Shown here piece after piece: positions 1 through 64,000 of a stretch of DNA of 64,000 nucleotides (position 1 is the stretch's first letter; every line of letters starts with the position of its first letter). The stretch covers positions 62,001-126,000 of IMG/VR virus record IMGVR_UViG_3300046787_000286; one strand, 5' to 3'. The notes under the pieces were generated by a model. It was given only the letters and a program-made list of their open reading frames with translations. It was not told where the DNA came from and made no database searches. Both the position numbers and the translations under genes were made by a program.

Positions 1-164
1 GTCTTATCAGTGATCGCTCCCTTGCAGGAGTGAGCAGGCTTGCCTAAGTGAACTATTTTTAGTAGCGGAGTTATGTAGGCATACCTCCTTTGGCTGTGTC
101 ACCACAGTTATTCTTCACTAGATAGCAAGCTACCTAGTAGGACATTAAGCTGCCCTTATATTCT

Positions 165-193
165 ATTATAACATTGATTGCTGCACTTGTCAA
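165..193 (-). promoter_or_regulatory. sigma70-type early promoter
   Basis: TTGACA-17 bp-TATAAT on the minus strand, firing into a non-coding region at 1-155. Confidence 0.8.
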
Positions 194-222
194 CCATCAA
201 CATTACCAAATCTGTAAACAAC

Positions 223-296
223 TGCACACTTACAGGACTCGAACCTGACGACCAGGGCAATAGCCCTAGCTATGAATCCAACCATATCAGCGTGGC
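223..296 (-). pseudogene. tRNA-like element with contracted anticodon loop, no CCA
   Basis: T-arm CAGG-TTCGAGT-CCTG, D-arm-like GCTGATATGGTTGGATTCATAGC, hairpin TAGGGC-TATT-GCCCTG. Confidence 0.5.
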
Positions 297-347
297 CTAC
301 GCCTTTATGTGCATGTGTTTAAAGACTTTGTTACTGTCTAAGTATCT

Positions 348-376
348 ATTATAGCAAATTACGATATACTTGTCAA
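348..376 (-). promoter_or_regulatory. sigma70-type early promoter
   Basis: TTGACA-17-TATAAT. Confidence 0.8.
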
Positions 377-406
377 CTACTTTTTTGCATTTTGGGTAAA
401 GTGTTA

Positions 407-414
407 TATAAATA
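407..414 (+). promoter_or_regulatory. T4-type late promoter
   Basis: TATAAATA 8 nt upstream of ATG 422. Confidence 0.7.
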
Positions 415-421
415 TTCCACT

Positions 422-1600
422 ATGAATAAATCTAAAACTTTTTGTATAGCCACTCATGTTTGTATGGCAGTACAAAACGAAGTTGACTACTGTTGTTGCA
501 ACGCCAACAAAGAAAGTTGGAAAACAAATGACCACCAAGTCATGCGTGTAAACGAACACTCTCCCAAACAAGCCTGGAACAGCTATTCTCGTAAAATAAT
601 AAGAGAAGTATTAGATAATGGGCAACAACATCATTCGTGCCAGAAGTGTTGGGACATTGAGGCTGCTGGTAGCATAAGTCAACGTATGACATTGAATAAT
701 ATGTTTGTTGATGTTGAGTTACTCAACGACCAACCGCAGATTATAATTATAAAACCCGGAAATACTTGTAATTTTGCATGCCGAATGTGCAATCCTGAAA
801 CTAGCTCAAGCTGGTATTCGGATGCATACAAATTAGAAAAATCTACTTTGCCCTTTTCCGAATACACTCGTAAGTTTGAAACTATACGAAACAGTTTTAA
901 CCGTGATAATGAAAATTTTTGGAATACCTTCAAACAGTGGTTGCCAACTATAAAGTACATTGACATTTACGGCGGAGAACCATTCTTAGCTCCTGCATTG
1001 TTTGATCTACTAGAGCACGGAGTTAACATAGGTGCTGCAAAAGAAGTTTCTTTGCAACTGCATACAAATGCATCAATCATGAATCAACATTATCTTGATA
1101 TTTTAAGTCAGTACAAAAAAGTTACCTGTAAAGTAAGTATTGATTCAAGTGATCCGAAGAAAAACGATTACATACGGCATCAAGGAAACTTTGATAAAAC
1201 AATAGCTAATGCAAAATTATTCAAAACATTTTTTGATCAACATAAAAATTTAAATTTTGGAGTAACATACACACTTACGCCGTTGAATGTGTTCCATGTG
1301 GATCAAGATAAAGAACTTATTAGCGAACTATTAGAATTACCTAAAATAGATGTAAACATAGTAACTACACCAGAATACGACATACGTCACTTACCGATTC
1401 CAGTTAAGGACTTTCTAATTAATAATATTAACGATAGCTCGGTGAACAATTTTCTAAAACAAACTATACCAGGTTGCGACATTGAGTGGCCAAAATTCTG
1501 TAAAGTAACTGATGAGTTAGATGCCATACGCAACCAAAGTTTTGCCGAAACATTCCCCGAATGGTGGGAAATGCTCAAACCATACTGGGTGTCTCAATGA
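422..1600 (+). CDS. radical SAM protein with N-terminal Cys-rich (twitch/SPASM-like) segment
   Basis: GNTCNFACRMC (CxxxCxxC), GGEPF, TN, SID motifs; ATG 422 preferred to track start 392. Confidence 0.85.
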   Translation: MNKSKTFCIATHVCMAVQNEVDYCCCNANKESWKTNDHQVMRVNEHSPKQAWNSYSRKIIREVLDNGQQHHSCQKCWDIEAAGSISQRMTLNNMFVDVELLNDQPQIIIIKPGNTCNFACRMCNPETSSSWYSDAYKLEKSTLPFSEYTRKFETIRNSFNRDNENFWNTFKQWLPTIKYIDIYGGEPFLAPALFDLLEHGVNIGAAKEVSLQLHTNASIMNQHYLDILSQYKKVTCKVSIDSSDPKKNDYIRHQGNFDKTIANAKLFKTFFDQHKNLNFGVTYTLTPLNVFHVDQDKELISELLELPKIDVNIVTTPEYDIRHLPIPVKDFLINNINDSSVNNFLKQTIPGCDIEWPKFCKVTDELDAIRNQSFAETFPEWWEMLKPYWVSQ

Positions 1601-2028
1601 AACTATTACTAGGACTTAGGGGCACAGCAGAATGTAATGATGTTTGTGTTGAGGTTTTTGTAAATCAAAAATTAATTGCTCAACGCACATCTCAACTTGA
1701 CGAATTTATAACCGAACTAGTATTGCCAGAAAACCCTGCTGCTCATGTGGTAGAGATCTGCATATCTGGGAAAACAGAAAAACATACAGAAGTCGATGCA
1801 CAGGGCAACATTGTATCTGATGTAGCATTTATAATAGAAACGCTACAAATCGAAGACATAGACATGAAGCCAGTGTTCTGCCAAGGCAGACAGTGCTACT
1901 ATCACTCATCGAACATTCCCAATGGGCCAATAATTCAAGATGAGTTATACGATTATATAGGGTTTAACGGAAAAGTTCAACTCGAATTCTTTACACCTAT
2001 ATATCTATGGATGAGTGAATACTTTTGA
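1597..2028 (+). CDS. hypothetical protein
   Basis: ATGA overlap with the radical SAM stop. Confidence 0.7.
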   Translation: MKLLLGLRGTAECNDVCVEVFVNQKLIAQRTSQLDEFITELVLPENPAAHVVEICISGKTEKHTEVDAQGNIVSDVAFIIETLQIEDIDMKPVFCQGRQCYYHSSNIPNGPIIQDELYDYIGFNGKVQLEFFTPIYLWMSEYF

Positions 2029-2038
2029 ACTTTTCCTG

Positions 2039-2530
2039 TTACGCTACTTGAGCATGCCCGCGAGCATTGCCTAAGCTACGGAAGCGATCAGCTGCATAAG
2101 AAGCTGCAAACGCTTGTGGCTTAACTAAGGGTTCAACGTTGCATACGCCACGTATGTAACCGATAGCTTGGCTAACAACACAGCTTGAACCGTGCATTTC
2201 GTTAGGGTTAATATCCAAGTGAACTTCGACATCGCGACCTTCTAACACATCGGCTAACTTCAAATACAATGCTGACACTTTATAAACTTCAGTCATCAAG
2301 CGAGTGCTAGGACGGCTTGCACGTTGGTCATAATCGCGTTCGCGAGTTACTTCACCAAACAGCTTACAACCGTGGTTGCCATCGATATGAACCACAATGA
2401 CTGCTGTATAAACAGCATGCCATACGCCGTTGATTCTTGTACGTTCAGAGTCACAACCAATATAAATTTTAGTTTCTAGACTTTGTTCTACTATGAAGTC
2501 ACGGATTTCATCGATGTTAAATTTTGTCAT
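2039..2530 (-). CDS. YkuK/DUF458 RNase H-like protein
   Basis: IYIGCDSE ... EVHLDINP ... VKPQAFAASYAAD, typical of the YkuK family; AGAGG RBS. Confidence 0.75.
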   Translation of the reverse strand: MTKFNIDEIRDFIVEQSLETKIYIGCDSERTRINGVWHAVYTAVIVVHIDGNHGCKLFGEVTRERDYDQRASRPSTRLMTEVYKVSALYLKLADVLEGRDVEVHLDINPNEMHGSSCVVSQAIGYIRGVCNVEPLVKPQAFAASYAADRFRSLGNARGHAQVA

Positions 2531-2546
2531 TATTTCCTCTTTTATT

Positions 2547-2622
2547 TGGCGACCCCTGATGGATTCGAACCACCGACACGCGGCTTTGGAGACCGCTGTT
2601 CTGCCAACTGAACTAAGGAGCC
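2547..2622 (-). tRNA. trnW: tRNA-Trp(CCA)
   Basis: cloverleaf, loop CTCCAAA, encoded CCA. Confidence 0.95.
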
Positions 2623-2627
2623 ATTTT

Positions 2628-2701
2628 TGGTAGCCTGTAGAGGTTACGATCCTCTGTCGCTCGATTATCAGTCGAGTGCTCTACCATTGAGCTAACGGGC
2701 T
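2628..2701 (-). tRNA. trnI: tRNA-Ile(GAT)
   Basis: loop CTGATAA, encoded CCA. Confidence 0.9.
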
Positions 2702-2885
2702 ATTTTACTTTTACCTTTTGCAGGATATCTTTTCGCATCAAAAAGATTCTTGGGGAATTCTCTTGATGCACTGCAATATACTCTACCCCATCTATCCACT
2801 GGGAGAGTTTTGTGTTATCACATACAACACGTTCGCGATTTAGTTTATTCTCAAATGTCACGGGTTTCATCTCCTCCTCCCTTCA

Positions 2886-2960
2886 TGGCCGGTCCTGCAG
2901 GAATCGAACCCACATCTCCAAGTTCGAAGCATGGCATTCTATCCATTGAACTAAGGACCG
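2886..2960 (-). tRNA. trnR: tRNA-Arg(TCG)
   Basis: loop CTTCGAA, encoded CCA. Confidence 0.9.
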
Positions 2961-2964
2961 AAAA

Positions 2965-3144
2965 TTAATTACCTTCTAACTGCTCTATTTTATCGGCAGC
3001 TTCTTCAAGTAAGTCAGCAATGCGATCGGGCTTGCCCTCTTCTACACTCTTGCGTCCTTGAATCTGTCGCCTAATCTCTGCTCGCTTACGCAAGCGAAAG
3101 ACTAGGCTTTGTTCACTAACAGGTAGATGACTTTCGTCAATCAT
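2965..3144 (-). CDS. small hypothetical protein (59 aa, below track cut-off)
   Basis: MIDESHLPVSEQSLVFRLRKRAEIRRQIQGRKSVEEGKPDRIADLLEEAADKIEQLEGN; ATGA overlap with the ligase stop. Confidence 0.7.
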   Translation of the reverse strand: MIDESHLPVSEQSLVFRLRKRAEIRRQIQGRKSVEEGKPDRIADLLEEAADKIEQLEGN

Positions 3145-4046
3145 ACTGTTTCCATATAGTTACGTACCCACTCTAAACGAGCTTGCTCGTCCATAGCAGT
3201 ATACTCAACAATGTTAGCACGGATAGCATCCACTAGTGGATAGTATTCTTCGTCTAGTTGGTGCTTGATGTCTTTGTTCAAGTCTACTAACTTGTCTGTA
3301 CGTGGATTGCGAGCAACCCACTTTGAAGTCAAGTAGTATGGTGACTTGATTTTAGCACTCACACCTTCGTTAGTGTAGAATACAAAACCTTCGTGCTTGC
3401 ATTCCTTTGCTAAGTTCTTCAATGCAGCCATTGAAGTTGTTACACTTTCTGGCTTGTGACAGTTAAACAACAATGCTAAGTCTTGCAACACACATGGATC
3501 GTGCCCCACTTTAGATCCAAACTCGTTTTCGCGATAGCCTAAAACATACATGCCTGCCTTCTCTGGAACGATATGAGGGTCACTTGGGTGAACACACTCG
3601 AACATCACAGTCATACCGTCTAGTTCATCGTCACAAAATGCTATACGCCAATCAGCTAAAGAACCATGAGTCAACATCATTTCTTTTGCCAGGTCAACGT
3701 ATGGGCTGTCAGTGCTACCTGTAGTAGAAACTAGCACGTCGCCGTTATACCAAGTTATAGCAACCATAAAGCCGTTGACCTTACGATATGCTAGCACTTC
3801 TGTATCGTCGGCCAGCACTGGTGCTTCCTTTTCGATACCGTAGTTGTAGATCTTTGTGAATGGATATGACACTAGGTTGAAATCCTTGTCCACAATAGAC
3901 CCACGACATTCAGCAATGTATTCATTCCACAGGTTATCGTAGAACACTTTCTTCTTGTACTTTAGCACGTAGATACCGTCGCCGGCTTCCTTCATGTTAA
4001 CCAAGTTAGAAGTAGCTACATACTCCTTCAACTCATCTTTAAACAT
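3141..4046 (-). CDS. T4 Rnl1-like RNA ligase
   Basis: motif I RKVNGF, FECVHP, EGFV, KIKS; CRG and FTKIYNYG N-terminal motifs; likely start MFKDELKEY. Confidence 0.85.
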   Translation of the reverse strand: MFKDELKEYVATSNLVNMKEAGDGIYVLKYKKKVFYDNLWNEYIAECRGSIVDKDFNLVSYPFTKIYNYGIEKEAPVLADDTEVLAYRKVNGFMVAITWYNGDVLVSTTGSTDSPYVDLAKEMMLTHGSLADWRIAFCDDELDGMTVMFECVHPSDPHIVPEKAGMYVLGYRENEFGSKVGHDPCVLQDLALLFNCHKPESVTTSMAALKNLAKECKHEGFVFYTNEGVSAKIKSPYYLTSKWVARNPRTDKLVDLNKDIKHQLDEEYYPLVDAIRANIVEYTAMDEQARLEWVRNYMETV

Positions 4047-4500
4047 ACCAAATTTCCTTAAAGCCTTCTTCTTCAGTTGGCATTTCAAAATTGTTAATCA
4101 TTGAACGCATAACGTTCTCCGGAATTGCCTTACCTGGTCGGCTAGCTAATCGACGTTCGTGTTCTTCCTTTTCGGGAGTACGAAACACAACAGCAATCTT
4201 TTCATAGTTAGACAAAATTGCCAACTTAGACTTGCGAGATTTTGCGCTAGTATTAGTTTGATCCCAAATACAATCTACTTGGTTCGCGTGGCAAACTCGT
4301 GCTTGATTGTCCATCAACTTCATTGCAATAGGCGCATATTCTTTGAACACTTCGTTGTAAGTTTTACCTACACGTTCTGCATGCTCGTCAATAAAACGAT
4401 CGCTAGAGATAACCGGAACACCATCAGTCCAATTTTGTGCTTTGATCCAAGTGCTCTTACCTGAACCTGGCACACCAATTAACATGTAAACTTTTGGCAT
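4039..4500 (-). CDS. polynucleotide-kinase-like P-loop protein (AAA_33)
   Basis: GVPGSGKST, SSD, WDQTN, lid RLASR. Confidence 0.85.
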   Translation of the reverse strand: MPKVYMLIGVPGSGKSTWIKAQNWTDGVPVISSDRFIDEHAERVGKTYNEVFKEYAPIAMKLMDNQARVCHANQVDCIWDQTNTSAKSRKSKLAILSNYEKIAVVFRTPEKEEHERRLASRPGKAIPENVMRSMINNFEMPTEEEGFKEIWYV

Positions 4501-4509
4501 AATTACTCC

Positions 4510-5052
4510 TTAGTGGTGAGCTCGAATCTCACCTTTTAATGCGTCTGCAATCATGTCGTCCATGTTGCTAACCACACGACCTGTTGCGTCAAAAGCTACA
4601 TCACGGGCACGATACTTTTCCATGCCAGTCTTTGCACCATGTACATGACCGTAGAAGTGAACACTACCACGATGCATTTGGTCCCACTCCCAGATAGGGT
4701 AGTGCAACATGATAACAATTTGACCTTCATGGTTGTAACGCAAGTACTGATGCACTTCCTTAAACTCTGCACGGAATGCAGGGTCATTCAACAACTTGCG
4801 GTCATGATTGCCTTCAACCAAAATCTTACTACCATTCAACCGGCGCAAGATATCCACTGCGTCTTTTGCTGGCAAGAAAGCAAAGTCACCCAAGATGAAT
4901 GTTTCATCTTCTGGCGCAACACTTGCGTTCCATTCTTTAATCATCTTTTCTCGCATGTCAGCCACATCAGTGAAGCCTGCCCGAGTTACTGGGCAAAACT
5001 TCATAATGTTTGCGTGACCAAAATGCAAGTCACTTGTAATCCATTTTGTCAT
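4510..5052 (-). CDS. calcineurin-like metallophosphoesterase
   Basis: DLHFGH, LGDF, GNHD, HYP, GHVH motifs. Confidence 0.9.
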   Translation of the reverse strand: MTKWITSDLHFGHANIMKFCPVTRAGFTDVADMREKMIKEWNASVAPEDETFILGDFAFLPAKDAVDILRRLNGSKILVEGNHDRKLLNDPAFRAEFKEVHQYLRYNHEGQIVIMLHYPIWEWDQMHRGSVHFYGHVHGAKTGMEKYRARDVAFDATGRVVSNMDDMIADALKGEIRAHH

Positions 5053-5054
5053 TA

Positions 5055-5252
5055 TTATTCTCCGATGTATTCACGAACCCAATCAAAGTGAGCTTCGTCT
5101 GCTTTAACCCACTTGAACTGTTCTCGACGACGGTTGATTTTGTCAAAGTCAAAACAGATAAAGATCCAGCCCTTGTCCTCTGAGAACATGACGGTATTTT
5201 GGACTTTGACAATCTGTACGATTTTGTCTTTCATCTTTGCTACTATCATCAT
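5055..5252 (-). CDS. hypothetical protein
   Basis: operon position behind a sigma70 promoter. Confidence 0.6.
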   Translation of the reverse strand: MMIVAKMKDKIVQIVKVQNTVMFSEDKGWIFICFDFDKINRRREQFKWVKADEAHFDWVREYIGE

Positions 5253-5281
5253 GCTAGATCCTTTTGCTTTGTTATGTGTAT

Positions 5282-5310
5282 ATTATAGCAAATCGGGCAT
5301 TTTTGGTCAA
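5282..5310 (-). promoter_or_regulatory. sigma70-type early promoter of the RNA-repair operon
   Basis: TTGACC-17-TATAAT. Confidence 0.8.
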
Positions 5311-5330
5311 CCAAAAAATGTAGTACTTAA

Positions 5331-5813
5331 TTACACATCGCCTTCGCGGGTTGGACTATCTTCTAATCCCCACTCAACGCCATTGATTGTGTGGGGCTCT
5401 GCTTCGTCATAAGTCCAACCCAGCGCCTTCATCATCTTGTGCTTGACAAGTAAGTTAGGACTACGAAATGCTTCAGTGTCATCAAAGCCTAACATTACCC
5501 CAATTTCTGCAACTGCACCCGAACGGCACACTCCTGCGTGGCAATGAACAATAACGTTCATGCGTTGACCGTATGCTTTGAGCAACAAGTCAACCAATTG
5601 CTTGGCCTGTTCATCTGTGCATTTGCATTCGTCTGGAAAGTTATCTTTGTCCTCAGCATCCAAGAATTCAAACTGATGAACTTCACGGAATTCATACTTG
5701 GGAACAGGAAACTCGTATGCTGGATCTACAATCTGAATCAGCATAGAGTTAATGCCGGGGGTAATATGAAACCCTTGACGAATGTCACTCATGCTTACAT
5801 TTTGAATCCACAT
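5331..5813 (-). CDS. protein-tyrosine/dual-specificity phosphatase-like protein
   Basis: HCHAGVCRS (CX5R) and FLD acid loop. Confidence 0.8.
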   Translation of the reverse strand: MWIQNVSMSDIRQGFHITPGINSMLIQIVDPAYEFPVPKYEFREVHQFEFLDAEDKDNFPDECKCTDEQAKQLVDLLLKAYGQRMNVIVHCHAGVCRSGAVAEIGVMLGFDDTEAFRSPNLLVKHKMMKALGWTYDEAEPHTINGVEWGLEDSPTREGDV

Positions 5814-5835
5814 AAAAAATCTCCTTTAATGCGTT

Positions 5836-5864
5836 ATTATAACACTAAAGGAGATTTTGGTCAA
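5836..5864 (-). promoter_or_regulatory. sigma70-type early promoter
   Basis: TTGACC-17-TATAAT. Confidence 0.8.
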
Positions 5865-5889
5865 GTACTACCTTAGTACTACTTTTGTT

Positions 5890-5964
5890 TGGTACCTGGT
5901 GACGGTTTCGAACCGCCGACCCGCTGCGTGTAAAGCAGCCGCTCTCCCCCTGAGCTAACCAGGC
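5890..5964 (-). tRNA. trnV: tRNA-Val(TAC)
   Basis: loop TTTACAC, CCA. Confidence 0.95.
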
Positions 5965-5972
5965 AAATTGTT

Positions 5973-6046
5973 TGGAGCGGGGTGCGGGAATCGAACCCGC
6001 AACTTCAACTTGGAAGGATGGTGTTTTACCACTAAACTAACCCCGC
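5973..6046 (-). tRNA. trnG: tRNA-Gly(TCC)
   Basis: loop CTTCCAA, U73, CCA. Confidence 0.95.
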
Positions 6047-6054
6047 ATTAAATC

Positions 6055-6130
6055 TGGCTCCCCAGCGTGGGATCGAACCACGGACACCTTGATTAACAGT
6101 CAAGTGCAACTACCGCTGTGCTACTGGGGA
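6055..6130 (-). tRNA. trnN: tRNA-Asn(GTT)
   Basis: loop CTGTTAA, CCA. Confidence 0.95.
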
Positions 6131-6139
6131 ATATTTTTT

Positions 6140-6229
6140 TGGCGGTGCGAAAGAGACTCGAACTCTTAAAGCGGCTTTCACCACTCGACGGATTAGCAAT
6201 CCGCTCCAATACCATTATGGGACCGCACC
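6140..6229 (-). tRNA. trnS: tRNA-Ser(GCT)
   Basis: loop TTGCTAA, long variable arm, G73, CCA. Confidence 0.95.
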
Positions 6230-6233
6230 AAAC

Positions 6234-6608
6234 TTAACAAGGTATCGAACTTAGTTCATCTACCTGCTGCCTAGTAATATAATGAACTTTTTTACCGTCC
6301 ATAATACTTATAGGCATATAAACTACTCTATCTATGTCTGACAGATAAACTGCCCAACAGTCGATTAAATCTCTATTAATAGCAACACCCTTCCCGTTTA
6401 CCATAGAAGATGCTGCTATTTCATATCTATCACCTCTTCCCGGTGATCTATATTTTATTTGCAATCTAAACAATCTACCCTCTGAATCAACTGCTATACA
6501 GTCAACTGGATTATAGTCATCAAACGGTGTAAACGCGGTAAATCCTTTGGTGTATAAGTCTCCTATAACTTTAATAAGTCCTAGGTTGCCTTTTTCATTA
6601 ACATTCAT
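6234..6608 (-). CDS. free-standing PD-(D/E)XK homing endonuclease (I-Ssp6803I-like)
   Basis: GNLG...PFDD...VDCIA...LQIKY motif order; inserted between tRNA genes. Confidence 0.75.
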   Translation of the reverse strand: MNVNEKGNLGLIKVIGDLYTKGFTAFTPFDDYNPVDCIAVDSEGRLFRLQIKYRSPGRGDRYEIAASSMVNGKGVAINRDLIDCWAVYLSDIDRVVYMPISIMDGKKVHYITRQQVDELSSIPC

Positions 6609-6685
6609 GTGTATCTCCTGCTATGTTTATTTAGCAGATGATGCATCTGTTTGAATTACCGTCCTGCCCGTCTTCCAATTATTCT

Positions 6686-6714
6686 ATTATATATCCAACT
6701 GCATGTGCAGTCAA
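6686..6714 (-). promoter_or_regulatory. sigma70-type promoter inside the tRNA array
   Basis: TTGACT-17-TATAAT. Confidence 0.8.
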
Positions 6715-6720
6715 CTATTT

Positions 6721-6803
6721 TGGTACCCCTGGTCAGATTCGAACTGACATATTATACTCCTCTGTTTGAGAGAGGCGACTTTACCAAGTTTGTCCACAGG
6801 GGC
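6721..6803 (-). tRNA. trnL: tRNA-Leu(CAA)
   Basis: loop CTCAAAC, variable arm, CCA. Confidence 0.95.
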
Positions 6804-6808
6804 ATTTA

Positions 6809-6883
6809 TGGTGGATGTAGCTAGATTCGAACTAGCGGTAGGCACCGTATGAAGATGCTGCATTACCACTTTGCTATACATCC
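6809..6883 (-). tRNA. trnM: tRNA-Met(CAT), non-initiator type
   Basis: loop TTCATAC, no GGG/CCC anticodon stem, CCA. Confidence 0.85.
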
Positions 6884-7000
6884 ATATAGAAGCACTCTCA
6901 AATGCAGGCCTAGGAGGAGTCAAGCTCTGAAACCTTTGCGTATGCATCCACTAGGGTCTCTTCTCCCGCTTTGACTTATGCTAAGAATACTTCTATATGG
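6882..7000 (-). ncRNA. stem-clamped spacer RNA A (between His CCA and Met 5' end)
   Basis: about 17-bp terminal stem CCATATAGAAGTATTCT/AGAGTGCTTCTATATGG with G-U pairs on the minus strand. Confidence 0.65.
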
Positions 7001-7073
7001 GGTGTTAGATGGGGAACGATCCCATACTATCGCTTTCACAGAGCAATGTGCAGACCACTACACTACTAACACC
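6998..7073 (-). tRNA. trnH: tRNA-His(GTG)
   Basis: loop CTGTGAA, G-1/C73, CCA. Confidence 0.9.
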
Positions 7074-7085
7074 ATAAATATTTTT

Positions 7086-7250
7086 GTGAAAACTTACTAC
7101 AGTCAAACACCAGCCGGATTAGACTTTCAATTGAGTCTAAGTGATGATGGCGTGTGTTGCATTATAGTTTACGACACTTACGATTGTGAACTTGTCATGC
7201 GCTATTTCACTAACGTCAATCGAGCTCTACGCTTTATCAACAATCTCTAA
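7086..7250 (+). CDS. small antisense-orientation hypothetical protein (54 aa)
   Basis: GTG start 5 nt after the late-promoter motif ATAAATA (7074-7080); the rest of track ORF 6978-7250 overlaps tRNA-His. Confidence 0.5.
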   Translation: MKTYYSQTPAGLDFQLSLSDDGVCCIIVYDTYDCELVMRYFTNVNRALRFINNL

Positions 7251-7252
7251 TA

Positions 7253-7381
7253 CCATATAGAAACACATTCTTGACGTAAAGGGTCTTTTCATCGCGCTGG
7301 TTAGGCTGCTTCATAGTGAGACTCAACTATTAACCAAGTTGCTCGAAGTCTACTATCAATGATGAATGCATTTCTATATGG
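7253..7381 (-). ncRNA. stem-clamped spacer RNA B
   Basis: CCATATAGAAATGCATTC/GAATGTGTTTCTATATGG terminal stem. Confidence 0.65.
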
Positions 7382-7566
7382 CATTTGTAAAGCCGGCTCA
7401 CTTTGAGCACCCTCGTCCTCCACGGACGGAGTTCTATTGTCATCATCAGTAGCATCCAACAACGCAGGGCCCATTGTTATCTTACTCTACCAACTTATCG
7501 CGTCCCTTGCTCATACCCGTCGGTAATCACTCAGGCTTTCATTTAAACTACAGCTTAACAAATACC
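7379..7566 (-). ncRNA. 188-nt structured RNA closed by a GGTATTTGTTAAGC/GCTTTACAAATGCC stem
   Basis: 14-bp terminal stem ending in ...GCCA; internal hairpins; no plausible ORF. Confidence 0.5.
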
Positions 7567-7692
7567 ATATGAAAACATTCTGTTGTGCTTGAAACAGTGA
7601 CAACCCATCTTCCTGGCAACTTTTACCTGTATAGTCGACTTCAGGGTTACTCGATGAACTCCAGTGTAGTTGTTCAGAATGTTTACATATAG
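7565..7692 (-). ncRNA. stem-clamped spacer RNA C
   Basis: CTATATGTAAACATTCTG/CAGAATGTTTTCATATGG terminal stem. Confidence 0.65.
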
Positions 7693-7792
7693 CAAGCTCA
7701 TTGTAGGCAGGGCTCGAACCTGCACACAGTCCTTACGGATAATGTCGCCCCTATAACGGGGCAATGTCTACCAATTCCATCACTACGAGCTC
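7690..7792 (-). pseudogene. Leu-type class II tRNA-like RNA with non-canonical anticodon loop and a CTA end
   Basis: D-arm GTGATGGAATTGGTAGACA, T-arm GCAGG-TTCGAGC-CCTGC, GCCCC-GTTATA-GGGGC hairpin, bulged acceptor stem. Confidence 0.6.
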
Positions 7793-7840
7793 CTGGAGTT
7801 AATTACTCTCCAGCATGGGTGTTACCTGCAGATAACACTT

Positions 7841-7949
7841 ACCATATGTAAACACACTAACGAACCTGGCTGTGGGCCGCGAACCCACTGTTTTCGCGTG
7901 GCACCAGCAAGTATTGCCACAATTACTGGTTAATGTGTTTGCATATGGT
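7841..7949 (-). ncRNA. stem-clamped spacer RNA D (after Lys CCA)
   Basis: ACCATATGCAAACACATTA/TAGTGTGTTTACATATGGT terminal stem. Confidence 0.7.
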
Positions 7950-8019
7950 AGGGCTGCGGGGTAATGATCCCCGTTCTACTGGTTAAAAGCCAGTTGCTTC
8001 ACCTTAAAGCTTCAACCCC
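7946..8019 (-). tRNA. trnK: tRNA-Lys(TTT)
   Basis: loop CTTTTAA, CCA. Confidence 0.95.
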
Positions 8020-8022
8020 ATA

Positions 8023-8098
8023 TGGTCCCTCTGGTGGGAGTCGAACCCACACGTCACGGATTAAGAGTCCGGCATGCTGCCTTAACATCTCAAAGGGA
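8023..8098 (-). tRNA. trnK: tRNA-Lys(CTT)
   Basis: loop CTCTTAA, CCA. Confidence 0.95.
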
Positions 8099-8207
8099 TG
8101 GATTGTAAAAATTGTCTTTTACGTGCCATCCCGGACCATACAGGGTACAGGGATGACACTAACGTTTACCTGAACGTTTCATATCAAAGTTTCCTTATAA
8201 AAAATTT

Positions 8208-8283
8208 TGGTGCCGAAGAATGGATTTGAACCAGTGACACACGGATTTTCAATCCGCTGCTCTACCAACTGAGCTACATCGGC
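8208..8283 (-). tRNA. trnF: tRNA-Phe(GAA)
   Basis: loop TTGAAAA, CCA. Confidence 0.95.
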
Positions 8284-8290
8284 AATTGTT

Positions 8291-8364
8291 TGGTGCTCTC
8301 ACCAGGTATCGATCCTGGGTTTCTACATTACCAATGTAGTGTAATGCCTTTATACTATGAGAGC
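8291..8364 (-). tRNA. trnT: tRNA-Thr(GGT)
   Basis: loop TTGGTAA, CCA. Confidence 0.95.
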
Positions 8365-8619
8365 TTATTCTTCGTCGACTTCTTCTGAGTCGATTACTAC
8401 AATATCTTCTGCATCGATGTCTTCTTCATCGATTTCGTCGAGTACAACTTCTGCTTCTTCAACTACAGGTGCAGCCACAGGTTTCTTAGGTCTACCCCAT
8501 GCCGAGTAACTTGCACCTTCTACTCTACCGCTTACATTCGGTTCAATTTTTTGAATAGTGCCTCCACGAGCTAAGAACTCCTGGATAGCAAGGTCGGTTG
8601 AATTGTCTCTGTTACTCAT
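8365..8619 (-). CDS. hypothetical protein with acidic C-terminal tail
   Basis: AAGGA RBS, start MSNRDNST; IQEFLARGG motif; D/E-rich tail. Confidence 0.7.
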   Translation of the reverse strand: MSNRDNSTDLAIQEFLARGGTIQKIEPNVSGRVEGASYSAWGRPKKPVAAPVVEEAEVVLDEIDEEDIDAEDIVVIDSEEVDEE

Positions 8620-8637
8620 ATGTTCCTTTAAGTTAAT

Positions 8638-8713
8638 TGGTCCGGCGTGCAGGAATCGAACCCACATTCATGAGGTAGAAGCTCATTGTACTATCCATTG
8701 TACTAACGCCAGA
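8638..8713 (-). tRNA. trnR: tRNA-Arg(TCT)
   Basis: loop CTTCTAC, CCA. Confidence 0.95.
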
Positions 8714-8715
8714 TA

Positions 8716-8816
8716 TGGTAGGAGCGGTGGGAATTGAACCCACGTTAACTGCCTTATCTAGACAGTGCTTACGGCTGTATAAGGGCCGCCCTTAGGCCAA
8801 CATTAGCAACACTCCC
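8716..8816 (-). tRNA. atypical 101-nt class II tRNA with TAT anticodon
   Basis: 7-bp acceptor stem, T-arm GTGGG-TTCAATT-CCCAC, loop CTTATAC, about 28-nt variable arm, A73, CCA. Confidence 0.7.
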
Positions 8817-8907
8817 ATTGAAAAACACACTTAGACGTAGTAGTTCTTTAGTCCACTAAGATACACGACTACCACTCGTGTCATTAGTTAAATGTGTTTA
8901 TCAATGG
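8815..8907 (-). ncRNA. stem-clamped spacer RNA E (between Glu CCA and the TAT tRNA)
   Basis: CCATTGATAAACACATTT/AAGTGTGTTTTTCAATGG terminal stem. Confidence 0.65.
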
Positions 8908-8979
8908 AGTCGCATACGGGTTACGATCCCGTCTGGTCACCTTGAAAGGGTGATGACCTCACCAGAAGTCTAATGCGAC
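8905..8979 (-). tRNA. trnE: tRNA-Glu(TTC)
   Basis: loop CTTTCAA, CCA. Confidence 0.9.
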
Positions 8980-8988
8980 ATTGTTGAA

Positions 8989-9206
8989 TTTGTAAGTAGT
9001 TGAGCCACTTTTATCTCAACTTTTTTCCTGATTATACAAGTCCGGACAGGGGGCGGCATGACACTTGGGATACTAAGTCCAGCGTGGCAACCATACTGCA
9101 CCGATCCTTTCGGATCAGCCGGGAGTCGAACCCGCTTGCCTTTTACTACACAACACCTTCGAAGAATATTGAATAGCGTGACATTCTCTTGCTGACACTT
9201 ACAAAA
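8989..9206 (-). ncRNA. about 215-nt structured RNA with an internal T-arm
   Basis: terminal TTTGTAAGT/ACTTACAAA stem; GGG-TTCGACT-CCC at 9121-9133; GATCC-GAAA-GGATC hairpin. Confidence 0.55.
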
Positions 9207-9207
9207 T

Positions 9208-9281
9208 TGGTGGAGGATAACAGAATCGAACTGTTGCGAAAACCTTGCAAAGGTCCCAGGCTACCACTACATCAATCCCCC
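9208..9281 (-). tRNA. trnA: tRNA-Ala(TGC)
   Basis: loop TTTGCAA, GGG start, CCA. Confidence 0.95.
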
Positions 9282-9292
9282 GAATTTTTTAC

Positions 9293-9367
9293 TGGAGCCT
9301 TTGTAAAGAATCGAACTTCAGTTCCCGGCTTCGTAGACCAGTGTATTATCCATTATACGACAAAGGC
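9293..9367 (-). tRNA. trnR: tRNA-Arg(ACG)
   Basis: loop CTACGAA, CCA. Confidence 0.95.
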
Positions 9368-9374
9368 AAATTGT

Positions 9375-9447
9375 TAGGCCCCGGAGGGAGGAATCGAACC
9401 TCCATTGGTTGTATACGGACCGTGTTACCATTACACTACAACCGGGA
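9375..9447 (-). pseudogene. degenerate tRNA-like element
   Basis: intact D-arm GTGTAATGGTAACAC and T-arm GGAGG-TTCGATT-CCTCC; weak anticodon arm; ends in CCTA. Confidence 0.6.
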
Positions 9448-9453
9448 TATAGG

Positions 9454-9604
9454 TTTTTGAGAGTTCCAACTATCTTTCTCAAGGACTCGCCGGGCTTGTC
9501 TCGTATGAGGGAGTTTAAACTACCTTGTGTTGCTACTGGTGTGTCAGTCTCAAGAATAGGGACCTAGCGCACAAGGGACTCAACCTCTACGTCTATCTCA
9601 AAAA
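9454..9604 (-). ncRNA. about 150-nt spacer RNA closed by TTTTTGAGA/TCTCAAAAA
   Basis: 9-bp terminal inverted repeat directly after the tRNA-Thr CCA. Confidence 0.45.
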
Positions 9605-9605
9605 T

Positions 9606-9679
9606 TGGTGCCCCATAACAGAATCGAACTGCTATCCCCGGATTACAAAACCGGTGTTCTACCATTTAACTAATGGGGC
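9606..9679 (-). tRNA. trnT: tRNA-Thr(TGT)
   Basis: loop TTTGTAA, CCA. Confidence 0.95.
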
Positions 9680-9686
9680 AAATTGT

Positions 9687-9765
9687 TGGCTCCGTGTGTG
9701 AGATTCGAACTCACCTAGTCACTGATTAACAGTCAGGTCCTTGCACCTAGCTTGGATTTCACGGA
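9687..9765 (-). tRNA. trnN: tRNA-Asn(GTT), second copy
   Basis: loop CTGTTAA, CCA. Confidence 0.9.
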
Positions 9766-9772
9766 ATAAAAT

Positions 9773-9978
9773 TGGCGTTCCTTGTAGATTTTCACTACTG
9801 CTACACTAACGAGAGCGTTACAAGTCTTCCTTATCGTGCAGCTGGTTAGGCCTATTGTCAGGAGTTACGAAGCGTTTAGTATTCAGATCTGACCTGCGAC
9901 CAAGCAGCGATGCCTGTCAACTACTACTTCACCTTGCAGAGCACTGAGAGCTCGCTGTGTCATCCTTTACGGAGGAAC
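9773..9978 (-). ncRNA. 206-nt CCA-tailed RNA with acceptor/T-arm mimic
   Basis: GTTCCT/AGGAAC stem + G + CCA; GTAG-TGAAAAT-CTAC arm immediately 5' of the acceptor strand. Confidence 0.6.
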
Positions 9979-9985
9979 ATAAAAT

Positions 9986-10060
9986 TGGCGGTCCCAGGGG
10001 GTAACGATCCCCCTCCTCAGCAGTGACAGTGCTGTGTGCGTCCATGAACACCTTGAGACC
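9986..10060 (-). tRNA. trnD: tRNA-Asp(GTC)
   Basis: loop CTGTCAC, G73, CCA. Confidence 0.95.
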
Positions 10061-10065
10061 TAAAT

Positions 10066-10138
10066 TAAGAAAAACACATTGTAAGGGGTTCTCTGGTCAC
10101 CTCTACACGCTTTTGTATACGCAATGTGTCTTATATGG
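10066..10138 (-). ncRNA. stem-clamped spacer RNA F (after Tyr CCA)
   Basis: AAGACACATTG/CAATGTGTTTT stem. Confidence 0.5.
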
Positions 10139-10220
10139 TGGAGGTGGCTGGACTTGAACCAACAATGCACAAGGGCGGCGGATTTACAGTCCACTGGGGA
10201 TACCATTTTCCTACACCTCC
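10136..10220 (-). tRNA. trnY: tRNA-Tyr(GTA)
   Basis: loop CTGTAAA, variable arm, CCA. Confidence 0.95.
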
Positions 10221-10324
10221 ATAATTCTTCTGCCGACCGGACCTGCCCCGATAATATACTAGATACGTTAAATCTAGCCTTTCTAATGATACGTGCTTTC
10301 TTCACACGAATGACGACAAATTCT

Positions 10325-10408
10325 TGGTAGGACCGACCGGAATCGAACCGGTACGCATTACGCGGCAGATTTTAAGTCTGCTGTGGCTACCTATTACACC
10401 ACGGTCCC
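10325..10408 (-). tRNA. trnL: tRNA-Leu(TAA)
   Basis: loop CTTAAAA, variable arm, CCA. Confidence 0.95.
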
Positions 10409-10501
10409 ATAAATTGTTCTGGCGGTGCGAAACCATCTGCACACTTACGCCTCTTAGCTTCTCACACCCGGGTGTTTACGCTTGGGTCATCGCCTGAAAC
10501 T

Positions 10502-10592
10502 TGGTGGACAACAATGGGAATCTAACCCACTTCTCCCTCCTATGCTATTAGGAAGTTTCAGCACAGCATCAGTGCATCACGACAGTAAGTCC
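10502..10592 (-). ncRNA. CCA-tailed tRNA-like RNA with altered T-loop
   Basis: GGAC/GTCC + A + CCA; GTGGG-TTAGATT-CCCAT arm; no recognisable anticodon arm. Confidence 0.5.
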
Positions 10593-10599
10593 ATAAACT

Positions 10600-10630
10600 T
10601 GGAAGAGCGTAGGGGAGTCGAACCCCTCTA
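10600..10630 (-). pseudogene. orphan tRNA 3' fragment (T-arm, acceptor strand, U73, CCA), Cys-like
   Basis: AGGGG-TTCGACT-CCCCT-ACGCTCT-T-CCA fused to the HNH stop codon; no matching 5' half seen nearby. Confidence 0.6.
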
Positions 10631-11065
10631 CAAGTCTTCTAAATCTTTTATACTCAAACTGGCTCGGTTAGTTTTTCCACTGCCCCAGCCAGTTTGCAAT
10701 CCTTTTAGCATATTTGCTTTTGCCTCTGGGCTAGCGTTTCTGCTACCCCATGTGTCTGTTTGTGTATGACAGTTAGGACAAAGCCAAGTCACATTGTCAA
10801 TGGTATTGTTTTTTGGATCGCCGTCGATATGTTCTAACTGGAGAACTAATTTCTTGCCATTCCAATCACTAATACCACAACAACTGCACTTATACTCTGA
10901 AAATCTCTTTAGATAAGTTTTAGCATTGCCTTTATTGGCTTTGCCACTTTCCATTATAGTTTTTATCCTATAATCTTGAGTGCATTCTCTACTACAAAAA
11001 TGCCCTGATTGTTGCGAATCAAAATACTTGTATTCTGTGTTGCAACTTTTACACAATCCAATCAT
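10628..11065 (-). CDS. HNH homing endonuclease with Zn-ribbon N-terminus
   Basis: CxxC motifs; LQLEHIDGDPKNN...LCPNCH. Confidence 0.9.
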   Translation of the reverse strand: MIGLCKSCNTEYKYFDSQQSGHFCSRECTQDYRIKTIMESGKANKGNAKTYLKRFSEYKCSCCGISDWNGKKLVLQLEHIDGDPKNNTIDNVTWLCPNCHTQTDTWGSRNASPEAKANMLKGLQTGWGSGKTNRASLSIKDLEDL

Positions 11066-11107
11066 TGGTTAGTTCTCCTTGCATTTATTTAGCAAACTAA
11101 CCAATAA

Positions 11108-11182
11108 TGGTACTCCGAAGGAGAATCGAACTCCTCTTTCCGCCTTGAAAGGGCAGCGTCCTAACCGATAGACGACCGGAGC
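11108..11182 (-). tRNA. trnE: tRNA-Glu(TTC), second copy
   Basis: loop CTTTCAA, CCA. Confidence 0.95.
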
Positions 11183-11190
11183 ATAATAAA

Positions 11191-11425
11191 CACTATACAT
11201 AAACACATTGGGATGATTGACAACAACCTATCTAGGCTAACCACGCTATCGTCTAGCGACTGGCTGTCAAACACATTACAATCCTACCTGGTCCAGCGTG
11301 ACTACTGATCAAAGCCTAAGCCGATTTCCATCTTTCATGTAACATAGCACGGCTGACACGGCTGTCAACATCGCGATGCTATTGTTACCTACTGGGGCGG
11401 TAACCCAATGCGTTTGTGTATAGTG
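11191..11425 (-). ncRNA. stem-clamped RNA G (235 nt)
   Basis: CACTATACACAAACGCATTGGG/CCCAATGTGTTTATGTATAGTG, about 22-bp terminal stem. Confidence 0.65.
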
Positions 11426-11501
11426 TCCGGAACTGAATCCGGATTCACTATACAAAAATAAATTTTTAATGAACATTAGCTAGTTGCCTAACTAAGTGTC
11501 T

Positions 11502-11670
11502 AGTATAACATGATTGCCGATACTAGTCAATTTATTTGTTGCAAGTCCTTACACTTTGTAGGGTTACTTGGTATTCAGTTAGTTGCCTAACTTCCTAACT
11601 AGCCTCTAGTATAACACTCTTTTGATAAGTGGTCTACCACAAAATATTAACCCTACGCAATGTAGGGTTA
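11502..11670 (-). promoter_or_regulatory. tandem sigma70 promoters, each preceded by a palindromic box
   Basis: TTGACT-17-TATACT (11502-11530) and TAGACC-17-TATACT (11608-11636); TAACCCTAC-N5-GTAGGGTTA at 11648-11670 and a variant at about 11544-11566. Confidence 0.7.
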
Positions 11671-11691
11671 TGTAATACTTTTGTTTGTAGA

Positions 11692-11767
11692 TGGTCTCCA
11701 TAGAAGGATTTGAACCTTCACCACATGCTCCCAAAGCATGGACGCTACCAGGTTACGCCATACGGAG
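11692..11767 (-). tRNA. trnP: tRNA-Pro(TGG)
   Basis: loop TTTGGGA, CCA. Confidence 0.95.
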
Positions 11768-11772
11768 ATAAA

Positions 11773-11994
11773 TTATTTTACTTTTGGTTCTTTTGATTTG
11801 TCAAGCTCATGTGGCTCAGCAAATCTTGTAGGTGGATGGTCAAATGTTAGCCCCATCGACTTAAACCAACCTAATGGTTTCCAGTACTTGTGTATAATGT
11901 TGTTGACTATAACTAACCCAACAATGATTACAACAAAACCCATCATTGTCAATACTGACCCGGCTAAAAATACCGCTGCTTGATCCATGTCCAT
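11773..11994 (-). CDS. small single-pass membrane protein
   Basis: hydrophobic AAVFLAGSVLTMMGFVVIIVGLVIV stretch; AAGGA RBS. Confidence 0.65.
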   Translation of the reverse strand: MDMDQAAVFLAGSVLTMMGFVVIIVGLVIVNNIIHKYWKPLGWFKSMGLTFDHPPTRFAEPHELDKSKEPKVK

Positions 11995-12009
11995 AATTTT
12001 TAAAGTCCT

Positions 12010-12086
12010 TTGGAGCGGGCAAAGAGACTCGAACTCTCGACATCTTCCTTGGCAAGGAAGTGCTCTACCAACTGAGCTATACCCGC
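12010..12086 (-). tRNA. trnG: tRNA-Gly(GCC)
   Basis: loop TTGCCAA, U73, CCA. Confidence 0.95.
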
Positions 12087-12136
12087 ATTATATTTTACTT
12101 ATTATACAACACTCTTGCTGTGTTGTAAAGACATTT

Positions 12137-12213
12137 TGGTGCCGCCACGTGAACTCGAATCACGGACCTTCCGCTTATCAAGCGGATGCTCTAACCAACT
12201 GAGCTATGGAGGC
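12137..12213 (-). tRNA. trnI: tRNA-Ile(GAT), second copy
   Basis: loop TTGATAA, CCA. Confidence 0.95.
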
Positions 12214-12218
12214 ATATT

Positions 12219-12307
12219 TGGAGGAAGGATGGTAGAATCGAACTCCAACCGCTTTCGCAGTCCATCTGTTTTCAAGACAGTGCAGGGCCCAGCCCTGATA
12301 ACCTTCC
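12219..12307 (-). tRNA. trnS: tRNA-Ser(TGA)
   Basis: loop CTTGAAA, variable arm, CCA. Confidence 0.9.
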
Positions 12308-12313
12308 ATGTTG

Positions 12314-12387
12314 TGGTCTGGGTAGGAAGAATCGAACTTCCGCATCAAGTATCCAAGACTCGGAGACTACCACTATCTTATACCCAG
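12314..12387 (-). tRNA. trnP: tRNA-Pro(TGG), second copy
   Basis: loop CTTGGAT, CCA. Confidence 0.9.
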
Positions 12388-12394
12388 ATTGTTT

Positions 12395-12469
12395 TGGTGG
12401 ACCGTAGGAGAATCGAACTCCTGCTAAAGCGTTGCAAACGCCCTGTGCTACCATTATCACTAACAGCCC
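12395..12469 (-). tRNA. trnA: tRNA-Ala(TGC), second copy
   Basis: loop TTTGCAA, G3-U70, CCA. Confidence 0.95.
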
Positions 12470-12478
12470 ATAAATTGT

Positions 12479-12552
12479 TGGCACGGGAACTAGGGATCGA
12501 ACCTAGGACGACAGAGTCAAAGTCTGTTGTGTTACCTCTACACCATTCCCGA
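12479..12552 (-). tRNA. trnQ: tRNA-Gln(TTG)
   Basis: loop CTTTGAC, CCA. Confidence 0.95.
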
Positions 12553-12908
12553 ACAAATTTTTAACGCACTGTTGCCAATGCGTGTATTAAAAAGCACAGA
12601 TGTCTATGCTCTTTAATACGCTGGGTTTTTTCACACACCACAAAAGGTGCTTCTCATCCCCCAGGCCGCCCTCATTCTAGATTTTTATAGTGACTCTACG
12701 GCTCGCGTTGCCTAACCACTGTTGCTTAACCCAAGACCGGAGTCTTGCGTCTAGCCTTAAACTGTGCTGTTGCACGTTCTAGCTTCTGAGTAATGAGCGT
12801 TTGTCTTTGCTCAGAAGTTAAAGTATGCGTCCTCAACCAATCCTTCTTATCGTTGGGTATGGATTTTACTATGTCTGTCATTAATTGTCAATTCCTACTT
12901 TAGTTTTA

Positions 12909-12947
12909 CAAAACAAAAAACCCTAGGAGTTTTAGTCCTAGGGTCCT
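12909..12947 (-). terminator. intrinsic terminator (candidate attenuator)
   Basis: ACCCTAGGA-CTAAAAC-TCCTAGGGT followed by TTTTTGTTTT. Confidence 0.75.
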
Positions 12948-12969
12948 TTAGTTTGTAAGTTACTTGCTG

Positions 12970-13119
12970 TTAAGCGTAACCTGCTCCCTCGGACCCTAAG
13001 ATAATCTCTGGTGTGCGATCATTACTATTCATTCCTGATGCAAACCATACGGCGGGGCATGTGCCCAAGCCTTTAGCCTGTGTCTGGAGTGATAACGAAT
13101 AATAATGTATGTTGTTCAT
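12970..13119 (-). CDS. 49-aa leaderless leader-peptide candidate
   Basis: MNNIHYYSLSLQTQAKGLGTCPAVWFASGMNSNDRTPEIILGSEGAGYA; ATG is 6 nt after a TATAAT box. Confidence 0.55.
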   Translation of the reverse strand: MNNIHYYSLSLQTQAKGLGTCPAVWFASGMNSNDRTPEIILGSEGAGYA

Positions 13120-13125
13120 GTTAGT

Positions 13126-13154
13126 ATTATATGTGTTTATTTATACCTTGTCAA
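13126..13154 (-). promoter_or_regulatory. overlapping sigma70 and late promoter
   Basis: TTGACA-17-TATAAT with TATAAATA inside the spacer. Confidence 0.8.
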
Positions 13155-13204
13155 CCTAGTGTTGAGCTTTTATTTAGCCTTTTGGCAAAATTAGTTTGAT
13201 TATG

Positions 13205-13387
13205 TTATGATTTTCGTCTAGAACAGTTGGGATCATTGCAAACACTAATTCTCTTGCGATCACAGTGTGGACAATCTTTTGCGATCATCCATGTTTTTAA
13301 AAACATGGGTTTTTCATTCTTACCCGGTTTATCATTGCCTGAACATTGCGTGTAAATCATAATAGCCTCCTTGGCTACTATATACAA
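13205..13387 (-). CDS. small Cys-rich (Zn-finger-like) protein
   Basis: CPHC...CNDPNC. Confidence 0.45.
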   Translation of the reverse strand: MYIVAKEAIMIYTQCSGNDKPGKNEKPMFLKTWMIAKDCPHCDRKRISVCNDPNCSRRKS

Positions 13388-13421
13388 CGCCTTGCAAGTT
13401 ACTTACGTTGACACAAAAGGT

Positions 13422-13449
13422 AAAAAAGAATGCCCGCCGAAACGGGCAT
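13422..13449 (-). terminator. intrinsic terminator after the tmRNA coding piece
   Basis: ATGCCCG-TTTCGG-CGGGCAT-TCTTTTTT. Confidence 0.85.
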
Positions 13450-13835
13450 GGTTGTTTAGGTTACAAGGTAAGTCCTACCCCGGGTGCATGGGTTATTAAG
13501 CCAATACAGCAGCACGACGAGCGATTTTTACACCGCGAGCGTTGATAGCTACTTCACCTTTTGTATTTGCGTTTGCATTTACGTTTTTTTGCGTCTACGG
13601 CCGAGTTCCCCCAACCCTACGGCTTCTGCTTTGCCGAGCTGTCCACTTGTTTACTTGTTGCCCTGTCGAAACCATGGCAGGCCCATTATAAAACACACTA
13701 TTCCGTTATCCCACGTCTAGAACGATAACTGGGGCTCCGTAGAGCTAATGTGTTTTATGGTGGACCTGGCGGGAGTCGAACCCGCGTCCAGAACACTTTT
13801 CTCTTTGCTTCTTTCCTTACGGTTTTTACAGCAAT
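13450..13835 (-). ncRNA. ssrA: circularly permuted (two-piece) tmRNA
   Basis: acceptor piece ending GCGGGTTCGACTCCCGCCAGGTCCACCA (13758-13835) precedes the coding piece starting GGGCCTGCCATGGTTTCGAC (13684); G3-U70; tag ORF ANANTKGEVAINARGVKIARRAAVLA (13496-13576); promoter TTGACT-17-TATAAT at 13842-13870. Confidence 0.9.
13683..13760 (-). ncRNA. tmRNA intervening segment, equivalent to stem-clamped spacer I
   Basis: CCATAAAACACATTA/TAGTGTGTTTTATAATGG stem. Confidence 0.7.
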
Positions 13836-13872
13836 ACAACAATTATATATGACTTCTTTTAAAAAGTCAATA

Positions 13873-13895
13873 GAAAAGCCCACCGAAGTGGGCTT
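13873..13895 (-). terminator. intrinsic terminator
   Basis: AAGCCCAC-TTCG-GTGGGCTT-TTC. Confidence 0.8.
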
Positions 13896-13915
13896 AATAG
13901 TTAATCTAGTTTAGA

Positions 13916-14464
13916 TTAGAAGCCGAAACTTAGACCTAAACCAAATGCTTTCTCTTTGATATCCTGAGCAGAACGGCTTGCATTTAAGTTAACTGCAACA
14001 TTCTTTGCGACTGGCAAAGAGTATGTTGCAAATGAAACTGTTTGCTTAGTACGTGCGCCGTCTTCAGTTGAACCTACACGAGTCTTTGCACCCAACAACA
14101 AGAAGCCTGGACCGACTGGGCGACCATAAGTTGCACCAACTAAGCCATAGTTGAAACTTGCGCCACCGTTGAAGCCATTGTCATGACCAGCACCGATGAA
14201 TGGAGTAATACCTGCGATGTTAACCTTGTTGTTAGCAACAGTAGTTTCCAAACTGTTCACAACAACGCCGTCATTAAAACGTGCGGTTCGAGATTGCAAG
14301 TTGACTTGGTAGTCACCGAAGCCTTTTCCAGCACGAATATATTGGGCTGTGCTGTCAGTTGCACCTTTGCGACCTTGTACGTTTTCAACGTCAACTGATA
14401 CAAAGTCTACTGCAAAAGCAGAGCTAGAAATGGCCAAAGCCAAGATTGCGAAGATTTTTTTCAT
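13916..14464 (-). CDS. outer-membrane beta-barrel protein
   Basis: MKK signal peptide with AFA cleavage site, alternating beta-strands, C-terminal GLSFGF (BamA signal); sigma70 promoter at 14504-14532. Confidence 0.75.
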   Translation of the reverse strand: MKKIFAILALAISSSAFAVDFVSVDVENVQGRKGATDSTAQYIRAGKGFGDYQVNLQSRTARFNDGVVVNSLETTVANNKVNIAGITPFIGAGHDNGFNGGASFNYGLVGATYGRPVGPGFLLLGAKTRVGSTEDGARTKQTVSFATYSLPVAKNVAVNLNASRSAQDIKEKAFGLGLSFGF

Positions 14465-14546
14465 GTAATTTCCTTTTAGTTAAAATGACTTGCGTCACTT
14501 TACATTATATATTCGTAGCTACGTTAAGTCAAGTAAAAACGACAAA

Positions 14547-15101
14547 TTACTTGTTGGTGTCTTCTACAGGAACCCATCCTAATTTAAAAAAGTCTTCTCG
14601 GATCTCATCTGTGACACAGCTTTCACTAACATACTTGACAATGTCCATGCCTTGCTCTAGAGCCGATGCTATCTGCTGTTCAGTAAGCTCGCCTTTAATT
14701 CCTGAGCAGTACCAATCAATGTAGTCCCCAGACTCTACCATGTCAGCAACAATACCCCCGGCATAACGCCAGGAGCAAGAGTAAGTTTGCCCTTTCAGCA
14801 GCGGCCACACATCATTCTTTTGCCAGTCTTGATTGCACAAGGCAGCATAGATATTTTGTGCATAGCTTTCACGAGACTTAGCTTTGTCGCAGATCCACTC
14901 AGTGCTACGAAGATCATATTCCAAATTGTTCTGTTGCCACTCGGGCTCGGCTTCTTTTTTCTTAACCATATCACTCCACACACGCTCCCGCTCAATGGTT
15001 TGTCGAACTTCTTCATCAGTGTTGGGATCGCGCCCTTCTGCTATTACATCGTCGATGCGACACTTGCTGTGAAAGGTACCTTTAATGGGACTTGAGTTCA
15101 T
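14547..15101 (-). CDS. hypothetical phage protein
   Basis: long ORF downstream of a tRNA and promoter. Confidence 0.7.
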   Translation of the reverse strand: MNSSPIKGTFHSKCRIDDVIAEGRDPNTDEEVRQTIERERVWSDMVKKKEAEPEWQQNNLEYDLRSTEWICDKAKSRESYAQNIYAALCNQDWQKNDVWPLLKGQTYSCSWRYAGGIVADMVESGDYIDWYCSGIKGELTEQQIASALEQGMDIVKYVSESCVTDEIREDFFKLGWVPVEDTNK

Positions 15102-15119
15102 ATAGCTAAGAAAGTTAAA

Positions 15120-15194
15120 TGGTGCGACTGGAGGATTACGATACCTCGACCCAGCGATTATGAGTCGCTTGCTCTTCCTCTGAGCTACAGTCGC
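15120..15194 (-). tRNA. trnI: tRNA-Ile2(CAT), lysidine type
   Basis: AGCGA-CTCATAA-TCGCT arm typical of Ile2; CCA; promoter at 15203-15231. Confidence 0.8.
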
Positions 15195-15227
15195 TTATGT
15201 GTATTATACAACTATCCTAGATAATTG

Positions 15228-15611
15228 TCAATTGTAATTATCTAAAAACTTTTCCAAATCGCCGTATAAGTTAACTAACACAGCTTCACGGCTGCTAAAG
15301 AAAATTAGTTTAGCGACTCTTTGTTTTTCTACTTTGATGTAGTATGGCATTTGCAGCCTACGATCTAACTCTAAAATAGTTTTTTGGTTAAATCTAGACT
15401 TTGCCGGAATGTCAAATTCGTAGAACTCTATCTCTAACTCTTTAACAAATGCATCGTACCCATGTTTGGTTAAACGCATGCCACCGTTTTCTCTAAAGTT
15501 GTACCACCAAGTTATCCTTGCTTGGTCCACAGTCCAACTACCTGGTGGCAGTTTCTCCACCAGTTGTCGGGTGAGCTCTACCTTATCGCGCACCTGGGTA
15601 GATTTGTTCAC
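15228..15611 (-). CDS. hypothetical protein
   Basis: ORF in co-directional operon. Confidence 0.7.
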   Translation of the reverse strand: MNKSTQVRDKVELTRQLVEKLPPGSWTVDQARITWWYNFRENGGMRLTKHGYDAFVKELEIEFYEFDIPAKSRFNQKTILELDRRLQMPYYIKVEKQRVAKLIFFSSREAVLVNLYGDLEKFLDNYN

Positions 15612-15879
15612 CTTGTGTTAGTAACACTACAGTGAACTTGTCTGTTTTGAATTGAGTATTCAACTTCTTGGCCAAGTTAATAGCATGCCCTGGATTAGAG
15701 AATGATACCTTCTTATACTTCGGCCCTGGATATTGCACCAAAAGATTAGAAGTTTTAAGATTGATTGGCTTGTTATCATAGAACACTGCCCATACACCCT
15801 CACTGGCTAATACCTGCTCAGATTTGTATGTTGCTTTGTCTGTTAGTTCAACAAGAACTTTTGGTTTAGGTCTACTCAT
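15583..15879 (-). CDS. hypothetical protein
   Basis: late-promoter motif ATAAATA at 15885-15891. Confidence 0.75.
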   Translation of the reverse strand: MSRPKPKVLVELTDKATYKSEQVLASEGVWAVFYDNKPINLKTSNLLVQYPGPKYKKVSFSNPGHAINLAKKLNTQFKTDKFTVVLLTQGEQIYPGAR

Positions 15880-15909
15880 AACAATATTTATCCAAGAAAA
15901 CGGCGCAGT

Positions 15910-16119
15910 TTACTTAAACGTGCCGCCTTCTATGGAAACTTGTATTATTTCTTCTGCAGGCTTTGCAGCCATCTGCTCTCGGTAACTTTGTAACTCTAAC
16001 AAAATTCTTGTGATTTCAGCTGACATTGCCTTAGCATCAGACAACGGAATGCTCATGTCTCGTAGTCCACGAGCTTCCGTACCTTGTACCCTATCGATAA
16101 ACTTTTGTAAGTGTATCAT
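15910..16119 (-). CDS. hypothetical protein
   Basis: ATGA overlap with the upstream gene. Confidence 0.7.
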   Translation of the reverse strand: MIHLQKFIDRVQGTEARGLRDMSIPLSDAKAMSAEITRILLELQSYREQMAAKPAEEIIQVSIEGGTFK

Positions 16120-16478
16120 TGCTTTCTAACAAACGGTTTAAGATCAGGTGCTACCCAGCCCAGCGGCTTGAGTACTTTACCATCTTCGCGCTTGCGTACC
16201 ATACCTGTTTCACTGTCAATTTTAGCAAAGTTAGTTTTCATAACTTCTTTCCAGGCACCTTCGGCGTCTGCGCCCATTGAATGTATAGCACCAATAGTAA
16301 CAACTAAAATGTCAATCAATGCATCCAAGTCGTCTTCCATGGTAACAGAATCTTCTAATTCCTGCACTTCTTCTTTGATAAGATTAAAATAGAGTTTATA
16401 TTGCTCTATATTTTCGCCAGCAGTGGATTGACCACATGCTTGCATAAATTTTTGTTGGTCCTTAAATGGATTGGTCAT
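16116..16478 (-). CDS. MazG-like/PRA-PH nucleotide pyrophosphohydrolase
   Basis: LIKEEVQEL...DALIDILVVTIG, NFAK, GKVLKP; start MTNPFKDQ. Confidence 0.8.
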   Translation of the reverse strand: MTNPFKDQQKFMQACGQSTAGENIEQYKLYFNLIKEEVQELEDSVTMEDDLDALIDILVVTIGAIHSMGADAEGAWKEVMKTNFAKIDSETGMVRKREDGKVLKPLGWVAPDLKPFVRKQ

Positions 16479-16914
16479 TTGCTTCTTCCTTTGTATGAAA
16501 TGGTCCATGGTATTTGTAACGCTGTAGTGCAATCAACTTTGGGTTTTGAATTGTTTTCCAATTCTTGCCTCGTTGAATAGTATACCACCCGGCAGCGAAC
16601 CATGATTTAGATTTGTTAGATTTTGTAAACAACGGTAATCGATGTTTAACGTCCCAAATTGGATTGTAAATCCTACCGGCAGTTTCGTAACCGTGTACGT
16701 CACCTACCGCAGTTTTCTTTTTTGTTTTAGGAGGCTGCTCGAACACAATATTGTGTAGTTGAGTAACCATCTTGATAGATTTGTACTGCTGAATAGTATC
16801 GTTTAAACGAACTTGAAACCCGCCACTTTGACATGCTTCGACATTGCCTATTTTTTTGTCGTCTTGTTGTAGAATCCAAAACTGTTTATCAATTACTGGT
16901 TTAGCTACGATCAT
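16462..16914 (-). CDS. hypothetical protein
   Basis: coupled to the RNase H gene. Confidence 0.7.
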   Translation of the reverse strand: MIVAKPVIDKQFWILQQDDKKIGNVEACQSGGFQVRLNDTIQQYKSIKMVTQLHNIVFEQPPKTKKKTAVGDVHGYETAGRIYNPIWDVKHRLPLFTKSNKSKSWFAAGWYTIQRGKNWKTIQNPKLIALQRYKYHGPFHTKEEANDQSI

Positions 16915-17944
16915 TTAATACTCCTTTGTATGTTTCATTCATCCAGCGACTAATTGGATCAGCAAACTCACTCAACTTGTTAAGTTCGAATTTTCCACAG
17001 AACTTGAGAAAGTGCATGCCCACTTGCCCAACATCTTTGTGGCTAATTTGCTCTAAGATTGCTGCATCTACAGTTGCTTTGATGTCGTCGGGTTGAGCTG
17101 TTAAATCAATCAAGGTTCGATTGCGTTCGTAGTCGTCGAGAACTTTGTGCTCTTGTTCATTATGATCGGTCCAGCGTTGCAACATGAGATTGTTCCAAGA
17201 ATATCCTTTCTTGTCACGATCTTCAAACGCTTCTGTAAGACCTACTCGATTCTTGCTACCTTTGATAGGAGCACCAGGGTAAGCAGAAAATACATTATCG
17301 CCAGTATCACCTCGGATACATTTCAAGAACAATGCCCATTTGTGCCAGTTTGTGGGAGCCACAAAGCTGGGATCATGTTTTTCAACTTTAATCTTGCTGT
17401 CACTCTTAACTGTAAACTTCAACGAACGACCCTTGTCATCTTCTACCCCGTTGACAGTAAACAAGTGATCGGTGATACCATTATAGAGACTGACGTTTGG
17501 TGCAACCAATTGCACAAAATCAGAATCTGAACTTACAATAACATGTTCGTCTTGAGGGTGTAAAGCAATCCAACGTGCAATGATGTCATCAGCTTCTGCT
17601 GTAGCACAGCGAATAACACTACAGTTGGTTTTTGTAGACAAGTATTTAGTCATCTCGTCATACGTTTGCCAAAACAGGGTATCTTCTTCTGCTTCTGTTT
17701 CTGTCATTGCCTGGCGTGCTACTGTGCGATTGGCTTTGTAAGGCTTGTATGCGTCTTTGCGCCAGCTACGCCCTTCCAGTGCGAAAACCATGTGATCTGC
17801 GCCAAACTTGCGAGCTACTTTGTTTGCGCTCATCATTGTAACTTGCAACGAGAACCCTAATTTAGTCCAAGTATCACTAGCACGGTGCGCTGAATGACGG
17901 GCACGAAAAAACATATTGGATGTGTCAATTAGCACATATTTCAT
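16901..17944 (-). CDS. rnh: T4-type RNase H / 5'-3' exonuclease (FEN family)
   Basis: LIDTSN, EADDII, SSDSDFVQL, GDTGDN motifs. Confidence 0.9.
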   Translation of the reverse strand: MKYVLIDTSNMFFRARHSAHRASDTWTKLGFSLQVTMMSANKVARKFGADHMVFALEGRSWRKDAYKPYKANRTVARQAMTETEAEEDTLFWQTYDEMTKYLSTKTNCSVIRCATAEADDIIARWIALHPQDEHVIVSSDSDFVQLVAPNVSLYNGITDHLFTVNGVEDDKGRSLKFTVKSDSKIKVEKHDPSFVAPTNWHKWALFLKCIRGDTGDNVFSAYPGAPIKGSKNRVGLTEAFEDRDKKGYSWNNLMLQRWTDHNEQEHKVLDDYERNRTLIDLTAQPDDIKATVDAAILEQISHKDVGQVGMHFLKFCGKFELNKLSEFADPISRWMNETYKGVLNDRS

Positions 17945-17952
17945 TAGAAGCC

Positions 17953-18657
17953 TTAGATTATCTGGTTACGAACAATGTATTGTAGCATATAATTTGCCCA
18001 AAAGCAATGAGCGTCTTTACCAAAATGCCAAGAATCGGGCGCTACAGTTTGAAACCCGTTTTGTTGTAATACAGAAGTGTACGTTCCTGCACTGCTGTAA
18101 GGATCAATGTAACTTGTGCCCCAATCATGCTGATCTGAGATGGTGCTAAAGTCGTTGTTACCGTTAAAGAAAATGTGCGGGATTCCTTGATCTTCTAACT
18201 CAAGATGGAACTCCCAGATATTCTTGTGCCACTGCTGTGTACAAATATGCCAGTCTACGTTGGCAACAAAGTTTTTATAACGAAGTTTCATGCTATCAGG
18301 AACATCGTCAATTCCTGATGCATTGACTTGAAAATACGTACCGTTTTCGTCTTGCCATTCTTCTCGTTCCCATGTGCTCCATTGTATAACAACTAGTGCA
18401 TCTTGATTACGTGCATGATTTAACCATTCGCGTGTGGTACGTAGAATACGATGATTAGAACTTGCTGATTCAGCACCGCAATGAAAACTTGCTTTCAATG
18501 GCGTGCTTAATACTTTGCCCCAACTAACTGCTAGATTAGCAGGATGTGGGCTTCGTCCTAGATAAAATAATGCACCATCGTCCATTGCAAACGCATGGTT
18601 ATTCATTGCTTCTGCTGCGGCAGTGTGGCTATCACCATTGACGTATAGTATTGTCAT
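17953..18657 (-). CDS. SGNH-like hypothetical protein
   Basis: NGDSH block I, C-terminal HFGKDAH. Confidence 0.55.
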   Translation of the reverse strand: MTILYVNGDSHTAAAEAMNNHAFAMDDGALFYLGRSPHPANLAVSWGKVLSTPLKASFHCGAESASSNHRILRTTREWLNHARNQDALVVIQWSTWEREEWQDENGTYFQVNASGIDDVPDSMKLRYKNFVANVDWHICTQQWHKNIWEFHLELEDQGIPHIFFNGNNDFSTISDQHDWGTSYIDPYSSAGTYTSVLQQNGFQTVAPDSWHFGKDAHCFWANYMLQYIVRNQII

Positions 18658-18953
18658 TCTTGTTTTGCTAATTTTACAACAACTTCAAGGCGTCCTAACA
18701 TATCTGCTACTGCCGGCACATGGCGAAGTTTAAATGCTTCCTCTAGCATGCCGACTGTGTCATGCTCAAAGTCGTTCATAAACTGAAACAAGTAGGTAGA
18801 TCCGTCGCTGCATATATTGGCTAACACACCATTTCTACCGCGAATACTTACAGTAGTACCAGCGGCTGGCGGTGTTGAGAAGCTGATAGAGTTCTGCGTA
18901 GCGTGATAATCCGCACCAGGGCACTGCATAATCCCATTGACGTAAACTAGCAT
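18654..18953 (-). CDS. hypothetical protein
   Basis: overlapping start/stop junctions on both sides. Confidence 0.65.
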   Translation of the reverse strand: MLVYVNGIMQCPGADYHATQNSISFSTPPAAGTTVSIRGRNGVLANICSDGSTYLFQFMNDFEHDTVGMLEEAFKLRHVPAVADMLGRLEVVVKLAKQE

Positions 18954-19336
18954 TAGCTAACTTCTTTGCGACCGTTACCTAAATCTGTTGTTCTAACATA
19001 AATGCCCGAGTTACGCATAGCTTCTTCTTGTTCCCATGTTTCCATTACAACATGCCTACACACATTCTGGAACCAACGATCAACAATATCAGATTCGGTA
19101 TCGTCTGCTTTCATTTGATACCCGGCACGAACTAAATTGCTAACAAACTTATCATTCCAGTCTAGCTCAAACGCACCTTGGTGTAAGTTGTCGGGATCGA
19201 TTTCCATGCTAACCATACTTACATATGGTTCACCACGTTCGTTAGCCAACTCTTTTTCTGTTTTCTTTTTAGGCTTTGGTAAGTCAACTACTTTGGCCTC
19301 TGGCTTCTTCTTTTTAAATCTATCAAATATTCCCAT
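18953..19336 (-). CDS. conserved hypothetical phage protein
   Basis: AGGAG RBS 7 nt before MGIFDRF. Confidence 0.7.
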   Translation of the reverse strand: MGIFDRFKKKKPEAKVVDLPKPKKKTEKELANERGEPYVSMVSMEIDPDNLHQGAFELDWNDKFVSNLVRAGYQMKADDTESDIVDRWFQNVCRHVVMETWEQEEAMRNSGIYVRTTDLGNGRKEVS

Positions 19337-19802
19337 TGTCATTCTCCTTAATTTCTTGCCAGGTGTAATCACCTAACCACTTAACCCGGGTTATGTATTC
19401 ATAACCTTCAGGGATACCGGTGGTCCAATCAGATGGACCCAGGATGCTCAATCTAGTAATATTCTTTCGATGATCGCATATTAGCCAGTATATATTACCA
19501 TGCGCAATTTGAAAGTCGTATTTGGCTGCATGTACCATGTCAGTAACAGCTAATCTATGTTTAATATCGTCTGCTTGTTTTTGTAACACAGAAACTAGAT
19601 CCATAATACGGTTGTATTCTTGCTCGGCATGCATACGAGCAACATTGATCATGATATCTTTTTGCTGCTCAACAGGAACTAGATCAAATTTAACACTACC
19701 TGCTTCCGTAGGGTACGGCGACACATTTCTATTAAAAAACGCAACCAGTGTATTACCACTGGTTATGTCAAAACTTTCTCTGCCCTTGGATACATTGGAC
19801 AC
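19323..19802 (-). CDS. DUF2452-like hypothetical protein
   Basis: PYPTEAGSVKF...AKYDFQ...GNIYWL pattern. Confidence 0.6.
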   Translation of the reverse strand: MSNVSKGRESFDITSGNTLVAFFNRNVSPYPTEAGSVKFDLVPVEQQKDIMINVARMHAEQEYNRIMDLVSVLQKQADDIKHRLAVTDMVHAAKYDFQIAHGNIYWLICDHRKNITRLSILGPSDWTTGIPEGYEYITRVKWLGDYTWQEIKENDNGNI

Positions 19803-19813
19803 TATATTTACTC

Positions 19814-20602
19814 TTACTTTTTAAACACAGGAATTGGATTCATCTTGTGTATGTTGCGAGCACGAATCTCTCGATACTTCTTGAGTTGTGCTTTTTCTGT
19901 CTTGGTCAATGCTAGTGGATCCCATACACAGTTATCAGCTTGATCTAGTGCCATTGCATGTTCTAACTCTGGGTAAGTCATTCCTAACTGTGACTCGTCT
20001 GTGCGGTCGTCGTCCCATAACCCATCTGTTGGCGGTGCGTTAATGATCTCTTGCTCGATGCCCAATTCTCGAGCTATAGCCCACACTTCAGTTTTTAAGC
20101 AGTCGCCAATTGGGCTGATGTCTACACCGCCGTCGCCATACTTGGTAAAGAAGCCAACACCAAAGTCTTCTACTTTATTGCCAGTGCCTACAACAATACC
20201 GTTATGGCATTGTGCAATTTGATACAGCGTCATCATACGTAAACGAGCACGTGAGTTTGCTGATGCTAGCTTGTATGTATCATATGTGTCATCCTCGATT
20301 CCACAGAAAGGATCTACTTTCTTTTCGAATGCAGAAAACACTGGAGTTAAATCCATGCTCATGTGTGTAACGTTGTCAAACCGCTCTACTAGCCAACCGG
20401 CATGCAATGAGCTACGTTTGTCTAGCTTTTTATTCTGACGAATTGGCATTTGCACAACAATAGTTTTCAGCCCGGTCTTGGCACATAAAGTGCTAACAAC
20501 TGAGCTATCGATGCCGCCGGAGATACCAACAACTAGTGTAGTGACCTTTGCCTTCTTGGCATAGTCTTTGATCCATTTTGTAATTTGTGCGTGTAATTTC
20601 AT
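19814..20602 (-). CDS. nadE: NH3-dependent NAD+ synthetase
   Basis: SGGIDS PP-loop, NSRARLRM, GTGNKVE, FFTKYGDG, PTDGL...TDE...LG..Y; start MKLHAQ overlaps the queE stop. Confidence 0.88.
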   Translation of the reverse strand: MKLHAQITKWIKDYAKKAKVTTLVVGISGGIDSSVVSTLCAKTGLKTIVVQMPIRQNKKLDKRSSLHAGWLVERFDNVTHMSMDLTPVFSAFEKKVDPFCGIEDDTYDTYKLASANSRARLRMMTLYQIAQCHNGIVVGTGNKVEDFGVGFFTKYGDGGVDISPIGDCLKTEVWAIARELGIEQEIINAPPTDGLWDDDRTDESQLGMTYPELEHAMALDQADNCVWDPLALTKTEKAQLKKYREIRARNIHKMNPIPVFKK

Positions 20603-21459
20603 TATTTCCCCCAACCATTTCCCCACAAGTCGACGTGTAGTCGTGGACTGTAGTTGTAACCTTTGCTTAGTGCCCAATCTGCAACCTTAACACGGTTAGC
20701 AGCATAAGGAGTAACAACACCGCCTTGTGGCATTACATATACAACCCCAGTAAAGCCACCTGCTCTAAATTCTTTCACAGCACGTTCGACTTCGGCAAAG
20801 TGTTCTTCTGTTTCAACAACGAACTTAAGATACGTTGTACCATAGTCTTGATACATGCGTACAATTTCTGGGCGAATAGCTTCTTCCCACAGTTCACCAC
20901 TTGCACTTAGTTTAGCACTAACACTAAATGTAATTTCATTACCAGGACGATCACCCCAGTCTAACAAGTAGTCAATGAACTTAGGTTGCAAAGTTTGTGT
21001 GCCATTTGTTTCAAATGTAATATTCTTCAAGTCTGCCATATCCGGATGATCCAGCAGCTCTTGGTAAGCACGTTGCCAGCCTAACAAAGGCTCGCCACCT
21101 GTGATAACCAAATGTACATCGTTGCCGTTATCCTGTACCCAATGTTTGTTGGGAGTCAACGCCAACATTTGATCCACTAGGTCTTTGGTCTCAACCATCG
21201 GACTCAGTTCTTTAAACGCAGGATGCCAACTTGCGTAGCTGTCGCATCCAGTATTAACAAGGGGTAGACTAGTAAAATCCTTATACATCTCGATGTTCTT
21301 CGCCACGTCGTCTGCCTCTTTCGAAGTCTCGCCCGGCTTGCAACCGAAGCCCGAACAAGTAAAGTTACATCCGAAGGTTCGTAAGAATACTGAAGGAACG
21401 CCAACAAAGCGTCCTTCGCCCTGGGCAGAGTAAAAGAGTTCACTGATTTTTAATTTCAT
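20602..21459 (-). CDS. queE: 7-carboxy-7-deazaguanine synthase
   Basis: ELFYSAQGEGRFVGVPSVFLRTFGCNFTC...CDS, ITGGEP, ETNGT, RLHVDLWG. Confidence 0.92.
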   Translation of the reverse strand: MKLKISELFYSAQGEGRFVGVPSVFLRTFGCNFTCSGFGCKPGETSKEADDVAKNIEMYKDFTSLPLVNTGCDSYASWHPAFKELSPMVETKDLVDQMLALTPNKHWVQDNGNDVHLVITGGEPLLGWQRAYQELLDHPDMADLKNITFETNGTQTLQPKFIDYLLDWGDRPGNEITFSVSAKLSASGELWEEAIRPEIVRMYQDYGTTYLKFVVETEEHFAEVERAVKEFRAGGFTGVVYVMPQGGVVTPYAANRVKVADWALSKGYNYSPRLHVDLWGNGWGK

Positions 21460-21512
21460 AGTGTATTTAGACAAGATATTTTATATGCTATTATAATGGT
21501 TAAATAGATTTT

Positions 21513-22211
21513 ATGCAACCATTAAATTTACCAAAACTTATTGACAGTCCAGGCTTCATGTTAGCAGCCGATACTGTGTACTTTCAAAAATGGACAAAGT
21601 ATTTGTTCTTCAGTATTAAGAAACATGCACCTTGGGCGCACGTACATTTTCATGTGTTTGATCCAACTGCGGAAGATTTAGCCTGGTTGTCGGCAGCAGA
21701 TTGTAGTTATACATTTGAAACAACCCCATTAGATTATTGCCAGTCACACCAGGACAAGGTTGTGTATTGGTGCGCTGCAAGATATATTCGAACTACTGAA
21801 ATATACACTGATTCAACTCCTGTGATTAACCTAGATGCCGATAGCATTATGGTTTCTAGTTTAAGTCAAGAGCAATTTTTAAAAGACCTTGAACATAGCT
21901 GGGTACCAGTTGCTCCAAAGAGAGAAACTAGAAGTTTGTGTAGTGCGTTAGGTCTAGGGACTGATAACGGACGCTACGATGTTAGAAATGTATTACTAGA
22001 GGTATATAACAACTCTAGATTAACCTGGGCATTAGACCAACGACTATGCGATCAACTGCTAGACTCAGGCAAACTACAAGCAATGGACTTACGATACACA
22101 GATTTCAAAATGAAAGATACCTCTTACATCTGGACTGGTAAAGGAGACAGAGTTGATAAGTCTAGTTTCCAAAATGCACTGCGCCCGTATATAGGGTTAG
22201 TATCTCGCTAA
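21513..22211 (+). CDS. glycosyltransferase-like protein (GT-A, DAD motif)
   Basis: INLDADSI, DQ near the C-terminus, WTGKG; TTAAATA late motif upstream. Confidence 0.5.
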   Translation: MQPLNLPKLIDSPGFMLAADTVYFQKWTKYLFFSIKKHAPWAHVHFHVFDPTAEDLAWLSAADCSYTFETTPLDYCQSHQDKVVYWCAARYIRTTEIYTDSTPVINLDADSIMVSSLSQEQFLKDLEHSWVPVAPKRETRSLCSALGLGTDNGRYDVRNVLLEVYNNSRLTWALDQRLCDQLLDSGKLQAMDLRYTDFKMKDTSYIWTGKGDRVDKSSFQNALRPYIGLVSR

Positions 22212-22994
22212 TGATTCTTTAAGTCCTAGCAACGGAAGTTTATATTTTTCTAATTTGTCACCGTTGCCTGTGTAACTCATTCCTTGCTCAGTAACTTCGA
22301 TAAGAGATTTGTCTAGATTGTGTGTGTCGCAGTAGATACCTAATGTCTCGCTAAGGGTATACTTTTCAGCATACACACAGTTAATGTCTCGATCGATTAT
22401 GTTTCCATTGAGTACTGCATTAATGACCGTAGTAAAATCTTCGGCGCTGATCATATCAAATTTTCTATCAGTGATACTGAACTTATTGCCTTGCGCTAGA
22501 GAGGAATGTAATTTTTTAAGTAATCTAGCATTGTCTTCAGACGAGTCGAAACACCCAAACAATCGCAAATTATAACACATAGAATGTGTCCACAAGCATC
22601 TAGATATAAGATTTTTACTCATCCCGTAACTTTGTTGCGGTGAACAAGTGAATATGCTAGATTCTCTAGCACAATCAATTGGCTGACTAATATCAAACTC
22701 TGCACCTGTGCCGATATTAATTAATGTATCAAACTCACGACTATTAGACATGAGATTCATCACAGACAGAAGATTACTATTAACTATGTTACGATCTTCG
22801 GCCCATGGTGTGTTGCGACCAGCTGCACCACAATGGATTACTGCATCATATCTATTATGTTGAAAATGATTGTGTGTTGCTTCTGCGTCAGACAAGTCAA
22901 GTTCCTGTCGCGTAAGTGCAACGACATTGTATTGTAAATGTCTAGCAAGGTACGAGCCGAGGAATCCCCCGGCCCCTGTAATCAAAACCTTCAA
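22197..22994 (-). CDS. NAD-dependent sugar epimerase/reductase (extended SDR; YerF-like position)
   Basis: TGAGGFLG, YGMSK. Confidence 0.85.
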   Translation of the reverse strand: MKVLITGAGGFLGSYLARHLQYNVVALTRQELDLSDAEATHNHFQHNRYDAVIHCGAAGRNTPWAEDRNIVNSNLLSVMNLMSNSREFDTLINIGTGAEFDISQPIDCARESSIFTCSPQQSYGMSKNLISRCLWTHSMCYNLRLFGCFDSSEDNARLLKKLHSSLAQGNKFSITDRKFDMISAEDFTTVINAVLNGNIIDRDINCVYAEKYTLSETLGIYCDTHNLDKSLIEVTEQGMSYTGNGDKLEKYKLPLLGLKESLARY

Positions 22995-24751
22995 CGAATT
23001 CTTTCGTAGTTAAAGTAAGGATTGCCAGCTGCAAATTCTTCGTCGCTAACTAGTGGTGATTGATCGTTGATTGGGCGACCTTTCTCTAGCTTGGGCTCAA
23101 TTTGCACACCTGGGTGAATCTTGATTTCGATGATCCTACGTCCAGGTGCAAGCAATTCTGCGTTAATTTGATCTAGTGATGTAACTAGTTTGTAATCAAA
23201 GTCGAATGCTTCAGCAATTTTCTTAAAGTTAGGACGCCCCGGACCATTTTCTGTAGCAGCGTGTCGCCCATCCATGTAAGCATCTTGGAATTGACAAATC
23301 ATGCCTAGGCGATTGTTGTTAAACACAATGACTTTAATGTCTAGATCATATTCTTTGACTGTTTGCAATTCTTGCAAGTTCATCTGAATGCCGCCGTCAC
23401 CGTTAGAACAAATGTGTTGACGGTCTGGCGCTACTAATGCTGCACCAATTGATGCTGGCAACGCATATCCCATTGCATAATGCCCGGAACTTGTCATTAA
23501 CAACTGATCTTGGTCGCGATGGAAAGACTGGTAAACCCAACAGTGGTTGGCACCTGCATCCGTAGTAATAACAGCATTGGGTTCTGCTACTTTTTGTAAT
23601 TTTTCAACAACAAGATACGGACTCATTGTATCGTATTGCTTGCTATTTGAACTTGTATCTTTGTTAAAATACTTTGCTTTAAGTCCTTGACAATACTTTG
23701 GCCAGTCAGCATCAAACTTAGGCTTCTCTACTCCACGCAAGGCTTTCGAAAGATTGCGCAAATCAAAATGTAATCCTTTATAGTTTGCAGGATCTAGCTT
23801 TTCTAACTCGGCAGGATCGAGATCAACACACAATATTTCTGCATTGGGTGCAAAGTTTGCAGGGTTACCTGAACGCTGACGGTTGTCTAAACGTGATCCT
23901 AGCACAAGGATCTTGTCTGCGTTTTGAATTGCATTATTGCCTCCACGATTACCATATACACCAAAGTGACCAATGTAGTTAGGTGCTTCGTGATTAAAGT
24001 AGTTGAGTGCTGCCCAGGTAGCAACAAACGGAATTTTATTTGATTGCAACCAGCGTTCGAGTTCTACTTGTTGACCAGCAAGTCCAACACCTGCACCAAA
24101 GATAATCAATGGGCGATGTGCGCCTCCCAGGAATTGTTGGATTACTTTTCCTACTTGTTCAGGGGAGATACCTGTATCAACTGCTAACCACTTATCAGAG
24201 TCTGGCAATAACATAGTGCTATCTTCCATTTCTGCATTTTGCAAGTTCATTGGAATGTCAACTAGCACTGGGCCCATGCGACCTGAATATGCTTCTTCTA
24301 CTGCACGTTTTAATTCACGACGCATATCGTCATGTGTGGTTACGTTAACAGCATATTTGCAAACAGGTTTAACCATGCTAACAATATCCATTTGTTGGAA
24401 ACCTGCTTGACGCACAGCAGCACCACGATAGAGCTTTTGTTCTTCGTAGTTGACTTGTCCAGTAATATGCAAGCTAGGAATAGAATCATAATAACCACAC
24501 GCAATACCTGTGATTAAGTTAGATGCTCCTGGCCCTGATGTTGCCATTGACACACCTAGTTGCCCATTGGTACGCCATAATGCATCAGCTGCCATTGCTG
24601 CGGCTTGTTCGTGCTGGAAGCAAATAACATCCATGCCCTCCTCTAGTGCAATTTGATCAATTAAGAATGTGATTGCACCACCTTGCACTTGGAACACTTT
24701 GTTTGCACCAATTGCTTTTAAAAACTTAGCTACGTATTGACTACCTTTCAT
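22991..24751 (-). CDS. ThDP-dependent acetolactate-synthase-like enzyme (YerE-like)
   Basis: HEQAAAMAADA, TSGPGASN, GDGGIQMNLQEL...NN ThDP motif; sits among NDP-sugar genes. Confidence 0.88.
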   Translation of the reverse strand: MKGSQYVAKFLKAIGANKVFQVQGGAITFLIDQIALEEGMDVICFQHEQAAAMAADALWRTNGQLGVSMATSGPGASNLITGIACGYYDSIPSLHITGQVNYEEQKLYRGAAVRQAGFQQMDIVSMVKPVCKYAVNVTTHDDMRRELKRAVEEAYSGRMGPVLVDIPMNLQNAEMEDSTMLLPDSDKWLAVDTGISPEQVGKVIQQFLGGAHRPLIIFGAGVGLAGQQVELERWLQSNKIPFVATWAALNYFNHEAPNYIGHFGVYGNRGGNNAIQNADKILVLGSRLDNRQRSGNPANFAPNAEILCVDLDPAELEKLDPANYKGLHFDLRNLSKALRGVEKPKFDADWPKYCQGLKAKYFNKDTSSNSKQYDTMSPYLVVEKLQKVAEPNAVITTDAGANHCWVYQSFHRDQDQLLMTSSGHYAMGYALPASIGAALVAPDRQHICSNGDGGIQMNLQELQTVKEYDLDIKVIVFNNNRLGMICQFQDAYMDGRHAATENGPGRPNFKKIAEAFDFDYKLVTSLDQINAELLAPGRRIIEIKIHPGVQIEPKLEKGRPINDQSPLVSDEEFAAGNPYFNYERIR

Positions 24752-24760
24752 GGTATCTCC

Positions 24761-26080
24761 TTATTTGTATAAACTTAAGAAACCGCGAACAATTTTACCA
24801 ATGTAGGCAATTTGTTCGGGTGTGATTACAGGGCTAGTACCATGGAAGTAAGTATGGGTCATAGCATGTGTTGCGTTAGGGAAATTGTCCTTGGCCAGCT
24901 GCGGGTCCATTAAATGGCTATAAGCAGGCTGCAACATAATATTGCCAGCAAAGTAAGGACGAGTCTGGATCAAGTTCTCTTCTAGGTAATCCACAATGTC
25001 ACTGCGAGTAAACGGTGCATCTTTTCTAATAGTTAACGGGAACGCAAACCAGCTGGGATCACTCTTGGCAGTTGCTCTTGGCAAGTGGAAGAACTCTTCA
25101 TAGTCCTTGTAAATGTCAAACAGCAGTTGATAGTTACGTCGACGCAATGCGTGAATTTCTGGTAACTTTTTCAACTGTTCAAGACCCATAGCACACTGAA
25201 CTTCAATTGGTTTCATGTTGTAACCAATTTCGTCGTATACGTATTTGTGATCAAAAATTTCATCAGGTAAAGTAGGAATCCAGTTATTAAAACGATTGCC
25301 ACAAGTACCACACTTCAATTTGTTTGCTTCTGGCCCAACACAATAGCAGCCACGCCCCCATTCACGGAAGCTACGCAAGATAACATCTGTATTGGCATCG
25401 TTAGTTGCAACGTATCCACCTTCGCCCATGGTCATGTGATGTGCTGGATAGAAACTGCACGATGCCATTAAACCGTAACTGCCCAATGGCTTGCCATCAT
25501 ATGTGCTACCTAACGCATCACAGCAATCTTCTAGAAGAATCAAATTGTGTTGTTTCACTAATTCCATTAATCGATCCATTACTGGAGGATTACCTAGCAC
25601 GTGAGCAAACGTAATAACACGAATATCAGGGTTAGCTAATAAGGTTGACTCAACTTGATCTAAATCTAAGTTAAGTGTATCAAGTTCAATGTCTACAAAC
25701 ACTGGCTCAAAACCAACTTGCAATGTTGGGTTTAACGTTGTTGGAAATCCAGCAATAGGCATTAGAACTTTAGTGCCCTTGGGTAGGTTGTAGCCACGCT
25801 TGGATGTCAACGCTGACATCATTAATAAGTTACTAGATGATCCTGAGTTTGTTAAGATACCTTTGTCTTTACCAAAATACTTCGGAAACTCACGTTCAAA
25901 CTTTAGGCCATCGTCGCCCATAACAAGCCAACCCTTGAGCAAACTTGCGACCCCTGCTACAAATTCTTTTTCGTCAAAATATGACCCGGCATAGTTGACA
26001 AAATCTTTGCCAGCTACCCATGTTTTATTTTCTTGCTTTTGTTTAATGTGCTCTTGCACTAATTTAAGAATTTCTTCCAT
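24761..26080 (-). CDS. rfbH: CDP-4-keto-6-deoxyglucose 3-dehydratase (E1, RfbH/DdhC)
   Basis: NSGSSSNLL, SFYPAHHMTMGEGG (His in place of Lys), RDC-like GRGCYC...C, DHKYVYDEIGYN. Confidence 0.88.
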   Translation of the reverse strand: MEEILKLVQEHIKQKQENKTWVAGKDFVNYAGSYFDEKEFVAGVASLLKGWLVMGDDGLKFEREFPKYFGKDKGILTNSGSSSNLLMMSALTSKRGYNLPKGTKVLMPIAGFPTTLNPTLQVGFEPVFVDIELDTLNLDLDQVESTLLANPDIRVITFAHVLGNPPVMDRLMELVKQHNLILLEDCCDALGSTYDGKPLGSYGLMASCSFYPAHHMTMGEGGYVATNDANTDVILRSFREWGRGCYCVGPEANKLKCGTCGNRFNNWIPTLPDEIFDHKYVYDEIGYNMKPIEVQCAMGLEQLKKLPEIHALRRRNYQLLFDIYKDYEEFFHLPRATAKSDPSWFAFPLTIRKDAPFTRSDIVDYLEENLIQTRPYFAGNIMLQPAYSHLMDPQLAKDNFPNATHAMTHTYFHGTSPVITPEQIAYIGKIVRGFLSLYK

Positions 26081-26802
26081 TAGATAATACCTACTTCTTT
26101 ACTGATAAATTGCATTAAATTGATAACTTGTTGACTGCCACGGCTAGCATGGAAGTGTAAGATACGAGCGTCTTTAAGATTGATCCCATTCCAGTTATTG
26201 TGTTCAATAACTTCTTCAGGAGACAATGTTCTGAGTTTCATTGCCTGGTACGCCAGCCACGGATGTAAACGATCAGTGTCCGGTATGTCTTGTTTCCAGA
26301 ACATAGTGTTGTGTCGTAGTTGATCAAACCCCCAGTGTTGATCAGGATGACCTTCTCGTTGTTCCCACAACTGATCCCCTAGATCCCAAATATCCTGGCT
26401 CATAGTATGAGGGTAGTACTGAATGTCATCATTAAAGTAATTTGTAAATTCTTTATATGATTTGGGGTCCGTGTAATTGAATAAGCGATATTCCTTGAAC
26501 TTACTATCAAACAATTTAGTAGGTTGGGTCATCAGTGTATCGGCACCAGCCCAGAAAATATTACACGGCTCTTTGTGCCAAAGTTCCTTGATTGCATTCC
26601 AGTTTGCTACTGTATACTCATCGTTGTTTTTTACAGGTTCTGTCCAAAGCACTGCTTCAAACGGCTCCTCAACAAACTTCTGAAAGCTAGCCACACTTAG
26701 GTCATACATTTGCCTGTAGAACGTATAAAGATCAGTTCGTTTTTGATGTAGCCATCCGTCCTCAATTGGACGGACAGCGCAAACTAGATAATTTTTTACC
26801 AT
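26080..26802 (-). CDS. glycosyltransferase-like hypothetical protein
   Basis: in the sugar operon; FWAGADT and ILHFHASR motifs resemble GT-A enzymes. Confidence 0.5.
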   Translation of the reverse strand: MVKNYLVCAVRPIEDGWLHQKRTDLYTFYRQMYDLSVASFQKFVEEPFEAVLWTEPVKNNDEYTVANWNAIKELWHKEPCNIFWAGADTLMTQPTKLFDSKFKEYRLFNYTDPKSYKEFTNYFNDDIQYYPHTMSQDIWDLGDQLWEQREGHPDQHWGFDQLRHNTMFWKQDIPDTDRLHPWLAYQAMKLRTLSPEEVIEHNNWNGINLKDARILHFHASRGSQQVINLMQFISKEVGII

Positions 26803-27776
26803 ACAAAGTTCTCAATGTAATATTGTACTATCTCTTCTAGGGCTGTGTCAAAGACTGATTGCGGGTACCATCCCAGCCCCTTGAGTTTCGAGTCATCGAT
26901 TGCGTACCTTACATCTTGCCCCATACGCTGACTATCAAAAATATAATCTTCCCAATTATCCGAAGCATCTTCACCTTTGTAGATTTTTAGAAGCTTCTTG
27001 ATAACTTCTCGGTTGGGCATTTCGGCATTTCCTGAAATATTGTATATCTCATTAGTAACACCTGATTTGATAATAGTTACAACAGCAGTAGCAGTATCAG
27101 CAGCATGCAACCAAGTACGCACAGGTTTTCCTTGATCGTGAAGATCAATTTTCTTACCTAGCGTTAGGTATTTGATTGACTTAGGGATAAGTTTTTCAAC
27201 ATACTGTCCTGTGCCATAGTTATTGGTTGGTCGGACAATAACATACTTTAAGCCATATGTTCTAGCCCACGCAGTAATAAGCATGTCGGCAGCAGCTTTA
27301 CTTGCTGAGTATGGATTACTAGGCTTTAACAAATCTGTTTCTGAATGAGTACCTGCTTCAATGTCGCCGTAAACTTCGTCTGTTGAGAAATGTAAAAATA
27401 CAGGTTGCTTGTGTCGCGGCTGTTCTTTGATTAGTTCTAGTAGATGATGCACACCATTTACATTACTGTGCAAAAATACTCCACTGCTCATAATACTATT
27501 ATCAACGTGAGTTTCTGCAGCCATGTTAATAACATAGTCGCAATCGTGTAACCGATCTAGTTCATTGATATCAGTCTTGATAAACTTAAATGTTTTGTAT
27601 TTTTTAAATTTTTCTAAGAAGTGTTCATTACTAGCATAGGTACATTTATCTACACCTATAACATACCAACCCCGAGCTAGTAATTCGTGAGTCACATGCG
27701 ACCCCATAAACCCAAGGCATCCAGTTACATAAACTATCTTCTTCAAATCTTTCTCGCTTTGACTAATAAATGCCAT
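26796..27776 (-). CDS. rfbB: NDP-glucose 4,6-dehydratase (RmlB-like)
   Basis: TGCLGFMG, AAETHVDNSI, STDEVYG, PYSASKAA, NNYG. Confidence 0.9.
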   Translation of the reverse strand: MAFISQSEKDLKKIVYVTGCLGFMGSHVTHELLARGWYVIGVDKCTYASNEHFLEKFKKYKTFKFIKTDINELDRLHDCDYVINMAAETHVDNSIMSSGVFLHSNVNGVHHLLELIKEQPRHKQPVFLHFSTDEVYGDIEAGTHSETDLLKPSNPYSASKAAADMLITAWARTYGLKYVIVRPTNNYGTGQYVEKLIPKSIKYLTLGKKIDLHDQGKPVRTWLHAADTATAVVTIIKSGVTNEIYNISGNAEMPNREVIKKLLKIYKGEDASDNWEDYIFDSQRMGQDVRYAIDDSKLKGLGWYPQSVFDTALEEIVQYYIENFVW

Positions 27777-28522
27777 CCGAGATATTCTCGAACAGCTTCA
27801 CGCATTGCATCTGGCATAGCAGCAAACCATGGCTCTAATTCATAGCGGCCTGCCTTATACGCATCTACATTATACATAAAGCAATGATCCTGACGTACAC
27901 GTTCTATATGCCAGCCTGGACCCAACAACTCAGGAATTTCTTCTTTGGTGAAACTTTTAGCATACGGGCAACCAGCTTGTGCTTCGTATTGGTCAAGCCC
28001 TTTATAAATCATTGCTTGCTTCCAGGAATTCTTCGCGTATACCATGAAGCGGAACTCTCCACCAGGATTAAGCAACGAGTGTACATTGTTGATTATAGTA
28101 TTGATTGCTGGAAAGTGATGAATAACACCATAGCTGTAAACAAGATCAAATTTTCCCAGGTTTGCAGTGTCGGTGCTATTACTTGCATCAATGTTATGGA
28201 ATTCTCCATCGAGCCCTAGTACTTCAAAACGTTGTCGAGCAATTTCCACACTTTGGTCACTGTAGTCAATGCCTACATATTCTGCACCGTGCTTGGCAAA
28301 TTCTTCGCCGTCGCTAGCAATACCACATCCAACTTCTAAAACACGTTTGCCTTGCCACAAATGAAATCCAGCAAATTCTGGAATGTGCGGCTCCACTTGA
28401 TATCGACGTTCGCTAACTTGATGGAAAAACTTTGGTGTTCCAAACTCAGCTGTGCCGTGTTTGATATTACAAGGCTGTGCATTCCAATATTTTTTAATTC
28501 GTGCCTCTAACTCGTCACTCAT
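27743..28522 (-). CDS. class I SAM-dependent methyltransferase
   Basis: VLEVGCGIASDG, FDLVYSYGVIHH, LNPGG. Confidence 0.85.
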   Translation of the reverse strand: MSDELEARIKKYWNAQPCNIKHGTAEFGTPKFFHQVSERRYQVEPHIPEFAGFHLWQGKRVLEVGCGIASDGEEFAKHGAEYVGIDYSDQSVEIARQRFEVLGLDGEFHNIDASNSTDTANLGKFDLVYSYGVIHHFPAINTIINNVHSLLNPGGEFRFMVYAKNSWKQAMIYKGLDQYEAQAGCPYAKSFTKEEIPELLGPGWHIERVRQDHCFMYNVDAYKAGRYELEPWFAAMPDAMREAVREYLGWHLLVKARKI

Positions 28523-29349
28523 GCTGCACCCATCTTTGTCATTGGTATTTGGAATTGTTTGCATTGATTATTGGTATCATTTTCTTGTAGTTTAATCCAC
28601 GGGTCTTGTTTACCAGACTTGACGTTTGCCCACCAGGTGATATCCAAGTTCTTAGATGCCATGTAATCAGATAGCTTTTCAACGTCTTGCATTCTACGCA
28701 AGTGCCAACTCACGTGATGAAAATCTCTCGAGTCTGATGGATTGCCTTCGTACATAACACGATTTTTGTAAGTGTCATCATTGTTATTGCCAGTGAGATC
28801 ATGACGATCGTGTGTGACCCAAACAGGAACCCTTTCGAAAATATCCAACAAGTAAGCCTGTTGACTTAGCCAAGCATCAGAAATCTGATGTGGACTTAGA
28901 TATCCCAAATGGTCTAACCATTCTCGAGGGACGATAGGGAAAATTGAATATGGATGATCGTTGTGTGTATGAACAGCCAAACATTTAAACTCCCCTGTGT
29001 GTTTAGCAATAACCTTGTCCCACCCAGCGGTGTCCATCATTGCATCGTCGTTCCAGAACATTAACCAATCAGCGTCAGACGACACTGCAAGAGCGTTAAC
29101 ATATTCGTTTAATCTATTGTATCCAAGTCTTTCAAAAACTTGTGCATCATAGTTGACTTTTTTCTCAATTAACCACGGCTCCAATTCGTTTTGGAAATGT
29201 TCGATGCCAGGTGTATCATCGTGATCGAACCCTAGTAATAGTTGAACTGTGTTTAAATCAACTGCTCGGTTAATTAAACTCATTACGCTGCGGCTTAGCG
29301 CATCTGTGCGTCCTCGTGTGGGTAGTAAAATTGCAATGCTATATTTCAT
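28519..29349 (-). CDS. GT2-family glycosyltransferase
   Basis: LLPTRGR, FDHDD, WNDD motifs. Confidence 0.75.
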   Translation of the reverse strand: MKYSIAILLPTRGRTDALSRSVMSLINRAVDLNTVQLLLGFDHDDTPGIEHFQNELEPWLIEKKVNYDAQVFERLGYNRLNEYVNALAVSSDADWLMFWNDDAMMDTAGWDKVIAKHTGEFKCLAVHTHNDHPYSIFPIVPREWLDHLGYLSPHQISDAWLSQQAYLLDIFERVPVWVTHDRHDLTGNNNDDTYKNRVMYEGNPSDSRDFHHVSWHLRRMQDVEKLSDYMASKNLDITWWANVKSGKQDPWIKLQENDTNNQCKQFQIPMTKMGAA

Positions 29350-29386
29350 ATCATTATGTATCTATAAAATGAAGTACCGGCAATTT

Positions 29387-29884
29387 TTACGCAAATAGAT
29401 CTTCGTTCCATTCACGGTGGCCTTCTCGATACGCCATGTTGCTTTGTGTTTCGCGCACTTCAACACGATAGCACCATAAACGATCTGCTTCGCCAGGTCC
29501 CCACATCTCAGGAATGTAAACACCATTTACATACTTGTACAGCATGTCGCTTAGTGCTTCACAACCTAGTGCAGGTAGCACAACGATCTTGGCCATGTTC
29601 TTCTCTTGTAGCAGTTTAAATGTTTCCAACTCTGGATCATCTTGTGCAACAATAAGCGTATGGTCGAATTGGTCTTCCAGTGTCTTCTTTAGTTCCTTGA
29701 GACCGCCGTAGTCTGCGGCCCAGTTACGAACGTCTAGATCATTGGTTCCAAAATAGAACTTCATTGAAAAAGCGTAGCCGTGGATTAAGTTACAGTGACT
29801 ATCAGCACGCCATTGTCTGTAAGCAACAGGGAAGGCGTTGTGATACTCTTTTGTAGAGGTGTATTTGTATTGGATGGGTGTCAT
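29387..29884 (-). CDS. queD: 6-carboxy-5,6,7,8-tetrahydropterin synthase
   Basis: HCNLIHGY (CxxxHG), FDHT, VEVRET. Confidence 0.88.
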   Translation of the reverse strand: MTPIQYKYTSTKEYHNAFPVAYRQWRADSHCNLIHGYAFSMKFYFGTNDLDVRNWAADYGGLKELKKTLEDQFDHTLIVAQDDPELETFKLLQEKNMAKIVVLPALGCEALSDMLYKYVNGVYIPEMWGPGEADRLWCYRVEVRETQSNMAYREGHREWNEDLFA

Positions 29885-29894
29885 GCTTGTTTCT

Positions 29895-29957
29895 CCTATG
29901 TTAATTTTAGCATAGGCAGCAGAATTTGTATAGCGGGATGATGCTCTAAAGGCCGCT
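29895..29957 (-). promoter_or_regulatory. preQ1-I-like riboswitch candidate upstream of queD
   Basis: AGCGG-CCTTTAGAGCATCATC-CCGCT-ATACAAATTCTG, followed by a CCTATG/CATAGG hairpin over the RBS. Confidence 0.55.
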
Positions 29958-30081
29958 TAGAGAAATACTTATGCTAGTTCCACTAGATGGTATTTAGAAG
30001 CCGGATAATGTTCCTGTAGCCACTCCAATAACCCTTCTTGGTTTGGCAACTGAATTTCTCCAGTTTTGTTTGTTATCACAA

Positions 30082-30483
30082 TCATTTTGGTAACTGATAG
30101 CCGCCACTTTTGTAGTTTGCTTGCCCGTGAATAACACCACGCACACCGCCGATTGGGTTAGCACAGTCACCGGTTTTGCGAGGAATCAGATGCACATGCG
30201 GATACATTACTGTTTGGCCAGCAGCTTCGCCCATGTTGATTCCAACGTTGAATGCATCACACATGCCTTCATCAACTAGTTTCTGGCCATGATAAAATGC
30301 ACGTTTAAAACAGTGTTCGATTGTGGCGCCATTGTTTGTTACAGGCACAAACAACAAGTGTCCCTTAGCAACAGGAAATCTATCTTGAAATACTGCGACT
30401 TGTAGATCACTAAGTTCGTGAACTTTTAAATCCCAAGGCGCTACACCTGCTTGTGCGGCCTTGTCTAATGTATTGTATTTCAT
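30082..30483 (-). CDS. HIT-family hydrolase
   Basis: PVAKGHLL, AAGQTVMYPHVHLIPR (HxH triad region). Confidence 0.9.
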   Translation of the reverse strand: MKYNTLDKAAQAGVAPWDLKVHELSDLQVAVFQDRFPVAKGHLLFVPVTNNGATIEHCFKRAFYHGQKLVDEGMCDAFNVGINMGEAAGQTVMYPHVHLIPRKTGDCANPIGGVRGVIHGQANYKSGGYQLPK

Positions 30484-30486
30484 AGT

Positions 30487-31704
30487 TTATAATTCCTTTG
30501 TATAATATTTTCCATTAAGATATTGTAGCACATAGACCTTGTTGTTAGTAGTGTTTTGATAAACTGTGCCGTGCCCAATGTTCCAACTTCCTCGACCTGC
30601 CCCTGCTGTTGCAGCCATTGCATCTAATACGTCTTGTTTATAAGGAACCCATGAACCATTGACAATTTGATAAATTTTCATATGGCCATTATCGGCGCCG
30701 AACAATACAGTTGTATGCCCAGCTGTGAAGATAGTATGTGAATAATAAGCATTATTATTTTGGTTGTCAAACGCAGCCTGTGCTGTGAAGTTGCCTTGCC
30801 CGTCACCTAATAATACTTGCTTCGCCCCAGGCACGCCGGAAACAACATCGTTAAACACCGCTACAAAATCTGTGTGTCCATCATTGTTGATGTCCATTGC
30901 CCGACTATTAATCAAGTCAAATTCGGCGCCATTATTTGGTGCAGTGATACCTATGTTAGATAGCACACCAAGATTGTTGTCCAAATTAACAATGGAAGAT
31001 TTATAGCCAGCAACTAATCCTGACTGTCCCATTATGATAGAAATTGTATTATTTTGATTGTGAACTACACTACATGTAGCAAAATGATCGTTGGGTAATA
31101 CTGTTGTTTGGATTGTAAAGTTACGATTGCCATTATTAACGTATAAGCCACCATTGGCGCCACTTACTAATAAGTCAATATCGCCGTCGCGGTCAATATC
31201 GTCGTAGCAGGCACCATGTGCATACACTTGATCAGACAAGTCTTGTCGAATAAACTGTCCTGAATTGTTCCAGAAGAACACACTGTTAGCAAGCGGTTGA
31301 CCAGCACCGTCGTCAAACGCTGGAAAGAAAATATCATTGCGGCCATCGTTGTCAAAGTCTGCAATAAAAATACGTTGACTACCGCTGTAAGTGTTCGACG
31401 GAAGAACCTCAGTTGTTTTTTCAGTCAACGAGCCATCTGTGTTTTGATAAAATACATAGATGCGAGCAGTGTGAGTGCCGTCATTAACCCATCCACCTAC
31501 TACAATGTCATCAAGCCCGTCGTTGTTTAAGTCTCCTACTGCTAAAGTATTAACAAGATTTAGGCCTGTATTAGTTGTTCGCAATACTGTGTTTAGTCCA
31601 GCTGCTGGCACAACGCCAGTGGAAGACGATGACCCTCCGCCACCACCTCCGCAGCCAGTTAATACTAAAGTTAACAGAATAATAGTTACAGTACTTTTGA
31701 TCAT
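30487..31704 (-). CDS. FG-GAP/VCBS-repeat lipoprotein
   Basis: lipobox LTGC, Gly/Ser linker, repeated DxNxDGxxD motifs; promoter TTGACC-17-TATAAT at 31711-31739. Confidence 0.8.
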   Translation of the reverse strand: MIKSTVTIILLTLVLTGCGGGGGGSSSSTGVVPAAGLNTVLRTTNTGLNLVNTLAVGDLNNDGLDDIVVGGWVNDGTHTARIYVFYQNTDGSLTEKTTEVLPSNTYSGSQRIFIADFDNDGRNDIFFPAFDDGAGQPLANSVFFWNNSGQFIRQDLSDQVYAHGACYDDIDRDGDIDLLVSGANGGLYVNNGNRNFTIQTTVLPNDHFATCSVVHNQNNTISIIMGQSGLVAGYKSSIVNLDNNLGVLSNIGITAPNNGAEFDLINSRAMDINNDGHTDFVAVFNDVVSGVPGAKQVLLGDGQGNFTAQAAFDNQNNNAYYSHTIFTAGHTTVLFGADNGHMKIYQIVNGSWVPYKQDVLDAMAATAGAGRGSWNIGHGTVYQNTTNNKVYVLQYLNGKYYTKEL

Positions 31705-32288
31705 GCATGTATTATAACAGTTTGGGATTTATTGGTCAAACTATTCCAAAAGTATCAATGTTACACTATCAGATGTCTAAGCGACATCTTCTCTTTCGTC
31801 TTTGACTCAGAGAGTTTTGTAGCAAACGAAGTTGAGATATTTTCGCTAGATGCTTGATCCATACGACACCCTGATAAAGGGCGCAGTAAAAAGAATGTTG
31901 AGACATTCGCTGAGTGTTTCACTCACACTGACAATAGGTATTTGTGTTGTTCACGCTTCTGGGCTCTGTACCTTACCCCACCTACTACGATTTTTAAGAG
32001 AACCTCGGTGCCAATGTTCTCATGAGCGTATTAAACAATAAGTTGGATTACTCCACACTCAACCTGTTCCGACTACGCAAACGTAAAACCCACAGGGGCA
32101 ACATTTTAAGGCATCTCTAGTCAAGGCTAGAGGTAGTGCATAGAAGTCCTACTACAGCGGTAGGATTTGGTTGCCGTCACACATCAGAACGGATTCGCCA
32201 GCGGTATTACAATCGGCCCGCCACCCTTGGAGCTGTATTAAATGTCAAGTGAAAGCACGGGCGAACCGTGCTTACGCAAGTAGATTAA

Positions 32289-32990
32289 TTAACGTGGTGC
32301 AAACTCTTGTTGAAGTTTGATGTTGTCAAAGAACTCTTTCTTTACCGAAGCATCTGTCTTAAATGCACCATTAAGAACTGTCGTCTGGGTGAGACTAGAG
32401 TGAGCCATAATACCACGATTCTCACAGCATCCATGGGTAGCTTGGATATAAACTGCAACATCTTTGGATCCAGTTGCAAATTCAATTTCACGAGCGATGT
32501 CCATACAGAGTTCTTCTTGTAGTGTTCCTCGTCGAGCACACCATTGCGCAATTCGAGTGTATTTCGAAAGGCCAATGAGTTTTGGTCCAGCAATAATGCC
32601 AATATAAGCCACACCCGTAACAGGCTGGTGATGATGCGAACACATGCTCTTAAGCTCTGAACGCACAACCAACATACCATCGTAGGCTCCTTCTGTATCA
32701 TTGGGGAAAGCCGTAGCATTAGGGCTCTCCTCGTATCTGCCAGCCATGATTTCATATACATACATCTTTGCTAAACGGCGTGCTGTACCCATTGAGTTTG
32801 GATCGTTTTGTCGATCAATAATCAAACTGTCTAGCACACCTTCAAACTTGCCTGTGAGCTCATCCACTAGCAAGTCTTTTTCTTTATCAGTAATAAAGTC
32901 ACTGATGTTATCACCTGCCCAGTAACGCTTGTCTGCGTCAGTTAATCGTTTGCGAATTACTTGTGATAGGTTTAAACTGTTGTCTGTCAT
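32289..32990 (-). CDS. folE: GTP cyclohydrolase I
   Basis: SMCSHHHQP, GLSKYTR, QEEL, HGCCENRG. Confidence 0.95.
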   Translation of the reverse strand: MTDNSLNLSQVIRKRLTDADKRYWAGDNISDFITDKEKDLLVDELTGKFEGVLDSLIIDRQNDPNSMGTARRLAKMYVYEIMAGRYEESPNATAFPNDTEGAYDGMLVVRSELKSMCSHHHQPVTGVAYIGIIAGPKLIGLSKYTRIAQWCARRGTLQEELCMDIAREIEFATGSKDVAVYIQATHGCCENRGIMAHSSLTQTTVLNGAFKTDASVKKEFFDNIKLQQEFAPR

Positions 32991-32991
32991 A

Positions 32992-33585
32992 TTAGTCCTT
33001 AATTGTGATGGTTCTTAAATCTGGGTATTCAACTAGCTTGGGTTTAACTGGAAACTCTTTAATACCTTGCAGTAGTGCAATTCCTTTGACTGCTTCTTCT
33101 GGTGTAGGTTTATAGTGATAACCAACCCTAAACTCTTTCTGTTGTTCCCACGGTGATATATTTAGATCGCGACCGTCGTATCGCATACGAATTATTACAT
33201 CATACGCTGCTTTGTCATCTAACAGTATAGCACCACCACGGCCTATATGTAAAGGCTTTGTGTGCCCAAAGCTCAAACATTGCATTTGCCCTTCGCGATA
33301 CATGTTCTTTTCTAGTCTACGTGCTGAATCCCAAATTCGAGTTTTTCTAAACTTGTATTCGCCTACCCACTGTTCATTACCTTCGTAGTAGTATTGAATT
33401 TTCAACTTGTGCATTAGCATCGGAATACTCAAGTAAGTAAAAGGTGTGAACGCACAAAACTCAACCTTGTCATATCTCATACAAAGCTCAATAGCGTGAG
33501 TGCAACAATCGGTCATGATTGCATACGGTGCGCCAGTATATTCTGCTAGTGCGATTTCAAATCGATTAATATCGTCAAATGTCAT
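32992..33585 (-). CDS. short DegT/DnrJ-type PLP aminotransferase-like protein
   Basis: DCCTHAIEL, DSA, SFGHTKPL..GRGGAIL. Confidence 0.75.
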   Translation of the reverse strand: MTFDDINRFEIALAEYTGAPYAIMTDCCTHAIELCMRYDKVEFCAFTPFTYLSIPMLMHKLKIQYYYEGNEQWVGEYKFRKTRIWDSARRLEKNMYREGQMQCLSFGHTKPLHIGRGGAILLDDKAAYDVIIRMRYDGRDLNISPWEQQKEFRVGYHYKPTPEEAVKGIALLQGIKEFPVKPKLVEYPDLRTITIKD

Positions 33586-34532
33586 TTGTTATACCAATTC
33601 CATGCATGTTGAATCATTGCATCTAAATCGTGGTGACGCCAAGCTCCAGCTACTAAATCGAACTTAGCCGAAGTAGCAGTTAACGTTGCAGGATCTCCAG
33701 ACCGTGCTGCACTGATATGAATATTAGGACGCTTACCGGTAATTTCTGTTGCACGTAGTATCACCTGCTGAACTGAGTGTCCATGATTTGATCCAAGATT
33801 ATAGATACCTGCAGGAATCTTGTGATAGATCGCCAAAGCATGTGCTCTAGCAATGTCTTCAACATGAACATAATCACGAACGCAGGTACCGTCAGCAGTA
33901 GGGTAATCCATCCCATAAACCTCAAATGTAGATCCATCCTTTGCAGCCTCTAAGAATTTAGCAATTAAATGAGTAGCACCTGGCTCTTGTCCATGGCAGC
34001 CCTTTGGGTCAGCACCACAGGCATTAAAATAACGAAAGCTAACGTAGTCCAAGCCATATGCTCGATGATATGACTTTAGAATCATGTCAATCATATACTT
34101 GCTTTCGCCATAAGGACTAATAGGTAATTCCGGGAACGATTCGTCTATTGGATTCAGCACTGGCTCGCCGTATGTAGCTGCTGAAGAACTAAAAATAAAT
34201 TTAGTCTTAGGTAAACTCTTGCGAACAATGTCCAACAACTTTAGAGTTTTAACCACATTGTTGTTGTAGTATTCACTAGGATCTTTTACACTTGGTCCAA
34301 CAAGACTAGTGCCAGCACAGTGAATAATAGCATCAGGTTGTTTTGCAATAATCCAGCTTAGAGCCACATCGCTAGCAAAGTCCTGGTACAAGTATCCGTC
34401 GCACACGCCTAACAAATGCTTAGGCGGATCTCTACGATCGATGCCGTACACCACGTGCCCTGCGTCTTTCAACAACAGGGCAGTTTGTCCGCCAATGTAG
34501 CCGGCTGAGCCAGTAACAATTACAGTTGACAT
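33582..34532 (-). CDS. galE: UDP-glucose 4-epimerase
   Basis: GSAGYIG, SSSAATYG, PYGESK, RYFNACG, DGTCVRDYVHV. Confidence 0.9.
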   Translation of the reverse strand: MSTVIVTGSAGYIGGQTALLLKDAGHVVYGIDRRDPPKHLLGVCDGYLYQDFASDVALSWIIAKQPDAIIHCAGTSLVGPSVKDPSEYYNNNVVKTLKLLDIVRKSLPKTKFIFSSSAATYGEPVLNPIDESFPELPISPYGESKYMIDMILKSYHRAYGLDYVSFRYFNACGADPKGCHGQEPGATHLIAKFLEAAKDGSTFEVYGMDYPTADGTCVRDYVHVEDIARAHALAIYHKIPAGIYNLGSNHGHSVQQVILRATEITGKRPNIHISAARSGDPATLTATSAKFDLVAGAWRHHDLDAMIQHAWNWYNK

Positions 34533-35723
34533 TTAGTACTTTGCCCCAGCAACGTGGTCACGATAGCGGTTGCCCGATCGATCCCATTGAGTACCGTAAC
34601 CAGTGATGATATCAACAATGCGACCAACAGTTCCGTCGTTCCAATCACTAATCTTTCCAGCATCTGGGTGTAGTCCTGACATTAACATTTCAAGTTTTCT
34701 GATTGCGTCTGACTGACTCCATGGGATATATAAACGGTCAGGGCAGTTTGCAAATGTTTCAGGGAAACTGCGATAAGCAGGATACAGAACATTGCTTCCC
34801 AGAGTGTCAGCTTCTGAGACTGTGTTAGAGACCCAATCTTGTAAAGCACAATTAAAAAGCACACGGGTATCATTGAGTAGATTATAGTAATCATTTTTGC
34901 TCAGGTTGTCGTAGATCTTGATCTTACCTTGCTCTGCTAAAGTTCTTGCTCTTGAGACATACTCCGGATTGTTAGATCTTAACTCACCACCTTGAAAGAT
35001 AGCAAACTCCACGCCAGGAAATCTTTCTTGATATGCTTCAGCAAGATCCATAAAGAAGCCAGGTTGCTTTTCTTGGTCGAACCTGGCCGCAAAGCCAACA
35101 CGTAGAGACCGTTCTCCAAACGGCTTTTTATTTGCTTCGCCGCCGATGCGCTCAAGAACTTCTGCTTTTCCGAATGCAAGACCGGAAATGTTGTAGATTG
35201 GAGCAGTCCATCCAGCAATTCGCATATGGGCAACCATCTCTTCGTTGGTAGCAAGAACTGCACCACCGGATGTTTTAACCAGTTCATTAACCATCTGCTC
35301 ATACAAGCCCATCCATTTACTCATGCCCCATACATGGACAAAATCGTCTGGATCAATAGCTTGAGCCAAACAACGCACAAACACCCTTGGTCGCATACTA
35401 GCAGGAACTTGGTCCATGATGTACGGCAAGGATTCAATACCTGGTTGAAACATGTCTTCGAAGTAGATGACATCTTCATTAGTGACTTCGCCTTCGCGCA
35501 TCATCTTGACCAAGTTCATAAGTTGACTCATGCCAAAGTATGAGCGACCGTGTGCATCTAGCACTTGGCCCACAACAATGCTCTTTGAGTTATCTAGTGT
35601 GTTGCCGGGAACGTACACAACGTCTAGTCCACGTGAGTCAAACACACGCTTGTTCCATTCTGTTAGCTGTAGCGTATAACGGGCTTCGTAGCTCTCTAGG
35701 CCCATATAAAATAGTTTTCTCAT
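34533..35723 (-). CDS. GT-B (GT1/GT4-like) glycosyltransferase
   Basis: ARFDQEKQP, NCALQDWVSNTVSEA donor-binding pattern. Confidence 0.75.
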   Translation of the reverse strand: MRKLFYMGLESYEARYTLQLTEWNKRVFDSRGLDVVYVPGNTLDNSKSIVVGQVLDAHGRSYFGMSQLMNLVKMMREGEVTNEDVIYFEDMFQPGIESLPYIMDQVPASMRPRVFVRCLAQAIDPDDFVHVWGMSKWMGLYEQMVNELVKTSGGAVLATNEEMVAHMRIAGWTAPIYNISGLAFGKAEVLERIGGEANKKPFGERSLRVGFAARFDQEKQPGFFMDLAEAYQERFPGVEFAIFQGGELRSNNPEYVSRARTLAEQGKIKIYDNLSKNDYYNLLNDTRVLFNCALQDWVSNTVSEADTLGSNVLYPAYRSFPETFANCPDRLYIPWSQSDAIRKLEMLMSGLHPDAGKISDWNDGTVGRIVDIITGYGTQWDRSGNRYRDHVAGAKY

Positions 35724-35746
35724 ATAAGTTCTCTCATGTAAAAGTT

Positions 35747-36658
35747 TTAAATTTTATCTAATAACTGATGAAGTAATTTAGAATCAGTTGGGAAGGTATT
35801 TAGACTGTCGCAGCGGATTTCGTATCCAAGAGATCTTAGTCTTTGCTGTACAATAGCTTCTGCAATGATGTTAATCGGTTCCCATGCTAACGATTGATTG
35901 TTAATTGAACAGTCAACTATCTGGGATAATAAATTAAATTCATCTACAATGTACTGTTGTGCTACTCGCCATTGCTCGGCAAACTCTATTAGATTGCCTT
36001 GCAAAGTAAAGTTGCAATAGTTGATAATTTTGTTAAACGAGTCTAATGTGTTAGACAGTAATTCACCATTAGTTAACACCAGCCACTCAGGACCTGACAC
36101 ATGATCCGGCGCAGTAATAAACTCAGTAACAACCCCTGGATAGAACATACTAAACCATTCACGCAGTTCCCAAGATTGCATTTGCGACCAATGTGTATAA
36201 CTGCTATTCCATCCCGACAGATTGTTTCTGTTATCACCAATGATCAGTTCGATGCTATTACCTTCTATAGGGTTAACACATAATTTATGATACTTAAACA
36301 ACAAATTTAATTCTGCTTGCTCAATGTTGGGTTGATAAATTAATATTTTTTTATCTGTATTCCAAGTTGGAATAGTTGAAAAGTATTTTATGATTTCCGG
36401 TAGTTTACATTCTTTGAATGGATATGTCGGAGTTGTGATCGCATCTGTAGATCTATCAGTACCTAAAAAGTAATCGAGCTCAGCAAGGCTAGATATATGG
36501 CATTCTTTTTTAAACGAATGCATGGAGCCATTGGGCATAATATAGCCATCGATCTTGTTTTTATGATTGGTGTAGTTATGTAACACATATTCGATTGTGC
36601 TACCGAACGAACCACTATCATAAAATACATGTATCATTATAGTGTTCCTCTTGGCCAC
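35747..36658 (-). CDS. hypothetical protein, possibly sulfotransferase-like
   Basis: N-terminal beta-strand + SGSFGST loop; AT-rich. Confidence 0.45.
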   Translation of the reverse strand: MAKRNTIMIHVFYDSGSFGSTIEYVLHNYTNHKNKIDGYIMPNGSMHSFKKECHISSLAELDYFLGTDRSTDAITTPTYPFKECKLPEIIKYFSTIPTWNTDKKILIYQPNIEQAELNLLFKYHKLCVNPIEGNSIELIIGDNRNNLSGWNSSYTHWSQMQSWELREWFSMFYPGVVTEFITAPDHVSGPEWLVLTNGELLSNTLDSFNKIINYCNFTLQGNLIEFAEQWRVAQQYIVDEFNLLSQIVDCSINNQSLAWEPINIIAEAIVQQRLRSLGYEIRCDSLNTFPTDSKLLHQLLDKI

Positions 36659-37059
36659 TTGCCGCCGTTGAATGACATTGCAGTTTTTTGCGAAAGCTCA
36701 CGCACGAGATCTCGATCAATAGATTGTGCCATGTTTTGAGCAGCAGTCATGGTGTATTTGTCGTTCCAATCATATGCCTGGCGCGGTTCATATAGTTTGT
36801 TAGTAACATTACGAAGCTCTTCATCCATGCGACTCATACGTTGATTTAGATGATGCATGTCCTCAAACATTCTACGCAACGGTCCATGATTGCGATCGTG
36901 CCGTCCTGATGATTCAGGAGCAGTTAACGCAACAATCATCATTAACTTGCGTAGTGTTTCCACCACGCGAGGATCGCTACTGGTCATTGCAGTATCGAAC
37001 ATGTCGATAAAGCGTTCCAGGTCAAAGTCGGCCTGGTCCGACTCTCTTGCAGCACTCAT
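36637..37059 (-). CDS. hypothetical protein
   Basis: start MSAARES directly after the upstream stop. Confidence 0.65.
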   Translation of the reverse strand: MSAARESDQADFDLERFIDMFDTAMTSSDPRVVETLRKLMMIVALTAPESSGRHDRNHGPLRRMFEDMHHLNQRMSRMDEELRNVTNKLYEPRQAYDWNDKYTMTAAQNMAQSIDRDLVRELSQKTAMSFNGGKWPRGTL

Positions 37060-37061
37060 GA

Positions 37062-37283
37062 TTAGATCAAGCGACCAAGTCTGCGGGCATCTTCTTCCCA
37101 CATGTTCTTTGCGTACTTGCCTGACGTGTATTTAGAATACTGTTGCCATGCATAACTTTTAAAGTTATACAAGTCTGCTTCGTTGAAGCGGTAGCCGTAA
37201 CTGGCTACAAACTCTCGGAAGTTATCTAAATCCTCGAGGATTTGTTGGACTTTAGCATTATGCTTGATTTGAGGTTTGGACAT
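37062..37283 (-). CDS. hypothetical protein
   Basis: AAGGA RBS. Confidence 0.7.
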   Translation of the reverse strand: MSKPQIKHNAKVQQILEDLDNFREFVASYGYRFNEADLYNFKSYAWQQYSKYTSGKYAKNMWEEDARRLGRLI

Positions 37284-37294
37284 TGTTTTTCCTT

Positions 37295-37891
37295 TCAGTA
37301 GTAATTAATGTCGTTATTGATATGCCAGTGGTTGTGTAAAACTTGTGCTTGTTCCTGATCTACATTCTTATTTAGAAAAGTGTTAAGACCGGGAATAATA
37401 TCATGTGCGGTTAAGTTGGGATGCCAGAAGTCATTTAATGCTATAGTATAAATGTTTTCTGGTAGTCCTGTAAAGTACGTTTGGTAAAAGTAAGGCTGAT
37501 AAAGGTAAAGTTGCTCTTCGTCAAGATAGTACGGATGGCTCATTTGGCCTAATCTATTTTGTCGAATGTTAAGTAGATATCTATCTCGAGCGGTATCAAT
37601 AGTTACAACAATAAATTTTTTATCAACGATTGCGTTAATCTGATCTCTTTGGGTTGCTAACTCTCCAAAATGACCATGTATAATGTATTCACGATGAGGA
37701 TCTTGCGCCGCAGCTTCTACTCGAAACGGTTGCACGTTTCTGCCCGAGGTAGAATGAACCTCACGTTCGCCACAGGTGTACACTTCGATGTTGAGATCAC
37801 TACTGTTGCCAAAACTTTTATCAAGGCACAGTATATTTTTAAGATGATTACCTCCGCCGCTTGGCGGGTAGGCAATTACAAGTGCAGTCAT
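37295..37891 (-). CDS. hypothetical protein, possibly sulfotransferase-like
   Basis: IAYPPSGGGNHL loop. Confidence 0.45.
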   Translation of the reverse strand: MTALVIAYPPSGGGNHLKNILCLDKSFGNSSDLNIEVYTCGEREVHSTSGRNVQPFRVEAAAQDPHREYIIHGHFGELATQRDQINAIVDKKFIVVTIDTARDRYLLNIRQNRLGQMSHPYYLDEEQLYLYQPYFYQTYFTGLPENIYTIALNDFWHPNLTAHDIIPGLNTFLNKNVDQEQAQVLHNHWHINNDINYY

Positions 37892-38334
37892 TAGATTTTG
37901 ATATTGTTAGCAGGCTGTGTTAGTTCGTATTTGATTAATGCGCCGTTTTCGCCATCTTCGGCAACTTCGATCCATACTGCACGATTAGGAAAACGTTCTG
38001 CAATCTTTACATACAAGTCGTCACTCATCATTTCACATGACTTGAAGTCGAGTTGGAGAGTTCCGTCTCTGTAAAGATTTTCAAGCCATCGTTTAAACTG
38101 GATGAACTCGACATCTCTATCGTTGTGGAATACATCGAGCCAGACTCGAAAATGGAATATATGGCGGTGAGGCACACCAAGAAAACTAACATCATACTCA
38201 TCACCGGTCGCCAGTAATGGATCAGTAGCTGCGGCAGGATATTTGTGTATTCCTTCTTTGCGGAATGTAACCCAGATCTTTCGTTCTGCATGTTGCTTAA
38301 TTCTTTCAATTTGTTCTCGTTCTGCTTGTATCAT
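37891..38334 (-). CDS. dpdL: QueD-paralog T-fold protein, DpdL-like (CDG decarboxylase candidate)
   Basis: FLGVPHRHIF fits the LxxxHRHxF signature as recalled for DpdL; DRDVEFI, SCEM. Confidence 0.62.
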   Translation of the reverse strand: MIQAEREQIERIKQHAERKIWVTFRKEGIHKYPAAATDPLLATGDEYDVSFLGVPHRHIFHFRVWLDVFHNDRDVEFIQFKRWLENLYRDGTLQLDFKSCEMMSDDLYVKIAERFPNRAVWIEVAEDGENGALIKYELTQPANNIKI

Positions 38335-38600
38335 AATGCTTTCATACTTTCTGCTGTGATAATTTTACTAAGTTCTTCGCCGAGCTTGGCATCGTCGTGT
38401 ACAATGTAAAACCCGATAAAGCTCATGTCTTTAACTTTGTTGTATGTGGTTGTTTCGATTGCAACACCACCTGCACCTTTGTACACGTCAATGCGTATAG
38501 AGTTTGATTCTAGTACTCTGCCATCACGCCCTACTTCAATTGGATCTTCGTCAATTGACCAAGCCCAGTGCAATACTTTGCGTTTTAACCATTTGATCAT
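38331..38600 (-). CDS. hypothetical protein
   Basis: ATGA-coupled. Confidence 0.65.
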   Translation of the reverse strand: MIKWLKRKVLHWAWSIDEDPIEVGRDGRVLESNSIRIDVYKGAGGVAIETTTYNKVKDMSFIGFYIVHDDAKLGEELSKIITAESMKAL

Positions 38601-39106
38601 AATAGACTGTCTTTACTGTATTGATCCCATGACGTAAATGTTTCACGACTCATCAAGCTGTGTAGACTATGTGTCCATACCCCAGGATTAGTTGCATCGA
38701 AATCGTTGTCGTCAATCTTGATCATTGTGTTGTAGTTCCACAATTTAACGTAAGGGATACTTACACGAATTTGTGGGATGAAGTTGTTATATTCACACAA
38801 GCCAGAATCGTTAAACGTTTCTACGTGTGTAATTGGAATGTCTAGACTGCACATATACCCGCGATCTAAGAAGGCGGTAATCATGGTTTCCCAGCGTTGC
38901 CATTCTAGTGCGTTCTCGGGATGGAAGCTGTGATTAGCACCAAAGAAGATATGTTCAACTCCCCTAGGGTTCATATCGAAGTGATGCGCAATATCATCAA
39001 TTGACTGTACGCCAACCACGAACAAAGTTTGTTTTCCAAAAGCAGGAGTACGCTCTACCTCTTCACCAAAAAAGAAGTTAACGTTGTCATGGCCTTCACG
39101 ATTCAT
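38597..39106 (-). CDS. hypothetical protein between dpdA and dpdL
   Basis: coupled to dpdA; GANHSF motif. Confidence 0.7.
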   Translation of the reverse strand: MNREGHDNVNFFFGEEVERTPAFGKQTLFVVGVQSIDDIAHHFDMNPRGVEHIFFGANHSFHPENALEWQRWETMITAFLDRGYMCSLDIPITHVETFNDSGLCEYNNFIPQIRVSIPYVKLWNYNTMIKIDDNDFDATNPGVWTHSLHSLMSRETFTSWDQYSKDSLL

Positions 39107-40769
39107 TGTGTATATCCTCTTCCATTTTGTCTAGTGCTGTTGTATCTAATTGTACAGTATCATCTGTGGTTTCTGCAACCTCAGGTTCTTCTAAATCAAA
39201 CAATGCATTAAATTGAGTTCGGGCATTTAGAGCTTTTTTACCTTTGAAGCCTCGTGTGCCTACAATTTCCATCCAATATGTCGAGTATGTTTCAATGATA
39301 GCTTCAGCACTATCGCGATCTGGTGCAGCAAAGATAGCTTCTACAATGTCTTGAAAGCGAGCATAATCGCCAGTGCTGCGTCGCATCATCTTTGGATGTT
39401 GACCGGCGTCAAATCGTCGATTGGCTTCTTGTACAGCAGTCAGATGCATCCAAACATTATGGCCCATTAGTAATGCGTAGCTAAAACTATCCCAAGAAGT
39501 TTTACCTTCCTTGCCATTCTTATTTAGATCACCGGGCTTGTAGATACAGATGTCCTTCATTGTGAGCATATCACTAATTGGGCTATCTTCCCAACGAGGA
39601 TACACACCATCTGCAACTACTCCGTCCGACCATTTGCGTGTGTCTGTTGCGTACTTTTTGTCGTCTGCTGATGGGGCCATTCTGTAGCTCCACTTTTCGT
39701 CGTGTTCGTATACGTTCTCGAAGTAGACCTGCCCATTCGCAGTCGCCAGAAACGGACTGGCACAATCAAAAGAAATAGTAAAAGCAGGATTGACATATTT
39801 TCTTACAGCTCTCTGAATAACAGTGAGCAATACTGCCCACTCTAGTTTACTTGTACCCAAGAAGTGCATCCAATCATGCTTGCCCTCTTGTAACAAGTTA
39901 TCGTAACGCAATGCTACTAGGCGCTTTAACACCAAGTGTACGTCACACATGTTCTGGCCTCCCATTGACCAACCATCAAAATGCGTGTCGGGATACTTTA
40001 CAGGATCACAAAACTCTTTCATTTCGTGATACCATGCATCGGCAGAGCCGTGATTATCGCCCTGTAGCACGTTTAAGAATTTTGCACCGCCATTGGCAAC
40101 ACCTTTACGATGAGCCATAAAGTACAGGTTATTGTACTTTGTTGCAGCCACAGCTTCTTCTAATGTGGTAATGCCACAAGCGTTAGATGCTTTTTTATCA
40201 TGAATAACCCATGTAGGAATATCCAAGATCATGCCATAGTCGGCAATGTTGTCTAACCATTTAAGAACACCGTCGCGTTTTTTCTGAGCAGCGTCGATTA
40301 GTTTTTGATACTCAGCCGCAGGATCTTTCTTGGTTGTTTTGCCTTTGGCATTAACAGACTCAATTGGTCCAGCTGCTTTTAACGCAGAAAGTTTATCTTG
40401 AACTTCTTTACTTCCTGGATCTCGCCACTCGCCTTCCCAAAGACCTTTTGCGATCTGGAAACCGCCCGAGTCTCCTAAGATGAATGTGCCTGGTTCGCGG
40501 GAGCGTACCATATCCTCTGACCAGTCTTGTTTGGCAAGATCGAGGTTAGCATGTCCTCCAGAGTAGAGTGACCACTTATATGGAAAGAGTCCCTTAGTTG
40601 AGTTGAGCCAATTAAGCTGTTCCATGTCCGTAAGGCCTTGCGGAAATCTTGCTGGATCCACATACTGTTCATTTCTCTGTTTGCCTATAAATGTTCCGTA
40701 GAAGCCAGAGATAGCTGGTAAGAAAACAGCGTAGTCATTCTGCTTGGCAGTTAAGTTATCTTGTGTCAT
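39096..40769 (-). CDS. dpdA: TGT-fold deazapurine transglycosylase (DpdA-like)
   Basis: LGDSGGFQ, LDIP, LNVLQG, HFLG, SFDCASP motifs; co-located with folE/queD/queE. Confidence 0.8.
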   Translation of the reverse strand: MTQDNLTAKQNDYAVFLPAISGFYGTFIGKQRNEQYVDPARFPQGLTDMEQLNWLNSTKGLFPYKWSLYSGGHANLDLAKQDWSEDMVRSREPGTFILGDSGGFQIAKGLWEGEWRDPGSKEVQDKLSALKAAGPIESVNAKGKTTKKDPAAEYQKLIDAAQKKRDGVLKWLDNIADYGMILDIPTWVIHDKKASNACGITTLEEAVAATKYNNLYFMAHRKGVANGGAKFLNVLQGDNHGSADAWYHEMKEFCDPVKYPDTHFDGWSMGGQNMCDVHLVLKRLVALRYDNLLQEGKHDWMHFLGTSKLEWAVLLTVIQRAVRKYVNPAFTISFDCASPFLATANGQVYFENVYEHDEKWSYRMAPSADDKKYATDTRKWSDGVVADGVYPRWEDSPISDMLTMKDICIYKPGDLNKNGKEGKTSWDSFSYALLMGHNVWMHLTAVQEANRRFDAGQHPKMMRRSTGDYARFQDIVEAIFAAPDRDSAEAIIETYSTYWMEIVGTRGFKGKKALNARTQFNALFDLEEPEVAETTDDTVQLDTTALDKMEEDIHNES

Positions 40770-41449
40770 TTGGTAAATGCTTTGTTGATTAAATTATAGT
40801 CCTCTTTGTACGCTTCTTTAACACGTAGTAGTAGATCGGGTCTACTATCCAATAACTTTTTAAAAAAATCCTGGAGAACTTTTGTTTCGTTATTTGTTGC
40901 ACCATAATTGCGATCGAGGTCGACGCCGGGCAAAAGGCCATGGGGTGGAGCAAAATTTTTGTCAAAATTTTGATCTAGCATAAAATACTTTCTTTCCACA
41001 TATGGTCGAATATCTTGAATGAATGCATACTGTGGCCATACATGATCATCGAATCTATAGATATTATCAAATATCAATCTCTCAGTTGACAGATTGTAAA
41101 AATTAATAAATTCTTGTGCTGAAAGTGAAGCATTTGCATCGATGTTTGCCCAGGGAGAATTGGGCAGTATTGGGCCGTTTGGACCAATTGGGCATAACAC
41201 ATACGTTGTTAAATATTGTGCAATGCCGCTGATCCAGCGATCGACTGGATCTCTTAAAATAACGCTAATCTGATTAACGTTAGCCCAATTATCGCCGGTT
41301 AACTCTGCGGTTATCCATTCATATTGTCTTGCCCAGCTATGTACATAGCTACTGGCATTTTTTGGAATGTTAAGTATGAATTTTGTTTTGCTAGGACTTA
41401 GCAACCCAGAAGCCATCCCATACCCGCGATCCTTGAGCGTTACATTCAC
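40766..41449 (-). CDS. sulfotransferase family protein
   Basis: IPKNASS (5'-PSB) and RDPVDRWISG (3'-PB). Confidence 0.75.
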   Translation of the reverse strand: MNVTLKDRGYGMASGLLSPSKTKFILNIPKNASSYVHSWARQYEWITAELTGDNWANVNQISVILRDPVDRWISGIAQYLTTYVLCPIGPNGPILPNSPWANIDANASLSAQEFINFYNLSTERLIFDNIYRFDDHVWPQYAFIQDIRPYVERKYFMLDQNFDKNFAPPHGLLPGVDLDRNYGATNNETKVLQDFFKKLLDSRPDLLLRVKEAYKEDYNLINKAFTK

Positions 41450-42168
41450 TTGCTTTGTGCCGGAAGAATGAAGTTGTATGTAGCAATGCCTGAGTTAACA
41501 GTAATCATTGCAGCGCCATCGTCACTAACTTTCATGACCTTGTCACCTGTTAAGCTCAAAATTGAGATAACGGTGTTAATTGGCCATGACCATGCACGTT
41601 TGAGTTGGCCTTTAACGCCAGGTTCAAACACAAAACTACCTGAGTGGGTAGAATGGTCGCCGAAGCTAAACTTCAAGTCGCCGTTTTCTGTTTTTGCTTG
41701 GAACACAGTTTCTTCTGCGTTAGCTTGGGCCTGCATTTTTAAACGCATGATGCTAGCGGCACTAGGTTCGAATTCAATATGCCAGTTAACGCCTTTGAAC
41801 TTAACAGTTTTTAACTTTTCATTGATAATTTCACTAGACATGAAACGGTAGTTGTTCTTGAAGTCGCCTACGGCATTTTCAAAGTTGATACCATCTGGTT
41901 GTGCATCTGCTCGCTTGGTAATGCTTAACTTGGCATTCTCTTTATACTCTTGGATGTTAAGTAAGATTTTAAGTTTGTTCAAGTTCGGCATACCAAATGT
42001 GCCAATAAACTCTGGCACAGGTCCGGCATATTGCCCTTCGATAACAACACTTCGATCTTCTGCAAGACCAGCGATAGTAGTTGTAGTGTCGTCTCCGACA
42101 ATTTTAACTAGGTCAATACAGCCTAGGTCGTATGTGTGACTTACTAAGTCAAGTAAATGATCTCTCAT
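41446..42168 (-). CDS. probable sliding clamp (gp45-like)
   Basis: 240 aa, two-domain alpha/beta pattern, FGMPNLNKL, close to PolB. Confidence 0.5.
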   Translation of the reverse strand: MRDHLLDLVSHTYDLGCIDLVKIVGDDTTTTIAGLAEDRSVVIEGQYAGPVPEFIGTFGMPNLNKLKILLNIQEYKENAKLSITKRADAQPDGINFENAVGDFKNNYRFMSSEIINEKLKTVKFKGVNWHIEFEPSAASIMRLKMQAQANAEETVFQAKTENGDLKFSFGDHSTHSGSFVFEPGVKGQLKRAWSWPINTVISILSLTGDKVMKVSDDGAAMITVNSGIATYNFILPAQSK

Positions 42169-42211
42169 AATTTTCTCCTATTAATTAGTATACACGAAGT
42201 ATTTAGATTTT

Positions 42212-43156
42212 TCAAGTCTTATGGACAACTTTTGCAAGAGCTTGTCCTCCTCTTAAGCTACTTAATGTACCGGGCTTTTGTAGCTCGATCCATGTAGTTG
42301 GTAGATTGTCATTCCAGATAAAATAAATTTCGTATCCGATCTGACGAGCAATATCCTTTACTAGTTTTCCCGGAGTGTAGCATGCATAGTAACTTTCTGC
42401 TAACCTAACTGCTTTTTCATTGTCGCAGTCATTGAAGGTCATCATTAGTCTACCGCCAGGCTTTAGTTTGGAAAAGATTTCTTGTAACCATCTTTCGATT
42501 ACTTGCACAGGAGTAAACTCAAAAAAGTTATAAGCAACACATACTGCAAATTGCGAATCTGGTAACCGTTCTAGTATAGGTCTTGAATGATCACGATCGT
42601 CAACAATTACAGGGCGCAATCGACGCTGGTACTGATCCGGGAACCCAAGGGTACAAGGAAACAACATGTCATTGCTACGATCTATTAGATACAACGGATC
42701 AAAACTAACCATATGTTCAACAAATGTTTCTAGTCCAGGACGTATGATCATACCTGGATGTAAATTTGTACTGAAATTTTTAATACGTGCTCGGATAATG
42801 CTATCGTGCTCGGCTGTTAACACAGGTCTACGATTGAGTATATGCTCGTCTGTGTCGTTTACCATTTCTTGATCATACAAGCGATACGTTTCGTCGAGCC
42901 AGTACTGTTCTTTAAGATCGATTTCTTGCTGTGCTTCTGCTTTAGCTTGCGCAACAAGATCTACAAACCGATCAAACTCGTGATGCATCGATTGGTGAAC
43001 ATCGGCCATTTGTTGTTTAAGATTAGTTGGATCAAAGTCCTTGCTGTTAACAAGATGTTTAATTTGACTTAGATCTGTATCAACTTGAGACCGTGCTTCC
43101 TCGACATGAAGACGATTTAATTGATTGCGGTAAGCAACTAGTTCACTTAGTTTCAT
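42212..43156 (-). CDS. coiled-coil + methyltransferase-like protein
   Basis: YNFFEF...LKPGGRLMMTF Rossmann end. Confidence 0.6.
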   Translation of the reverse strand: MKLSELVAYRNQLNRLHVEEARSQVDTDLSQIKHLVNSKDFDPTNLKQQMADVHQSMHHEFDRFVDLVAQAKAEAQQEIDLKEQYWLDETYRLYDQEMVNDTDEHILNRRPVLTAEHDSIIRARIKNFSTNLHPGMIIRPGLETFVEHMVSFDPLYLIDRSNDMLFPCTLGFPDQYQRRLRPVIVDDRDHSRPILERLPDSQFAVCVAYNFFEFTPVQVIERWLQEIFSKLKPGGRLMMTFNDCDNEKAVRLAESYYACYTPGKLVKDIARQIGYEIYFIWNDNLPTTWIELQKPGTLSSLRGGQALAKVVHKT

Positions 43157-45816
43157 GTGAAATCAAACAAAGAAGTAAATGTATTATCTGTGTTAGTAGC
43201 AGACGCAAGATCCCACTCTAACACACCCAGCAAGTTATCAACTTTGCCATCAATAACAGTAGCTTCCATTAGCGAATCATCAAACGGCAACTCAGAGAAC
43301 CATTGTGGTAGACGTTGCTCGTCAGTAGGATAACCAATCGAAGTCCACCCTAGTGGATTATCCCGTAGTTTACATACAATAGTTTTCATGCCGTCAACAA
43401 TTTGCATCGAATAGTTGTCGCTATTCATGCGGCGCAACGTATTCCAGTTTAGTGCAGCTCTAACGTGCCCTGGCATGTTTGCTCGTCCTAGTCGTGCTTC
43501 TTCTGCACCGTACTTGGTCAAGTTGTTTACACGCTTGGGAGAACCCTTTTCCCAACCTGGGCGCTCTTTGAACTCGTATTTGAATTTGCGAATTTTCTCA
43601 ATGATATCGTCTCGCGACACACCGGTTAGAACGTCATACAAAATTCCACTCAAGAAGTCTTGAATAACTTTGGGAGTATCCGAACGTTTCAAGTCCAAGC
43701 CCATGGCTTTTACTTTGCCAGGCTTGCCGTCTGTGTCGACTCGTTTGCCTTCTTTGTCGATGATCATTACAGCATAACGCTTTTTAGTAATAAACAAACC
43801 TTTACTTGCAACTACTTCGCGCCCGCCCTTGATTACTGATCCCATTTCCCGTGGAACGTGGAAGGCTTGTTCCATAAAGCCCGGAAAACTAATATTAACC
43901 TGATCTGCAATAGAGTCATATAGCTGGATAGCAATATCTTTGCTCCACGCCATGCGCCCTTCTTCAACTTCCTTTTGGAGAACTGGCCAGGCTGAGAAAT
44001 AGCACGAATCGGTATCACCGTAGATGATCGTGTCACCAACATGATCATATTTGCCGGTAATGCATTCGTTGACATACGCATCCATGTGTTTCGCGATGCT
44101 ACGCCCAGTAAGAGTGGTTGATTGACCAATACGCTTGTCAAAGAAACGACAGCCCGCATTAAGGATGGCGCCATAAAGTGAGTTAAGGTTAATTTTCTTA
44201 ACCAGTTGTCGTTTGTCCCAGTATTCTTCATCTTCTTTAGTCTCGCACTGTTTGAGCTTGGCCTGCATTTCCTTACGTTCGGCATACCAACGCTTTAACA
44301 AGCCGGGGATAACACCTTCTTTTTCATAAGTGAAGATAGTACCGTTAGCACTGATACCCCAAGGTTGGTTTGAGTCAAAGATCATGTGCCAAACTTCGGC
44401 AGCACTGTGAACAGTTGATTCTCCGCCTTCCCAGTCGATTGTGATCTCTGTGCCTCGTTGTTGCTCCATTACAGCAGTATACTCTAATGTAGCAAACAAT
44501 CCTTCCCAGGCAGCAGCAAAGCTCATCTTCTGCTTTTCCATACGCTCTTTAATGAGCCTATCTGTCATTGTGAGTCTAAGCTGTCCGACAATCGTTTCCG
44601 GTCCCATGTTAAGAGCACGGATTGTTGACGGGTAGAGCGAGTTAATGTCAATGGACCCGACATACTCGTGGACTCCTTTTTTGGGATAAGCAACATAGGC
44701 ACCTGCGGCTTGTGTGTCTTCATCATTGAGTCTTTCTTTACGGTTGGGAACTACCATGCCACGTTCGTGGGCTTCGTTAATGATTGCTTGCTCTGTTACT
44801 GCTACAGCACCCATTGTGGTTTGTAGCAACACAGTGTTTTCGTGTGCCAGTGTATTGGCCAAGTCAAGGAACTTGAGTTTCTTGTCTAGCTTGGCTAACA
44901 ACACAGTATCTTGACGGTTGTAGTCAATGAACGTTTTGAAGTTCTGATTGTAAAGTTGATCCAGAGTACCTTCGTACTGCGTCTTACGCTCGTCGAGTTC
45001 GTACTCGCCGATAGCATCTAGTGAATAACTGTGACGCTCTTCGTATGTGTATTTGCGATACAGTTGCATATAGTCCAAATGCACACGACCTACTAGATCA
45101 AATGTTAGACTTTCTGTGCCGTAGCGTTCAAACATACGTTGTTTAGGTAACTGCCCCCACAAGCAAAAACGTCGAGTGTCGTCCTTGCTCAAGATTCGAG
45201 TAATACGCATCACAGTGTATGGAATATCGAAACCTTCTGAGTTCCAGCCACTAAGTGCATCTGCATCTTCGATTAGATCAAGGAATGTTTTTAACATATC
45301 CTCTTCCTTCTCAAACACCAGAGTGTTTTCAAACTCGCTAGCAATTTCTTGTGCTGTTTCCATACTCATGTGTCGAGGTGGAATAACCAAAGTGACTAGC
45401 TGTTCGAGCCAGTCAAGGTATACAGAGATAGCAGTGATTTTGTTAAAGGGATCGTCAGGTCGACTGTAACCCTTTACTGGATCAAAGTCGACCTCAATGT
45501 CGAAAAATGCTGTTTGCAGTTTCGGAGCATCCTGTCCTTTGAAGTTGTCTTCTAAACAACGAAAGATAGGATTGATGTCTGATTCATAAAGTTGCTTGCC
45601 GGAATGCATGCGAACTTCTTTGCGGAATTCCTTGTTAGTACGTGTACTAAATCTAGCAACTGGATTGCCAAAAATGTTTTGAAATTTACCGCGTGGGTCG
45701 TCGTAATAGAACACATAGTTAGCAGGGAACTCTTGATAGATTCTCTTGCCGTTCTTGCGTTCTACAACATGGATGCGATCGTGCTCACGATCAAATAGTG
45801 CGTCTACGTAACTCAT
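43153..45816 (-). CDS. family B DNA polymerase
   Basis: exo DIEVD, GWNSEGFDIPY, YNRQD; pol DINSLYPS, KINLNSLYG, YGDTDS; no intein. Confidence 0.97.
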   Translation of the reverse strand: MSYVDALFDREHDRIHVVERKNGKRIYQEFPANYVFYYDDPRGKFQNIFGNPVARFSTRTNKEFRKEVRMHSGKQLYESDINPIFRCLEDNFKGQDAPKLQTAFFDIEVDFDPVKGYSRPDDPFNKITAISVYLDWLEQLVTLVIPPRHMSMETAQEIASEFENTLVFEKEEDMLKTFLDLIEDADALSGWNSEGFDIPYTVMRITRILSKDDTRRFCLWGQLPKQRMFERYGTESLTFDLVGRVHLDYMQLYRKYTYEERHSYSLDAIGEYELDERKTQYEGTLDQLYNQNFKTFIDYNRQDTVLLAKLDKKLKFLDLANTLAHENTVLLQTTMGAVAVTEQAIINEAHERGMVVPNRKERLNDEDTQAAGAYVAYPKKGVHEYVGSIDINSLYPSTIRALNMGPETIVGQLRLTMTDRLIKERMEKQKMSFAAAWEGLFATLEYTAVMEQQRGTEITIDWEGGESTVHSAAEVWHMIFDSNQPWGISANGTIFTYEKEGVIPGLLKRWYAERKEMQAKLKQCETKEDEEYWDKRQLVKKINLNSLYGAILNAGCRFFDKRIGQSTTLTGRSIAKHMDAYVNECITGKYDHVGDTIIYGDTDSCYFSAWPVLQKEVEEGRMAWSKDIAIQLYDSIADQVNISFPGFMEQAFHVPREMGSVIKGGREVVASKGLFITKKRYAVMIIDKEGKRVDTDGKPGKVKAMGLDLKRSDTPKVIQDFLSGILYDVLTGVSRDDIIEKIRKFKYEFKERPGWEKGSPKRVNNLTKYGAEEARLGRANMPGHVRAALNWNTLRRMNSDNYSMQIVDGMKTIVCKLRDNPLGWTSIGYPTDEQRLPQWFSELPFDDSLMEATVIDGKVDNLLGVLEWDLASATNTDNTFTSLFDFT

Positions 45817-45869
45817 TTAACTCCGTTTGTGGCTGGAAAGCCGTGATACATGCCCGTAACGTGGGCGAT

Positions 45870-46496
45870 TCATTGATATTTATATTGGTTGCCACGGTGA
45901 TTCTCTTTTATATTTTTCAAATCACTCTCGACATTTTTTATAAAAAAATCATAGTCTTGAGCAGTAATACCTTTGGTACTAAGGTCAGAATACAAATCTC
46001 TCAAATGATCGATGTTAGCAATGAATAAATTAGCATCATACGGGGATTTTATTAATAAATTTTTAATATCGTAGTTGTGACCAAATTTAGAAAAAAGATA
46101 TTTTGGATCAGCTAGTAACTCTTCATATACAATTTCAACTGAGTTACCAAATTGTCTTGATTCTATGGCTTGGTAAAATGCTGTTTGAAAAATAAACATA
46201 TCTGTAAACTCTGTATTATTAATTTCAAATGAGTCAACATTGATATTTGAATCCACAGAGGTCCAATGGAATTTGTCTAGCTTAGACGCTACAAACATGC
46301 TTATTATAGCATCAAACATACTTCTTCGTCGACTGATTACAGGGATGGTATTCTCATCGGGCAACTCTAATAGAGGATTATGTGTTTGTGTTACACAAGT
46401 AGATTTAAAATAATGCGCTAGATTATTCTTAATCAAATGAGACCCAGTTCTCCCTGCACCAAACACTACAGCCGAAAACATCGAAGAGTTTTTCAT
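45870..46496 (-). CDS. Stf0-like sulfotransferase
   Basis: GAGRTGSHL, RRSMFDAIIS, YEEL. Confidence 0.6.
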   Translation of the reverse strand: MKNSSMFSAVVFGAGRTGSHLIKNNLAHYFKSTCVTQTHNPLLELPDENTIPVISRRRSMFDAIISMFVASKLDKFHWTSVDSNINVDSFEINNTEFTDMFIFQTAFYQAIESRQFGNSVEIVYEELLADPKYLFSKFGHNYDIKNLLIKSPYDANLFIANIDHLRDLYSDLSTKGITAQDYDFFIKNVESDLKNIKENHRGNQYKYQ

Positions 46497-46551
46497 AAAA
46501 TTGCCAAGATAGCCCTTGTATGTAACGTGACTACGGAATTATAATTTACAA

Positions 46552-47154
46552 TCATGATGCATCTCGTTTACTAATCACAGTGTCGATCAAACCGTATGCT
46601 AGTGCTTGTTCAGCTGACATGAATGTATCACGATCCATATCCTTCTCAAACTCTGCATAAGTCTTGCCTGCACTGTTATGGCTAACATAGATTTCAGTCA
46701 GTCGCTTTTTCAAGTAGGTGATTTCTTTGTAAGAAATTTCAATGTCACTTTGCATACCACGTGCGCCACCGGAGGGTTGGTGAATCATGTGTCGTGCATT
46801 TGGTAACATTTTACGTTTGCCCGGTGCACCTGCTTGTGCCAGCAGTGAGCCCATTGAGCAGGCCTGTCCCATTACAATAGTTTGCACATCGGGACGAATA
46901 AACTGCATGGTATCATAAATTGCCATGCCAGCAGTTACTGAACCACCTGGGCTATTGATATACATGTAGATATCGCTTTTTGGATCTTCGCTTTCGAGAT
47001 ACAACATCTGGGCAACAATCAAGTTTGCCATCTGATCATGCACTTCGCCTTCTAGCAAAATAACACGATCACGAAGCAAGCGTGAATAGATATCGTAGCT
47101 ACGTTCGCCTTTGCTGGTTTGTTCCAGCACCATTGGGACTAATGCCATATTCAA
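46552..47154 (-). CDS. clpP: ClpP protease subunit
   Basis: [26 protein letters not shown]. Confidence 0.97.
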
Positions 47155-47156
47155 CC

Positions 47157-47417
47157 TTACAGAGTTTTACCGACAGTTTCGAGGATTGTTTCGAGCAATT
47201 CGTGATCTTGCTTTTCTTTGCCAAACTCAGCTTTGTGTGCTAGCTTGATAGCCTTTTTAAGCACAGCTGGCTTGATTTCGAGTTCTTCTGCTACAGCTTT
47301 GATAGTGTCACTCAAGCCGCCTTGTAACGTATCAATCTCGTGCATGACTTGCATACCTTCGTTGATGATTTGGGTGAGTTTGATCTTTTGATCGCCGTTA
47401 AAAGTTTTTTCGCTCAT
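47157..47417 (-). CDS. DsbA/GapR-like dsDNA-binding protein
   Basis: coiled coil + [20 protein letters not shown]; sigma70 promoter at about 47438-47466. Confidence 0.55.
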
Positions 47418-47574
47418 AGAGTTCTCCGTAAAATTACTATTATACAGAGATAGTTTGCAAATGCAATAGCTTTGGTGAAAGTGCTACACTTTTGGATTCC
47501 CGGTAGCGAATCGGGCCGTCCAGGGCAGTAGCCTCCCCACACTACGGTAACTTAATACCGGTCCTAAGGTGTGT

Positions 47575-48153
47575 TCATTTTCGACCTATAACCATATATC
47601 TTGTGTACGTGGTTTCTGGGTCTTGTAAATCGATTTCCCCTTGATACAATACGTCATTCAACGGAAACTTTTTTAATATATCTTGTGTGCTATAAAACGG
47701 TGTGCGATCGACATTGTCGCGAGCTTGCATTACTACTAGAGTATCATCGGGAATGTTATCAAACCATTCGGTACCAGACATGTCTGTAAGGCTGTTGTTG
47801 ACCACAACGCTATCGGTATCAACTTGACGATAATCAAGTTTGTTCGCGTCCTGATTCATGTATTCTACATTTCGGGCACTAATATGATCCATCATGCGAC
47901 GACTTTGATCCAACATGCCTTTGTTAGTTTCGACGTTAATAAACTTGTTAACGTTTACTACAGGATCGAGAGTCATATACAGTGCAAGATTGCCATACCA
48001 CGATCCTAATATGTACATTGTAGAAATTTCTGGCTGCACCTTTGCTAATTCTTGCATCAACCAAACTTTACTTTTAGTTAAGTCGTGTGTGAAACTACCT
48101 TTAAGGCTGTGGCCACTAGACTCTGCTATTGCATAAAGTTCGTTGAGTATCAT
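47575..48153 (-). CDS. methyltransferase-fold protein with an N-terminal targeting-like peptide
   Basis: MILNELYAIAES leader; YILGSWYG, INVETN, VVVNNS. Confidence 0.6.
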   Translation of the reverse strand: MILNELYAIAESSGHSLKGSFTHDLTKSKVWLMQELAKVQPEISTMYILGSWYGNLALYMTLDPVVNVNKFINVETNKGMLDQSRRMMDHISARNVEYMNQDANKLDYRQVDTDSVVVNNSLTDMSGTEWFDNIPDDTLVVMQARDNVDRTPFYSTQDILKKFPLNDVLYQGEIDLQDPETTYTRYMVIGRK

Positions 48154-48162
48154 TACAACTAC

Positions 48163-51100
48163 TTAATCTTTTTTACTAGCCTCAATGGCAGCTAGGCGGC
48201 GTGCTAGGTCTGCAATATCAACTGGCTTAGACTTTTCTTGCTCTCTAGCTTTTTGTCCCATACGTTTGACCATGTCTTGATACTTGTTGCTGTAATTGGC
48301 TTCTTGCTCTTCGTCGTCGCCTTCGTGAACACGGTATGCTGATTGTGCTGCTTCTGGATCTTGGATTGCTTTTTTTGCAATTTTAGATGTTAAGTCGGCA
48401 TAGTAGCGTGGATCGGCATCACTCGCATTTGCCCTAGCAGCAGCGAATCGAGGATTTTGTTGTGATTGTGGAATAACAGGTTCTAGTACATTGTCACTTG
48501 GTTCAAACGATAATGCGTGTTGTCCGGACACTTTATCTGTAATAGAAGAATCGCCTTTGGTAATTCGTTGTGTCATTGCTGACATCGGATCAGCTTTAGG
48601 TGCTGCCAATTGTGTCGCGGTAGATTTCATGCTGGACTTAGCAGGTTGAGCTTTGGGGGTGGGCTTGTTTTTTGTCTTGGGTGCTGCTGGTTCAACAGTT
48701 GTTGTTGACACTGTTGTAGGGGCAACAGATGTATCAGCATCGGCAGCACTAGATTTTTTCTCCGATTTACGACCAGACATTGATGCAAGTTTCTTTTCCA
48801 GCTGACTATTAACATTTTGAAGTTGTCGTAGTCGTGAGCTCAGTGTTGAATTCTGATTTTCTAAGTCGCTGATCTCAGTGTTTTGTTCTTGGTCAATTTG
48901 ATCAATCTGTGCTAGCATTTGATCTTGCTTGCGTTCAGCTTGACGCATTTGATCAAACGCTTGCTGATCTTGATCTTGACTGCGCATAAAATCTTTAGCA
49001 AGTGCTTCAATCCCTGAGCCTGCTGTAGGGAAATCGGCTTTAGCACGACTAATTGCTCGTTGCAGGCCAACGTCTTTTACATCGGGCTCTGCTTCGCCGT
49101 CTTTTTTATCAGCTTCGACTACGCCTTGTTGTGGTACCATATTCGCCGCTGGCGCAGGTTGTGCGGCCATTCTACGTGCAACTTCTCTACGACCAACATA
49201 GTCACCGCTCTTGGGATCTGCCCAGCTTGGTGTAGCTGCTGGTTGTGCTGCCTGTTTTGTAGGTTGAGGGATGCCCGATGCATTAGCTGCGCCGCTATAA
49301 TTCCAGGCCGCTGCATTTGCCGGCATTTGACTTTTGACACTCGACGGAGATGTTGTGCTTGCAGCAGGGCGGCTAGTGGCAGCAGGTGTTGCAGTCATTG
49401 TTGGTTCGACTCTACCTTGTGGGCCAGTTTGTTGTGTAGGTATCTTCATAGAAGAATACACACTATTAATAACTTCTGGCGATACACCAGCGGCTACTAA
49501 TACTTGTCTGACTCCTTCTGAGTCCATTGGTTTTCTTGCTTTGTTCCAGGCTTGCAACAACTTGTCTAACGTAATCTTAGTTGTTAAGTTATGGCCTTTA
49601 GTTTGTGCCCAATTGCCTGCTTTGGCAGCAGCACCCTTAACTGAATCCCACATGCCTTCATTGAGTTTCTTTTGACCAGCAACCACTGAGTCAAACACCA
49701 TATAAATTTGACTTTCTTTTAACTTAGGTGCATTGAATTTCAAGAACCCAGGCTTCTCGGGATCATCTTTCCATCCTGGCATTAAGTTGCCGTCTTGGTC
49801 ATAAGGCACAGGTGATCCAGGATTCTTTGCTAACCAATCAGAATACTCTGCTGATGCTTTGACATTTTGTGTATTGATCTCTGCATTTTGTGCAGCAACG
49901 TCTGCATCAACCTTAGCATTGGCTCTATCCCAAGGATTGGTTTTAGAAGAAGCATAATCAACTTCGTTGCCCTTTGGTGTTATTGTTGGTCTATCGCTAG
50001 CATTGCCGCCCATTTTCATAAATTCTGAATCGGGCTTTAGCAGTGATGCACCATCGTCGAATGCAGGATCTTGTGGACGTCTCTCTCCGCCATCTGGGTC
50101 ATACATCGGAGCTTGATCAGCAGGAATTCTACCACTAGTTGGAACACTTGCTGTTCCACTTGACCCGCTAGGTGCGTTGTATTCTCCTGCACCAGGCAAG
50201 TTCCATTTTGCAGCTTGATTGCGGCTAATCTCACTTGGGGTGTATGCTCCACTCTTAACCTTATCCCATGTGTCGGCTGCTGTGCCTACACCGTCTGCAT
50301 AAGTTTGTGTTGGGCCCAAGCTGCCTGGCACATTTAATTTTTGTCCTGGTTGTAATACATCGGGGTTTGTGAGTTTTGTGCGAACATCATATGTTGGTTC
50401 AGATCCTGTGCCCGGAGGAACAGCATCGCCCATTGGGTTAATGTCAGTGAATGCATTTGGATCGTTCCAGGTTATACGATCACCAGTAGGAACAGTTTGA
50501 CCAGAGTTGGCGGCCATTAAATCTTTTACGCTAACACCATTCTTCTGAGCAATTTGACTTAGTGTGTCTCCCTTTTGCACAACATAATCAGTGCCGTCTG
50601 GTAATTTAGCAGGTGTACCAGTAGGAATTTGTGCATTCGGATTCTTGAAGTAATCAGCAATTGAATGAGCTGCCATTGCCAATGCGCCAGTTTTAGCGCC
50701 CTTGTATAGAGCAGAACTTGCTTTGTCACCTTGCAACAAACGATCTGTCATTTTTAACAGTCCAATTGCGCCAGCTCCGCCTAGCCCTGCGCCACTTAAC
50801 CCTGCGGCAGCAATTAGAGCAGCGTATACGGCGCTTTGAATATAAGGATGTTTTTTAGCAAAGTCACGATACTTGTTGACATATTGCATCACACCTTCGT
50901 CACCACCAGTTGCTGTTTTTAATTTAGCAGCAGCAGTGTCGTATAAATCATCAAATCCTTTAACTGGATGAGATTTCTGTATTTGGTCTTTTAGGCCTTC
51001 CCACGCTGCGTTGAGTTCTGATGCTTTATCAACGCCACGACCAGCTAATGTTCTGTTGTTGCCAGCTTGGGTAGCTGATTGTTCAACTCGTGAAAAAATG

Positions 51101-51807
51101 TCTTGAATTTGCTGAGGTGTTAAACGATACTCAACAAGTTGTGTACCTACTCGATTCCACTGTTCGTAGATCTGTTGGCGGTCTTCCTTAAGAAAGACAC
51201 TTTCATTTACTTTTTTTTTATTTTCTTGTTCTGCTTTCTTAGCAGCTTCACGCTTCTTGCGGAAGATTTCACGGAAGTAATCTTCATCGTCTGGGTTAAC
51301 ACCAGGTGTTTGTTGGCCACGATGTCTTGGCTTGGCTGGCGTATCACCTGGACGAGGATAATCGATTCCCGGTAAGTCGTATGGGCCACCTTCTGCTACA
51401 CTTTTTTTCTTGGCAGCATTCTTTTGACGCTCTTTTTCTAGCCTAGCATCGTCACGCTTGCTTTGCTTTTCTTGTTGTTCTTTGTCGTGGGCTCGACGCT
51501 CTTCGTCGCTCATGTCATTTAGCTCAGCACGTTTTTTATTGCCGGATCTAAATGATGCTGAAGCAGCACGGGCTTCTGACATACCTTGCTTGTGTAATTG
51601 CTTGTAAGCAGTGATTAAATCACTTTCAAAATCATCATCTATGAACTTATTACGGGCTACTGTGCGACCTAAATCTTTAACAACGATTTCCCACGCTGCA
51701 TCTAAAATATCATCATTGGACTGCAATCCTGCTGTTAATTTTTCTGCTACTTGTTCGTAGTAGTGGTGACTTGGGTTTGTGTTCTCATACAAGTTTGTGA
51801 TAATCAT
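48163..51807 (-). CDS. large probable virion-internal protein with Gly/Ala hydrophobic segment and LysM domain
   Basis: YVVQKGDTLSQIAQKNG...PDVLQPGQKLNVP; AALIAAAGLSGAGLGGAGAIG; many V/L-x-E sites. Confidence 0.7.
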   Translation of the reverse strand: MIITNLYENTNPSHHYYEQVAEKLTAGLQSNDDILDAAWEIVVKDLGRTVARNKFIDDDFESDLITAYKQLHKQGMSEARAASASFRSGNKKRAELNDMSDEERRAHDKEQQEKQSKRDDARLEKERQKNAAKKKSVAEGGPYDLPGIDYPRPGDTPAKPRHRGQQTPGVNPDDEDYFREIFRKKREAAKKAEQENKKKVNESVFLKEDRQQIYEQWNRVGTQLVEYRLTPQQIQDIFSRVEQSATQAGNNRTLAGRGVDKASELNAAWEGLKDQIQKSHPVKGFDDLYDTAAAKLKTATGGDEGVMQYVNKYRDFAKKHPYIQSAVYAALIAAAGLSGAGLGGAGAIGLLKMTDRLLQGDKASSALYKGAKTGALAMAAHSIADYFKNPNAQIPTGTPAKLPDGTDYVVQKGDTLSQIAQKNGVSVKDLMAANSGQTVPTGDRITWNDPNAFTDINPMGDAVPPGTGSEPTYDVRTKLTNPDVLQPGQKLNVPGSLGPTQTYADGVGTAADTWDKVKSGAYTPSEISRNQAAKWNLPGAGEYNAPSGSSGTASVPTSGRIPADQAPMYDPDGGERRPQDPAFDDGASLLKPDSEFMKMGGNASDRPTITPKGNEVDYASSKTNPWDRANAKVDADVAAQNAEINTQNVKASAEYSDWLAKNPGSPVPYDQDGNLMPGWKDDPEKPGFLKFNAPKLKESQIYMVFDSVVAGQKKLNEGMWDSVKGAAAKAGNWAQTKGHNLTTKITLDKLLQAWNKARKPMDSEGVRQVLVAAGVSPEVINSVYSSMKIPTQQTGPQGRVEPTMTATPAATSRPAASTTSPSSVKSQMPANAAAWNYSGAANASGIPQPTKQAAQPAATPSWADPKSGDYVGRREVARRMAAQPAPAANMVPQQGVVEADKKDGEAEPDVKDVGLQRAISRAKADFPTAGSGIEALAKDFMRSQDQDQQAFDQMRQAERKQDQMLAQIDQIDQEQNTEISDLENQNSTLSSRLRQLQNVNSQLEKKLASMSGRKSEKKSSAADADTSVAPTTVSTTTVEPAAPKTKNKPTPKAQPAKSSMKSTATQLAAPKADPMSAMTQRITKGDSSITDKVSGQHALSFEPSDNVLEPVIPQSQQNPRFAAARANASDADPRYYADLTSKIAKKAIQDPEAAQSAYRVHEGDDEEQEANYSNKYQDMVKRMGQKAREQEKSKPVDIADLARRLAAIEASKKD

Positions 51808-52655
51808 TATGCTTCCTCAATATAGTCTGCTGACTGGTCTGTTTTTTTACAATGTGCCATATACATTTCCATGGCCATACTAGCGTGATCTAAGTTTTTA
51901 AAGCGACTAGGCAAACGTCTGTTGCCGTGGCGAATTTCAAAGCCTGAACGTTCGTCGCCGTGAATTTCACAAATGCGACCATCTTCTAGTGCAATAGTTT
52001 TTACTGGGGCACTTGTTGCCGCAGCGTATGTGGGTTCTTGTATTGGTGCAACTGGTGTATCAGCAGCTGGTTCTGTCTCGGTTGGATCTTCGTCGAGTTC
52101 GTCTTGAACTGCTGAACCGGCAGCATGACCTGCAAGGCCAGCTAGCCCTCTTGTTACTGCACCTGCTCCGGCACCTGCTAATGCTCTGCCAGTTATAGCA
52201 CCTAGTGCAGGCAAAAACTCATCGAGTTGTTCTTCATCTAAATCGGGATTTTTAGAAATAATATCTTTGTCCGTAGCTTTTTTACCGATGTCACGATTCT
52301 TGGGCTTGTCTCCAATATCACGATCTTTCTTTTTAGCAACTGTGTCTTCGACTGAATCCAAGTAGTCAATAAAAGATTTTTTAACTTTATCTAACAACTT
52401 CTCTTCGTTGGCCACAGCCTCTTCGATTGATTCTTCGTTTTTTTCTTCTGACTCTGCGCCAACAAAGTAACCTTTGGTTACAGCAGGCTTGTCAGGATTG
52501 CCACCTAGTATAGGGCCACCTTTGCCTGGCTTGAATAGAGCAGGCAATTGATGCACTGACTTTTGTTGTGCATTTTGACTGCCACTAGGTTCAGCGGGAG
52601 TAATACGCCCTTCTAAAATAGCTAGTCTTTTGACTATGTCGTGCATGTTATTCAT
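51807..52655 (-). CDS. probable virion-internal protein
   Basis: AILEG, IEEA, LDEF, LDED, YIEEA motifs; Gly/Ala segment. Confidence 0.65.
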   Translation of the reverse strand: MNNMHDIVKRLAILEGRITPAEPSGSQNAQQKSVHQLPALFKPGKGGPILGGNPDKPAVTKGYFVGAESEEKNEESIEEAVANEEKLLDKVKKSFIDYLDSVEDTVAKKKDRDIGDKPKNRDIGKKATDKDIISKNPDLDEEQLDEFLPALGAITGRALAGAGAGAVTRGLAGLAGHAAGSAVQDELDEDPTETEPAADTPVAPIQEPTYAAATSAPVKTIALEDGRICEIHGDERSGFEIRHGNRRLPSRFKNLDHASMAMEMYMAHCKKTDQSADYIEEA

Positions 52656-52656
52656 A

Positions 52657-53100
52657 TTATGCTCTCTGATCTTTCAAGAAACTTCTCAACATCCAGCCGT
52701 GCTTGCCATGTGCGTCGATGCGTTCTGCTATAAAGTTAGCAATACCTTGTTGGTTTTCTTGTTCAGATACGGCAAATGTTTCGTTTAGAAGTTCGATCAT
52801 TTGTTCATTGTTGGCCAAAAGTTCTTCAATCATGAGTCGTGCGCGAGGAATCTTTGTTTGACCTGATATACGTGATAGTTCCATGAATCGTTCAAAACTA
52901 CCAGGAGCATAGTCATCTAGTGTACGAATGTATTCGGCTGTGCGGTCAATGGAGTTGTCATATACTTCTTCGTAGAGATCTCCGAAAAACTCGTGCAATT
53001 GTGCAAAGTCTGGCCCTTCTACATTCCAGTGAAACAACTGGGCCTTGATACTGAATGCATATTCAGTTGCTAATAGAGTTTTTAAACTGTCCGCGAGCAT
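52657..53100 (-). CDS. dps: Dps-family ferritin-like protein
   Basis: FHWNVEGPDF..LHEFF..LYE, D..AE.IR, HGWML. Confidence 0.9.
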   Translation of the reverse strand: MLADSLKTLLATEYAFSIKAQLFHWNVEGPDFAQLHEFFGDLYEEVYDNSIDRTAEYIRTLDDYAPGSFERFMELSRISGQTKIPRARLMIEELLANNEQMIELLNETFAVSEQENQQGIANFIAERIDAHGKHGWMLRSFLKDQRA

Positions 53101-53275
53101 TTTTATTCCTTTTATATTCCTTGGGCGTGTTAGGCGTAGGATCTGTAGTATATTTACCTGCCATTAAGTTTGCGCCATTTCTTGACACTATGCCCAACGA
53201 CGACTCTACTGGGGCCATGCCGCCAGCACAAGTGGCACCAACTGATGCAGATTCAACAATTTCACGCCATCTCAT
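53063..53275 (-). CDS. small protein with a targeting-like leader
   Basis: MRWREIVESA. Confidence 0.6.
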   Translation of the reverse strand: MRWREIVESASVGATCAGGMAPVESSLGIVSRNGANLMAGKYTTDPTPNTPKEYKRNKNARGQFKNSISN

Positions 53276-53558
53276 CTCTAATCCTTAGTAAATTACTGCC
53301 TTTGATATTAGCAGGGCCGTATTCTACACGCAAGTTTTCCATGCGCAAACTAGCTATTGCAGGTGGTACAAGTTCACAACGAATTGCGTATTTGCCTGCA
53401 GGCGCTTCGATTTGCAGCATTTCTTCTAGATATGCGTCAGTAAAATTAAATGTGCGCTCTGTAAAAAGTTCGTCGTTGACAAAAACACGATAGTCGGGCG
53501 CTTGCCCTGCCCACTCGCAATGCACATCAAATAAAACTTTAACAAAATGCCTAGTCAT
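53262..53558 (-). CDS. hypothetical protein
   Basis: late motif CTAAATA at 53564-53570. Confidence 0.7.
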   Translation of the reverse strand: MTRHFVKVLFDVHCEWAGQAPDYRVFVNDELFTERTFNFTDAYLEEMLQIEAPAGKYAIRCELVPPAIASLRMENLRVEYGPANIKGSNLLRIRDEMA

Positions 53559-53592
53559 GAATATATTTAGTTATTATGACAAAGGCGGTGAG

Positions 53593-53787
53593 TTACTTGA
53601 CTTGGCGGATACTTCCTATATGCCAGTCTTCTACTCCGTACTGTGCCTTCATTAGTTGTCGTGCTTGATTGGCATTGTTGGCAGTAACAGTAACGTCTAT
53701 ACGGCCAACATAGTTAGGGTGTTGAATACGAACAGATGCTGTCCATAGTAGGCTTTTTATCTTGGGTAAAACTTCTTTTGCTTTCAT
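53593..53787 (-). CDS. small protein (MKAKEVL start)
   Basis: overlap junction with the upstream gene; ANNANQARQLM motif resembles repeats in 55691-60649. Confidence 0.6.
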   Translation of the reverse strand: MKAKEVLPKIKSLLWTASVRIQHPNYVGRIDVTVTANNANQARQLMKAQYGVEDWHIGSIRQVK

Positions 53788-54188
53788 GTTACAGGGCCAC
53801 CTTCTACCCAGGCATCGCATGTTCGTTTTGCAGCACATTTAAACTTTAAAAATTTGCAATATCCCAATTGCCCAGCATCTATAGTATCGTGTGGATCCGA
53901 CCCAGGCTCTTCTCCAATGCCCTTGGCAATGCAATCTTGCATGTCTTCAGAGATGTCAAATGCTGCACAATTGCCACAACGATTTTGTTTTACTGATTCA
54001 ATATCATCTGTGTTCCATTTATCGGCAAGTTCTGCCCAGTACTCGTCGTTGGGCTCGTTGGGGTTAAGTGGGCCATAGTGATATTCGTCTATGGCCTTTT
54101 GACGATTTTTTAAATTTAGTTCAATGCTTTGTGTAGCAGGTGGACAGCCTTTTTCGATGGCTTCTAATAGATTAATAAAGTTTCTCAT
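53784..54188 (-). CDS. HiPIP-like Cys-rich protein
   Basis: CGNCAAF...GYCKF...TCDAW; leader MRNFINLLEA. Confidence 0.5.
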   Translation of the reverse strand: MRNFINLLEAIEKGCPPATQSIELNLKNRQKAIDEYHYGPLNPNEPNDEYWAELADKWNTDDIESVKQNRCGNCAAFDISEDMQDCIAKGIGEEPGSDPHDTIDAGQLGYCKFLKFKCAAKRTCDAWVEGGPVT

Positions 54189-55219
54189 TTTTTCTTCCCT
54201 GATTTCATGTTCGCGCACCAATGGTACATTCTAGCCTTTTCGCCTGACGCATTTTTAGCACGTTGACGTAAATCTGTAACTGATCCATTGCAACTAGCAC
54301 CTGCACGTTTTACACGTCCGGGGCGACTCTTGCCTTTGACTTTTCCATCTGCAAAGTTTTCTGCTACTGAGTTTGCTCTAGTTAATTTGTATCTAACTGC
54401 ATCACCATCGTCTTGGTGCTGGGCACTATATCCCCAAGCGGCCGCATATCGTTGAACTAGTCTGTTATATAACTTAGCACGACTTTCTGGATTTGGAACA
54501 GGATCGTCGGGTCCGTAGTATGTAGTTGGGTCAACTTCTTTACTGGCTGAAAAGATTAAGTTTTGGGGTTTGTATTTTTTAATGTATTTTTGTATAGCAG
54601 CTAATACAGTGGCAAATATTCTTTGTGCGTCACCTTCGCCTGTTACTTCTTGGCTGTTGTTTCTATGAAAGTCGACCTGTATAACTTCATTACCTTCGCC
54701 ATCGTATTCTTGATTGAACATGATGTTGAGATATGTGCCGTCTGGTAGTTTTGTATTTGCATCAACATCACCGTACTCTGACGTTTCCCATTTGGATTTG
54801 TAAGGTTGATCAAATGCTTCGTCTACGCTTTGTTTCACGGGTATGTTCTTGAGTGCAGCAGCGACACCTGGGTGCATCGGTGCAGGCCAATCGCCAGCTT
54901 CTACCCAGCAATAGTCTTGCCATTCTGGATTGGCACGTGGCTCAAACTCACTTGGTACCGTACCCAAGAATGTAACATACTTGGCGTTTTCGCCAATGCG
55001 CTTTAGCTTGATAGGTCCAGTGTATCCACCTTCTTCGGCTAGTTCTCTGCGAGCGCATTGCTCCAGTGATTCACCAGGCTCTCTGCCACCGCCCCATGCT
55101 GCCCATAGCCCGGGATCGTTAATATCGTTGCTACGCTGTTGCAAGCCATAACGACCCGTGTCTTCTGCGTAGAGCACAATGCCTGCGGCACCTTGGTCTG
55201 TAAATTCGTGTGCTCTCAT
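54185..55219 (-). CDS. Nudix hydrolase + two further domains
   Basis: Nudix box GGREPGESLEQCARRELAEEGG; VDEA and VAEN junctions. Confidence 0.85.
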   Translation of the reverse strand: MRAHEFTDQGAAGIVLYAEDTGRYGLQQRSNDINDPGLWAAWGGGREPGESLEQCARRELAEEGGYTGPIKLKRIGENAKYVTFLGTVPSEFEPRANPEWQDYCWVEAGDWPAPMHPGVAAALKNIPVKQSVDEAFDQPYKSKWETSEYGDVDANTKLPDGTYLNIMFNQEYDGEGNEVIQVDFHRNNSQEVTGEGDAQRIFATVLAAIQKYIKKYKPQNLIFSASKEVDPTTYYGPDDPVPNPESRAKLYNRLVQRYAAAWGYSAQHQDDGDAVRYKLTRANSVAENFADGKVKGKSRPGRVKRAGASCNGSVTDLRQRAKNASGEKARMYHWCANMKSGKKK

Positions 55220-55686
55220 ATTTTTTTAACTACCTTAATCTGTGCTTTTCTAGGATCGACAATTCTAACTTCTTGTTCGTGATGTTGCTGGGCAAAGTTA
55301 ACACCGTGATTGGTAATGTTATTAGGACCAACAGTGGCAGACAATATGTATGCGTGTGGCTGCTCATCTAAGTCCATGTCCATAGCCGCATACTCACCAG
55401 CTTCTGATTGCAAATATTCCTCAGCCGATTTTGGAGTTAAAGTCCAGTGCAATCCGGGCTGTTGTAGATTTGGCTGCTGGCCAGGGACTACCCAGATAGC
55501 ACGATATACTATACCACCTTGTGCTACTAACTTATCTACCGCAGCCATATACGCATCCAGTATTTGGTGTGCTTCTTTTTCGGAATCGTAATAGTCTGTT
55601 AGATAGGCAATTGCATCGACTATGCGCTCTGGCTCGTGCAGCGTATTCAGTTGAACATTTTCTACAACAAACTCGTTTGCTCTCAT
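55216..55686 (-). CDS. ADP-ribosyltransferase-like protein
   Basis: VYRA, GLHWT, EQEVR order fits the R-S/T-E ART fold; leader MRANEFVVE. Confidence 0.5.
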   Translation of the reverse strand: MRANEFVVENVQLNTLHEPERIVDAIAYLTDYYDSEKEAHQILDAYMAAVDKLVAQGGIVYRAIWVVPGQQPNLQQPGLHWTLTPKSAEEYLQSEAGEYAAMDMDLDEQPHAYILSATVGPNNITNHGVNFAQQHHEQEVRIVDPRKAQIKVVKKI

Positions 55687-55690
55687 AGTA

Positions 55691-58600
55691 TTATCCCATC
55701 TCCGGTACTACTGTAACACCATCTACTAGTTGTTGTGGATTCTGTGTTAGCCAAGCCATTGCAATACGGTTAGCATCGCTTTGAGCATTGCCGATACCGC
55801 CAAATCTATAAATCACTTGATTGTTGGGATTTAATATCAACCACTGTCCAGTAAATGATCCTGTGCCCGATGGATTGTAAGTTTGCCCAACCTGGCTACC
55901 TGTCGCAGGTTCGTTTGCTGTAGTAATGATGCCACCTTGTGCTGCATCGGCTCCAGACCCAATTGATTGAACTGTATAGTTATCACCCACAAAATCGTTA
56001 TCGTCGTAAAAATCGCCTGCTATGATAGCAGCTTCTTGGCGGTCGGGTGCATAAAACTGATGCACTAAACGATTAGTGCTGCCGTCTCGAATTTCCCAGT
56101 TAGGGGCTTGTTGTGAAACACTTTCGCGAGTTCTTACAACAAATTCAGCAGGATCGAGCCCTGTTTGTTGTATCCAAGCTCTTGCTTCGGTTTCGGCTGT
56201 TTGACGATCTGTGCTTGTGGGATTAAAGTAAACTTGGTTGTTGGCCATACTAGCAAGTTCCCACGGGCCCGGGCCATGTGGGATTAAATTGTTTACTCCA
56301 GACGATTGCTGTGCAGGTTCAATTTCGCGAACTTCGATATCGGTGCGCATGTTAGGACGCTCAGCACGTTGTTGTTCTATCCAAGATTCAGCAGCTTCTT
56401 GGCTTGGGAATCTATACAATGGTGGCGTTTCACCTCTTGAGTATGTGCCAGGCTGATTAGCAAAGCGGTCGTTTGCGTTGATCCAAATACCCCAGTTGCC
56501 TTGATTTTGTTGTGCCGGTGGTTGTGCAGTTGGTGTAATTTCGCCGGATGCTGATACTCTACCAACTTCTTGACCTTGCGGGTTTCTAACAACAACATCA
56601 ACATCACGGCGTTGTGCCCAATATTGTGCTCTTTGCAATGCTGTCTGATCATTGCCATACTCATCACCTGCAATCAGTCCACCGCCTGTGGTAGTTATTC
56701 TGTAAGTCCCGCCACCTTGTGGTGTGGGTTCAGCACGACCGTGTCCATACATAGCATTGATGTTGCTGTTGGGGTTCTCTTGTTTCCATTGCTGTAATAC
56801 GCCGTATGCGTCTGCATAATCAGAAGCATTAAATCTATAGAAGATCTCATTGGTATCACCATTCTTCAAATACCAATCGCCATCGGGATTGTTTGGACGG
56901 CCTGCTACTGTTGTGCCTTGCGTCTGTGGCTTCTCTTCGTATGGACGAAGTGGCTCAGCAGTCATGCTGTTGATTGCAGTAGGACCTGGTGCAAGTCCCC
57001 ACTCTCGTGCGGCTGTTGTTTTAGCTTCGCTTTCATTGTCAGCAACAACTTCCATACGCTGGCCGTTGTATTTTACATTCCACCACATCTTGCCGGTGTT
57101 TTCGCCCTTGGCCACTTTGCGTTGTAATTGTGCTTGTCTAAGGAAACTCTTTAGTGCAGCCTTGGGCATTTCGCCAGCAGCATAACGACTAAAGATATTC
57201 AACAAGTCTTTATCACCCGGAGTTGCGATCTTATTAGGTGTGATGCTATATTCAGACTGAGTTGAATCGGCTGGCAAGTTTGCTTTAACTTTTTCCCATG
57301 CTTCCTTGGCAGTTTTTGCTTCAACGTTGGTCTTGAACGCAGGCATTTGTCTGCGAGTATCTTTGTCCCACACAGTAGCATTGGATGTAACAGTCCATTC
57401 TACTTCGCCAGTCTTTCCTCTACGTGATCCTATGTCACCAGTTAATACTTTGTAGAGTTTCTTTTGATACTCTTCCTTATACTTGTTAGGATCCATAGCA
57501 GCATCCATTGCCACAACCATACGATTGATTGTGTCCTGCATCTTTTTAGGATTTTCGGCAATGTCAGTTAGGTAGTCGCCACCCGGGGAACGGAACTCAA
57601 TACGATTGTCCTTGGTATTGATACTGGTGAACTTGTCTGTGACGCCAGAGTGTAATATCTTAGATGCCGCAGCGTCAAGGTGAGACTTCATCTTGTCTAA
57701 CAACTCTTTGGCTTTTTCTGGCTTGTCTCTTGCTAATTGCTTAACTTTTTCAATAGCAGGTTTAGCGTATGAGTTTCCAATACGATCAAACTGGCGTAAT
57801 ACGTGTTCGTCGCCTAGTAATAATGCAGCCTTTAAGTAATCTAGTTTGTCAAGATCGTAGCCTGGAATTGAAATGTTTGTGTGCATACTAGTCTTGTTGT
57901 TCTTGCCGGTATACACGCCATTGTCAGCGGCCCAGGCTTGTACCTTTTTCATTACTGTGCCAATATCTTCTAGAGGGATAGGCGGACTTACAAATTCCAA
58001 TCCAGTGTCGCCCTCGTTATCAGGAGTGTCTAAACTGCCGTCCGGTTCGATAGTAAAGCAATCGTCTGGCTTGTTGCTGCCAACCGATACCCACCCGTTG
58101 CCCACCCACTTTTTATAGCCACCGCCGTAGCCGTGGTAGTTAGAGCTGTATGCTACACTATCCATGCCCATGGCATTCATAAAGTCTAACGCAACATTTT
58201 CAATATCGCCTGCTGAGTCACTGCTGCTGGTATAATACGGCCAGACCACATTACCGTAATTGCCTTCGACGTCAGACGCATAACTAATGCTAATACTGTC
58301 TAGCCAGTCACTTTCAGAGTACTCGTCTCTTTTTTCGGCTTCAAATTCTTCCTGGGCATAGTCATAACTGCGACCTTGTGCTTCCCAAGTCTCTACATAG
58401 TATTCTGCGTTGATTTCGCGTAACTTTTCTGCTACTAACTCTCCAAACTCTTCTGATGTAGGGTCTAGATCAGGGTAATCGGCCTTTACTTCATCTTCGG
58501 CTCGTTCTTGGTAGTCCTCAGGATCAAAAGGTTCTTCACGGTCTAAGTATTCCTGGAAGAACTCAAAACCGTTGTTGTGCCAGTCTTGATCTATTTGTTC

Positions 58601-60649
58601 CGTTTGCCAGTCAAAGTAATCAGATTCCATTTGCTCACGAAGTCTGCGGATTTCATTGCGTCCGTTGTAATCACCATCATCAAAAAAGTTCACAGCATCA
58701 TCAATATCACGAACACGCTCGTCCTGATCGTAGTCAGGTTCCTGGTCGCGGTCTTCATCGTTGCTTACGTTGGGAACATACATTTCAAACTCTAAACCAA
58801 CTTTAGCACCTTTGATATCTTTGGCTAGATTAGCCAAGTTTTTAGAAGTCATCTTGACTTCAAACAAGTCTTGTTCCTTGAATGCTTGTAACTCTTCAGC
58901 CAGTGCCTTGTTTAAATGCTTGCCTGTAACATCTTCCCCGCCTTCAACATCAGGATCTAGATCATGTGTTTTTAATCCAAGACGTTTGAATTGTTTTAGA
59001 TAGCCTTGTTCAGCTTCGTCTGATGGAAAAGTAATAACTGTTTGCGGTGGCCCTTGATTGTAGTCCTTTGGATCAGCATCATCCATGTCTGAAATATCCA
59101 TGCCCAGTCTATACCAATCAGTTAAGTCGGTAACATCTACTTTGGTTGTGCCTGCTGGCATCTGTGGCTCAAACTCTGGCCCCGTAGCTTCTTGATTTCC
59201 GAGCTCGTCTTCTTGCTCGCCGGGTGCTTGACTTAATGGAGTTGAATTGTAACCATAACTCTTTTTAGCAGTGGCTTCCTGTAAGTTTGCTGACTTGATC
59301 AACAACTCTGGCTTGCCTTGCTTGTCTGTTTTAAGAGCCATCTTGTTGGCTTCTTTGCCTGTTTGACCAGGATGCACATCCACAGTTAGTGCCATATTGA
59401 AACGTGGATCTTTTGCTTGGGCTCGAGTAGGAATATATCCTGATGCTTCGTTAACAGCTACATCTTCGAAGTATTCTGGGTGCATGCCTGCATAGTCACG
59501 CATTAACACACCAGCACGGGCATTTGCTTCGTTTTCATAGGCAGAACCTGTTTCGCCTGCATCCAGGGGCATAGATTCTGTTTCGTCTTGTTTGCGATGA
59601 GTAAGTTCGTGTGCTAGGGTGCGCAATATGTCCATGATATGACGGTTGCCTAGAGCTACTATTAATTCACCTGTAGCTGCATCGTAACGACCAAAACTCT
59701 TGTTGCGAATTGACCACTCGGGATCTTTCTTGAGGCGCAACTTTGGAACATTGTCGATTTCTAATTCTTCAACAGCAAAGTTTAAAAAATCTCTAATAAT
59801 CTCTTCTTGTGTAGGGGTAGGCTTCTCACTCAAGAACATTCTAGTACTAGCACCGACTCCGTCTGGGGTAGCAGTGGCATCTTCGGCCACGTGCTTGTAT
59901 CCGTAAATAAAAGGCTTTTTAACTTTAACTTTGTTTTGTTCTGCTAAACTCAGTTCAGCATCTCTTGCAGCGGCCTTTGCATCGTATAACTTTGTGATGT
60001 AACCTTGTGTGCGCAACATTTTGTAAGCAAGATTCTCTGGGCCTAGTTCTCCGTGTGCATCTAGGCCTGCTTGGCGATATGTTTTGATCTTTCGAGCTAG
60101 ACTATCAATACGCTCCATGTCGTTGCTTTTTACAGCATCGTCAATTCTGTGCTTAAAATCTTCGTACTTGCTGCGAACTGCATCGTCATCTACTGTGGAC
60201 TTGCGATATCTAGGAATGTTGATCCAGTCGTTGTTTAGTACAGAGAACACACCTTGGCTTACTGGAGGCTTGTTTGCATTTTCTACATACAACTCTACAT
60301 CATAACCGCCAATTTTGATATTGTGCAAGTCGTTATATTGATATTTCTTTGCGTCAAACAATTCACGATAAACATCATCAGAGTCTGCTTGTGGAATATC
60401 AACCACTAGGTGTAAGTCGATGTCTGAATATGGTGTATATGTGTAGCCTGCATTTGATCCTGATACAGTTATGTCTTTTACTTCTAAATCAGAAAGTCCC
60501 AGGAACTCTTTGAAATCGGCAGCAATTTCAAGTAACTTGTCACGTACTTCAGGGCGCATCTGTTCTTTTTGCCACAGGCGTGGGTTCAACTGTTTGTTGA
60601 ATTTAACTGCATCAGCAAGGTTATAGGAATCAAGTTCTTGTAAGTTCAT
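55691..60649 (-). CDS. 1652-aa polyvalent protein: Pol-beta NTase + HExxH metallopeptidase + amidoligase + C-terminal repeats
   Basis: SGSNAGY...SDIDLH; LAHELTH; GLEFEM, EPDGSL, LEFVSPP, SMHTNIS, RIEFRSPG; about 8 short A-x3-EA repeats; late motif at 60675-60681. Confidence 0.8.
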   Translation of the reverse strand: MNLQELDSYNLADAVKFNKQLNPRLWQKEQMRPEVRDKLLEIAADFKEFLGLSDLEVKDITVSGSNAGYTYTPYSDIDLHLVVDIPQADSDDVYRELFDAKKYQYNDLHNIKIGGYDVELYVENANKPPVSQGVFSVLNNDWINIPRYRKSTVDDDAVRSKYEDFKHRIDDAVKSNDMERIDSLARKIKTYRQAGLDAHGELGPENLAYKMLRTQGYITKLYDAKAAARDAELSLAEQNKVKVKKPFIYGYKHVAEDATATPDGVGASTRMFLSEKPTPTQEEIIRDFLNFAVEELEIDNVPKLRLKKDPEWSIRNKSFGRYDAATGELIVALGNRHIMDILRTLAHELTHRKQDETESMPLDAGETGSAYENEANARAGVLMRDYAGMHPEYFEDVAVNEASGYIPTRAQAKDPRFNMALTVDVHPGQTGKEANKMALKTDKQGKPELLIKSANLQEATAKKSYGYNSTPLSQAPGEQEDELGNQEATGPEFEPQMPAGTTKVDVTDLTDWYRLGMDISDMDDADPKDYNQGPPQTVITFPSDEAEQGYLKQFKRLGLKTHDLDPDVEGGEDVTGKHLNKALAEELQAFKEQDLFEVKMTSKNLANLAKDIKGAKVGLEFEMYVPNVSNDEDRDQEPDYDQDERVRDIDDAVNFFDDGDYNGRNEIRRLREQMESDYFDWQTEQIDQDWHNNGFEFFQEYLDREEPFDPEDYQERAEDEVKADYPDLDPTSEEFGELVAEKLREINAEYYVETWEAQGRSYDYAQEEFEAEKRDEYSESDWLDSISISYASDVEGNYGNVVWPYYTSSSDSAGDIENVALDFMNAMGMDSVAYSSNYHGYGGGYKKWVGNGWVSVGSNKPDDCFTIEPDGSLDTPDNEGDTGLEFVSPPIPLEDIGTVMKKVQAWAADNGVYTGKNNKTSMHTNISIPGYDLDKLDYLKAALLLGDEHVLRQFDRIGNSYAKPAIEKVKQLARDKPEKAKELLDKMKSHLDAAASKILHSGVTDKFTSINTKDNRIEFRSPGGDYLTDIAENPKKMQDTINRMVVAMDAAMDPNKYKEEYQKKLYKVLTGDIGSRRGKTGEVEWTVTSNATVWDKDTRRQMPAFKTNVEAKTAKEAWEKVKANLPADSTQSEYSITPNKIATPGDKDLLNIFSRYAAGEMPKAALKSFLRQAQLQRKVAKGENTGKMWWNVKYNGQRMEVVADNESEAKTTAAREWGLAPGPTAINSMTAEPLRPYEEKPQTQGTTVAGRPNNPDGDWYLKNGDTNEIFYRFNASDYADAYGVLQQWKQENPNSNINAMYGHGRAEPTPQGGGTYRITTTGGGLIAGDEYGNDQTALQRAQYWAQRRDVDVVVRNPQGQEVGRVSASGEITPTAQPPAQQNQGNWGIWINANDRFANQPGTYSRGETPPLYRFPSQEAAESWIEQQRAERPNMRTDIEVREIEPAQQSSGVNNLIPHGPGPWELASMANNQVYFNPTSTDRQTAETEARAWIQQTGLDPAEFVVRTRESVSQQAPNWEIRDGSTNRLVHQFYAPDRQEAAIIAGDFYDDNDFVGDNYTVQSIGSGADAAQGGIITTANEPATGSQVGQTYNPSGTGSFTGQWLILNPNNQVIYRFGGIGNAQSDANRIAMAWLTQNPQQLVDGVTVVPEMG

Positions 60650-60717
60650 AGGTATATATTAGAATATCAACTTGTATTTATTCATAGCATAGTTTACAGG
60701 ATATAGATGCTGAAGTC

Positions 60718-60742
60718 AAAAAAAAGCCCCTTGCGGGGCTTT
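60718..60742 (-). terminator. intrinsic terminator
   Basis: AAGCCCC-GCAA-GGGGCTT-TTTTT. Confidence 0.85.
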
Positions 60743-60744
60743 AG

Positions 60745-61674
60745 TTATGCTTCCTTCTTCAAGGACTTGCCTTTAACAGGAGCAGGAGGTTCTGCTGGTG
60801 CACCACTTGTGGCAACCACTTGTGGCGTAGGGGATGAATTAACCGGTAACGTATATTGAGTTGTTGCTTGTCCTGCTGCATCTACAGGTGCAACCGGTGC
60901 ATTAGCCAGGGCCATTGCATGCAATTCACGATACACGTTTTCTTGTGCTTGATAGTCAAACACATAAGTGCCTGTGTGACGCAATAACACACGCTTGTCT
61001 ACCCATACTTTACCACCAACATCGCGCCAGTTTTCGCAGAAGCTCCAGTCTTCTGAGTAGTAACGATTTTCACGCACACCTGTGTCAAAGTAGGTTTTCA
61101 TATGAGGATCCAAGTCTGCTGACAATCCAATGTCGTTCTTGAACGATTTAACATTGGGATGCGAGTTCATCTTTTCAAACACATGCTTCTTGATTAACAA
61201 GAAACCTGTACCTGTTTTAGTAACTTCTTGTAGGCCTTCTGGGCCTTCTTCTGCACCTTCGAATCCGTTAACACACCATTTGATTGGCAAGGATTTCATT
61301 GGGTATAAGCCACCAATAACATCAACGTCGCGATTCAACAATACCAACAAGTGCCATGGTTCCCAGCCAATGTCTGCATCAATAAACATCAAGTGAGTTG
61401 AGTCTGGGTTTGTTAAGAACTTGGCTGTTAGTGTATTACGAGCACGAGTAATTAGCGACTCGTTTGTCATTGTTTCCATGGTCCATTCGATACCCAATTG
61501 ACGAGCGGTGTTACTCCATTTAATAAAGCTCATAAAGGTAGATTCAGTAAGCATGCCGCCGTAGCATGGCATACAAATATGAACACGGGTAGTACGTAGA
61601 TAATCTACATTGACTTGAATTTGTTGTTGCCCAGGTGCTGCTGGGGCTTCGGTTGTGGGTTGGTTATCAGCCAT
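60745..61674 (-). CDS. GT-A glycosyltransferase-like protein
   Basis: CMPCYGG, ESLITRARN, FIDADI, GTGFLLI, SEDWSFC; late motif TTAAATA at 61701. Confidence 0.75.
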   Translation of the reverse strand: MADNQPTTEAPAAPGQQQIQVNVDYLRTTRVHICMPCYGGMLTESTFMSFIKWSNTARQLGIEWTMETMTNESLITRARNTLTAKFLTNPDSTHLMFIDADIGWEPWHLLVLLNRDVDVIGGLYPMKSLPIKWCVNGFEGAEEGPEGLQEVTKTGTGFLLIKKHVFEKMNSHPNVKSFKNDIGLSADLDPHMKTYFDTGVRENRYYSEDWSFCENWRDVGGKVWVDKRVLLRHTGTYVFDYQAQENVYRELHAMALANAPVAPVDAAGQATTQYTLPVNSSPTPQVVATSGAPAEPPAPVKGKSLKKEA

Positions 61675-61725
61675 TGTTTCCTCTTAAGTATTAAGTGAAA
61701 TATTTAAGAGGAATTTACTAGTGGC

Positions 61726-63729
61726 TTATTTTTTCTCGTCTACGTAGTCTTCGTCAACGGATTGTTGCACAGGGCTTGTGCCCAAAACGGTTGCATTTTT
61801 ACTATCGGCCCAGGCGTGTGCAGCTTCAGCTGATGGGAACGTCTTGCGCCACATCACACGTTGGTCACGGCGGTCGTAAACATAACCATATGCTTCCACT
61901 GGTCCTGCTTCCTCTGCTACTTGTTCTGGTTTGAATTCCAAAGCACCTTGTGTATTGCCCATAATGATATTGGCAATCTTGTAGATGTTGTCAAACGTCA
62001 AATCAAAGTGACGCTCAAACGGATGTCCTTTTAGTAAACTAAATGTAGTAAGTAGTTTACCTTTTATTTGTCCGGTAAGGCCGCCTCCGGTATACTTGCC
62101 AACTTGAATACTACCGCGTGTGCTTACTGCACCTTTGTTACGTCCACCCGCTCTAGTCTCATAGTATGAGTAAAGCATTGTTGGGCCATACTCCATTGGG
62201 TCGTGTGGAACAAAGCGGGCTTTGATTGTTGTCTTTACAACGTTTTCTACACAGTCGAAGTCTTTGGCTACAATTTGTTTTACTTGTTCAATGAATTCGG
62301 GCCATGGAATAAACTTACGTGATCCACCACCTTCATCCGGAACAAATTCGGTTAAGTGGGCTTCGTTCATTTTACCATCACTACTAAATCCATAATATTT
62401 CGCTACATCTTGTAAATCACTAGGACGGTACTTGTTGAGAAAGTCTGATATTAAATCGTGGATGTGTCCGGAGTTCCCTGCTTGGTCTAATGCACCGGGC
62501 AAAGGTATTTCACCATATTTCCATCTAATATGCACACCACCAGGACTGTCTATGTACCAACGTCTTCCGTCCCAGTCTAAACCAAATTTATCTACTGTTA
62601 CTTTTAGTTGTATGTCTTTGGCCGGAGTACCTGGCACAGTCTCGCACCATATGTCAAATTGATTGTTGCGTAGATATCTTGATTTGTATGGCTTGCCGAA
62701 GTTTGGCGGCACATATCTGTCTCCATCATCGCCATTACCTGGAGCGAACTCGTTTAGTTGGTCAGCTAGTTGTTCTTCACTCCAGCCAATGTAGCTATCA
62801 CTATCATCGTCGCCGATACGCATAACATACGCACCGCCTTCCTCGCTTTCAAGCTCGCCAATTTCCCAACCGACTTTGGCTAAGGCTTGTTCTACTCGAC
62901 GTTGTGTAGCTACATCTGGGGCAGAATACCACATTTTAGCAAATCGAAGTAACACATCTTCGGGGTCATTTTCTCTGTCGTTACCACTGCCGGGTGCAAA
63001 TTCGTTTAGTTCTTCATCTTCAGTCATGCTAAAGTCCTTCTTCATGAAGTCCTTGGTTCTAGACACTGCTGGCTGTATTTTTTTAAGTTTAGGTGGCTTG
63101 CTTCTAAACATCACAGAACCTAGCATATTACTTTCGTCTAGCGTGGTACCCATGGCTGCGTCTAGCATTTTAACAACAGTAGCAGCAAGTTTAGGATTTA
63201 TTTGTGTTTTTGGGTACAAACTCATTACAAGAGCTGTCTTACGTCTAGTATCCAATGTGGGCCATGCTGTGCGTATTTCTGTAGCACTAGTCATACCAGG
63301 ACCAAACTCCACTGTGGGCAAGTAAGCCATGTAAGCATGCTTATTCATCGGAGCAAGTTCATCTTGTCCTTCATAAGGTTGCAAGTATGCAGGGTTGCCA
63401 TCTTTTTTAACGCCGCCTGCTTGTGGTGGTTTGTTTGCGTCCTTTTCCGAACGTACAAAAATTAATTGGGTGGTTTCGGGATCAAAGTGATCTGTAACTT
63501 CTCGTGCTTGAAACGGTGACTTAACTTGTATGAATTTACCAGGATTAACGCCTGCTAGTTTAGCAAGTTTTTCTTTAACAGCAAACGGGAATGGTCTAGC
63601 GGATGTGTCGTTGGTTGCAGCCACATAGACATCTGCGCCGGGGAAAGCATCTTGTGCTTGTTGGTATAGTGCGTAATGGCCAGCGTGGAACGGATGAAAT
63701 CCGCCTGGCATGATAATAACTTGCTTCAT
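61726..63729 (-). CDS. HIGH-motif cytidylyltransferase-family domain + modular C-terminal segments
   Basis: PGGFHPFHAGH, SATEIR; three L(N/T)EF(A/V)P-headed segments; late motif CTAAATA at 63736. Confidence 0.75.
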   Translation of the reverse strand: MKQVIIMPGGFHPFHAGHYALYQQAQDAFPGADVYVAATNDTSARPFPFAVKEKLAKLAGVNPGKFIQVKSPFQAREVTDHFDPETTQLIFVRSEKDANKPPQAGGVKKDGNPAYLQPYEGQDELAPMNKHAYMAYLPTVEFGPGMTSATEIRTAWPTLDTRRKTALVMSLYPKTQINPKLAATVVKMLDAAMGTTLDESNMLGSVMFRSKPPKLKKIQPAVSRTKDFMKKDFSMTEDEELNEFAPGSGNDRENDPEDVLLRFAKMWYSAPDVATQRRVEQALAKVGWEIGELESEEGGAYVMRIGDDDSDSYIGWSEEQLADQLNEFAPGNGDDGDRYVPPNFGKPYKSRYLRNNQFDIWCETVPGTPAKDIQLKVTVDKFGLDWDGRRWYIDSPGGVHIRWKYGEIPLPGALDQAGNSGHIHDLISDFLNKYRPSDLQDVAKYYGFSSDGKMNEAHLTEFVPDEGGGSRKFIPWPEFIEQVKQIVAKDFDCVENVVKTTIKARFVPHDPMEYGPTMLYSYYETRAGGRNKGAVSTRGSIQVGKYTGGGLTGQIKGKLLTTFSLLKGHPFERHFDLTFDNIYKIANIIMGNTQGALEFKPEQVAEEAGPVEAYGYVYDRRDQRVMWRKTFPSAEAAHAWADSKNATVLGTSPVQQSVDEDYVDEKK

Positions 63730-63757
63730 AGCAAGTATTTAGTTTACATGGTTTCTA

Positions 63758-64000
63758 TTAGTACACGACTGTGATTGAATCAATTTGCCCGGCACTAAAG
63801 TCTGTAATTTTAACACGCAGCCAAGTATAGTTGCCAGTTAGTGACACAGGGTAAACACCTGACACAATAGTAGATGCATCGCCGAATGTGTTTACATCTA
63901 CCCAGTTTGCTACTTCCCAGTTTTGATCAAGCGTGGCTTGAACAGTAATCACACCCTGGAATCCAGTGATGCGTTGATAAACTGTTTGTATTGCACCCTG
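63758..64000 (-). CDS. partial hypothetical (probably structural) protein
   Basis: open frame continues past the window edge. Confidence 0.5.
   Translation of the reverse strand, partial: QGAIQTVYQRITGFQGVITVQATLDQNWEVANWVDVNTFGDASTIVSGVYPVSLTGNYTWLRVKITDFSAGQIDSITVVY

Follow-up and report, generated by a model that had tools for sequence, protein, structure and literature searches.

What a phage does with a single protein of 1652 residues, in which several enzymes are strung together with a run of small repeats, and whether such a protein enters the host along with the DNA, were the questions raised by this locus. The first phage proteins that a host encounters are believed to be polyvalent proteins, few of which have been studied. 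The original prediction, made from the nucleotide sequence, was of a polyvalent protein joining a nucleotidyltransferase (NTase), a metallopeptidase (MPTase), an amidoligase and about eight alpha/beta repeats, injected to act on host targets. The gene (P0001) lies in a 64,000-nucleotide stretch of DNA (hereafter the window) from a 214-kb contig of an uncultivated giant phage; the contig is 62% complete according to IMG/VR, and the phage was placed in the T4 superfamily from its PolB. Its frame ran uninterrupted from an ATG start codon that agreed with the conserved N-terminus of its relatives, and both the domains and the units of the predicted protein were recovered (Table 1). More than 1070 metagenomic relatives of 1000-2200 aa shared the same NTase-MPTase-amidoligase core. 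Residue conservation was assessed in 26 aligned relatives per domain, with identity down to about 45%; units, linkers and the helical hairpin were counted in a set of 120 relatives, and the sites flanking the SGYIP peptide in 115. We are very confident that the domain architecture is as described here.

Table 1. Features of the P0001 gene and of the DNA directly upstream of it, in order of transcription after the whole gene (positions are those of the window).
Feature	Residues (aa)	Position	Strand	Basis
Whole gene P0001		55691..60649	(-)	One open frame, 1652 aa plus stop
Intrinsic-terminator-like hairpin ending upstream gene		60723..60742	(-)	8-bp stem, 5 GC pairs, then T-run
Sigma-70-like promoter candidate, TTGACT-17-TAAACT		60691..60719	(-)	Consensus scan
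Pol-beta-type nucleotidyltransferase, helical C-terminal half	1-240	59930..60649	(-)	PHROG, Pfam and invariant motifs
Linker 1, motif PDGV..sT.MFLxE, contains VAED	254-278	59816..59890	(-)	pLDDT <50
Minimal zincin (gluzincin-type) metallopeptidase	279-394	59468..59815	(-)	AF2 and structure search
Conserved disordered peptide (SGYIP) between VNE/A and LQE/A	402-458	59276..59446	(-)	Invariant residues, pLDDT <50
Optional acidic segment, insertion hot spot, ends LAEE...LFEVKM	459-600	58850..59275	(-)	Presence varies among relatives
Glutamine-synthetase-like amidoligase	612-1075	57425..58816	(-)	Pfam PF12224
Acidic insert within amidoligase	630-865	58055..58762	(-)	236 aa, net charge -47
Unit U1	1081-1139	57233..57409	(-)	AF2: strands, helix, strand; pLDDT ~90
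Helical hairpin DLLNIFSRYAAGE..ALKSF.RQAQL	1145-1181	57107..57217	(-)	AF2: two helices
Unit U2, then LRPY motif	1185-1238	56936..57097	(-)	AF2: beta-beta-alpha-beta
Unit U3	1255-1304	56738..56887	(-)	AF2; hhalign vs U5, U6, U7, U8 93-98%
Unit U4, beta-beta-alpha-beta-beta	1313-1375	56525..56713	(-)	AF2
Unit U5	1383-1444	56318..56503	(-)	AF2; hhalign vs U3, U8 93-95%
Unit U6	1460-1509	56123..56272	(-)	AF2; hhalign vs U3, U7, U8 91-98%
Unit U7	1515-1565	55955..56107	(-)	AF2; hhalign vs U6 98%
Disordered linker, conserved DAAQGG motif	1566-1598	55856..55954	(-)	pLDDT ~30
Unit U8, C-terminal	1599-1652	55694..55855	(-)	AF2; hhalign vs U3, U5, U6 91-93%

The N-terminal domain possessed all the elements of a Pol-beta-type active site: an hG[GS] motif (S63-G64-S65), DxD on the next strand (D76-x-D78, here D76-I-D78) and, on another strand further along, a third carboxylate (E119), each invariant in the 26 relatives. 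It matched PHROG 36119 at E 6e-38, and aa 1-250 scanned alone scored 22.2 bits against Pfam NTP_transf_2 (cut-off 21), compared with 19.5 bits, under the cut-off, in the whole protein; 26/26 relatives matched the same family. Stand-alone homologues with 33-40% identity were encoded by Maribacter, Synechococcus and Lak phages. In the second domain H347-E348-x-x-H351 and E372 were invariant across the 26 relatives, and the AF2 model (pLDDT >90) had zincin topology, running from a helix through three strands to the HExxH helix and the Glu helix. Almost all of the 50 structural matches listed were zincin-fold metalloenzymes, with Wss1 the best (Z 8.7), followed by Spartan (8.4), selecase and PprI/IrrE (both 7.5) and ArdC (5.7), and the best Foldseek matches were minigluzincins at E 9e-3 or worse. 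What the domain has in common with selecase/abylysin, Wss1/Spartan, IrrE/PprI and the ArdC MPTase is a zincin core of ~115 residues; every Pfam match was sub-threshold, and none of these families gave a significant sequence match. A language-model search for look-alikes returned unnamed viral clusters and one IrrE-like cluster, and a stand-alone homologue of 124 aa was found in Synechococcus phage B23.

The third enzyme matched Amidoligase_2 (PF12224) at E 1.3e-7 and 32.2 bits (cut-off 22). E620, E622, E868, D870, E885, H923, E1018 and R1020 were invariant in the 26 relatives, so that the Glu, His and Arg constellation of the family is shared; the difference lies in the acidic insert, which separates the first strand (ExE) from the remainder at the EPDGS motif and was conserved both in the P0001 family and in gp196 of the Agrobacterium jumbo phage Atu_ph07. 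Members of Amidoligase_2 are linked to a GATase or GGCT-type partner, according to the Pfam description, whereas this one is fused into a polyvalent protein and had no such linkage among the neighbouring genes inspected. The family is reportedly that of the glutamine-synthetase-like amidoligases of Iyer et al. 2009, and we know of no characterised phage-family member. By enzyme class, the P0001 domain can reasonably be read as a predicted ATP-dependent ligase of an amine to a carboxylate. All three enzymes of the original prediction thus held up, the MPTase through its invariant HExxH and Glu and its matched fold, the amidoligase through its Pfam match and constellation, and the NTase through its motifs and the match of its isolated fragment. 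Sequence searches of the PDB with four parts of the protein and with NTase and MPTase profiles gave nothing significant, nor did NCBIfam and PADLOC scans of five parts.

Behind the amidoligase, AF2 modelled eight beta-beta-alpha-beta units over aa 1081-1652 with a mean pLDDT of 79.5, in agreement with the number of repeats first predicted. Profiles of U3, U5, U6, U7 and U8 mostly matched one another in hhalign (90-98% probability; controls <=0.4%), the pairs U5-U7 and U7-U8 giving no direct match, and these five units are demonstrably homologous to each other at the level of sequence profiles; U1, U2 and U4 had only topology in common with the others. Leave-one-out HMMs built from the eight repeats of this one sequence were weak and beat 500 shuffles for two repeats only, so the repeat claim rests on the AF2 model and the profile-profile comparison. 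The units were acidic to neutral in charge and cassette-like, with disordered, Q/P-rich linkers between them. Their frequency among relatives differed widely: U1 was rare (6/120), U2, U5 and U8 were found in 115, 96 and 118 of the 120, the helical hairpin was kept in 120/120, and the DAAQGG motif in 70/120. When stand-alone genes were sought with a unit profile, the only matches were 9 short proteins encoded on contigs of 1-2 kb, probably pieces of family members.

The units may plausibly serve as target-binding modules. The best structural matches of U4 were weak ones to two small phage inhibitors, AcrIF9 (Z 6.6, 72/76 residues) and T4 Dmd (Z 6.1, rmsd 2.2, 53/57 residues), covering nearly all of either chain but at values within the Z 7-8 background of the search, and there was no sequence similarity between either protein and U4 or the other units. 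AcrIF9 and Dmd are, like the units, small and neutral to acidic; they are encoded by separate genes, whereas the P0001 modules are fused in tandem. For the whole 577-aa repeat model, Foldseek found no PDB match at E 0.001 or better and a shape search of ESM-Atlas stayed at TM <0.3, and looking for counterparts of the repeat region with a language model yielded nothing usable. A weak likeness to the tandem DNA-binding modules of HNH homing endonucleases was set aside, the units being acidic to neutral and TM ~0.1. Neither the cassette array nor the SGYIP peptide matched a Pfam or PHROG family, and to our knowledge neither has been described.

The linkers held short motifs of their own. The PDGV..sT.MFLxE motif of linker 1 occurred in 83/120 relatives, in 10 of them duplicated. 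The 57-aa disordered peptide at aa 402-458 (SGYIP...DPR..MALTVD..PGQTGKEANK..LL.K..NLQE) had a hydrophobic-x-E site just before it in 112/115 relatives and after it in 103/115, the conserved positions reading hydrophobic-x-E/[SA]. Four sites at module borders, VAED (254), VNEA (399), LQEA (456) and LAEE (583), had been noted in the original prediction. All exist; VNEA and LQEA are the conserved pair that flanks the SGYIP peptide, VAED and LAEE lacked strong conservation, and the protein as a whole had no excess of hydrophobic-x-E sites (20, compared with 28 +/- 4.6 in shuffles). As a possible shared packaging signal, the SGYIP peptide and PDGV motif were looked for in all other ORFs of the contig, and neither was present.

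Around the constant core, the family varied by addition and exchange. Accessory domains that came and went among relatives were ART (PF03496), ParB (PF02195), a deaminase (PF00383), GNAT (PF00583), GH19/LysM (PF00182 plus LysM), M23 (PF01551), M48 (PF01435) and a second MPTase, of which ART, ParB and the second MPTase were inserted in other relatives at the site of the optional acidic segment; the small units were reshuffled into 65 different orders among 120 proteins. Because the core stayed constant while domains and units varied, the polyvalent label given to the protein at the outset is supported: several catalytic domains, an MPTase hub (HExxH with a downstream Glu) and combinatorial variation were all found. 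Membership of the polyvalent class is likely, and within that known class the architecture is a new one. The family draws a clean divide between a fixed enzymatic core and a quickly reshuffled small-module array and, with more than 1000 metagenomic members, is essentially restricted to uncultivated giant phages.

Our preferred explanation, at a probability of roughly 0.55, is that P0001 is a virion-borne polyvalent protein, cut in its linkers, which modifies host or defence components and carries exchangeable binding modules. On one chain it combines three enzymes, whose active sites are intact, with a variable string of eight modules, joined by disordered Q/P-rich linkers holding the conserved short motifs. 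It would be produced for packaging into the phage head, would enter the cell along with the DNA, and may be cut at the conserved sites in its linkers, whether by a T4-type prohead protease (hydrophobic-x-Glu) or by the metallopeptidase that it carries. Once freed, the enzymes would act on host or defence components through nucleotidylation and amide ligation, and the small modules may serve as binding or inhibitor modules, swapped in an arms race. Nucleotidylating, clipping and peptide-tagging of host targets, the activities originally proposed, are a reasonable reading of the enzyme classes. Taking the analysis as a whole, the protein is probably carried in the virion and would act on the host early in infection.

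The evidence that we count for carriage in the virion is indirect, and the one experimental hint comes from Atu_ph07. Its gp196 (AUZ94978.1) is homologous to the amidoligase of P0001, at 30% identity and E 5e-27 across 325 aa; the two share the ExE strand, the acidic insert and a C-terminal EYLKKL helix, and gp196 differs in being a stand-alone protein of 500 aa without NTase, MPTase or units. Mass spectrometry detected gp196 in virions, 14 peptides covering 30% of it (PMC6102473, Supplementary Table S5); the virion preparation was PEG-purified only and also held a topoisomerase (PMC6102473), so carry-over is possible. The gp196 gene adjoins the portal gene and a Pol-beta NTase gene, gp195, whose product had no detectable homology to the P0001 NTase beyond the active-site motif, and Atu_ph07 encodes a T4-type gp21 protease. 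RsoM2USA also carries a homologue, on which the proteomics of that phage, spanning only 10 bands, is uninformative. We further count the conserved sites around the SGYIP peptide and the wall-lytic domains of relatives, some of which end C-terminally in peptidoglycan hydrolases (M23, GH19+LysM); these would fit a role in envelope passage. Against the preferred explanation as a whole we count the position of the gene outside a structural block, its promoter candidate, the failure to find protease, capsid or portal genes on the contig, the unenriched hydrophobic-x-E sites, and the background-level Z of the likeness of U4 to AcrIF9 and Dmd.

Several of these points would be accommodated if P0001 were unpackaged, an early intracellular product of its own promoter that acts in host takeover or anti-defence and possibly cuts itself, an alternative that we regard as unlikely but of some weight. 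Its neighbours within the window were PolB, ferritin and NUDIX genes, and in relatives DnaJ, ClpB and ClpP, so that a setting of replication, chaperone and nucleotide-metabolism genes is kept across the family, and no structural genes were found nearby. The terminator and then the promoter candidate lie directly upstream, an arrangement that would suit early expression; sigma-70-like sites were no more numerous than in shuffles, and the candidate is to be read as a lead only. The T4 late-promoter motif TATAAATA occurred three times in the window (3.5 expected) and not upstream of P0001. Searches of the contig, which is 62% complete, for a T4-type protease, a capsid and a portal gene found none of them, and PF03420 (gp21-type protease) had no match there; the relative Atu_ph07 has gp21. 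Some homologues of the NTase and MPTase, moreover, are ordinary small stand-alone cyanophage genes. C-terminal M23 and GH19+LysM domains are, however, ill-suited to a purely cytoplasmic early protein, and the virion-borne homologue of the amidoligase and the T4-protease-like sites conserved around the SGYIP peptide also speak for packaging.

Far less probable is a biosynthetic enzyme for DNA or cell-wall modification, whose amidoligase would join a modified base or wall precursor to an amino acid or amine, with the other domains as accessories. In viral contigs, genes with an amidoligase domain are found together with genes for thymidine hypermodification (PMC8989533), and genes for a radical-SAM enzyme, an aminotransferase and a sugar epimerase lie elsewhere in the window. 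These genes, however, lie 20-55 kb from P0001 and do not cluster with it, a non-exhaustive look saw no association with 5-HMUDK or aGPT-Pplase, and the combination of an MPTase with shuffled modules and with ART, ParB and lysin domains that vary is not the architecture of a pathway enzyme. A structural virion protein (decoration, fibre or inner-body) with architectural modules and relic enzyme domains can be given slightly less credence still, for while large size and tandem small modules are common among phage structural proteins and the virion-borne Atu_ph07 homologue is encoded next to a portal gene, the gene lies outside a structural block, long disordered linkers separate the modules, and none of the catalytic residues of the three enzymes varies among the relatives aligned, which argues for activity and against relic domains.

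Returning to the virion-borne polyvalent protein, a bolder version of it would see the C-terminal array as a delivered polyprotein library of Acr- or Dmd-like inhibitors, each unit aimed at one defence or housekeeping target, released at the linkers and exchanged as cassettes, and the NTase and amidoligase as a fixed pair that covalently marks host proteins and may echo the pairing of GlnE with glutamine synthetase. This is speculative, and we think it improbable as it stands. If the modules are defence inhibitors, new anti-defence domains could be drawn directly from the family, and if the amidoligase tags proteins, phages would be imposing a post-translational modification of a new type. Through the conserved linker motifs, the processing of such giant proteins can be approached directly.

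Among the closest known systems, two more can be set beside P0001. In T4, gp21, the prohead protease, processes the internal head proteins and Alt at (L/I)-x-E/ sites, and P0001 likewise has conserved hydrophobic-x-E/[A/S] positions at module borders; it differs in having no N-terminal capsid-targeting peptide, because its N-terminus belongs to the NTase fold. The polyvalent class, which comes from phages and conjugative elements, was defined by Iyer, Burroughs, Anand, de Souza and Aravind in 2017 around a hub domain, the zincin MPTase, and autoprocessing of its members was proposed in the same work (PMC5512222). Like those proteins, P0001 is very large and gathers unrelated catalytic domains around a zincin-like MPTase, its architecture varies between relatives, and the accessory set of the relatives (ART, ParB, GNAT, lysozyme-type) matches the phage-type set of the class. 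Unlike them, it lacks a MuF, ArdC-N or N4-RNAP anchor domain and has the C-terminal beta-beta-alpha-beta cassette array and the SGYIP peptide. The family adds a glutamine-synthetase-like amidoligase to the polyvalent repertoire and brings the Pol-beta NTase into its phage-type proteins.

The multi-domain polyvalent gene originally predicted here was borne out as a single open reading frame, carried on a viral, linear contig of 214,006 bp for which the IMG/VR record gives a completeness estimate of 62%. The family-B DNA polymerase (PolB) of the contig shared 43-52% identity with its counterparts in Sinorhizobium phage Phosso, Agrobacterium phage Atu_ph07 and Rak2-like jumbo phages, which identifies the carrier as an uncultivated, giant T4-superfamily phage; its hosts are environmental bacteria. 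The largest open frame of the contig (4777 codons, about 1232-15565 of the whole contig, + strand) lay outside the window.

Features of the polyvalent gene, its product and other genes of the window (aa, residues of the polyvalent protein)
Feature	Position	Strand	Remarks
Polyvalent gene	55691-60649	-	One open frame, 1652 codons, ATG start
Terminator of upstream gene	60742-60723	-	Hairpin and T-run
Promoter-like site TTGACT-17-TAAACT	60719-60691	-	Such sites not commoner than in shuffled sequence
156-aa ORF	55216-55686	-	No family match; directly downstream of polyvalent gene
NUDIX hydrolase and DUF6934-like fusion	54185-55219	-	Directly downstream of polyvalent gene
Ferritin/Dps-like protein	52657-53100	-	Pfam Ferritin E 2e-22; PHROG 3636 'DNA binding protein'
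1214-aa protein	48163-51807	-	LysM domain; weak endolysin/transglycosylase PHROG matches, aa 264-503 of this protein
667-aa protein	61726-63729	-	Two genes upstream; weak cytidylyltransferase-like N-terminus, E 0.005, below cut-off
Radical-SAM homologue	392-1600	+
Aminotransferase homologue	24761-26080	-
Nucleotide-sugar epimerase homologue	33582-34532	-
VNE/A	aa 399-402		N-terminal flank of SGYIP peptide
LQE/A	aa 456-459		C-terminal flank of SGYIP peptide

All three predicted enzymatic domains were recovered. The nucleotidyltransferase (NTase, aa 1-240) matched PHROG 36119, of unknown function, over aa 10-233 (E 6e-38), and residues 1-250 alone scored 22.2 bits against Pfam NTP_transf_2 (cut-off 21), a family matched by 26/26 aligned relatives, among which the Pol-beta signature (G64-S65, D76-x-D78, E119) did not vary. 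Stand-alone homologues with 33-40% identity occurred in Maribacter, Synechococcus and Lak phages. A Pfam Ub-Mut7C match fell within the first 250 residues of 7/26 relatives (best E 1.2e-5), with none in the window's own protein. For the metallopeptidase (aa 279-394), sequence methods gave sub-threshold matches only, every one to a zincin family. Its AF2 model (pLDDT >90) had the topology helix, three strands, HExxH helix and Glu-bearing helix, with minigluzincins as top Foldseek matches. Almost all of the 50 matches listed by exhaustive structural comparison were zincin-fold metalloenzymes, including Wss1 (Z 8.7), Spartan (8.4), selecase (7.5), PprI/IrrE (7.5), ArdC (5.7) and the zincin-fold nuclease YbeY; the two exceptions listed were TAF2 in TFIID, of aminopeptidase-like fold. 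H347, E348, H351 and E372 were invariant among aligned relatives, and Synechococcus phage B23 encoded a stand-alone homologue of 124 aa.

Within the amidoligase domain (aa 612-1075), Pfam Amidoligase_2 matched aa 864-1025 above threshold. The first strand, G-[LM]-E-F-E-M (aa 618-623), lay outside that match and did not vary; a conserved insert with a net charge of -47 (aa 630-865) separated it from the remainder. E620, E622, E868, D870, E885, H923, E1018 and R1020 were likewise invariant in the alignment. Atu_ph07 AUZ94978.1, which we equated with gp196 from gene order, gene lengths and masses, was a stand-alone homologue of this module (30% identity over 325 aa) sharing the ExE strand and acidic insert. 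In Atu_ph07, gp196 is encoded two genes away from the portal protein; its gene adjoins, on the opposite strand, a Pol-beta NTase gene (gp195) whose product resembled the NTase of the polyvalent protein at the active-site motif only. This adjacency hints weakly at joint action of NTase and amidoligase.

The prediction of about eight C-terminal alpha/beta repeats agreed with the AF2 model of aa 1081-1652 (mean pLDDT 79.5), in which eight beta-beta-alpha-beta(-beta) units (U1-U8) and one helical hairpin were separated by Q/P-rich linkers of low model confidence. Profiles of orthologous U3, U5, U6, U7 and U8 matched one another with hhalign probabilities of 90-98% for most pairs (hairpin control, 0.4% or less); U5-U7 and U7-U8 had no direct match and were connected via U3 and U6, while U1, U2 and U4 had topology alone in common with the rest. 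The units were neutral to acidic. Fold searches with the whole repeat model found no confident relative, and the best matches of single units in exhaustive structural comparison were all inside the background range stated for the search: for U4, AcrIF9 (Z 6.6, 72/76 residues) and T4 Dmd (Z 6.1, 53/57 residues, rmsd 2.2); for U5, a chain of 70 residues from a type I-C CRISPR-Cas3 entry (Z 5.2). In BFVD the same array was present in two entries titled 'Amidoligase enzyme [uncultured Caudovirales phage]' (E 5e-10 and 6e-9), and a few stand-alone phage proteins of 58-87 aa had one such unit fold; a search by sequence for stand-alone unit genes found none.

A word-indexed search yielded >1070 relatives of 1000-2200 aa, metagenomic without exception, on contigs as long as 362 kb. 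No full-length relative was present among 50,697 phage genomes, a set from which the source genome itself may be masked. Across the best 120 of these >1070 relatives the order NTase, metallopeptidase, SGYIP peptide, amidoligase, hairpin-U2 ... U8 was constant, and inner units were lost, duplicated and reordered (65 different orders in 120 proteins); the window's protein was the sole one among them with all eight unit types. Identity was mosaic across segments, one relative (P0005) sharing 98% over the NTase and 51% over the repeats. In relatives, the segment joining the SGYIP peptide to the amidoligase carried an inserted ART, ParB_N or second M48/M78 peptidase domain; cytidine deaminase, GNAT, LysM+GH19 or M23 lay inside or after the unit array. 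This family-wide evidence supports the polyvalent reading. We infer the protein's substrates and the function of its units, which may be exchangeable binding or inhibitor modules.

The consensus of T4-type prohead proteases is (L/I)-x-E followed by A, G or S. Hydrophobic-x-E sites showed no enrichment in the protein (20 observed vs 28 +/- 4.6 in shuffles). Four sites had been proposed as separating its parts; VNEA and LQEA stood out, and VAED and LAEE were less often conserved (64/115 and 45/115 relatives). The former two flank the SGYIP peptide (SGYIP..DPR..MALTVD..PGQTGKEANK..LL.K), whose 57 residues are among the most invariant of the protein, yet predicted disordered; no other ORF of the contig was found to contain it. 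Hydrophobic-x-E preceded the peptide in 112/115 relatives and followed it in 103/115, with a variable middle residue, the pattern expected of T4-type prohead-protease sites, making these candidate cleavage sites. Recurrent linker motifs of the family included PDGV..T.MFLxE, duplicated in some relatives, LRPY, DAAQGG, PGSTLDLQRQRA and DNWS.DFERR.

In the key proposed step, the protein would be packaged in the virion and injected into the host. The conserved flanking sites argue for this, as do peptidoglycan hydrolases at the ends of relatives and the virion association of gp196, found in Atu_ph07 virions by 14 unique peptides (30% coverage; PMC6102473, Suppl. Table S5) together with the 845-aa gp197 and the portal gp198 (PMC6102473). 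However, that preparation was purified by PEG only and also contained topoisomerase (PMC6102473), and the gene neighbourhood is non-structural, with a possible early promoter upstream; that no structural or protease genes were found on the incomplete contig also counts against packaging.

Relatives share this neighbourhood: upstream DnaJ and ClpB, then a ~300-aa PHROG-1574 protein, and downstream NUDIX/DUF6934, ferritin, ClpP and PolB. The next gene starts 5 nt after the polyvalent stop, and the 156-aa ORF and NUDIX fusion probably share a transcript with the polyvalent gene, which a NUDIX or DUF6934 gene follows in relatives as well. The ferritin/Dps-like gene is also kept there, and DnaJ and ClpB homologues of relatives lie further upstream than the position of the 667-aa protein gene. 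The 1214-aa LysM protein, missing at the equivalent position in both relatives examined, is a possible second large protein that associates with the virion or acts on the wall. The radical-SAM, aminotransferase and epimerase homologues, which did not cluster with the polyvalent gene, are possible genes for sugar or nucleobase modification.

These features fit the class of polyvalent proteins described by Iyer et al. 2017 (PMC5512222), in which a zincin metallopeptidase, proposed to process the protein, is the hub domain. As amidoligases are not mentioned in that survey (PMC5512222), the window's protein represents a new architecture of a known class.
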